Below are positions 1-20,000 of a DNA stretch of 20,000 bases, one piece after another (positions within the stretch are counted from its first letter, which is position 1; every line of letters begins with the position of its first letter). The notes beneath the pieces were generated by a model, which was not told where the DNA came from, made no database searches, and saw only the letters and a list, made by a program, of their open reading frames with translations. Made by a program: the position numbers and the translations under genes. Location of the stretch: the IMG/VR virus record IMGVR_UViG_3300042445_002545; one strand, written 5' to 3'. The DNA is from an uncultured virus (IMG/VR IMGVR_UViG_3300042445_002545). Lineage: Duplodnaviria; Heunggongvirae; Uroviricota; Caudoviricetes.

Positions 1-22
1 ATTCTTTTTTAAATTTAAATTA

Positions 23-385
23 CTAATGAGTATTTGTTGAACGTACAATATTTTCATGTTCATCATCACCACCAAACCTTACTTCGATATAATCACAGTA
101 ATTATCTTGCTCTGAATCCAACCACTTACAGAATTGTTCTCTGGCTATATCACCATTTTTAGAAGTGTCCCAACCCTCTTTACTACCATCTGGTGCAATA
201 AAGAAAGAAGATTGTCCATTGGTTAAACCAGATATAATTTCACCAATTAATTTACTACCATGACGCTCAATAAGCTCACCGCTAAATTGCTCTTCAAATA
301 TTTCAATAGCTTTATTTCGTGCCTCTAGTACTTTATCTCCTTGCCACCCAGTAACTATAATCGCATTATGTTTAATATACCCCAT
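23..385 (-). CDS. Hypothetical protein (120 aa)
   Basis: ATG-started ORF directly downstream of a consensus promoter (403-434); no recognisable motif. Confidence 0.8.
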   Translation of the reverse strand: MGYIKHNAIIVTGWQGDKVLEARNKAIEIFEEQFSGELIERHGSKLIGEIISGLTNGQSSFFIAPDGSKEGWDTSKNGDIAREQFCKWLDSEQDNYCDYIEVRFGGDDEHENIVRSTNTH

Positions 386-402
386 TTTAATTTACTTTTT
401 TA

Positions 403-434
403 CAAATATACTAATAATTCTTTAATATACCAAA
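403..434 (-). promoter_or_regulatory. Bacteroidota sigmaA-type promoter (-33 TTTG, -7 TATATTTG, 20-nt spacer)
   Basis: Minus strand reads TTTG(434-431)-N20-TATATTTG(410-403), matching the TTTG/TAnnTTTG consensus. Confidence 0.8.
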
Positions 435-515
435 AATTTTGCAAATATAATATAAAAAAAATCAAAATAAATAGTATTTAGTATTATTAAAAAATATTTA
501 TAATAAAAGACTATT

Positions 516-776
516 ATGGTGTGGTATAAAAAAGTTAGTAACTGGATAACGGGGTTATTTAAAGATGAAAAGGGTAGTCCTTCATCAAAAAGATTTATTG
601 GTATTATATGTGGTTTATCTTTATGTGTTTCATTATTTATAAACCAATATACAGGTCATAAACCATCTGATGCCTTGGTTGATTCTGTTGCACTATTAGC
701 ATTTGGTTGTTTAGGTTTATCTTCAGTCGATAAAATATGGGCTAAAAGAGATGGTAAAGTAGAAGAAAATAATTAA
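516..776 (+). CDS. Small two-TM membrane protein, holin-like
   Basis: 86 aa with two hydrophobic segments (FIGIICGLSLCVSLFI; VALLAFGCLGLSSV), basic N-terminus and charged C-tail. Holin function is inferred. Confidence 0.6.
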   Translation: MVWYKKVSNWITGLFKDEKGSPSSKRFIGIICGLSLCVSLFINQYTGHKPSDALVDSVALLAFGCLGLSSVDKIWAKRDGKVEENN

Positions 777-1429
777 TTATTTTTTTCAGAAGCATATTTA
801 ACACCCATTATTGTCCCCACAATACTAAATGCGTTGGTTAATAATATACCAACGATATTACTCCATGTTGAGCCTACAATTGCTGTATCTCTATTTGTAA
901 GTAAAGAAATAATAAAGACACCTGTGGTTATAATACCTACGCTGATAATAATCCATAGTGCAACTTTAACAATTGACCCTATCAATTCAAATTGTGACTT
1001 CTTCTGTAATAATTCTAAATCATTTTCAACTGAAGCTCTAGCATTTTCAGCTTCACGTCTAGCTATTTCAGATTCTTCTCTGGCATTTTCAGCTTCTATT
1101 TTTAAATGTTCAGCTTCAAATCTAGCTGATTCAGCTTCATTTTTAGCACATTCATTTTCTTTTAAACTATGAATTAATTCTTCTTGTATTCGAATATTCT
1201 CTTCCTTCCAGGTAATTAATTCATTATTTTGTTTTTGAATTTGTTTTGTGATTTCCAACCTTTTTTTTCGGGTTGTCATATCTTTGTCAACACAACTTTT
1301 GATATATTTTTCAAATAGTTCATCACCATCAGTATCAATAACTTTAAGAATATTACCCTCAAGTGAAATCTTTTTAGTTTTATGTAACTGAATTAATAAA
1401 TCTTTAGTCTTGTTGTCAACTTTAATCAT
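773..1429 (-). CDS. Coiled-coil protein with two C-terminal TM helices
   Basis: Heptad repeats AESARFE/AEHLKIE/AENAREE/SEIARRE/AENARAS and two hydrophobic C-terminal helices; overlaps the receiver gene by 4 nt. Confidence 0.8.
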   Translation of the reverse strand: MIKVDNKTKDLLIQLHKTKKISLEGNILKVIDTDGDELFEKYIKSCVDKDMTTRKKRLEITKQIQKQNNELITWKEENIRIQEELIHSLKENECAKNEAESARFEAEHLKIEAENAREESEIARREAENARASVENDLELLQKKSQFELIGSIVKVALWIIISVGIITTGVFIISLLTNRDTAIVGSTWSNIVGILLTNAFSIVGTIMGVKYASEKNN

Positions 1430-1863
1430 TTATATACTTTAAATTTGTTCGTTCTATTCTTATAACCATCATAATCATTTCTAAATTCTTCCAATCTAGG
1501 TTCTATTTCATCAGATTTAATAATCCAGAATTGAGCACCAGCTTGTAACGCTTTTGATTGTTCTTCAGCTTCATCACTTGATGATATTATTCCTATTACA
1601 ACATGATTACCATATTCGAAGTTTATTTTTCTAACTAATTCAATACCATCAAATGATGAACCAATTATATTTAAATCTACAAATACGCATTCTGGTTTGT
1701 CATGGATATTATTAGTGTCAAACCATTCTTTAAATAGCTTTTCAGCTTCATCTGCACTAGTCAGACTTTCTAATGATAATGTGATATCTAATAAGCTGCA
1801 AGCATCTTCAAATACTAAATGGAATAAATCTTCATCGTCCACTAATAAAATTGAGTTAATCAT
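1426..1863 (-). CDS. Single-domain response regulator receiver (CheY-like)
   Basis: ILLVDDE acidic pocket, VFVDLN phosphoacceptor Asp, DGIEL, ISSS, AGAQFWIIK; no output domain. Confidence 0.92.
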   Translation of the reverse strand: MINSILLVDDEDLFHLVFEDACSLLDITLSLESLTSADEAEKLFKEWFDTNNIHDKPECVFVDLNIIGSSFDGIELVRKINFEYGNHVVIGIISSSDEAEEQSKALQAGAQFWIIKSDEIEPRLEEFRNDYDGYKNRTNKFKVYK

Positions 1864-1874
1864 AATTGTTTTTT

Positions 1875-3302
1875 TTATTTAATTTTTATTTTTGTCCCTT
1901 GTGACATTTTTTCTACTGTTATACTAAACCCATGTTCTTTAAGAATTGCTTTACAGATGTTTAAACCTAAACCTGTACCAGTTTCTTTTTGACCTTCTTT
2001 TCTTACATACGGTTTTGATAACTCATCAAATTCCTTTTGTGTAATACCTCTACCATTGTCCTCAACACAAATATAACCATCTTCTAAGTATATTTTAATA
2101 AATCTACTCGGACTGTCATTATATTTTAAACCATTTCTTATTAGGTTATCTATTGCTGTACAAAATAATGCTTCATTAACTTCAATTGTGGGTAAATTAT
2201 TATCCAGTAAAACTTGTGATTTATATGCTGTTGCTGATAAGTAATCTTGGAGGATGTCTTTGATATTGTATTCACCCTTATTTAAGGTTGAGTCTTTTTT
2301 AACTAGGTTTGTGAATTCATATACACCTTTATAAACTTTTTGTGTATGCTTTAGTCCCTCTTTAATCATTTTAAGTGGTGCCTCAATTTTAAGGTTATTA
2401 ATATCTTCTTGTGTTAATCTCCTTTCTAATGAAGAAAGACCTCTGGGCATATAAGTATTAATACCAGAATGCATATCATGTCTTAAAATTTTAGCAGCAT
2501 GTTCTAGATATGTGTTTTTCTTTTCAATTTCTTCAGATTGTAAAATTTTATCTGTAACATCAATGGCAATTTTCATAATTTTAACCACCTTTCCATTATC
2601 ATCTAGAATTGGGTTATATGTTGCTTGTAGCCAAATTATTTCACCACCATGTTTAATTCTAGAAAATCTAGATGATATAAATTCACCTCTACTAAGTTTA
2701 ACCCAAAATTCTTTATAATCCTCACTTTTTGAATACTCACTATCAACAAATATACTATGGTGTTTACCGATTAATTCTTCTTGAGAATAACCCATGATAT
2801 GACAAAAATTATCATTAGCTAATATTATATTACCAAATAAATCAAATTCAATAACCGCATTTGATTGGTTAATAGCATTAATTATATTTTTAATCTCTAA
2901 TTCATTTTTTTTAACTAATGTAACATCATGCCTAATTGAAATAAAACCCATTAATTTGCCATTAATATCAAATTCAGCTTTTATATAGGTATCAACATAG
3001 TAAAAATCACCGTTTTTAGTTTTATTTGTAACAACTGAGTTCCAGATACCCTTGTCAACTATAACAGTCTTATACATGTTTGACCAAAAATTTTTATTAT
3101 GAATCCCAGAATTAACGATATTATGGTTTTTACCCACAACTTCTTCTAATGACCACCCAGAAACTTCTTCGAATTTTTTATTAACATATGTGATGTTACC
3201 TTTAGCATCTGCTTTAGAAATTAAAACTGAACTATCAACAAATTGACTAAAGTCATATAATTCTTTATTTAAGTCATTAATTTTATCTAAAGGGTCTTGC
3301 AT
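1875..3302 (-). CDS. Cytoplasmic PAS-PAS sensor histidine kinase
   Basis: Two PAS/PAC domains (YVNKKFEEVSGWSLEEVVGKNH; ANDNFCHIMGYSQEELIGKHH), H-box LRHDM, N-box NLIRNGLKY, G1 VEDNGRGI, G2 GTGLGL; no TM segment. Confidence 0.93.
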   Translation of the reverse strand: MQDPLDKINDLNKELYDFSQFVDSSVLISKADAKGNITYVNKKFEEVSGWSLEEVVGKNHNIVNSGIHNKNFWSNMYKTVIVDKGIWNSVVTNKTKNGDFYYVDTYIKAEFDINGKLMGFISIRHDVTLVKKNELEIKNIINAINQSNAVIEFDLFGNIILANDNFCHIMGYSQEELIGKHHSIFVDSEYSKSEDYKEFWVKLSRGEFISSRFSRIKHGGEIIWLQATYNPILDDNGKVVKIMKIAIDVTDKILQSEEIEKKNTYLEHAAKILRHDMHSGINTYMPRGLSSLERRLTQEDINNLKIEAPLKMIKEGLKHTQKVYKGVYEFTNLVKKDSTLNKGEYNIKDILQDYLSATAYKSQVLLDNNLPTIEVNEALFCTAIDNLIRNGLKYNDSPSRFIKIYLEDGYICVEDNGRGITQKEFDELSKPYVRKEGQKETGTGLGLNICKAILKEHGFSITVEKMSQGTKIKIK

Positions 3303-3334
3303 TTAAAAAATGTGTTTAAAACTTATTTATAACA

Positions 3335-3376
3335 AAAAATGCGGACATCTATGTTTAATTATAAATAGTCCGCATT
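3335..3376 (-). terminator. Probable intrinsic terminator with a large AT-rich loop
   Basis: 9-bp inverted repeat AATGCGGAC(3338-3346)/GTCCGCATT(3368-3376) followed by a T-run on the minus strand. Confidence 0.5.
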
Positions 3377-3403
3377 AATTCAAATGTTAATAAATTTTAA
3401 TAT

Positions 3404-3994
3404 TTATTTTATAAATCCATCTTTATATAAAGTATGTAAATAAATTGAGTGCTCTACGCACATTTCTTTAGCTTTCATAACGCCAATTTCAAAATCGTCT
3501 GTTGTATAATCAACAGCTCTACCAATCGACATGTGTAATCCAAAATAAGGTTTACCTAACCCCAATTCTGAACGTATCATTTGTAATTCTTCTCTATCCT
3601 CATGTGGAATATTAAACCACCAGTGATAATCACTATTTGGTTCAGAAGAATCAGTTTTTGGTGATAGGTCTATTATAACCTCAATTTTTTTACCATTCCA
3701 TTTAGTTTTTATTTCTTCCCATTTACCATTCATATCTGAAGCTCTATCATTTATGAATGTTATATGAGCACCTCTTAATGGTTTATGCAACTTTAAATTA
3801 TATCGCTTCTTAAGAAACCACATATAGTATTCGCAAACATCACCAGGTATAACAACCATAGCTACTTTCTTCCAAGAAGATTGTTTGCTGTGTTTTAAAG
3901 TCTTATCTTCTGGGTCAAAAACTATTTTACCAGTTAACTTAACAGTATTAGTTTGCCAATTTGAATTTTGGTAAGAATTCTCTAAGGAATGCAT
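3404..3994 (-). CDS. 2H phosphoesterase family protein (start uncertain: 3994 or 4030)
   Basis: Two Hx[T/S] motifs, GAHITFI and GLHMSIG, about 80 aa apart. Either start overlaps the upstream gene. Confidence 0.7.
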   Translation of the reverse strand: MHSLENSYQNSNWQTNTVKLTGKIVFDPEDKTLKHSKQSSWKKVAMVVIPGDVCEYYMWFLKKRYNLKLHKPLRGAHITFINDRASDMNGKWEEIKTKWNGKKIEVIIDLSPKTDSSEPNSDYHWWFNIPHEDREELQMIRSELGLGKPYFGLHMSIGRAVDYTTDDFEIGVMKAKEMCVEHSIYLHTLYKDGFIK

Positions 3995-4724
3995 TTTTTG
4001 GTCCACCGATTTTTTCAACCCATTTTTCATAATTAATTGCGTTTCTTTTTTCTAATTCTTCTATTTTTTTATCACTAGGTCTTGTTCTAGAATATGGTAG
4101 CACTTCTTTCTCAAAGTTTGGATAAGTTTCTTTATTAAACACTCTCTCATCAACCAAGAACACAACAGCTGTTAATGTGTCATTTAAATCTGGTTCATAA
4201 AATTCTGAAAATAACACACCGTTCTCATATAACGTATCTCTACTTTTTTGTAAGGAACCATACCATCTATCATCCTTTGAATTATTCGTTGTTCCACCAT
4301 TTAATATAATAAATGTCTTATCTTGTTTTCTCCATTTATTAAACCCAATCTGATTTGATTTTAACAATGCTTCACCAAAGTTAATACTACGACAAATATG
4401 ATTACCATCAAACATCAAATTATTATATTCTTGAACAGCATGTCCATATTGAATCGCTGATTGTATAGAACTAATATTATATGGTACTAAACCATACATT
4501 CTATATTCCAAATACGATTCACCTTTTCTAGGTTGTGAATTTGGTTTTACAGTGCATGATGTAATCATTTGTAAAAACTCAACCCTACCAACAAAATACA
4601 TTTCAAAAAAATGTCTTTCTTTTGACCCATAGAATTCTTCTGGCCACTCATTTAAATCAAGTGGTCTTATGTTATATTCAACACACCATTCATATGGTGT
4701 TTTAGTTTCTTCTACGTTTTTCAT
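3948..4724 (-). CDS. Protein with a C-terminal peptidyl-tRNA hydrolase II (Pth2)-like domain
   Basis: MYGLVPYNISSIQSAIQYGHA...KTFIILNGG...FYEPDLNDTLTAV resembles the QxxHA / FxEPD..TAV pattern of phage Pth2-like proteins. Confidence 0.65.
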   Translation of the reverse strand: MKNVEETKTPYEWCVEYNIRPLDLNEWPEEFYGSKERHFFEMYFVGRVEFLQMITSCTVKPNSQPRKGESYLEYRMYGLVPYNISSIQSAIQYGHAVQEYNNLMFDGNHICRSINFGEALLKSNQIGFNKWRKQDKTFIILNGGTTNNSKDDRWYGSLQKSRDTLYENGVLFSEFYEPDLNDTLTAVVFLVDERVFNKETYPNFEKEVLPYSRTRPSDKKIEELEKRNAINYEKWVEKIGGPKNAFLREFLPKFKLAN

Positions 4725-4869
4725 ATAAAATTTTAATTATCAAAGCCAACCCAATTGTTGCCAATATTATAAATAAATAATAAAGTAATTTAAGTGTTAT
4801 AACCACACATATAAAACTTAAAATTATTAGTAATCCCCAGTAAAACCCTTTTTTTAATCTATCAAACAT
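4702..4869 (-). CDS. Small membrane protein (55 aa), absent from the ORF track
   Basis: Hand translation MFDRLKKGFYWGLLIILSFICVVITLKLLYYLFIILATIGLALIIKILYEKRRRN; fills the gap between neighbours; long hydrophobic core with basic ends. Confidence 0.7.
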   Translation of the reverse strand: MFDRLKKGFYWGLLIILSFICVVITLKLLYYLFIILATIGLALIIKILYEKRRRN

Positions 4870-4875
4870 ACTTTT

Positions 4876-5274
4876 TTATTTTCTTCCAAAATCAGCTGGA
4901 ATTTCACCCCATTCTTTAGTCAACCATTTATTAATTTTAATATCTTTGGTCTTTAAAAATTTACAAGCTTTATCCATCCTCCCAATTATATCACCAGCAG
5001 CTGATGATTTGTGTTTTTTATCCCTAACCCAAGCAATGGCAGTTACACTGTCTGACCAAATGTTTGGTTCAATCCCCTTTTTATCACAATAATGAATTGC
5101 ATGACATATTGCTAAAAATTCAGCAACATTGTTGGTTCCAGGTCCCAAATGTTCTTCAAATATGATTTGACCCGTTTCCAAGTCAACACCACGATAAAAA
5201 CATGGACCTGGATTACCTACAGTACCACCGTCAACACATATACCACTTGTTGGTTTAGAATTGTCTTGTGTCAT
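4876..5274 (-). CDS. rnhA: Ribonuclease HI (catalytic domain only)
   Basis: ICVDGG..GNPG, TNNVAEFLAI, WSDSVTAIAWV, KWLTKEWGEIPADFGRK give the D-E-D-D catalytic set of the Bacillus halodurans/Bacteroides-type RNase H. Confidence 0.92.
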   Translation of the reverse strand: MTQDNSKPTSGICVDGGTVGNPGPCFYRGVDLETGQIIFEEHLGPGTNNVAEFLAICHAIHYCDKKGIEPNIWSDSVTAIAWVRDKKHKSSAAGDIIGRMDKACKFLKTKDIKINKWLTKEWGEIPADFGRK

Positions 5275-5479
5275 CTACAAATAAATTAGGGTTAGCTTCA
5301 ATCCAATCTATAATTGGTTTTTGAAACATCGCTCGAAAACCATGCATGTATAATACATCAGCAACAATGTGGAATTCTTCACCCATTGTGAATGTTAGTG
5401 GTTGTGGAACACCATTAAGTGTTACTTCCATAGCTTTCTTTAATCTGAAAACTTTATTCGAATATTTTACTCTGCTCAT
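5255..5479 (-). CDS. Hypothetical protein (74 aa)
   Basis: Overlaps both neighbours in operon fashion. Confidence 0.7.
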   Translation of the reverse strand: MSRVKYSNKVFRLKKAMEVTLNGVPQPLTFTMGEEFHIVADVLYMHGFRAMFQKPIIDWIEANPNLFVDDTRQF

Positions 5480-6534
5480 AATCCTACTAATTCATTTAAT
5501 TTTATTAAAAACATTTCTCTCGTTTTAGTTGAAATGTATTTATTTATTTCTTTGGGTTCAAGATTATTCTCAATCATGGTATCCATTTCTTCTTTGATAA
5601 CATCATTTACAACCCATCTAATTACGTCACCCATTTTCTTAACATCTAATGGTTCTTCATTAGGGAATACGTTTTCGATTGCTTGGTTAACACGACTTTC
5701 GGTAACCGAATATTCTACAAACTCTTTAATTGAGTTTAATTTTTCAACATCAACAGTTGCTAAGGTTTTAACTTTAGAGGAGCTATGTAATTCACCCTTC
5801 ACCTTGAACCTATGTACAACATTTTGAAATTCACAAGACCAAACGATACCTTCACCAATCCCTGAGAAGCCAAATGCTTTCGCTACAGGACATTCTTCCT
5901 CAACTGCAATAGTCAACTCGGATAATTGATTTTGAATCAACTGAGGCATGTTAAAATCGATATCAATTGAATACGTTTCATAATCATCGATATTGTAAAT
6001 TTTAACCTCTGGTGCTCTCAAGTATGTTGAATCAACCCAATAAGCTGGATTAGCTTTTAATTCTTCTTCAGTTTCAGTATGTGGTGTAATTTTAACACCA
6101 AATATGAAGAATGATTTAGGTAAGTTGGAAATACCAACACCTTTTTGAATATTACCACCAGCCCATTCACCATAAATACTAATAGTATTATTGTTTCTAT
6201 TAATATTTTCTTTTTCAGCAACATGTAACATTAAACCATAAAAAATATCCTTATTTGATTCCACAAAGAATGCAAATCCAGCGTTATCTTTTTCTGGTGT
6301 GATGATATTCTCACGAGATTGTGCCCACAAATCATCTTGACTATTATAAGAAACACCAGCATTAGTACCATGTAATTTTATAGTACCTTTAAAGGTTAAT
6401 ACTGGTTTAGGTAAATTTGGGTCATAAATCGCCTCACCATTTTCATCTAAACCAACAAAATTGTATCGTCTATTAACATTAGAAACAACAGTTCTAAATT
6501 GTTCAATAGACGGAAATTTAATCATTTTTTTCAT
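5476..6534 (-). CDS. RNA ligase, Rnl2-like
   Basis: Nucleotidyltransferase motifs I KLHGTN, III YGEWAG, IIIa FFIFGV, IV GEGIVW, V FKVK, plus helical C-terminal domain. Confidence 0.85.
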   Translation of the reverse strand: MKKMIKFPSIEQFRTVVSNVNRRYNFVGLDENGEAIYDPNLPKPVLTFKGTIKLHGTNAGVSYNSQDDLWAQSRENIITPEKDNAGFAFFVESNKDIFYGLMLHVAEKENINRNNNTISIYGEWAGGNIQKGVGISNLPKSFFIFGVKITPHTETEEELKANPAYWVDSTYLRAPEVKIYNIDDYETYSIDIDFNMPQLIQNQLSELTIAVEEECPVAKAFGFSGIGEGIVWSCEFQNVVHRFKVKGELHSSSKVKTLATVDVEKLNSIKEFVEYSVTESRVNQAIENVFPNEEPLDVKKMGDVIRWVVNDVIKEEMDTMIENNLEPKEINKYISTKTREMFLIKLNELVGL

Positions 6535-6544
6535 ATTTTTAAAA

Positions 6545-7933
6545 TTAATTTAAACCTTTTGCCATATTTTCAATTGCCATTATTGATTCCAAAGAATCGC
6601 ACGTATCTTTATCGTCACGTAGTTGTTTGAACACTGGGTGTAGCAACGCATAGTTACCATTTGAGTCATGTGATAATCCAGAACATTTAACTTCAATAAT
6701 TGTCCCCATCAAAGATTCTTGGTTTTCTGTGATATGTTGCATCAAGCTCTCATTCATACCAGTTGGTCTCGTAAATAATTTACCATCAGCTGATTCAGCA
6801 TTTACAGATGAGATTACATGCTCATTTTTACCTGTTCCATAGTTAAAACCAACAATACGTAAATCAACATCCATTTCCAACTTCATTTTTATTTGCCAAT
6901 TTGGTTTACCATCTTTCCATGTACCCTTTATATCTTTAAGAATAGTACCCTCTTGACCAGTAGCTAGTATATCTTGGAAATGTGACATAGCTTCATCATA
7001 TGTGTAAACCATAACCGCATCAACTATTGAAACCATAGATAACCCTTTAGTGTTAATTAAAATGCCAGCTTTATTAGCTCGGTTCAAATAAGGTACATCT
7101 GATTTTTTATCGAAATATTCATCAACAGTAATTGTATCCCAAATAGTGTATCTAATCGAGTTCAAAGCTGTTTCAAAGTTACCATGTTTTTCCTCAAAAG
7201 CTGCTAATTTTTTACCATTTTCGACTTCTGTTCTAGAATCTCTCTTACCACAAATATCAATAAGTGATGCAATGATACCATTAGATTCATAACGAGATAC
7301 ATTATCTATAGTTAACTCACCATTAAATACACAATCATCCAAAGATGATAATTCATCGATAAATTTAGCTCCAGTAACAATTGTTGGTTCGCCTTGACGA
7401 CTTTCTAATTCAACTTCACCACCACGAATGATTGCATTACAATAACGACCATCCATTTTAATTTGTGACACACCAACACCACCATTTTCGAATATTTTAC
7501 GAGCTTTCTTTTCATCAAAAGATACTGCACCCATATAAGGTGTATCTTCAATAAGTCCCTTGATTACTTTATTCATGTTTGAAGTACCCATACCGATTTT
7601 ACAATCTTTCTCAATAATTCGTTCGATGATATAAGCATTGTCAGAATCCACACTAGCCAACAAATCACGCAAGAAGTTAAGTGCATCACCACCAGTTACA
7701 TGTCTATCAATTATGTGTTGTAACTCACTAACTGCAAAATCTAATGAATTATTTTGGTTAGCATTCCTAGTATATGTTGGGAGTTGTTTAATATAAAACT
7801 TAATTCGTTTTGAATTAGCCAAATATAATACACGTTTCAATAATTCGTTGTCAGCGTATTTTCCTAAAATAACCATCTTTTGGTTAGTGCTACTCTCAGC
7901 AGCGATTTCATCAAAAATTTGTTTAATATTCAT
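6545..7933 (-). CDS. ATP-dependent DNA ligase
   Basis: QIKMDGRY, SRQG, FNGEL, IWD, EGTILK, IKMK and OB-fold ending LLHPVFKQLRDDK. Confidence 0.93.
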   Translation of the reverse strand: MNIKQIFDEIAAESSTNQKMVILGKYADNELLKRVLYLANSKRIKFYIKQLPTYTRNANQNNSLDFAVSELQHIIDRHVTGGDALNFLRDLLASVDSDNAYIIERIIEKDCKIGMGTSNMNKVIKGLIEDTPYMGAVSFDEKKARKIFENGGVGVSQIKMDGRYCNAIIRGGEVELESRQGEPTIVTGAKFIDELSSLDDCVFNGELTIDNVSRYESNGIIASLIDICGKRDSRTEVENGKKLAAFEEKHGNFETALNSIRYTIWDTITVDEYFDKKSDVPYLNRANKAGILINTKGLSMVSIVDAVMVYTYDEAMSHFQDILATGQEGTILKDIKGTWKDGKPNWQIKMKLEMDVDLRIVGFNYGTGKNEHVISSVNAESADGKLFTRPTGMNESLMQHITENQESLMGTIIEVKCSGLSHDSNGNYALLHPVFKQLRDDKDTCDSLESIMAIENMAKGLN

Positions 7934-7936
7934 AGC

Positions 7937-8173
7937 TTATTTTTTTACTGGTGGGTGATACATTTCTCTCATTTTTCTAATTATGAGAATGACATAAGCA
8001 TCATGTTCAGGTGAATTAATAGATGAATATAATGATTCTTTAATTTGAGTCCAATTATCATCATCCTCGTCTATAATTTCCATTTTAGCCTTTTCTTCAG
8101 CAGCTTTTCTAATTGCTTCAGTACCTTCTCTCATAGCAGCTTCAGCTCTTTCATTTTTCCAATCTTCACTCAT
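7937..8173 (-). CDS. Hypothetical protein (78 aa)
   Basis: Tightly packed, co-oriented ORF. Confidence 0.7.
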   Translation of the reverse strand: MSEDWKNERAEAAMREGTEAIRKAAEEKAKMEIIDEDDDNWTQIKESLYSSINSPEHDAYVILIIRKMREMYHPPVKK

Positions 8174-8175
8174 AA

Positions 8176-8685
8176 TTATACAGTTTCTAATTTATTAATA
8201 CCTAATAAAGTATCTAAGTGCTCCCACATTCTTTTACCATCAGACGGTGTATTCAAATATAGGGCACCTTTGAATTCTTGGTATTCTTTTGCATACATAT
8301 CAATCTTACCACCATGTTCAATGTTGGCAATTCTATCAGCCAATTTAAGAATAATTGCATCAGGGTTAGCAGATGTTTTAGGCAATGTTTTAACTTTTTT
8401 CTCTTTTCTAGTTCTACCTTGCTCATCAGTTACATCATAAACCATCTCAGCAACCTCAATACCAAAATGCTTTTTGATATCGTTGTATGATATACCATCA
8501 TCCTCTATGCTATCATGCAAATAGCCAGCAACAATATACTTTCCAGAGAAGCCAAATCTTTTTAAGACATCAACAACATCATCTAAGTGTTTTTCATAAG
8601 GAAAAATTTCATCATATGATTGATTAGAGTGTGCTTTAACCCCAACCATTCTAGCTTCTTTGTAAGTTTTTTCTGTATAGTTCAT
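8176..8685 (-). CDS. HD-domain small alarmone hydrolase (RelA/SpoT hydrolase, Mesh1-like)
   Basis: AHSNQ..PYEKH..V, AGYLHDSIED, VTD, LKLADRIAN motifs; no synthetase domain. Confidence 0.88.
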   Translation of the reverse strand: MNYTEKTYKEARMVGVKAHSNQSYDEIFPYEKHLDDVVDVLKRFGFSGKYIVAGYLHDSIEDDGISYNDIKKHFGIEVAEMVYDVTDEQGRTRKEKKVKTLPKTSANPDAIILKLADRIANIEHGGKIDMYAKEYQEFKGALYLNTPSDGKRMWEHLDTLLGINKLETV

Positions 8686-8687
8686 AT

Positions 8688-9122
8688 TTAATAATTTGTT
8701 TGCATTTTATGAATAATTAATTCACCTTCTTTATCATTTCTAACATCTAATTTTAGATAAGGTCTGTCAAATTGTAAATCATGGTCATATTCGTCAATAA
8801 CATTTGTATAAAAATCATCGTGACCCATAAGTATTGGTCTACGTCTTCCTTTACCTAAAACACCTTTTTTAGTTAGAAATAAGTTTTCTTCAATAAGTGT
8901 TGATAATCTATCTTCTAGATTAAGTATATCATTAGCAAATCTTGTCCTTAGATTTGTGAATTCTTCTTCGGTTGGTGCTGCTTCATGTAGTTCTCCCTTT
9001 CCACCACTTGTTCTATGGTTATCCACATAATTTTCTCTATTATATGGAATGTTATTAACTTCATTCACTAAAGCCTCTAAATCATATCTTACTGTTATCC
9101 CTAATACATTAATTGTTTTCAT
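8688..9122 (-). CDS. Hypothetical protein (144 aa; start revised to ATG 9122)
   Basis: The track's 9155 start lies inside the promoter at 9127-9158. Confidence 0.75.
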   Translation of the reverse strand: MKTINVLGITVRYDLEALVNEVNNIPYNRENYVDNHRTSGGKGELHEAAPTEEEFTNLRTRFANDILNLEDRLSTLIEENLFLTKKGVLGKGRRRPILMGHDDFYTNVIDEYDHDLQFDRPYLKLDVRNDKEGELIIHKMQTNY

Positions 9123-9126
9123 ATTA

Positions 9127-9158
9127 CAAATATACGAATAATATTTCAATTTCACAAA
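9127..9158 (-). promoter_or_regulatory. Bacteroidota sigmaA-type promoter
   Basis: TTTG(9158-9155)-N20-TATATTTG(9134-9127); heads the long minus-strand repair gene run. Confidence 0.82.
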
Positions 9159-9223
9159 TAAAATAATAAAATATTTTATTTTTTATTAAACCAAAAGATA
9201 TTTATTAATAAATCTATCAAAAC

Positions 9224-9544
9224 GTGAAAGTAAAATATATAATTAACAATTCTGATGAAGTATTAATTGGTCAAACAATAAACGGAAGTTTATCTATTAC
9301 AAATAACGTAACTGGTAAAACTGTTTATTCAGAATACTTTATTGGTGATGGTTCTCAATTGGGTGGGGTAGTTGGTTTAACTTATACTGAAATGGGTTTT
9401 ACCATAACATCACCAGCACCATCAACTATAAATCAAAATGTAGTTTTACCTTATAATTCAACAGTAACATACCCAACACCATTAACTATTGGTAGTGGTT
9501 TTAGTGTAGTGGTTTCAAGTGGAACTACTTTAACAATAATTTAA
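9224..9544 (+). CDS. Hypothetical beta-rich, probably structural protein (106 aa)
   Basis: GTG start, T/S/G/V/I-rich composition, directly upstream of the fibre-like gene. Confidence 0.7.
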   Translation: MKVKYIINNSDEVLIGQTINGSLSITNNVTGKTVYSEYFIGDGSQLGGVVGLTYTEMGFTITSPAPSTINQNVVLPYNSTVTYPTPLTIGSGFSVVVSSGTTLTII

Positions 9545-9562
9545 AATTTAAAATTAAAAAAA

Positions 9563-10675
9563 ATGAGTCAAATAAACGTAGACATTATCACACCAAATGT
9601 GACAACAAATTTAACATTAACAGCTCCTGTTCAACAGGGGAACACAACCGCTAGTGGTTCTGATTCATCATCATGGGGTAAAAGTACAGCCGCAATCGGA
9701 GATTCCTCTCATGCTGAAGGTAGTCAAACAACCGCAACTGGTGATGCATCGCATACTGAGGGTAGTTATACAGCTGCTAGTGGTGCTGATTCACACGCTG
9801 AAGGTGAAAGTACAACGGCTAGTGGTAGTGCATCACACGCTGAAGGTTATTTATCAATAGCTAGTGGTAATTATTCACATGCTGAAGGTAGAGCTACAAC
9901 TGCTAGTAAGTTGTATTCGCATGCTGAAGGTTATTTATCAATTGCTAGTGGTAACACATCACATGCTGAAGGTAGTAGTACAAGAGCTGGTGGTGATTCA
10001 TCACATGCTGAAGGTAAAGGTGCAATAGCTAATGGTGGTAGTTCGCATGCTGAAGGATTTGTTACAAGTGCACTTGGTGATAATTCTCATGCTGAAGGTA
10101 GATTAACATACGCTGGTGGTGATAATTCACATGCTGAAGGTGATACAACATATGCTATTTTTGCTAACTCACATGCTGAAGGTTATGCTACAACTGCTGA
10201 AGGTGAGGCATCACACGCTGAAGGATATGAAACAATAGCAAGTGGTATTAATTCACACGCTGAAGGTAGTAGAGCAATAGCAAGTGGTGCTAATTCACAT
10301 GCTGAAGGTAATGGTAGTGATGCTATTGGTCTTGCGTCACACGCTGAAGGTCAACAAACAACGGCTAGTGGTGACTATTCACATAGTGAGGGTAATTTAA
10401 CAATAGCTAGTGGTAGTTTTTCACATGCTGGCGGTACAAATTCAACTGCTAGTGGTCTTTCATCATTTGTACATTCATATAGTTCAACAGTTAGTGGTGC
10501 TAGAAGTGCAATTATCGGTGGTGCTGGTATTATTGGTACAGCGGATGATACAGTTTATGTTCCAAGTCTTGAAACTAACGTGGTTGGTGAAGGTGTAATA
10601 ATGAAAAGTCCAAATGGAACTAGATATAAAGTAACTGTTAGTGATGCTGGTGTATTAACTGTAGTTGCAGCTTAA
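9563..10675 (+). CDS. Tail-fibre/adhesin-like protein with about 18 tandem 14-aa SHAEG repeats
   Basis: xxxxASGxxSHAEG period-14 repeats (YadA-head-like beta-roll) and C-terminal MKSPNGTRYKVTVSDAGVL motif typical of phage fibres. Confidence 0.8.
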   Translation: MSQINVDIITPNVTTNLTLTAPVQQGNTTASGSDSSSWGKSTAAIGDSSHAEGSQTTATGDASHTEGSYTAASGADSHAEGESTTASGSASHAEGYLSIASGNYSHAEGRATTASKLYSHAEGYLSIASGNTSHAEGSSTRAGGDSSHAEGKGAIANGGSSHAEGFVTSALGDNSHAEGRLTYAGGDNSHAEGDTTYAIFANSHAEGYATTAEGEASHAEGYETIASGINSHAEGSRAIASGANSHAEGNGSDAIGLASHAEGQQTTASGDYSHSEGNLTIASGSFSHAGGTNSTASGLSSFVHSYSSTVSGARSAIIGGAGIIGTADDTVYVPSLETNVVGEGVIMKSPNGTRYKVTVSDAGVLTVVAA

Positions 10676-10696
10676 ACGTAATAAAAATAAATTAAT

Positions 10697-10726
10697 AAAA
10701 ACCACAGTTTTCTGTGGTTTTTTTTT
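10697..10726 (+). terminator. Intrinsic terminator, possibly bidirectional
   Basis: AAAA-ACCACAG-TTTT-CTGTGGT-TTTTTTTT between convergent genes. Confidence 0.85.
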
Positions 10727-10738
10727 GTTTAATACTTT

Positions 10739-10963
10739 TTATTCTTTATATCTAAGTTTATTGAGTAAAATTGTTGTTGATGATTCAGGTAACATACTTT
10801 CACCACCACGTAAACTTAGTACTTTTTCACCATTGGTGATGAACATCATTTGACCTTCTAACCCTTTAGTAGTTTTAACCAAAGTATCTCGATTACCATT
10901 TATAAGTATTAACTTATGTTTCTGTATTAGCTCAGCTAATTCTGTATAAAATTCTCTTGTCAT
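10739..10963 (-). CDS. Hypothetical protein (74 aa)
   Basis: Starts 2 nt after the RNA ligase stop codon. Confidence 0.7.
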   Translation of the reverse strand: MTREFYTELAELIQKHKLILINGNRDTLVKTTKGLEGQMMFITNGEKVLSLRGGESMLPESSTTILLNKLRYKE

Positions 10964-10965
10964 AA

Positions 10966-12084
10966 TTATAACATTTTATATAATGACTTATCGTCATAGT
11001 TTAACATATATTCATTTACTGATGGTATTTTACCATCAACTAATCCAAAGCACATTCCTGTGAAAGGTTTTAAATCATATTTATCACATAACTCAAATAC
11101 CTTAGCAGCATATCTCTTTTTTTCAGATGCTATTATACTATTAGGTTTATGCAACTTTAATTCTTCCCACAAAAACTTTAATCTATTAACCAAATCATCA
11201 TAACCTTCTTTTAATCTCAATAATTCATCTTTTCTATCTGGGAAAGTTGAAATGAATTCTTCAATTTCATTGGTTTTAACAATCACCATAATATTGTGTT
11301 CAGCAGTTTTACCTTTTAAGTGGTGAACGGCCAGGTAGGCTGGATTTTTGATTTTAACTCTATTGTCATCAGCATCTCTAACCACATAGCCTTCTTCAGA
11401 CCATGGCATGTTTTCAAATGTCTTGATTAATGTACCAGCATTCTTAGCATTTAAATCATAAGATTTAACCAATGGTATTCCTAATGATACCGAAACCATA
11501 AATAAATCATTGTATGGTATTTCTTTTAATGTTAATCTATTTCTAACAGCCAATAATTTAGATGATGATTCACCATGTGGTGTTACAACAATATTATATG
11601 GTGTTGTTAATTCAAAAACATATACATGGTCCTTATCTAATAGACAAGTGTTAAATGAATACTTTGAAATAACAGTGTCCCAAAATAATTCATTAAATGT
11701 TGTCCCGTATTTGTTATTAACTTCCCCTTCACCTTCAGCAGTACCCGTAGTTGCCGCAAACCAAATTTCTTTATGCCAATCCCAATAAACTTGAATCATT
11801 GTACCATCTTCTTTATTAAGAACATGTGCGGTATCCCAGTTTATTTTAGCCGCATGACCTTCAGCATTATTAAAAAACTTTCTAAATGCTAATGATATAA
11901 CTTTTAAAGTATCTTTCTCAAGGATAAGACCTCTACAATCCTTAACTTCTTCTAAGGACATATTAGACTCTATTTGATTGTATTTTAAAAGTATTTTGTG
12001 TTCATACTCTTTCACTATCAATTTAAACTCTGAAACAGCTTTATTAAGCCCATTTTTATTTATGTATTCTACTATTGCTAACAT
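10966..12084 (-). CDS. RNA ligase, T4 Rnl1-like
   Basis: N-terminal LLKY..CRGLIL..AFRKFFN, motif I KEDGT, VFEL..PYNIVV, EEGYVV, RVKIKNPAYL. Confidence 0.9.
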   Translation of the reverse strand: MLAIVEYINKNGLNKAVSEFKLIVKEYEHKILLKYNQIESNMSLEEVKDCRGLILEKDTLKVISLAFRKFFNNAEGHAAKINWDTAHVLNKEDGTMIQVYWDWHKEIWFAATTGTAEGEGEVNNKYGTTFNELFWDTVISKYSFNTCLLDKDHVYVFELTTPYNIVVTPHGESSSKLLAVRNRLTLKEIPYNDLFMVSVSLGIPLVKSYDLNAKNAGTLIKTFENMPWSEEGYVVRDADDNRVKIKNPAYLAVHHLKGKTAEHNIMVIVKTNEIEEFISTFPDRKDELLRLKEGYDDLVNRLKFLWEELKLHKPNSIIASEKKRYAAKVFELCDKYDLKPFTGMCFGLVDGKIPSVNEYMLNYDDKSLYKML

Positions 12085-12102
12085 ACTTTAATTATTTATT
12101 GA

Positions 12103-12134
12103 CAAATATACATAAAAAAAAGGTAACCACCAAA
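12103..12134 (-). promoter_or_regulatory. Bacteroidota sigmaA-type promoter for the Rnl1 gene
   Basis: TTTG(12134-12131)-N20-TATATTTG(12110-12103). Confidence 0.82.
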
Positions 12135-12147
12135 TGATTACCTTTTT
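12114..12147 (-). terminator. Intrinsic terminator overlapping the Rnl1 promoter
   Basis: AAAAAGGTAA...TTACCTTTTT inverted repeat with T-runs, downstream of the secreted-protein gene. Confidence 0.65.
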
Positions 12148-12166
12148 ATTTTTACTTTATTTTTAA

Positions 12167-13240
12167 TTATCTATAAATTCTTTCAGTTGTACCATCAGTA
12201 TAGTGAACAATTAAGTTACCTTTAACATCATCATTTACAATTTGACCTAATAAATTCGTAAAGTATAAGACTTCTTTTGTTTTACCAAGATTGTTAAGGC
12301 TTATTGTCTTAAAAGTTTCTGATTGACCGTCAATATCTACCTGGGTTAATCTATAATAATTAATTGCTGCTTCATAAGTGAAGTCTCTGAAACTATAATC
12401 AATTTTAGATGTGGAATTACCAGCACCGTTCTGATTATTGACTACAGACCAATTAAACCCGTCTGTGGAACGTTCTACTAAATAATAATCATTATTATGT
12501 TCAGTTGCACTTGACCAGGTTAATAAATTATAAGTATTTTGGTTAGTAGCATCAAAATTAATCAATTCAATAGGTAATGAATATACTCGAATCAATTCAA
12601 AATTATCAAACCACCATTCTTCACCATCTGAATTAACCCTTGAAGGAATTTCGAATCTTAATTGGGTTACCCCTATGGGTAATGTTAATTCTATGATAGA
12701 GTAACCATCACCCGTTGATGTTCTATCCCCACCAGCAATTGGTGAATATATTGTCATTAACCCATTAGCGATTTTAGATGCAATAGCATTAGTGTTATAA
12801 TTCCATAAAGTACCACCGCTGCCATTTGGATTAATACCCGTTATTCTCATTTCAGTTTTCCATGAAGTCCCATTATTTGAACTATATCGAACATCAAAAT
12901 AATCAGGCGAATCAGTACCAGCAGTTATTGCAGTAGGGTTATTGATTTTATAGGACCCAGCTCTAAATTTAAACATGTAGGTTGATGTAGAACTTAAACC
13001 TGTTATATTGGTTAGGCTATATGTTCCAGATTCAACATTAGAACCCCCATTACCTGAACCAATTAATGCAGCGCTAGATGTTGATGAAACAAACACATTT
13101 GTAGAATACCAACAAGGTCCACATCCAACGCCCCATCCACCTGACCAATTCCCAGTCTCAATATAATTATACGCTATTAATGTTTGACCATATGATAATG
13201 TATTTAATAATAAAAATAATGATAATAATAATCTTTTCAT
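12167..13240 (-). CDS. Secreted Bacteroidota-type beta-sandwich protein with LPIELxxF Ig-like domain and CTD-like tail
   Basis: Signal peptide MKRLLLSLFLLLNTLSYG followed by Q; LPIELINFDA..LTWSSATEHNNDYYLVERSTDG..YYRLTQVDIDG; C-terminal NLLGQ..YTDG. Start 13240 preferred over 13258. Confidence 0.8.
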   Translation of the reverse strand: MKRLLLSLFLLLNTLSYGQTLIAYNYIETGNWSGGWGVGCGPCWYSTNVFVSSTSSAALIGSGNGGSNVESGTYSLTNITGLSSTSTYMFKFRAGSYKINNPTAITAGTDSPDYFDVRYSSNNGTSWKTEMRITGINPNGSGGTLWNYNTNAIASKIANGLMTIYSPIAGGDRTSTGDGYSIIELTLPIGVTQLRFEIPSRVNSDGEEWWFDNFELIRVYSLPIELINFDATNQNTYNLLTWSSATEHNNDYYLVERSTDGFNWSVVNNQNGAGNSTSKIDYSFRDFTYEAAINYYRLTQVDIDGQSETFKTISLNNLGKTKEVLYFTNLLGQIVNDDVKGNLIVHYTDGTTERIYR

Positions 13241-13290
13241 AAGTTTGTGTTTTATCATAAATATAACACAAATTCATAAAAAAATAAATA

Positions 13291-13590
13291 CTATTTATTT
13301 CTATCTTTTAAGATTTTTATTAATTTTTCAAGTTCTGAAAAACTTAAATCACCAAGTAATCCCATTATTTCACTTTCTTCCATCATTTTCTTAGCAGCTA
13401 TCATACTGCACATTTCAGAAAATATATGCATATCATTTTCATCATATATTAATGAGCTAATAAAGATTATAAAATTACCAATAGTGCTAATTACATAATC
13501 TTGTTTATCTTCACCTTCCATTATCAAGGCTTCACCTATCTTTAGTAGTTTAATAGATAACTCATCATATCTTTCCATATTATCTTCCAT
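13291..13590 (-). CDS. Hypothetical protein (99 aa)
   Basis: Co-oriented ORF; no motif recognised. Confidence 0.7.
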   Translation of the reverse strand: MEDNMERYDELSIKLLKIGEALIMEGEDKQDYVISTIGNFIIFISSLIYDENDMHIFSEMCSMIAAKKMMEESEIMGLLGDLSFSELEKLIKILKDRNK

Positions 13591-13623
13591 CGATTCTTTT
13601 TTGTAAAAATATGAGTTTTTTTA

Positions 13624-14100
13624 TTAATCGACAACAAACCAATCAGGTTTTTTTCTATTTTTCCAGTCAGCTAAGCTTTTTTTATGTGTCATATAGTATA
13701 ATCTATATGAATCAACGACTGAATCGATTTTACAATCATCTGGCATGGCCATAGCAAAGTTTGTTATATCACCATTGGTTGGTATATTTGGTGTGTTTAT
13801 CAGGCACCATTCAATAACATCCTGAGATTTGTGTCTTTTACCATAACGATATGTATATTCCTCACATAATGACATACCCAAATCACACAACCAAATATAA
13901 TTTTCAATACACTCCCTGGTCCAAATTGAACATGGGTGATTTTTATGTGATAACTTATACGGTATTAGATATTGGCTATCAGTTACATGATGAACACCGC
14001 ATAATAATTGAGCCGTTTCCAATATCATCTTAACTACATGTTTATTATTGTGCATTTGCGCAGCAACTTGTGGATTTTCATCTAGAACAAAAATATTCAT
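13624..14100 (-). CDS. Pyrimidine-dimer DNA glycosylase / endonuclease V-like protein
   Basis: MNIFVLD..HVVKMILETAQLL, HKNHPCSIW, EYTYRYGKRHKS, AMPD, YRLYY. Confidence 0.82.
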   Translation of the reverse strand: MNIFVLDENPQVAAQMHNNKHVVKMILETAQLLCGVHHVTDSQYLIPYKLSHKNHPCSIWTRECIENYIWLCDLGMSLCEEYTYRYGKRHKSQDVIEWCLINTPNIPTNGDITNFAMAMPDDCKIDSVVDSYRLYYMTHKKSLADWKNRKKPDWFVVD

Positions 14101-14102
14101 AT

Positions 14103-15038
14103 TTATTTTTTTATTTCAGTAACTTTTCCAATAACGTTGAATGGTTTTATTTTTCTCCATTCAGTAATATCATTACTCATAACAGCTTTACCACCATTTG
14201 GGTTAACAGCTATTGTGATGTGTGGTGTTGCATTTTTAGTTGGGTAACCCTCAACTTTAACAGCCATAGCCATATCAGATAACCCCAATTCCGTAACTTT
14301 AAGTGTTATATCTTTACCTAAATCTTCTTTGTTCGGTACTGGTTTACCAAATACAATTGTCATATGGTGTGTGATTATACTCCAACCATCTGGAATTTCA
14401 TTTTCAACCCTAGATAATAGTGAACTTCTAGAACCACCATCTAAAACAACAGCAGAATATAATACATCAGATTCTTTATACATATCTTTTGAACCCATAA
14501 CACTAGCAACACTTAATGGGCCTTGACCAGCGTGACTAGCTATCATTGATTCAATCTTTTCCAATGGAACACCATGAGTATTCCTATCAGCTAATTCTTG
14601 TGCTGATAACCCACCAGTACCAATATCAACAAATTGAATGTTTTTATCATCCAATCCCAAATCCAATGCTGATTTAACAGCAACTTTAGATTCGTTTTGT
14701 TTAATATTTGTATTATCTAAGATAACTGGTGATGCACCACTTTTTAATGAATTGGTAAGATTGGTAAGATTTGTTGAATGCGCTTTAGATAAAGGACTAA
14801 AGTCTTTAGTTGTAATCATCTTTTCGAAGAATTCCCTGTAATCACCTTGAGCTTCAATAACATCATCTGTTGAATGAATAATACCATCAGTACCAGCTAA
14901 TTCTTTTGCTTTTGTTGATTTACCAGAACCTGGAATTCCCCTCATTACAATAAGTACCTGGTCTGGTCTAGTAATAGTTACACCTAATGAATTTTTAAGC
15001 GTACCTTCTCTTAATATAGATTTAATTTTATCTTTCAT
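14103..15038 (-). CDS. Polynucleotide kinase (P-loop) fused to a 2H cyclic phosphodiesterase; RNA end-healing enzyme
   Basis: MRGIPGSGKST, STDD, ILDNTN, RNTHGVP (N4BP2/CNPase-like kinase), then HHMTI and PHITI 2H motifs. Confidence 0.87.
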   Translation of the reverse strand: MKDKIKSILREGTLKNSLGVTITRPDQVLIVMRGIPGSGKSTKAKELAGTDGIIHSTDDVIEAQGDYREFFEKMITTKDFSPLSKAHSTNLTNLTNSLKSGASPVILDNTNIKQNESKVAVKSALDLGLDDKNIQFVDIGTGGLSAQELADRNTHGVPLEKIESMIASHAGQGPLSVASVMGSKDMYKESDVLYSAVVLDGGSRSSLLSRVENEIPDGWSIITHHMTIVFGKPVPNKEDLGKDITLKVTELGLSDMAMAVKVEGYPTKNATPHITIAVNPNGGKAVMSNDITEWRKIKPFNVIGKVTEIKK

Positions 15039-15042
15039 ATCA

Positions 15043-15074
15043 CAAAGATATAAAATATATTTAAATATAACAAA
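15043..15074 (-). promoter_or_regulatory. Bacteroidota sigmaA-type promoter
   Basis: TTTG(15074-15071)-N20-TATCTTTG(15050-15043), 4 nt before the ATG. Confidence 0.8.
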
Positions 15075-15076
15075 TT

Positions 15077-15754
15077 TTACGAATAATAACTTGAATAAAC
15101 GTTATGTGTTAACCCATAATCAATCAATACGATTTTATCTTGCCCATCTCTTTTGACAATTCCATAAGAATTTAACCTTTCTAAATCACCTGTTGGTACT
15201 GCGTAATTACCTATAAAAGAAAACATTTCATACATGAATTCATTTTCCCACATATCATCAGCTAATTCTTTATCCATATCATATTTAAAACCTTTTGAAT
15301 TACCAGAATCAATACCATAATTATGAATACCTACTTGGTAATCTTCAAAACTATAACCAATTATTCTTTTAAAATCAGATTTTTTAACTTTAGTGGCTAA
15401 TTCCATTTCCACCCAAAAACTATTTTCCTCATCATAATCAAATATTTGTGCTACTATATCTGAAATATCATTATATTGACCATATTCAATTTCAACTTCG
15501 TTTTGAGCAATTCCTTTTTTGTTTTTAGCCAATTTAAGTACTTTGATGTTGTCAATAATATAAACAATACGAGATGACCCAGAAGCAATTTTCTTAAGGT
15601 GTTCTTCACAATATCTAACCCTTTCAGCAAATTTAGTAAGTGTTTTAAAGTGTTCTATGTCAAATGTTGATGGGTAATCCTCATCAACCATCATATTTTC
15701 AATTATATTTAAAGTAATTGATTCTGTCAACTTTTGTTTAATAAAATCTTTCAT
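15077..15754 (-). CDS. Protein kinase-like fold protein
   Basis: IASGSSRIVY (Gly loop), VLKLAK (Lys), QNEVE (helix C Glu), GDLERLNSYG (catalytic loop), LIDYG (DFG equivalent). Confidence 0.72.
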   Translation of the reverse strand: MKDFIKQKLTESITLNIIENMMVDEDYPSTFDIEHFKTLTKFAERVRYCEEHLKKIASGSSRIVYIIDNIKVLKLAKNKKGIAQNEVEIEYGQYNDISDIVAQIFDYDEENSFWVEMELATKVKKSDFKRIIGYSFEDYQVGIHNYGIDSGNSKGFKYDMDKELADDMWENEFMYEMFSFIGNYAVPTGDLERLNSYGIVKRDGQDKIVLIDYGLTHNVYSSYYS

Positions 15755-15805
15755 TGTACTATTTTATAATAAATACCTATTAAGAATGTAAAATACTTTT
15801 TAAAC

Positions 15806-16183
15806 TTATTTTTTAGGTTTTGTTTTTAACTTAATAAGTTTCTTTTTTGCTATTGGTTTCTTTTTAACTTTTTTCTTAATTTTAGCTTTTCTAGTGAAAC
15901 CACCAATACCACCAACCTTAAGATTCATGCATTTACCATTCTTAACTTTAGATAATGTAACAATAGCTCTTTCCCTCTCAGCTAATAATTCTCGACTTTC
16001 AACTATTTCTAAAATATCAACTCTATGTTTTTCTTTACCATATCTTTTTATTGAAAATTTTATTGCTTTACCAGAACCCATATAACCATCTTCCAGATTA
16101 TCGGTTGAATGCATACCAATATAATATTTGTTATTAACTAAACATGTTGTTTTGTATATGATATGATATTTTTTTTCATTCAA
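15806..16183 (-). CDS. GIY-YIG endonuclease (Seg-like) with Lys-rich tail
   Basis: IIYKTTCLVNNKYYIGMH, YMGSG, conserved Glu, CMNLKVGG; TTG start. Confidence 0.82.
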   Translation of the reverse strand: MNEKKYHIIYKTTCLVNNKYYIGMHSTDNLEDGYMGSGKAIKFSIKRYGKEKHRVDILEIVESRELLAERERAIVTLSKVKNGKCMNLKVGGIGGFTRKAKIKKKVKKKPIAKKKLIKLKTKPKK

Positions 16184-16192
16184 TGGTGTATT

Positions 16193-16837
16193 CTAATCGT
16201 TAAATAAGTTAGTTTTAATTATAAAATTTTCAGCTAATTCCATTATTTTATTTTGAATATCTTCTGGTAACTCATCAAATATTGAATCAATATCAATACT
16301 TTGACCATCTAATGTTTCAAATTTGTTTAATTGTTCATAATATCTAATGATATCACCAGAGGTTAGTTTGATTTTTTTAAACCTATCTTTGTTTGGTTGC
16401 ACTTGTGGTGGTTGTTGTTCTTTACCAGTAACATAAAGAATTTGGTTTGATGTAGCAAAATCCTTTTTTCTCATAATGGTTTTACTTATTAAATCTAACT
16501 CACCATTTTCCTTATCCCAACTTATAGTAAACGGGATATTAATATTTGTTGGGTTATTTTTAAATACAGCCTCAAAACCATCTTTATATTTAATTAACTG
16601 CTCTTTGTATTGTGAATAAATCTTTTTAAAGATATCCCTAAGTTCTTCAATTGTAATTTCCTTACCATTTCTAACATCATTCACCCTATCCAAAAAATGT
16701 TTTGTAAATTCAATATCAACACCAACACTTTTAAATAAATTATCTAATTCAATTTCTAATTTACCAAGCTGAGATGATGTGACGTAATCTTCTCTTAAAA
16801 GACTTTCCCTTAATAATTTTTTAATTAATGATTTCAT
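16193..16837 (-). CDS. Hypothetical phage protein with FTKHFLDRV motif (possible RelE/BECR-like domain)
   Basis: IEFTKHFLDRVND...INIPF...KTIMRK; fold assignment tentative. Confidence 0.7.
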   Translation of the reverse strand: MKSLIKKLLRESLLREDYVTSSQLGKLEIELDNLFKSVGVDIEFTKHFLDRVNDVRNGKEITIEELRDIFKKIYSQYKEQLIKYKDGFEAVFKNNPTNINIPFTISWDKENGELDLISKTIMRKKDFATSNQILYVTGKEQQPPQVQPNKDRFKKIKLTSGDIIRYYEQLNKFETLDGQSIDIDSIFDELPEDIQNKIMELAENFIIKTNLFND

Positions 16838-16887
16838 ATATTATAAATATCATTAAAAAATTAAAAATTTGACATATTAGTAAATAG

Positions 16888-16972
16888 CGGAGAGTGTGGG
16901 ATTCGAACCCACGGACCCCTTTCAGGGCCACGGTTTAGCAAACCGCTCCATTAACCACTCTGGCAACTCTCC
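16888..16972 (-). tRNA. trnS: tRNA-Ser(GCT)
   Basis: GGAGAGT/ACTCTCC acceptor, loop TTGCTAA, long variable arm, TTCGAAT, G73. Confidence 0.95.
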
Positions 16973-16977
16973 GATTG

Positions 16978-17050
16978 TACCCCTACAGGGATTCTAACCC
17001 CGATTAAGCCCTTAGAAGGGGCTGGTCCTATACAGTTGAACGATAGGGGC
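16978..17050 (-). tRNA. trnR: tRNA-Arg(TCT), non-canonical elbow
   Basis: GCCCCTA/TAGGGGT; AGCCC-CTTCTAA-GGGCT; D-loop AACTGTATA; T-loop TTAGAAT. Confidence 0.88.
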
Positions 17051-17061
17051 ATATTATGCAG

Positions 17062-17135
17062 TGACCACGGTAGGATTCGAACCTACAGCCTCCGCAGTCG
17101 TAATGCGGTGCGCTATCCAGTTGCGCCACGTAGCC
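17062..17135 (-). tRNA. trnR: tRNA-Arg(ACG)
   Basis: GGCTACG/CGTGGTC; CCGCA-TTACGAC-TGCGG; canonical D and T arms. Confidence 0.95.
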
Positions 17136-17165
17136 ATAATTGTAATATTTTTGATGTGATTAGTG

Positions 17166-17235
17166 TACCGCCTGTGAGGTTCGAACTCACCTTTCCATCC
17201 ATATGAGGGATAGTTGTACTCCACTGACTAGCGGC
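17166..17235 (-). tRNA. Atypical tRNA with CAT anticodon (Met or Ile2), degenerate D arm
   Basis: GCCGCT/GGCGGT acceptor (6 bp), TATCC-CTCATAT-GGATG, GTGAG-TTCGAAC-CTCAC; D stem poorly formed. Confidence 0.7.
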
Positions 17236-17237
17236 AT

Positions 17238-17348
17238 TTTGGTCGATGTCTAGAATCTTTAACCTCCTTTCTTGGCAAGGTCTCCATCATGGGTTCCGTT
17301 GATTGATTCATCTTTATAACCCCATACGGAACAAGCGGGGTAACCAAA
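17238..17348 (-). ncRNA. Candidate pseudoknotted structured RNA, family unknown
   Basis: Closing TTTGGTT/GACCAAA stem; crossing helices ACCCC/GGGGT and GTTCCGT/ACGGAAC; GC-richer than ordinary spacers. Confidence 0.45.
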
Positions 17349-17356
17349 TTATTTTG

Positions 17357-17430
17357 CTCTTCAGGAGGGATTCGAACCCCCAACCCATCGGTTAACAACC
17401 GATTGCTCTGACCATTATAGCTACCGAAGA
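17357..17430 (-). tRNA. trnN: tRNA-Asn(GTT)
   Basis: TCTTCGG/CTGAAGA, ATCGG-TTGTTAA-CCGAT, G73. Confidence 0.95.
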
Positions 17431-17435
17431 ATAAA

Positions 17436-17505
17436 AAAGTTTAGAGGCTTTGGGTTAGACACGCCTCAATATTACATGAGAGACCCCATAGATTGCATAA
17501 ACTTT
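17436..17505 (-). ncRNA. Candidate three-way-junction RNA in a tRNA spacer
   Basis: AAAGTTTA/TAAACTTT closing stem, GAGGC/GCCTC hairpin, possible TGGG/CCCA loop-loop pairing. Confidence 0.35.
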
Positions 17506-17506
17506 G

Positions 17507-17583
17507 TACAGAAGGTGAGATTCGAACTCACATGTGACCAACTACCCTTTCTACAAGATATAAGCTTGAGGGGATACATCTGC
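17507..17583 (-). tRNA. Topologically rearranged tRNA-like RNA, anticodon TAT (Ile, AUA reader)
   Basis: GCAGATG/CTTCTGT acceptor, perfect T arm, CAAG-CTTATAT-CTTG hairpin only 8 nt after the acceptor strand; D-loop-like AGTTGGTCA lies 3' of the anticodon arm. Confidence 0.65.
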
Positions 17584-17586
17584 ATT

Positions 17587-17637
17587 TTTATAAGTGGCCA
17601 AAACTATGTTTTTTAGTGAGTTTTGGCACCTTATAAA
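17587..17637. repeat. Inverted repeat / spacer hairpin
   Basis: TTTATAAG..GCCAAAACT pairs with AGTTTTGGC..CTTATAAA. Confidence 0.7.
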
Positions 17638-17640
17638 TTG

Positions 17641-17714
17641 TAGGAAACACGGGACTCGAACCCATAACCTCTTCGGTATCAGCGAAGTGCTCTAACCAGT
17701 TGAGCTAGCTTCCT
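17641..17714 (-). tRNA. trnI: tRNA-Ile(GAT)
   Basis: AGGAAGC/GTTTCCT, CTTCG-CTGATAC-CGAAG, A73. Confidence 0.95.
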
Positions 17715-17733
17715 ATTGTGAGTGGAAGCCATA

Positions 17734-17928
17734 TTACTTCCACTTTGTTTTTCTGTTGTGTTTCCACGTTTTAAATTCTCTCCATTTATGATTTGGTAGA
17801 TTACGGTGGCTCCAATTCCACCCATAATCCCATATGTTATAACCATAAATGTTCATCCATCGAATACAATTGTATTCTTTAGAAGTTTTTGCTTTGTTCA
17901 GTTTTGCTCTGTTAATTTTTTTACTCAT
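17734..17928 (-). CDS. Small basic Trp-rich protein (64 aa) inside the tRNA array
   Basis: MSKKINRAK...WKHNRKTKWK; ATG 17928 preferred because the upstream extension runs through a hairpin. Confidence 0.65.
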   Translation of the reverse strand: MSKKINRAKLNKAKTSKEYNCIRWMNIYGYNIWDYGWNWSHRNLPNHKWREFKTWKHNRKTKWK

Positions 17929-17998
17929 AATGTTGTGAGTCTGTGAATAGCAGACCTTACAACATATCAAATACCTTTTTCATAAATTTTATTTTTAG

Positions 17999-18085
17999 AG
18001 GAGAAGGAGAGATTCGAACTCTCGGAACCCTTTCAGGTCCACTGGTTTTCAAGACCAGCACCATAAACCACTCGGACACTTCTCC
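17999..18085 (-). tRNA. trnS: tRNA-Ser(TGA)
   Basis: GGAGAAG/CTTCTCC, CTGGT-CTTGAAA-ACCAG, long variable arm; discriminator is T. Confidence 0.95.
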
Positions 18086-18096
18086 ATTTTTAAATA

Positions 18097-18190
18097 ATAA
18101 GGCTACAGCCTTATAATGTTATAATATAAGGCTACAGCCTTATAACCTTATAACGTTATAATATAACCTTATAACCTTATAACGTTATAT
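18097..18190. repeat. Degenerate tandem repeat of 8-mers (CCTTATAA, CGTTATAA, GGCTACAG)
   Basis: ATAAGGCTACAGCCTTATAA at 18097 and 18126; CCTTATAACCTTATAACGTTATA at 18138 and 18167 (29-nt offsets). Confidence 0.85.
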
Positions 18191-18193
18191 TAG

Positions 18194-18264
18194 CACGAGT
18201 GGAGAGGTTCGAACTCCCTACGGCAAGGTTTTGGAGGCCCGCCCGCCCCTAGGCTGTCACTCGT
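18194..18264 (-). tRNA. trnW: Atypical tRNA-Trp(CCA) with reduced D arm
   Basis: ACGAGTG/CACTCGT, loop CTCCAAA, GGGAG-TTCGAAC-CTCTC, G73; D arm only GCC-TAGG-GGC; mismatched anticodon stem. Confidence 0.72.
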
Positions 18265-18277
18265 GTGTTTTACTTAC

Positions 18278-18293
18278 CAATATGTCAAAGAAC
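18278..18293 (-). promoter_or_regulatory. boxA-like antitermination element GTTCTTTGACATATTG
   Basis: Resembles rrn boxA (TGCTCTTTAACA) and the form I recall from Bacteroidota rrn spacers; on the transcribed strand near the 5' end of the array. Confidence 0.6.
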
Positions 18294-18300
18294 CTTTGTT

Positions 18301-18384
18301 GGTGTCTGACGGGAATTGAACCCGCATGTCGTAAGACCCCTGTTTCACAGACAGGTGTGGCAAACTAATATCCACCTCAGACAC
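18301..18384 (-). tRNA. trnH: tRNA-His(GTG) with long variable arm
   Basis: GTGTCTG/CAGACAC plus C73; CCTGT-CTGTGAA-ACAGG; 13-nt variable region containing GTC-TTAC-GAC. Confidence 0.85.
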
Positions 18385-18386
18385 AG

Positions 18387-18460
18387 CTCCCCCACCTGGA
18401 CTCGAACCAGGGACCCACGCATTAACAGTGCGTTGCTCTAACCAACTGAGCTACAGGGGA
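18387..18460 (-). tRNA. trnN: tRNA-Asn(GTT)
   Basis: TCCCCTG/TGGGGGA, ACGCA-CTGTTAA-TGCGT, canonical arms, G73. Confidence 0.96.
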
Positions 18461-18630
18461 ATGTTAATTGTGACAAATATTGTTACTTTGCCACCCTTCT
18501 TTTCAAATTTAAGATTACCGTTGTAACCCATTTCTTTTGCTTTCGCATTGTATTCGTCATAAATCTTATCGAAGTTCTTTTGGAAGTCTGAGACTTTTAC
18601 AGTTCCTAATGTTCTTACTAATTTTTCCAT
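18451..18630 (-). CDS. Hypothetical protein (59 aa), first gene after the attenuator
   Basis: ATG at 18630 with A-rich upstream (MEKLVRTLG...); stop codon falls 10 nt inside tRNA-Asn. Confidence 0.65.
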   Translation of the reverse strand: MEKLVRTLGTVKVSDFQKNFDKIYDEYNAKAKEMGYNGNLKFEKKGGKVTIFVTINIPL

Positions 18631-18644
18631 AATTTTTATGACAT

Positions 18645-18677
18645 AAAAAAACCCAACTCTATTTCTAGGTCGGGTTT
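18645..18677 (-). terminator. Attenuator terminator (3:4 hairpin)
   Basis: AAACCCGAC-CTAGAAATAGA-GTTGGG-TTTTTTT between the promoter and the tRNA array. Confidence 0.85.
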
Positions 18678-18700
18678 CTGATTTTATTAAATTCTTATTT

Positions 18701-18799
18701 TTAGAACTCAATGATATCGCTGAACATACCAGACCTAGTTTGTAGACTATTACGTCTCCAATTACTAATCGACATTCTATGTATGTTATTTGTTATCAT
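18701..18799 (-). CDS. Putative attenuator leader peptide MITNNIHRMSISNWRRNSLQTRSGMFSDIIEF (32 aa)
   Basis: ATG after A-rich AAATAAAAAAAACACA; codons 4-18 match the array anticodons; overlaps the alternative hairpins. Confidence 0.8.
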   Translation of the reverse strand: MITNNIHRMSISNWRRNSLQTRSGMFSDIIEF

Positions 18800-18835
18800 T
18801 GTGTTTTTTTTATTTGTGTATTAATTAAATATATG

Positions 18836-18867
18836 CAAATATACTAAAAGTTTTTTTATTTGTCAAG
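18836..18867 (-). promoter_or_regulatory. Bacteroidota sigmaA-type promoter of the leader/tRNA operon
   Basis: CTTG(18867-18864)-N20-TATATTTG(18843-18836). Confidence 0.78.
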
Positions 18868-18888
18868 TTTTTTTAAAAATATTTTTAT

Positions 18889-19665
18889 TTACCAAGTTTT
18901 ATACATTGTTAATTCGTACCTACCACTAGGCATTCTGTAGATTGATACACGTATATATCTATTAGCTTCTTTACCTCTTTTATCCAGGATTGGTTCTCCA
19001 TTCTGTAATAATGGGATATTTGCTGACTTCTCAGTTTCATATGATATTCCACCAGTACCAAAATTAGTCCAAATTGTCTGCTCATCAACTTCAAACCCTA
19101 ATTGCGCTGCTTTTTGTCTAACAGCATCCAATACTTCACTTAAAGTTTCAAAGTATGTATCATTACCATCTTCATGTAAACTACTCTGAGCACCCTTAAC
19201 AATAGAATCAGCAAAACTTGGTTTACTAAATTGACTTTCTACATTATCTTCATCGATACCCATTTCACCCATTCTAATACCCCTTGGTTGAGATTCGTCA
19301 TCTTCAGTTGGGTTAGTAATTGCCTTTACTGAGAATAAATAAATATCACTTAAACGGAAATTTTCATTAAATCGGTCAGCAGCTTTTGCTTCAGCTTCTT
19401 CTTCGTTATTAGCTGTTATTTCATAAACCCAACGGTGTTTGTAACCACCATCTTTTTCAGCTTCTTTACCTATAACTTCAACCTTATAAGTGTTTTCACT
19501 ATTTAATTCTTCTTGGTCAATTTCTGGGTTAATACCGTATTCTTGTTTTCTACTTTCTAAGTCCCAATCTTCATTTTCATTAATTAAACCCTTAGATTGT
19601 AGGTATCTTTGTTCAGCTAATAAATTAGCTTTTCTAATATTGTCTTTTTTATCAAATCTTCTCAT
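18889..19665 (-). CDS. Acidic hypothetical phage protein (258 aa)
   Basis: Long ORF with basic N-terminus ending GLINE and C-terminal domain with YRMPSGRYEL. Confidence 0.8.
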   Translation of the reverse strand: MRRFDKKDNIRKANLLAEQRYLQSKGLINENEDWDLESRKQEYGINPEIDQEELNSENTYKVEVIGKEAEKDGGYKHRWVYEITANNEEEAEAKAADRFNENFRLSDIYLFSVKAITNPTEDDESQPRGIRMGEMGIDEDNVESQFSKPSFADSIVKGAQSSLHEDGNDTYFETLSEVLDAVRQKAAQLGFEVDEQTIWTNFGTGGISYETEKSANIPLLQNGEPILDKRGKEANRYIRVSIYRMPSGRYELTMYKTW

Positions 19666-20000
19666 TACAATAAGTTTCTAAACATTTCGTCAATTTTCCA
19701 TTTAGGCATATCTAAATCCATGCTGAATAAAATATTTCTTATTTTCTCTTCTTCTTCTCTTTGTTCGTTAACATAACCTAGAGCAAATGAATATGTATCA
19801 TTGTCATCTTCACCTTTAGCTTTATTAGCAATATCGTTCCAATTCTTAGTAACTTTCATTTCATGCTCTAACGCTTTTGCAACAACGTCTCTAACGTTAT
19901 TAAAGTTAACTGGAACATTTTTAACATTAGGTACAATTGCTTTAGCATTTTTTTCATAAAGATATGTGTATATTTTTGACATATGACCTAATTCTTCATC
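19665..20000 (-). CDS. ftnA: Ferritin (non-heme type), 5' part outside the window
   Basis: Frame open to the window edge: DEELGH, ALEHEMKVT, DNDTYSF, YVNEQREEE ferroxidase motifs. Confidence 0.85.
   Translation of the reverse strand, partial: DEELGHMSKIYTYLYEKNAKAIVPNVKNVPVNFNNVRDVVAKALEHEMKVTKNWNDIANKAKGEDDNDTYSFALGYVNEQREEEEKIRNILFSMDLDMPKWKIDEMFRNLL

Follow-up and report, generated by a model that had tools for sequence, protein, structure and literature searches.

A tRNA-like element in a viral tRNA array

The DNA analyzed here, called the window, is a 20,000-nt stretch of an IMG/VR virus record from lake water (25,189 nt, rated 9% complete, ~30% G+C). It contains a tRNA array in which a 77-nt element (17507-17583) is flanked by tRNA-Ile(GAU) and tRNA-Asn(GUU). 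We placed the element on the minus strand because the sequence quoted in an earlier note on this DNA is the reverse complement of window 17507-17583; the nine neighboring tRNA genes called by ARAGORN in the window share that strand. The parts of the element are listed below, with evidence from two alignments of homologs, A1 (106 distinct sequences of 76-78 nt, pooled from the first pattern scans) and A2 (131 sequences), and from a family model, R1, built from A1.

17507..17583, minus strand: entire predicted rewired tRNA-Ile(UAU) gene, 77 nt without CCA; 92.3 bits with R1
17577..17583, minus strand: acceptor stem 5' strand (element 1-7), pairing with 17508-17514; 7/7 pairs doubly changed
17575..17576, minus strand: U8 A9; invariant in A1 and A2
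17571..17574, minus strand: D-like stem 5' strand UCCC (element 10-13), taken as canonical 22-25; 11-39 and 12-38 covary
17554..17570, minus strand: C14, U15 and the anticodon hairpin (stem 16-19/27-30, loop CUUAUAU); 4/4 stem pairs covary
17560..17562, minus strand: anticodon UAU, in a loop with C32, U33 and A37
17548..17553, minus strand: linker U31 A32 G33 A34 A35 A36; GAAA invariant; probably canonical 43, 44 and 45 plus three extra A
17544..17547, minus strand: D-like stem 3' strand GGGU (element 37-40), taken as canonical 10-13
17533..17543, minus strand: D-loop-like strand AGUUGGUCACA with equivalents of A14, R15, G18 G19 and U20; A41, G45, G46, C50 and A51 invariant
17532, minus strand: Y48-like residue, partner of R42; covaries with element 42
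17515..17531, minus strand: T arm GUGAG-UUCGAAU-CUCAC; 4/5 pairs covary
17508..17514, minus strand: acceptor stem 3' strand, pairing with element 1-7
17507, minus strand: discriminator A73; CCA is not encoded and ACAAAG comes next

The acceptor stem of the window copy, GCAGAUG/CUUCUGU, has five Watson-Crick pairs, G1.U72 and one U6.U67 mismatch, and the T arm is canonical. The anticodon hairpin, CAAG-CUUAUAU-CUUG, carries U33, the anticodon UAU and A37 and is preceded by UCCCCU, which follows U8 A9; its stem in this copy has only four Watson-Crick pairs plus U.U (U15.U31). Between positions 9 and 26, ahead of the anticodon arm, the element has no D hairpin. A D-loop-like AGUUGGUCA stands 3' of the anticodon hairpin, and the order after that hairpin is UAGAAAGGGU, AGUUGGUCACAU, T arm and discriminator A. 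This is the anatomy set out in the earlier note (acceptor and T arms of normal form, a missing D hairpin and a D-loop-like strand 3'), and it matches the element as read on the minus strand.

The second-best window match to R1 (18.1 bits) was a canonical tRNA-Asn, so that this model found no second rewired tRNA in the window. Two other members of the array are unusual. The tRNA with anticodon CAU that ARAGORN called at 17165-17238 (minus strand) has no Rfam tRNA match even at E up to 10 and may be a Met or lysidine-type Ile tRNA, or perhaps another atypical tRNA; at 18301-18384 (minus strand) lies an 84-nt tRNA-His whose variable region holds ~10 extra nt and whose Rfam score is weak (41.9 bits). 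On the minus strand, a few kb from the array, the window encodes two RNA ligases (5476-6534 and 10966-12084) and a Pnk-like kinase (14103-15038). It also encodes a DNA ligase, and a GIY-YIG-like homing endonuclease (15806-16183) adjoins the array.

Homologs and conserved helices

A search pattern spanning the odd junction, where the D-loop motif lies near the T-loop, found six viral loci, five of them with an identical 77-mer. The window's 77-mer thus recurs unchanged in five other viral contigs, including some with flanks only 69-87% alike or not alignable, a sign of selection on the element; in L004 and L007, the flanks align with the window only as patches of 69-87% identity. Wider patterns, each with one part fixed and the rest free, matched 19, at least 117 and 38 loci, and two later scans contributed 130 further sequences, giving at least 229 distinct homologs with the rewired order in viral contigs. 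R1 scored 33 copies in 37 loci at 76.8-96.2 bits. Genome and MAG contigs yielded 23 pattern matches, of which 18 were full copies, mostly situated in tRNA arrays, and five were chance matches without a T arm. The pattern also matched 81 GenBank phage records: 77 Streptomyces phages (Stanwilliamsviridae), uncultured crAss-like phages, and Kehishuvirus "tikkala", which infects Bacteroides cellulosilyticus. In the Samistivirus phage Jay2Jay (KM652554), for instance, the gene occupies 75237-75313. A megablast search of the window's tRNA array against GenBank phages returned short matches to canonical tRNAs only, with no close cultured relative. Among isolate genomes, a 486,889-nt contig of the cultured bacterium Achromobacter anxifer (L204) carries a rewired tRNA-Arg(CCG) within a tRNA array.

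All four helices covary in both A1 and A2. In A1, 97.6% of cells were paired and 18 of the 20 pairs were doubly changed, with 0/500 shuffles scoring as high. In A2, 98.3% were paired, a value that fell to 38-44% when the 3' partners were shifted by 1-3 columns, and RNAalifold run on A2 alone predicted the same four helices. Double changes occurred at all seven acceptor pairs (97.2% of cells paired), and all four anticodon stem pairs covaried (98.3-100% paired). Across the family, the anticodon arm has a C-U-NNN-A-N loop on a stem of four Watson-Crick pairs plus U15.U31, and the T arm has a 5-bp stem and a 7-nt UUCRANY loop. A single-sequence fold had an MFE of -14.2 kcal/mol (z = 0.00), a stability no greater than that of shuffles. 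The U.U mismatch at acceptor 6-67 (element pair 6-71) seen in the window recurs in 19 of the 131 A2 members, with U.C or C.U in five more, which suggests, from the sequences, a tolerated or selected feature.

The short stem enclosing the anticodon arm pairs 11-39, 12-38 and 13-37, a register that was 100% paired in A1 with 15 double changes; position 10 faces 40 as U.U, or as A-U in three sequences. The pairing proposed earlier, CCCT with AGGG (12-15 with 36-39), can be drawn, and a stem around the anticodon arm was confirmed, but the register was one step off: the proposed pairing left eight unpaired cells at each of 12-39 and 13-38, showed zero double changes and was rejected. Because the pattern that retrieved most A1 sequences held both strands of the stem constant, we also conducted an unbiased test using two patterns that fixed the 3' half only and required a non-G at 38 or 39. 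Filtering for an acceptor stem of at least 6/7 pairs and a T stem of at least 4/5 removed three of the 133 distinct matches and kept 130. The unconstrained 5' strand was complementary in 128/130 of these, the two exceptions being C.A and C.U. Pair 11-39 was CG in 74, AU in 47, UA in seven and GC in two sequences, and pair 12-38 was UA in 66, CG in 56, AU in five and GC in three.

According to the earlier note, a decayed gene would have no homologs that retain the rewired arrangement; at least 229 distinct homologs retain it, with compensatory changes in every helix. Judged by this comparative record, the rewired tRNA is a real, widespread phage tRNA, mostly for isoleucine, and not a decayed gene. 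We found no prior description of the layout in Rfam 15 or in the openly available full-text literature searched, and the accessible parts of PMC7609411, PMC9897764 and PMC13092985 contain none. The single literature match to the motif GAAAGGGUA was the flexizyme sequence and was set aside as a coincidence.

ARAGORN did not call the element in the window. The Rfam tRNA model (RF00005) scored it at 27.4 bits versus a gathering score of 29, and only in an alignment that deleted the D arm (15 model positions vs. 4 nt) and inserted 18 nt in the variable region, and none of the other Rfam 15 families fits it. When 30-nt flanks were included, ARAGORN called 3/229 homologs, all three as aberrant tRNAs of 87-95 nt; as a control, 9/9 canonical window tRNAs were called when cut at their exact ends. 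Among the 60 GenBank phage records listed, out of the 81 that match, 58 have no feature at the rewired tRNA, and the sole labeled cases are the two records of one phage, EGole, in which it is labeled tRNA-Leu. The EGole gene (MK494112.1 75265-75341; L428:401-477) is a rewired tRNA(GAU) of precisely 77 nt annotated with "codon recognized UUA", and the tRNA-Leu label is a mis-read anticodon. The ARAGORN counts (3/229 homologs vs. 9/9 controls) and the EGole label bear out the earlier expectation that scanners would miss or mis-call such an element.

Weaker matches to R1 (33-57 bits) included divergent copies in which the order of parts is unchanged and the core differs:

L212:1377-1450: Arg UCU, 4-bp enclosing stem CGGC/GCCG, AA bulge, GGU
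L027:437-513: Arg UCG, 4-bp enclosing stem CAGC/GCUG, AA bulge, GGA
L025:1408-1484 and L196:1316-1392: Ile GAU, D-loop UAGCGGUUGAAAAC

Since these subtypes keep the order of parts, the layout is not tied to a single conserved sequence. ARAGORN did not call the divergent rewired tRNAs of L196, L025 and L027.

Other unusual genes occur at related loci. L005:946-1545 is a broken copy of the window's rewired tRNA, in which the anticodon loop is enlarged by 7 nt and ~510 nt are inserted after U31 A32 G33. The insert holds an Endonuclease_7 ORF (PF02945, E 1.5e-24) at 1011-1412 as well as a rewired tRNA-Ile(UAU), complete but divergent, at ~1412-1494, directly next to the old 3' part; it resembles a mobile endonuclease that brings a replacement tRNA with it. 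The same contig has an 86-nt tRNA-Ile(GAU) of canonical order (856-941) with a long variable arm, GUGC-GAAA-GCAC, which is unusual for tRNA-Ile. A 63-nt tRNA-like gene at L218:559-621 has an acceptor stem, a D arm and a T arm; a short UUCG-capped hairpin replaces its anticodon arm, leaving no anticodon.

Connectivity of the core and comparison with known tRNAs

U8, A9, the T arm and the acceptor stem are standard, and in the wiring that we propose the rearrangement would be confined to the core. After A9, the chain would enter canonical 22-25, normally the 3' strand of the D stem, and pass through a 26-like C into the anticodon arm. It would return via 44/45-like residues and the invariant AAA linker, then enter canonical 10-13, normally the 5' strand of the D stem, which would pair with the 22-25 strand. 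A normal D-loop (A14, R15, G18 G19 and position 20) would come next, and a single Y48-like residue would lead it into the T stem. Segment 10-45 would be permuted in this way, with new ends at 22 and 21 and the old ends, 45 and 10, joined. The correspondence we infer is as follows:

Element 10-13: canonical 22-25
Element 14: canonical 26
Element 15-31: canonical 27-43
Element 32-33: canonical 44-45
Element 34-36: extra AAA linker
Element 37-40: canonical 10-13
Element 41-51: canonical 14-21
Element 52: canonical 48

Such a permutation would create three new joints, 9 to 22, 45 to 10, and 21 to 48. In crystals of yeast tRNA-Phe, 9 contacts 12-23, 45 contacts 10-25, and 21 lies on 8-14 beside 15-48. 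The new joints would thus connect residues that are neighbors in the canonical L-shape, so that the same D/anticodon stack and D-loop/T-loop elbow can form, and by this analogy the L-shape could be kept despite the permuted core. Such a gene would arise if 10-45 were duplicated and the outer parts then lost.

In neither alignment is there any variation at U8, A9, C13, C14, G33 A34 A35 A36, G37, U40, A41, G45 G46, C50 or A51. Element 42, a purine, covaries with element 52, just 5' of the T stem (AU 97, GC 21, GU 4 and other 9 in 131 sequences), which in terms of sequence is the pattern of the canonical 15-48 pair. At this R15-Y48-like pair, G.U stands in the window copy and A-U in L159, a close relative. 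In 227/229 homologs, A is the discriminator. The anticodons carried by the type-1 scaffold were distributed as follows:

UAU: 150 viral
GAU: 71 viral
CAU: 4 viral
Arg anticodons UCU, CCU and ACG: 4 viral
Arg anticodons CCG, CCU (two) and UCU: 4 in genome contigs

The anticodon UAU reported earlier stands for the window element, but the scaffold is not UAU-specific: GAU and CAU also occur on it, as do five anticodons for Arg. None were seen beyond those for Ile, those for Arg and CAU, an odd range for a general architecture; the patterns fixed a core motif and could not find others. The residue after GG was A in 8/8 type-1 Arg members (ACG, CCU, UCU and CCG) and U in 224/225 Ile and CAU members. 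A20 is a determinant for ArgRS. Since the A tracks the Arg anticodons, the rewired strand behaves as a real D-loop. A counter-case is the divergent Arg(UCU) member at L212:1377-1450, which has GGU, not GGA. The proposal that a tRNA is rebuilt with different strand connectivity, its D-loop lying 3' of the anticodon arm, is supported by the layout kept in homologs, the R15-Y48-like covariation and the A20-like identity signal.

The rewired tRNA shares with canonical tRNA-Ile (RF00005) a 7-bp acceptor stem, U8, a 5-bp T stem with a UUCRANY loop, a 7-nt anticodon loop with U33 and A37, A73, an A-R-YY-GG-U D-loop motif, a length of ~77 nt and a location in phage tRNA arrays. It differs in that the D-stem 3' strand and the anticodon arm precede the D-stem 5' strand and the D-loop, so that its D stem encloses the anticodon arm, whereas the canonical D stem encloses the D-loop; unlike in canonical tRNA-Ile, the variable region is one Y48-like residue. 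In the permuted tRNA genes of Cyanidioschyzon merolae, the 3' half is encoded ahead of the 5' half, and a canonical tRNA is recovered by processing. Segment order departs from the cloverleaf in both cases, but the rewired tRNA has normal ends, with the acceptor 5' strand at the 5' end and the 3' strand at the 3' end, an internal permutation (10-45) and no sign of reversal. Pan, Gutell and Uhlenbeck reportedly engineered circularly permuted tRNAs in 1991, with a fold that tolerated moved backbone breaks; those were laboratory constructs with new ends, whereas the rewired tRNA is a natural family with normal ends and an internal permutation.

D-armless mitochondrial tRNAs also have no D hairpin between the acceptor and the anticodon arm. 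In these (mammalian mitochondrial tRNA-Ser(AGY) and nematode tRNAs), the D-loop and elbow contacts are lost and the molecule is flexible, according to the accessible part of PMC7609411. The rewired tRNA, in contrast, has a canonical T-loop and retains the full D-loop motif and an equivalent of the D stem, in a different order: A41 and G45 G46 are invariant, and R42-Y52 and 11-13/37-39 covary, which speaks against loss of the GG and of the elbow contacts. Allo-tRNAs, as far as they are described in the accessible parts of PMC5389517 and PMC7609411, have 8/4 or 9/3 acceptor/T stems, occur in metagenomes and phages, and include UAU among their common anticodons. On that description their segments follow the cloverleaf order and their variable arms are long, whereas the rewired tRNA has 7/5 acceptor/T stems, no variable arm and a rewired core.

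Decoding, rival explanations and significance

Eight distinct arrays combine a type-1 rewired tRNA with a tRNA-Ile called by ARAGORN, and in every one (8/8) the two carry different anticodons. Seven of these arrays (window/L008, L003/L006, L004/L007, L019, L025, L027 and L029) pair a rewired UAU with a canonical GAU, and the tikkala array is reversed, with a rewired GAU and a canonical UAU; at five further loci, no canonical tRNA-Ile lies within 3 kb. By its gene content, the tRNA array is non-redundant for Ile anticodons. ATA makes up 137/446 Ile codons and AGA 118/179 Arg codons in 22 window ORFs. The "leader ATA codons" that the earlier note had cited for AUA decoding could not be identified.

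Six RNA runs contained small shares, and four were examined as RNA-library contigs, which may contain DNA. Of these four, only X15 has a contig over the element (17459-17585), at depth 2 with one difference and diverging beyond 17585; because it also covers 48 nt 3' of the gene, it may represent DNA or a precursor. Contigs from runs X16, X17 and X18 lie on neighboring canonical tRNAs or flanks.

We consider it likely that the element is a working elongator tRNA that accepts isoleucine and uses its UAU anticodon for AUA codons, with a circularly permuted core (canonical 10-45). The conservation, covariation, identity signals and gene context behind this reading are direct observations; equivalence in three dimensions, CCA addition, charging by host IleRS (ArgRS for the Arg members) and use on the ribosome would be expected of such a tRNA. 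As the earlier note suggested, an unmodified UAU anticodon may also let it bypass TilS. Several features count against the reading: G1.U72, U6.U67 and the G.U at the R15-Y48-like pair in the window copy, the anticodon stem of four Watson-Crick pairs, the unremarkable single-sequence fold, the narrow range of anticodons and the GGU of the divergent Arg(UCU) member.

The element could instead be a decoy or regulator in the shape of a tRNA, transcribed yet without a role in decoding, for instance a bait for host anticodon nucleases or further defense enzymes directed at tRNA, or a binder of IleRS or ArgRS. This would account for a core unlike that of any tRNA known to work on a ribosome and for an anticodon range restricted to Ile, CAU and Arg. 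The two RNA ligases and the Pnk-like kinase nearby suggest conflict over tRNA integrity, and tRNA-like genes devoid of an anticodon do occur in such arrays (L218:559-621). A decoy, however, needs neither a perfect 7-bp acceptor stem, nor A73, nor an A20 that tracks Arg anticodons, and it has no need of an anticodon that complements the canonical tRNA-Ile of its array and does not duplicate it (8/8 arrays). The anticodon loop also retains C32, U33 and A37; we regard this explanation as unlikely. We find it very hard to see the element as a working tRNA of the D-armless mitochondrial type, in which a flexible connector stands in place of an elbow or D-stem equivalent. The Rfam tRNA model does align it in that manner, dropping the D arm and placing a long insert in the variable region, but a plain connector would not keep UA-R-NN-GG-U-NN-CA-Y invariant, nor would R42 covary with Y52, or 11 with 39 and 12 with 38.

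That the transcript is cut and re-ligated to canonical order, or bears an intron, so that the mature tRNA is a cloverleaf, seems scarcely credible even in a window that encodes RNA ligases and a kinase and with the precedent of red algal permuted tRNA genes that are restored by processing. By inspection, a single excision never gives a cloverleaf, and two cuts and two ligations would be needed; moreover, the acceptor 5' and 3' halves are already ordered normally, and the family spans phages as unlike one another as Crassvirales, those of Streptomyces and those of lakes. To a decayed or rearranged pseudogene or a chance look-alike we assign practically no probability: one related locus, L005, does hold a disrupted copy, but the comparative data, with at least 229 distinct homologs, compensatory changes in all helices and 0/500 shuffles that match, refute this reading.

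Returning to the working tRNA with a permuted core, we also considered, as a doubtful but conceivable extension, that the permutation is an adaptation and not a neutral alternative, yielding Ile and Arg decoders that are still substrates for IleRS or ArgRS, EF-Tu and the ribosome but that, through their altered backbone path, escape host enzymes reading the D/anticodon region. The enzymes escaped would be anticodon nucleases, certain modification enzymes, or other immune effectors directed at tRNA. Phages such as T4 use a set of RNA ligase and kinase to repair cleaved tRNAs. The presence of such a set near the array is suggestive in that it would fit defense escape, without being evidence for it. 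If the adaptation reading is true, phages have evolved a second, defense-resistant tRNA architecture.

The tRNAs known to act in translation all follow the strand order of the cloverleaf, in full or truncated form. If the permuted core is as we propose, the cloverleaf would not be the only way to build a tRNA, and selection would hold the L-shape. The family would provide a natural test of which backbone connections are needed by synthetases, EF-Tu, RNase P and the ribosome, as well as a new scaffold for orthogonal tRNA design, and cultured systems exist in Streptomyces phages on S. lividans or S. griseus and in "tikkala" on Bacteroides cellulosilyticus. Phage tRNA inventories would also be undercounted, given that 58 of the 60 listed records leave the rewired tRNA unannotated and the other two mislabel it.

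Follow-up and report, generated by a model that had tools for sequence, protein, structure and literature searches.

The window analysed here (20,000 nt of an uncultured virus of the Caudoviricetes, IMG/VR record IMGVR_UViG_3300042445_002545) carries an array of tRNA genes preceded by a promoter, a leader ORF of 32 codons and an intrinsic terminator, in that order and each on the minus strand where a preliminary description of this DNA had put it. The coordinates of all features discussed are collected in Table 1. The promoter (11 of 12 matches) is the top-scoring one among the 15 promoter-like sites detected in 16000-20000, and the TAnnTTTG-type block that runs on from its -10-like hexamer is near-invariant across an alignment of 27 leaders. 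By itself, the TAnnTTTG motif shows no enrichment in the window (38 occurrences vs. 35 expected), and a promoter pattern with a 19-nt spacer misses this particular site, where the actual spacing is 20. Promoter and leader ORF are separated by an A-rich stretch. The terminator hairpin has a stability of about -12 kcal/mol, is followed by seven T and begins 25 bases past the leader stop, while a rule-based terminator scan of 16000-20000 did not report it. Additionally, a conserved ORF of 59 codons, omitted from the preliminary description, lies between the terminator and the first tRNA and starts 14 bases after the terminator end. Its product matched no Pfam or PHROG family, and a tblastn search gave a single, weak match in the phage genome LR745206.1, at a site carrying neither tRNA nor leader.

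Table 1. Features of the window discussed in the text (positions are those of the window).
Feature	Position	Strand	Remark
258-codon ORF	ends 18889	-	upstream of promoter
Promoter (TTGACA-17 nt-TATATT)	18866..18838	-	-35-like hexamer 18866..18861, -10-like hexamer 18843..18838
TAnnTTTG-type block	18843..18836	-	runs on from -10-like hexamer of promoter
Leader ORF	18799..18701	-	32 codons and stop; open frame in window
Control codons 4-18	18746..18790	-	all Asn, Ile, His, Arg, Met, Ser or Trp
Region 1 (5' strand of leader hairpin)	18759..18787	-	within control codons; predicted to pair with region 2 when ribosome absent
Region 2 (putative antiterminator strand, codons 21-25)	18727..18739	-	complementary to terminator 5' arm
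Intrinsic terminator (regions 3 and 4)	18675..18645	-	5' arm 18675..18666, loop 18665..18662, 3' arm 18661..18651, T run 18651..18645
59-codon ORF	18630..18451	-	first gene past terminator, conserved; last 10 nt overlap tRNA-Asn
tRNA array	16887..18460	-	nine ARAGORN calls and two atypical or weak genes
Atypical Trp-CCA-like gene	~18264..18192	-	position of called tRNA-Trp in four relatives
Weak tRNA-like gene	17583..17507	-	Rfam 27.4 bits, cut-off 29
Polynucleotide-kinase-like ATPase	14103-15038	same strand as array	after array; weak tRNA-ligase phosphodiesterase match
Rnl1-like RNA ligase	10966-12084	same strand as array	after array
Rnl2-like RNA ligase	5476-6534	same strand as array	after array

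Eleven tRNA genes had been counted in the array, nine of which were called by ARAGORN (Asn-GTT, His-GTG, Ser-TGA, Ile-GAT, Asn-GTT, Met-CAT, Arg-ACG, Arg-TCT and Ser-GCT). Rfam placed eight tRNAs above its threshold and missed the Met-CAT gene. The other two are less typical. The weak tRNA-like gene stays below the Rfam cut-off, is in part 81% identical to the Met-CAT gene, and its TAT anticodon was assigned by sequence inspection. Concerning the Trp-CCA-like gene, neither ARAGORN nor Rfam called it in the window; its anticodon loop and T arm are the same as the invariant ones of the tRNA-Trp of the relatives. Two further TAnnTTTG motifs lie within the array region (18511..18504 and 17606..17599), so that internal promoters are possible in the array. 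Downstream of the array the same strand encodes a polynucleotide-kinase-like ATPase and two RNA ligases, and a DNA ligase gene is found there as well, which makes tRNA damage a plausible concern for this phage.

Codons 4-18 of the leader, as listed in the preliminary description, match the leader ORF exactly, and all 15 had been said to be readable by tRNAs of the array, a run regarded as improbable by chance. We examined this in all six frames of the 25,189-base contig with the 18-codon set of that description, and with this set both statements stand. The 15-codon run is the longest in-set run on the contig, the next one having 9 codons (10 if TCT is allowed). The set accounts for 0.309 of all codon positions on the contig and for 0.297 in ORFs of at least 150 aa, and the expected number of runs of at least 15 in-set codons on the contig is approximately 0.0008. 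With the nine ARAGORN-called tRNAs only, the readability of all 15 codons is lost, as the run is broken at ATA and TGG and comes down to 7 codons (10 at the amino-acid level). Taken by itself, the window presents a codon run that is suggestive, hinging on two atypical tRNA genes (the Trp-CCA-like and the TAT-like one), a dependence that is removed by the comparative data across relatives presented below. The first residues are common to leaders of different arrays and, for this reason, the Asn, Asn and Ile at the beginning of the run may represent a shared prefix and not a sensor. Codon 3 (Thr) is conserved yet lies outside the set of the array. Codon usage was also informative. TCG represents 3% of the Ser codons in the genes of the contig and is invariant at codon 10 across 19 twelve-codon forms of the leader, while TCT and TCC together make up 26% of the Ser codons in genes and are absent from the 68 Ser codons that the control regions of 22 unique leaders contain. 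The codon choice of the leader is unlike that of the genes, which is consistent with a sensor role.

The protein encoded upstream of the promoter was found on five viral contigs (L001-L005). In the first four the promoter, leader, terminator and small ORF can be aligned throughout, and in the most distant one (L005) the DNA-level alignment is confined to the leader core (84%). A wider search with a 19-base pattern taken from the leader core led to 35 viral contigs, in records of up to 368 kb, which together with the window constitute family A. The leader frame is open in all 35 and counts 30-33 codons (41-42 from an upstream in-frame ATG in three of them), with length differences among relatives amounting to whole codons. 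A hairpin and T run of varying stem sequence occur 22-29 nt past the stop in 36/36 leaders, the window included. Downstream tRNAs are present in 33 of the 35 contigs, and 302 of these 308 tRNAs are Asn, His, Trp, Ser, Ile, Met or Arg, the remainder being five undetermined calls and one Ala. Trp-CCA is called in most relatives. Concerning the two contigs left, one (L037) has leader and terminator with no tRNA within approximately 4 kb downstream, and the locus of the other (L018) stops 689 nt past the leader. Codons 13-18 are fixed by the search pattern, and for this reason variation was studied in codons 4-12 only. The 19 distinct twelve-codon forms contain 13 variant codons, of which 11 remain in the seven-amino-acid set, compared with a null proportion of 0.47 from single-base neighbours (P = 0.006), and both out-of-set variants come from one locus. 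The exchanges observed are Arg/Met/Ile and Asn/Ile, together with one position that alternates between AGT/AGC and TCG and remains Ser throughout. Such substitutions would be radical for a protein and neutral for a sensor. The N-terminal 19 residues of the leader peptide are well conserved, with strong divergence after approximately codon 20.

The leader of the window is one of several. Five large records carry 22-65 tRNA genes each, arranged in several clusters, and a module finder, which required a terminator, a tRNA within 1 kb downstream and the end of a 20-43-codon ORF no more than 45 nt upstream of the terminator, recovered 15 modules of four kinds across four jumbo-phage records and the window. 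Type A, which is that of the window, serves Asn, His, Trp, Ser, Ile, Met and Arg; type B serves Gln, Lys, Pro, Gly, Tyr and Thr; type C1 serves Cys, Val and Leu; and type C2 serves Phe, Glu, Asp and Ala, so that the four kinds jointly cover all 20 amino acids. Leader residues 2-20 (19 residues) were scored against the amino-acid set of each array. Leaders of types A and B in the four jumbo-phage records match their own array at 17-18 of 19 residues, and the type A leader of the window matches its nine ARAGORN-called tRNAs at 15 of 19. For the small sets (Cys/Leu/Val and Phe/Glu/Asp/Ala) the match is 9-11 of 19, while any leader compared with the other arrays of the same genome reaches 0-6 of 19. 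With four exceptions in the 15 modules, the leader contains each amino acid of its array. Three of them are the odd calls His-ATG and Gln-CTG in the type C2 module of record G001 and a TGA-reading tRNA in that of G003, and the fourth is Trp in the window, where ARAGORN calls no Trp tRNA. Promoters, 5' regions and the first few residues are alike between leaders of different arrays, so the modules are paralogues whose control runs diverged along with their arrays. As the leader families are paralogous, the number of modules should not be read as a count of independent origins.

The same correspondence was found in other genomes. The distant, uncultured phage LR745206.1 (634,780 bp, 61 tRNA matches) has seven modules with a different tRNA partition, namely His/Phe/Trp/Lys, Arg/Ser, Glu/Tyr, Ile/Gly/Met, Asn/Arg/Leu/Val/Ile/Thr/Met, Pro/Asp and Gln alone. 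Each array is preceded by a short ORF with a run rich in the residues of that array, and by a terminator. Specifically, residues 2-20 of the leader of the seven-amino-acid array all belong to its set, and the leader of the Gln array carries a run of Gln codons. When leaders and arrays are paired in all 5040 possible permutations, the true pairing alone scores best. Three matching modules also occur in the cultured Cellulophaga phage phi4:1 (145,865 bp, host Cellulophaga baltica). Two of its three leaders were retrieved by the rule-based scan, and we read the third as gp075, annotated as a hypothetical protein, with a TTG start. That leader content should co-vary with array content had been proposed beforehand as a check, and it does so in the paralogous modules, in LR745206.1 and in phi4:1. 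Sequence and comparison document the parts of the element, their conservation, the covariation and the match between leader and array. Closer relatives were also sought in a cultured-phage collection, where a DNA search with 16000-20000 matched only tRNA and homing-endonuclease pieces and no close relative. The TAnnTTTG motif is linked to Bacteroidota promoters, and its near-invariant block, along with the occurrence of the same system in a Cellulophaga phage, hints at a host among the Bacteroidota. A scan of genome contigs with the 59-residue protein gave only two matches of 17-18 residues, from which no host could be assigned.

Folding of the 200-nt leader region predicts a long hairpin within the ORF in addition to the terminator (z = -4.52; none of 200 shuffles as good). 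With no ribosome present, codons 6-12 of the window's leader are predicted to pair with 12 of the 13 nt that make up region 2, and the duplex of region 2 with the terminator 5' arm amounts to -15.6 kcal/mol. The best complement to the terminator 5' arm lies at codons 17-28, just past the control run, in 14 of the 15 modules. The exception is the type A module of G004, with its best complement at codons 11-16, or at codons 21-24 when the search is limited to the part after codon 16. For the 27 unique leaders of family A, cognate duplexes have a mean of -13.2 kcal/mol vs. -9.3 for non-cognate ones, and for 29 modules with distinct arms the respective means are -12.1 and -7.9 kcal/mol, with 0 of 100,000 permutations as low. 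We also modelled the position of the ribosome, folding only the RNA from the front edge of the stalled ribosome to the terminator loop, the 3' arm being not yet made. In all 15 modules the 5' arm then pairs upstream with the A site up to approximately codon 15-22 (17-19 in most), and the antiterminator pairing is gone by approximately codons 18-24, which makes the predicted switch a sharp one, close to where the control run ends, although upstream pairing of 1-8 nt returns at later codons in some modules. Folded without a ribosome, 20 of 22 modules form the terminator and have region 2 held by the control-codon region. When the 3' arm is present, equilibrium favours the terminator in most modules, and antitermination would therefore need to rest on kinetics, as it does in classical attenuators. 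Thermodynamic switching is not claimed, equilibrium probabilities being mostly on the terminator side. A ribosome-mask model that permitted RNA pairing across the masked ribosome was discarded.

Taken together, the element in the window is probably a ribosome-mediated (leader-peptide) transcription attenuator heading a phage tRNA operon. The preliminary description had called it an attenuator sensing several tRNAs, a proposal to which the terminator, an antiterminator strand that the control-codon region sequesters, and the covariation all lend support. Parts and covariation match those of the classical four-segment attenuator, with the difference that the regulated genes would be the very tRNAs that read the control codons. 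According to this scheme the promoter would fire and a ribosome would translate the 32-codon leader. If all control codons were decoded fast, the ribosome would come to cover region 2, the terminator hairpin would form and transcription would end at 18645. If charged tRNA were scarce for any control codon, the ribosome would wait there, melting the hairpin of regions 1 and 2 and leaving region 2 free to pair with the terminator 5' arm before the 3' arm is made, and the polymerase would read through into the 59-codon ORF and the array. We infer that the leader is translated, that ribosome and polymerase are coupled in the host, and that the response has this direction. The control run has codons for each of the seven amino acids of the array, and the leader would thus act as an OR-gate over the whole set. 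Moreover, the products of the operon are the sensed tRNAs, so the circuit should shut itself off once supply is adequate. The best reading of the comparative evidence is that such attenuators provide demand-driven or feedback control of tRNA operons.

The trigger could also lie in the defence of the host. With the same architecture, the leader may be mainly a counter-defence switch, inducing the array once anticodon nucleases have cleaved host tRNAs or these have run short in some other way, and homeostatic feedback would not be its main purpose. The genes after the array resemble a tRNA repair kit (the polynucleotide-kinase-like ATPase with the Rnl1-like and Rnl2-like RNA ligases), and an OR-gate suits the unpredictable loss of a single tRNA. 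Nevertheless, attenuated arrays serve all 20 amino acids, which looks more like general supply control than a nuclease-specific response, and as the main function we consider counter-defence rather unlikely. The two roles are compatible with each other, and feedback from the tRNAs that the phage itself produces would account for the evidence just as well as the putative trigger by host tRNA cleavage.

A more general sensor of translation status, reporting whether a ribosome follows the polymerase (coupling, host shut-off) with codon identity being irrelevant, would make use of the same alternative pairings, since a stall of any kind would shift the balance among the 1:2, 2:3 and 3:4 pairings. 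It leaves unexplained, however, why leaders are spelled in the amino acids of their own array in 15 + 7 + 3 modules and why variant codons stay in the set, and we regard it as improbable. The leader ORF could instead be a small protein gene with a leaky terminator, its conserved peptide acting in trans and the array being expressed by read-through or from internal promoters, with no sensing involved. The conserved N-terminal 19 residues, the similar beginnings of leaders of different arrays and the possible internal promoter motifs would agree with such a gene; its C-terminal third, however, is highly variable, the replacements are radical for a protein, the composition follows the array in every module and every leader has a complement to its own terminator, so that we see only a very slim chance for it. 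Finally, a non-coding structured leader (a small RNA or a precursor-processing signal) with an incidental ORF, to which the strong fold and a weak, sub-threshold Rfam sRNA match over the terminator (22.8 bits, cut-off 38, E = 0.71) could be ascribed, is scarcely credible given a frame open in every relative, length changes in whole codons, a position that turns from AGT to TCG and still encodes Ser, and an amino-acid content that matches the arrays. Mobile promoter/stem-loop cassettes of T4-type phages were considered and set aside, as they do not explain ORFs matched to arrays.

Multivalent leader-peptide attenuators occur in enterobacteria, where ilvGMEDA (Ile, Leu and Val codons), ilvBN and thr (Thr and Ile) are controlled in this way, in addition to trp, his, leu and pheA. 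Like them, the element of the window combines a short leader, whose translation we infer here, with clustered control codons, an intrinsic terminator and mutually exclusive 1:2, 2:3 and 3:4 pairings, stalling in region 1 being predicted to cause read-through, and one leader can sense several amino acids. The use of a rare control codon is also shared, with TCG in the leader of the window and the rare CUA in the leu leader. Unlike in amino-acid operons, the regulated genes are tRNAs and not biosynthetic enzymes, the sensed molecules would be the products themselves, up to seven amino acids are represented per leader, and each array of this viral, modular system has a leader of its own. The element is not related to these attenuators in sequence or by Rfam, whose leader families (Trp, His, Thr, Leu and similar) gave no match in 16000-20000 at E-values up to 1. 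In Escherichia coli, pheST, which encodes phenylalanyl-tRNA synthetase, is under leader-peptide attenuation through pheM. It resembles the system described here in that attenuation acts on a gene of the translation apparatus and not on amino-acid synthesis, and differs in sensing one amino acid, in having a protein product and in being cellular. T-box riboswitches are also transcription attenuators that read the state of a specific tRNA and govern genes for tRNA charging or supply; however, they bind one uncharged tRNA directly via a specifier codon, without translation, whereas the conserved element in the window is an ORF, and the T-box Rfam model did not match 16000-20000 at E-values up to 1. 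Phage T4 has a tRNA cluster together with the Pnkp/Rnl1 repair of tRNA cut by the anticodon nuclease PrrC, and like the phage of the window it carries its own tRNAs near polynucleotide-kinase and RNA-ligase genes. We know of no leader-peptide control of the T4 tRNA cluster, and the regulation of phage-carried tRNAs is, to our knowledge, largely unknown.

The kind of mechanism, ribosome-mediated attenuation, is known; what would be new are the genes it acts on, the sensing of the operon's own products, the number of amino acids served by one leader and the modular use by viruses. The preliminary description knew of no phage tRNA operon regulated in this way, and we found none in the full-text literature covered. 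In that literature (judged on titles and abstracts, with subscription journals lying outside the coverage) there was no account of leader-peptide attenuation of tRNA genes, and the strings attenuat-, leader and terminator have 0 occurrences each in the main text of PMC7162821. If the attenuator reading is true, this would be the first attenuation control of tRNA genes found in the literature covered, and, with up to seven amino acids in one, the leader would be the most multivalent known.

The attenuator reading also offers an explanation for the sorting of the arrays of these phages by amino acid. As a tentative proposal, to which we give less than an even chance, large Bacteroidota phages may possess a modular decoding-capacity network, in which tRNAs for all 20 amino acids are distributed over few operons, each under a leader-peptide attenuator with matching codons. 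The translation of the infected cell would be sensed one codon set at a time and exactly the tRNA block in shortage would be made, including shortage caused by the destruction of host tRNAs as a defence. If true, the system would be an inducible counter-defence as well as a homeostat. Phage phi4:1 and Cellulophaga baltica make both the compensation of host tRNA loss and demand-tuned supply directly testable. Additionally, the compact module (promoter, leader of about 30 codons and terminator) could serve as a codon-specific reporter of translation speed, and its sequence signature can assist the annotation of small "hypothetical" ORFs in tRNA regions, such as gp075 of phi4:1.

On the 3′ side of the tRNA array, the minus-strand gene set at 5,476–15,038 looks like an RNA repair set, made up of genes for a polynucleotide-kinase-like ATPase and three ligases (see the table). 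The gene with YadA-head repeats is set among the ligase genes, on the strand opposite to theirs. Elsewhere in the window, a protein combining PAS domains with a histidine-kinase-type ATPase domain is encoded; sensor-kinase-like genes of this sort are uncommon for a phage.

Protein-coding features of the window, with strand and basis or role
Feature	Position	Strand	Remark
Rnl2-like RNA ligase	5476-6534	-	Part of candidate RNA repair set
ATP-dependent DNA ligase	6545-7933	-	Part of candidate RNA repair set
Rnl1-like RNA ligase	10966-12084	-	Part of candidate RNA repair set
Polynucleotide-kinase-like ATPase, weak match to tRNA-ligase phosphodiesterase	14103-15038	-	Part of candidate RNA repair set
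475-residue protein, PAS domains and histidine-kinase-type ATPase domain	1875-3302	-	Domain matches
370-residue protein with YadA-head repeats	9563-10675	+	Domain matches
64-codon ORF within tRNA array, high in Trp, Lys and Asn	17734-17928	-	ORF reading

The ORF lying within the array matched no family in Pfam or PHROG. Between the atypical Trp-like gene and tRNA-Ser, an AT-rich block (18,075–18,185) carries overlapping direct repeats (family D1), whose units are spaced by 8 and 29 nt. Further upstream, the -35 region of the leader promoter is a tandem duplication (family D5, 18,845–18,900) of two 27-nt copies, 29 nt apart and 85% identical.

The viral contig L037 possesses a family A leader, the type found in the window, at 1,239–1,337 together with its terminator, while no tRNA was called within approximately 4 kb downstream of the leader and the ORF after the terminator differs; the module may have been relocated in front of other genes. 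In the cultured Cellulophaga phage phi4:1 (NC_021788.1), the leader at 3,990–4,109 is annotated as a hypothetical protein (gp075) whose start codon is TTG, and the remaining two leaders bear no annotation.

Finally, tRNAs with stop-codon-reading anticodons are found in relatives, at 3,367–3,442 of L044, 5,805–5,880 of L047 and 1,578–1,651 of L052. One has the anticodon TCA and is located inside a Phe/Glu/Asp/Ala array, while the others have CTA and are located elsewhere. Such anticodons are a hint that these phages may suppress or recode stop codons.

Follow-up and report, generated by a model that had tools for sequence, protein, structure and literature searches.

The window analysed here, a 20,000-nucleotide stretch of DNA from an uncultured virus of the Caudoviricetes (IMG/VR record IMGVR_UViG_3300042445_002545), carries on its minus strand, in this order, a promoter, a 32-codon open reading frame (ORF), an intrinsic terminator, a 59-amino-acid ORF and nine tRNA genes; all features described below lie on this strand. 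The tRNA array (16887..18460) was delimited with ARAGORN, which reports Asn GTT, His GTG, Ser TGA, Ile GAT, Asn GTT, Met CAT, Arg ACG, Arg TCT and Ser GCT; eight of these nine genes also score over the Rfam cut-off. A search of E. coli genomes, intended to type the CAT tRNA as Met or as lysidine-bearing Ile, gave no matches. At 18194..18264 we found a further tRNA-like gene with the anticodon loop CUCCAAA, perhaps a Trp CCA species, which reaches 17.8 bits with RF00005 (E 0.2; cut-off 29) and sits where relatives have a tRNA-Trp. The sequence TTGACATATTGG upstream of this gene was considered as a motif and rejected, being present in one exact copy with no enrichment. The 59-amino-acid ORF (18451..18630), the first gene after the terminator, overlaps a tRNA-Asn gene at its end; its relatives are 86-100% identical, and it has no match in Pfam. 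A kinase/CPD-like RNA-repair candidate adjoins the tRNA array. Contigs assembled from four RNA or possibly RNA runs, 90-95% alike, extend over the 59-amino-acid ORF and the tRNAs, none of them over the leader ORF; the only contig that extends into the terminator region belongs to a run of probable DNA. A distant blastn search with 16800-19700 against a phage collection returned tRNA-sized matches only, and none of the records covered 80% of the query. The phage is large and from freshwater; sixteen DNA runs, most of them from lake water, each contain at least half of the sampled words.

The promoter (18838..18866) is composed of TTGACA (18866-18861) and TATATT (18843-18838) separated by 17 nt. 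With 11 of 12 consensus matches it is a strong site, the best of 15 found in 16000-20000, and it is conserved in relatives. In G001, a very similar promoter and 5' untranslated region precede the leader of another array. The bases of TATATT can be read a second time as part of TATATTTG (18843-18836), whose exact form, and this form only, displays a strand bias (10 vs 1). The candidate motif TANNTTTG was dropped, as its 38 occurrences against 35 expected amount to no enrichment. Assuming a transcription start near 18831, an A-rich 5' untranslated leader (18800..18831) follows. No Shine-Dalgarno sequence precedes the leader ORF, and all 23 long ORFs of the window likewise lack a run resembling one; its absence is thus general in this phage and raises no objection to the putative translation of the leader.

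The leader ORF (18701..18799) has 32 codons followed by TAA (MITNNIHRMSISNWRRNSLQTRSGMFSDIIEF). Its codons 4-18 (18746..18790), which we refer to as the candidate sensing codons, read AAT AAC ATA CAT AGA ATG TCG ATT AGT AAT TGG AGA CGT AAT AGT. Fourteen of the fifteen are read by tRNAs of the array, counting ATA with the CAT tRNA (an assignment that needs a lysidine-type CAT tRNA), and all eight array anticodons are represented. For the one codon outside the set, TGG, relatives encode a matching tRNA-Trp CCA in their arrays. Against a background fraction of 0.282 this match has a binomial P of 2.2e-7, and none of the contig's other stop-free windows of 15 codons (19,758 in total) does as well, the next independent one having 12. 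The putative regulatory codons are therefore concentrated in positions 4-18 of the ORF, as in leader-peptide attenuators.

Homologous leaders were collected from IMG/VR, giving 28 complete variants, many of them on phage contigs of 200-370 kb. In all 28 the ORF is open at 30-33 codons, indels keep the frame and the stop lies at a constant distance; start codon, frame and stop are all conserved. Codons 1-18 are nearly invariant at synonymous sites; the whole set is subject to ascertainment, since the pattern used to collect it fixed most of codons 5-16. Where sensing codons do vary (AAT/ATT/ATA, AGA/ATG/ATA, ATG/ATT/ATA, AGT/AGC/TCG/AAT and CGT/CGC), every variant stays readable by the array. 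Among the 24 loci with array sequence, for which the DNA was followed out to about 3.5 kb, the match is 15/15 in six and ranges from 5 to 15 overall; over that same distance some relatives' arrays are without tRNAs for certain sensing codons. Two loci, L018 and L024, have Arg CCT, Ser GGA and Thr TGT tRNAs with no matching codon in positions 4-18.

The earlier note had proposed, from the sequence alone, that the leader RNA holds a complete set of alternative hairpins, a protector 1:2, an antiterminator 2:3 and a terminator 3:4, in the manner of an attenuator. The proposed pairings are in place. On the minus strand, 1:2 can be followed base by base, from a perfect 7 bp helix between AACAUAC (18787-18781) and GUAUGUU (18729-18723), through UAGU (18767-18764) with ACUA (18739-18736), to UUG-G-AGAC (18761-18754) with GUCU-A-CAA (18747-18740) around the loop GUAAUA. 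All 10 pairs of 2:3 are likewise present, seven between CUAGGUC (18738-18732) and GACCUAG (18671-18665) and three in an extension, GGU (18730-18728) with ACC (18675-18673), across a U/C mismatch. The proposed terminator core, CCCGAC/GUUGGG, belongs to a 12-pair hairpin (18677-18649; -13.9 kcal/mol) with a GAAA loop, followed by U7 (18651-18645), the whole spanning 18645..18677. A simple consensus scan with a loop rule of 3-8 did not list this terminator (18677-18645), because the hairpin contains a bulge, and when the bulge is ignored the loop is about 12 nt.

Segment 1 (18764..18801) comprises CAAUGAUA (18801-18794), AACAUAC and UAGU; the first of these pairs with UAUCAUUG (18716-18709) in an outer helix that was absent from the earlier note and covers the AUG. 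An inner hairpin, UUGGAGAC-GUAAUA-GUCUACAA (18740..18761; codons 14-20), is compatible with either state and appears in the 1:2 fold as well as in the 2:3 fold. Segment 2 (18709..18739), delimited by folds and covariation, contains ACUA, CUAGGUCUGGU (18738-18728), GUAUGUU and UAUCAUUG, of which CUAGGUCUGGU is the partner of segment 3 and GUAUGUU that of segment 1; the part that pairs with segment 3 corresponds to ORF nucleotides 62-72, in codons 21-24. Between segments 2 and 3 lies a spacer hairpin, AGUUCU-AAAAAUA-AGAAUU (18690..18708), which contains the stop codon, about 20 nt downstream of segment 2, and in the folds grows to 10 bp within the 2:3 loop. Segment 3, ACCCGACCUAG (18665..18675), defined by the pair list and covariation, is the terminator's 5' arm plus the first loop base.

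All 28 leaders have a terminator hairpin of 10-13 pairs (-12.0 to -17.9 kcal/mol) that leads into a run of U. The 2:3 helix stays complementary through at least five sequence classes (among them CUAGGUC/GACCUAG, GGUCAAGG/CCUUGACC, GUCGGGU/ACCCGAC, UGAGUC/GACUCA and GAGACG/CGUCUC). Pairs were counted by script in an anchored register (L009 being anchored on its last TATG); over 9 positions 82.9% are standard, in 26 distinct combinations, and double changes affect six of the nine helix positions in 43 cells. When the register was slid by 1-3 nt as a control, standard pairs fell to 23-50% and double-change cells to 1-20. In 18 class representatives, the mean energy of 2:3 duplexes is -14.0 kcal/mol for cognate partners and -9.5 for non-cognate ones; in 100,000 permutations the cognate mean was never reached. 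RNAalifold on a MAFFT alignment recovered 9 pairs only, five of them in the terminator, because MAFFT loses the register in the variable 3' part. Covariation cannot speak to 1:2, since segment 1 is nearly invariant. We note that 1:2 is part of the minimum free energy (MFE) fold in 18 of 18 class representatives, with z scores that are all negative but only moderately so (-0.2 to -4.1); for the window z is -2.39, and 3 of 300 shuffles were as good.

In unconstrained folding, the MFE structure of 18832-18640 is made up of 1:2, 3:4 and the outer helix, at -40.8 kcal/mol; shuffled sequences average -25.8 (z = -4.15), none of 200 being as good. Against the background of this DNA, the 2:3 duplex (-15.9) is equalled or bettered by 3 of 3917 24-nt stretches on the same strand of the window, and the 1:2 duplex (-16.7) by 5 of 3915 32-nt stretches. 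The predicted 2:3 state is the MFE only for transcripts ending at 18665 to 18654, in which segment 3 has been made and segment 4 has not. Forced at full length it reaches -36.8 against -40.8 kcal/mol for the terminator state, a cost of 4 kcal/mol. Little energy separates the 1:2 state from the 2:3 state, a bistable design, and Findpath, a path heuristic that can only bound them, places the barriers from 1:2 to 2:3 at 8.4-17.1 kcal/mol in the 18 representatives. The antiterminator is thus both conserved by covariation and energetically competitive, two properties whose joint absence would, by the earlier note, have counted against the proposal.

The effect of a translating ribosome was modelled with an assumed 27-nt footprint placed by its A-site codon. 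According to the earlier note, a ribosome at codons 4-18 would free segment 2, and stalling farther on would mask it. The model reproduces this geometry: in the window the predicted probability of 2:3 is about 0.7-0.78 at codons 2-17, 0.67 at codon 18 and at most 0.1 at codons 19-29, and in all 28 rows 2:3 is allowed at A-site codons 2-17 and lost at about 19/20-28. A ribosome at the stop leaves segment 2 uncovered, with P(2:3) back to 0.4-0.6 at codons 30-33, so that termination at this stage would require the refolding of 1:2 or steric exclusion. In full-length folding under ribosome masks, 3:4 prevails in most rows irrespective of the masked position; the terminator probability of the window falls at its lowest to about 0.5-0.6, at codons 8-11. 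As the terminator stays probable at full length under most masks, an equilibrium, thermodynamic switch was rejected. Attenuators decide before segment 4 exists, and on these models the switch must be kinetic. Moreover, 1:2 can in this modelling act only as a kinetic trap, because 2:3 already beats it without a ribosome before segment 4 is made (P = 0.78 in the window). The three-hairpin proposal thus stands in its pairings, in the covariation of 2:3 and in its modelled geometry, whereas a thermodynamic switch does not, and 1:2 is left without support from covariation.

Taken together, we put forward with good confidence that a ribosome-mediated, leader-peptide transcription attenuator gates this phage tRNA array, the tRNAs probably being made when ribosomes read the sensing codons slowly. 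Transcription would start from the promoter at 18866-18838, and the first ribosome would translate the 32-codon leader as RNA polymerase advances. If the tRNAs matching codons 4-18 were scarce in charged form, slow reading would park this ribosome on segment 1; segment 2 (18738-18728) would then be free and could pair with segment 3 (18675-18665) as soon as the latter emerged. With the terminator's 5' arm taken up in 2:3, polymerase would continue into the 59-amino-acid ORF and the array. If, on the other hand, the codons were read fast, the ribosome would move on across segment 2, with its A site at codons 19-29, and 1:2 could re-pair behind it, leaving segment 3 to segment 4, and transcription would stop at the U7 tract. 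As phage tRNAs built up, the leader would be read faster and the array would shut itself off, a negative feedback on tRNA supply. The design is seen again before other tRNA arrays in three complete relatives, whose leaders are described below.

Four alternative scenarios were weighed. In the first, the attenuator would sense general translation capacity or coupling (host shut-off, ribosome availability), the codon set reflecting shared origin or bias. In effect, any slowing of the leading ribosome would trigger the same hairpin logic, and the leader is more conserved than the content of the array. Against this stand the leaders of other arrays. In a scan of three complete relatives, six of seven array loci carry leaders written in the amino acids of their own array (seven leaders in total): T/Y/Q/P/K/G leaders precede Pro-Gln-Tyr-Thr-Gly-Lys arrays, F/D/A/E leaders Phe-Glu-Asp-Ala arrays and L/V/C leaders Cys-Val-Leu arrays, each with a terminator. 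The same phages contain four leader types, each written with the amino acids of the array it precedes, a match that a general sensor would not need, and the variable codons described above remain within the array's set. We regard this scenario as improbable.

A second scenario treats the locus as a small gene of the ordinary kind that ends at its own terminator; the 32-amino-acid peptide would be the product and the array would be driven from elsewhere. The ORF is indeed conserved, and the C-terminal part of the peptide falls into three classes, DIIEF/W, GGTEV and NFFDDF, with synonymous variation within each class; furthermore, the 59-amino-acid ORF contains a weak promoter-like site (9 of 12; 18506-18479). 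However, such a gene would explain neither the changes of segment 2 in step with the terminator's 5' arm, nor the near-invariant synonymous sites of codons 1-18, nor a peptide composition that equals the downstream tRNA set here and in seven other leaders, and the next ATG follows the U tract after no more than about 15 nt. This makes the small gene a very unlikely account of the locus.

We give similarly little credence to the suggestion that what runs from promoter to terminator is a structured RNA without coding function (a small RNA or a processing signal), its ORF being incidental. It would agree with the strength of the fold, with the AUG lying within a helix in the MFE structure and with the missing Shine-Dalgarno sequence, although the latter is general in this phage. 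What an incidental ORF does not predict is a frame open in 28 of 28 leaders, with frame-keeping indels and a constant distance to the stop, and a codon match that tops all windows of the contig. Nor does the RNA match an Rfam family: a search of 18620-18880 at E up to 10 gave sub-threshold small-RNA models on the terminator, the best at 22.8 bits against a cut-off of 38. Least credible of all is direct, T-box-like binding, in which uncharged tRNAs would pair with leader triplets and stabilise the antiterminator without translation; cognate triplets of all array tRNAs do occur in the leader and T-box leaders also choose between terminator and antiterminator, but the start codon, frame and stop are conserved, a specifier loop is not known to be built as fifteen consecutive in-frame triplets, and neither the E-value search nor a search of the whole window at gathering scores matched the T-box or the amino-acid operon leaders (Trp, His, Leu, Thr).

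The preferred reading, a leader-peptide attenuator, finds its closest counterpart in trpL of E. coli, where 1:2, 2:3 and 3:4 hairpins and two Trp codons control a biosynthetic operon. Both combine a short leader ORF, whose regulatory codons (putative here) lie in segment 1, with a mutually exclusive antiterminator and intrinsic terminator and with an anti-antiterminator, which in the phage leader is a candidate; the position of the leading ribosome decides between them (here by prediction). They differ in the setting, a phage, and in the putative targets, which here are tRNA genes and not a biosynthetic operon; in the fifteen sensing codons for seven amino acids and nine tRNA species instead of two Trp codons; in the stop about 20 nt past segment 2, which a terminating ribosome leaves uncovered; and in having neither a Shine-Dalgarno sequence nor a match to an Rfam leader family. 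Codons of several amino acids are mixed in one leader peptide also in the ilvGMEDA (Ile/Leu/Val) and thr (Thr/Ile) leaders, in which shortage of any of them leads to readthrough. Those leaders sense amino-acid supply for their own pathway, whereas here the codon set equals the downstream isoacceptor set, including two Arg and two Ser anticodon families. Control of a component of the translation apparatus by tRNA state, as proposed here, is known from the pheM leader of pheST, which senses one amino acid and controls a synthetase, and from T-box RNAs, which precede aminoacyl-tRNA synthetase genes and recognise uncharged tRNA themselves, with no ribosome involved; neither is known to control tRNA genes, and the present leader bears no T-box signature. 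Leader-like sequences before pheU or pheV were reportedly discussed in old E. coli papers. In the literature listings and abstract openings consulted, we found no publication in which tRNA genes or phage tRNA arrays are controlled by a leader-peptide attenuator, and a passage of PMC3082878 was unrelated to the subject.

The proposed control bears on the reasons for which phages carry tRNA genes and on how they time the expression of these. As a tentative extension, to which we would give somewhat less than even weight, each tRNA block of these freshwater jumbo phages may be an autonomous feedback circuit, whose leader reports the decoding speed of its own codons, so that the phage could detect the loss of particular host tRNAs (through shut-off, starvation or anticodon-nuclease defences) and replace only the missing ones; a second output, acting in trans, could come from the terminated leader RNA or from its peptide. 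Leader composition should in turn serve as an annotation marker that predicts the tRNAs of one transcription unit, and such leaders offer a natural template for codon-specific translation sensors. If the attenuator operates as proposed, leader-peptide attenuation would acquire tRNA genes as a new class of targets and would sense a quantity new to it, namely how much of its own product is available, and the phage would measure decoding speed and dose its own tRNAs by feedback, block by block.

The predicted leader transcript reads from the minus strand. Read 5' to 3' on that strand, it begins with a promoter-like site, TTGACA-17 nt-TATATT (18866-18838; 11 of 12 matches, the best of the region), followed on sequence reading by an A-rich leader that extends to the leader ORF, by the ORF itself (32 codons, MITNNIHRMSISNWRRNSLQTRSGMFSDIIEF; 18799-18701), and by a terminator recovered in folds, a hairpin and then seven U (18677-18645). 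Around the -10 element the sequence can also be read as TATATTTG, with 10 occurrences on the gene strand against one on the opposite strand; promoters of Bacteroidota have TAnnTTTG as their -7 element. Bacteroidota initiate without Shine-Dalgarno pairing, and a Shine-Dalgarno sequence is absent from the leader and from all 23 long ORFs of the window. A 59-aa ORF (18630-18451), the first gene past the terminator, starts fifteen bases beyond the U tract and overlaps tRNA-Asn at its end; it is conserved and of no known family. The leaders of other arrays have no such ORF, the tRNAs there directly following the terminator. The array itself (18460-16887, minus) comprises nine genes by tRNA gene calls, eight of them confirmed by Rfam: Asn GTT, His GTG, Ser TGA, Ile GAT, Asn GTT, Met CAT, Arg ACG, Arg TCT and Ser GCT. 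The viral contig holding the window has 25,189 bp and 31.7% G+C; the contig taken as its genome lacks the window's final 338 bases (19663-20000).

Other features lie in or near the array, all on the minus strand. AT-rich palindromic repeats forming TATAAGGCTGTAGCCTTATA-type hairpins (18095-18190) separate a tRNA-like gene from tRNA-Ser TGA, and the same repeats occur in a relative's locus (L002). Just downstream of the array is a GIY-YIG nuclease-like ORF (15806-16183; E 2.5e-4), and further on a pyrimidine-dimer glycosylase-like ORF (13624-14100; E 1.6e-4), both slightly below the Pfam cut-off. In a 311-aa ORF (14103-15038), a kinase domain of the AAA_33 family (E 1.1e-9) is joined by a weak match, below cut-off, to the fungal tRNA-ligase phosphodiesterase domain (E 7.6e-4); judging from these domains, the product may be an RNA or tRNA repair enzyme encoded beside the array.

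The hairpin set is real. Strand reading and a pair list locate all three pairings claimed in the earlier note, at the coordinates given there: an anti-antiterminator (1:2), an antiterminator (2:3) and the terminator (3:4). The unconstrained minimum free energy (MFE) fold of 18832-18640 includes 1:2 and 3:4, and adds an outer helix over the AUG (18801-18794 with 18716-18709). The leader MFE is -40.8 kcal/mol (z = -4.15), and none of 200 shuffles folds as well. On the same strand, the 2:3 duplex (-15.9) is equalled or bettered by 3 of 3917 other stretches and the 1:2 duplex (-16.7) by 5 of 3915. A simple terminator scan did not list the 18677-18645 hairpin, but folds do find it, with a bulge and an inner stem capped by GAAA. 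In the growing transcript 1:2 is the MFE structure once its 3' strand exists (3' end at 18723), 2:3 displaces it for 3' ends from 18665 to 18654, and from 18653 on the MFE is 1:2 plus 3:4. At full length, forcing 2:3 gives -36.8 versus -40.8, so that 2:3 is energetically competitive, as the earlier note required of its reading.

Homologous leaders add comparative evidence. Protein-guided searches with both flanking ORFs gave 11 loci, all with the leader, and a pattern from the conserved leader core retrieved 36 IMG/VR stretches with 29 distinct variants (28 complete), many on 200-370 kb contigs. An open leader ORF of 30-33 codons and a terminator of 10-13 pairs are present in every one of the 28 complete variants. 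The peptide consensus is M-R-T-I-N-I-H-M-I-S-I-S-N-W-R-R-N-S, variable thereafter; codons 1-18 are near-invariant in nucleotides in a sample that, with codons 5-16 largely set by the search pattern, excludes more divergent leaders, while the 3' part is divergent with frame-keeping indels.

Segment 2 (18738-18728) and the terminator 5' arm vary in step across these variants. The 2:3 classes include CUAGGUC/GACCUAG (that of the window), GGUCAAGG/CCUUGACC, GUCGGGU/ACCCGAC, UGAGUC/GACUCA and GAGACG/CGUCUC, along with bulged variants (CAGGU/ACCUG; GCUA...CGGGU/ACCCG...UAGC). In one relative (L010), two copies of one leader type (3745-4031 and 5289-5590) lie about 1.56 kb apart on the same contig and belong to different 2:3 classes; each precedes part of the array, with tRNA-His between them. 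With rows registered on the invariant UAUG that ends segment 2 on its 3' side, standard pairs fill 82.9% of cells (26 distinct rows, 9 positions), a percentage inflated by picking the register per row for best pairing. The double changes, 43 cells at 6 of 9 positions, are not so inflated; slid controls give 23-50% standard pairs and 1-20 double-change cells. Across 18 class representatives the mean duplex energy is -14.0 kcal/mol for cognate versus -9.5 for non-cognate pairs, a mean reached by none of 100,000 permutations. RNAalifold over a plain MAFFT alignment of the leaders was uninformative. The AACAUAC/GUAUGUU-type 1:2 helix appears in the MFE of all 18 representatives, often longer (UUAACAUAC/GUAUGUUAA, or CAAUUA/UAAUUG), with z-scores of only -0.2 to -4.1. 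The covariation check suggested in the earlier note bears out 2:3; 1:2 is conserved but not proven by this measure, as segment 1 is invariant and offers nothing to count.

The leader codons match the array. Counting codons read by its eight anticodons, with ATA credited to the CAT tRNA, 14 of the 15 sensing codons 4-18 (18790-18746) match, where such codons make up 28.2% in the long ORFs of the contig (binomial 2.2e-7). All eight anticodons are represented, which alone occurs in 5.1e-5 of 2 million draws, and the stretch alone ranks first among 19,758 stop-free windows of 15 codons over six frames (12 for the next independent one). The sole mismatch, TGG, is the codon of tRNA-Trp CCA, present in relatives' arrays; a sub-threshold tRNA-like gene (18194-18264, minus; RF00005, 17.8 bits, E 0.2; anticodon loop CUCCAAA) is syntenic with it and, by sequence, is perhaps a Trp tRNA that has diverged or is decaying. 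Over 24 loci with an array, often incomplete as the available DNA stops at about 3.5 kb, the match is 5-15 of 15 (15/15 in six), and in 19 every called tRNA has a sensor codon.

How ribosome position might act was modelled on transcripts ending before segment 4, with an assumed 27-nt footprint (reaching 12 nt upstream and 14 nt downstream from the first P-site base). Such limits come from toeprint and helicase data. In the window P(2:3) is about 0.7-0.78 for A-site codons 2-17, is 0.67 at codon 18, falls to at most 0.1 at codons 19-29, and returns to 0.4-0.6 at codons 30-33. The step at codons 18-20, common to all 28 rows, fits the earlier note's remark that the codon match stops where stalling starts to mask segment 2. 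A ribosome at the stop codon leaves segment 2 uncovered in this model, and termination would then need 1:2 refolding behind the ribosome, or steric exclusion, which would act across a ribosome-bound spacer hairpin (18708-18690). With segment 4 present, the terminator remains probable in most of the 28 rows under any ribosome mask; with it absent, 2:3 forms without any ribosome (P = 0.78 in the window). Equilibrium alone, as modelled, is no switch. The 1:2 and 2:3 states are near-equal in energy, with findpath barriers of 8.4-17.1 kcal/mol among the 18 representatives (16.7 in the window). By the usual rate arguments, a pre-formed 1:2 would stay closed over the fraction of a second until segment 4 exists.

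Three complete relatives (287,855, 368,549 and 362,018 bp) have 22, 65 and 45 tRNA matches, spread over several arrays. Of 12 regions taken from them, the 7 array loci were scanned for short ORFs, the other five regions having one or two tRNAs each. At six of the 7 loci, leaders (7 in total) are spelled in the amino acids of the array they precede: T/Y/Q/P/K/G-rich peptides before Pro-Gln-Tyr-Thr-Gly-Lys arrays (three phages), F/D/A/E-rich before Phe-Glu-Asp-Ala arrays (two) and L/V/C-rich before Cys-Val-Leu arrays (two). At the Met/Pro/Cys cluster of L050 the scan found no matching leader (top score 4/12). L050 and L059, from two of these records (G002, G003), also hold tRNA genes with anticodon CTA, amber-suppressor-like and labelled Pyl by ARAGORN; from this sequence feature, TAG may serve their phages as a sense codon at a late stage of infection. 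A hairpin and U tract precede the first tRNA behind all 7 leaders, and the leader of G001, another relative's record, has a promoter and 5' UTR very close to those of the window. In truncated transcripts from these loci, the terminator 5' arm pairs with the ORF region under an early ribosome, and much less under a late one. The correspondence of leader and array is hard to account for other than as a decoding sensor.

Rfam gave no match at gathering level, and none on the leader down to E = 10. Literature searches, at the level of listings and abstract openings, gave no account of attenuation acting on tRNA genes or on tRNA arrays of phages, and a passage in PMC3082878 is unrelated. As judged from the sequence comparison, the antiterminator 2:3 is under selection, and the hairpin set is probably part of a leader-peptide attenuator that would gate the phage tRNA array.
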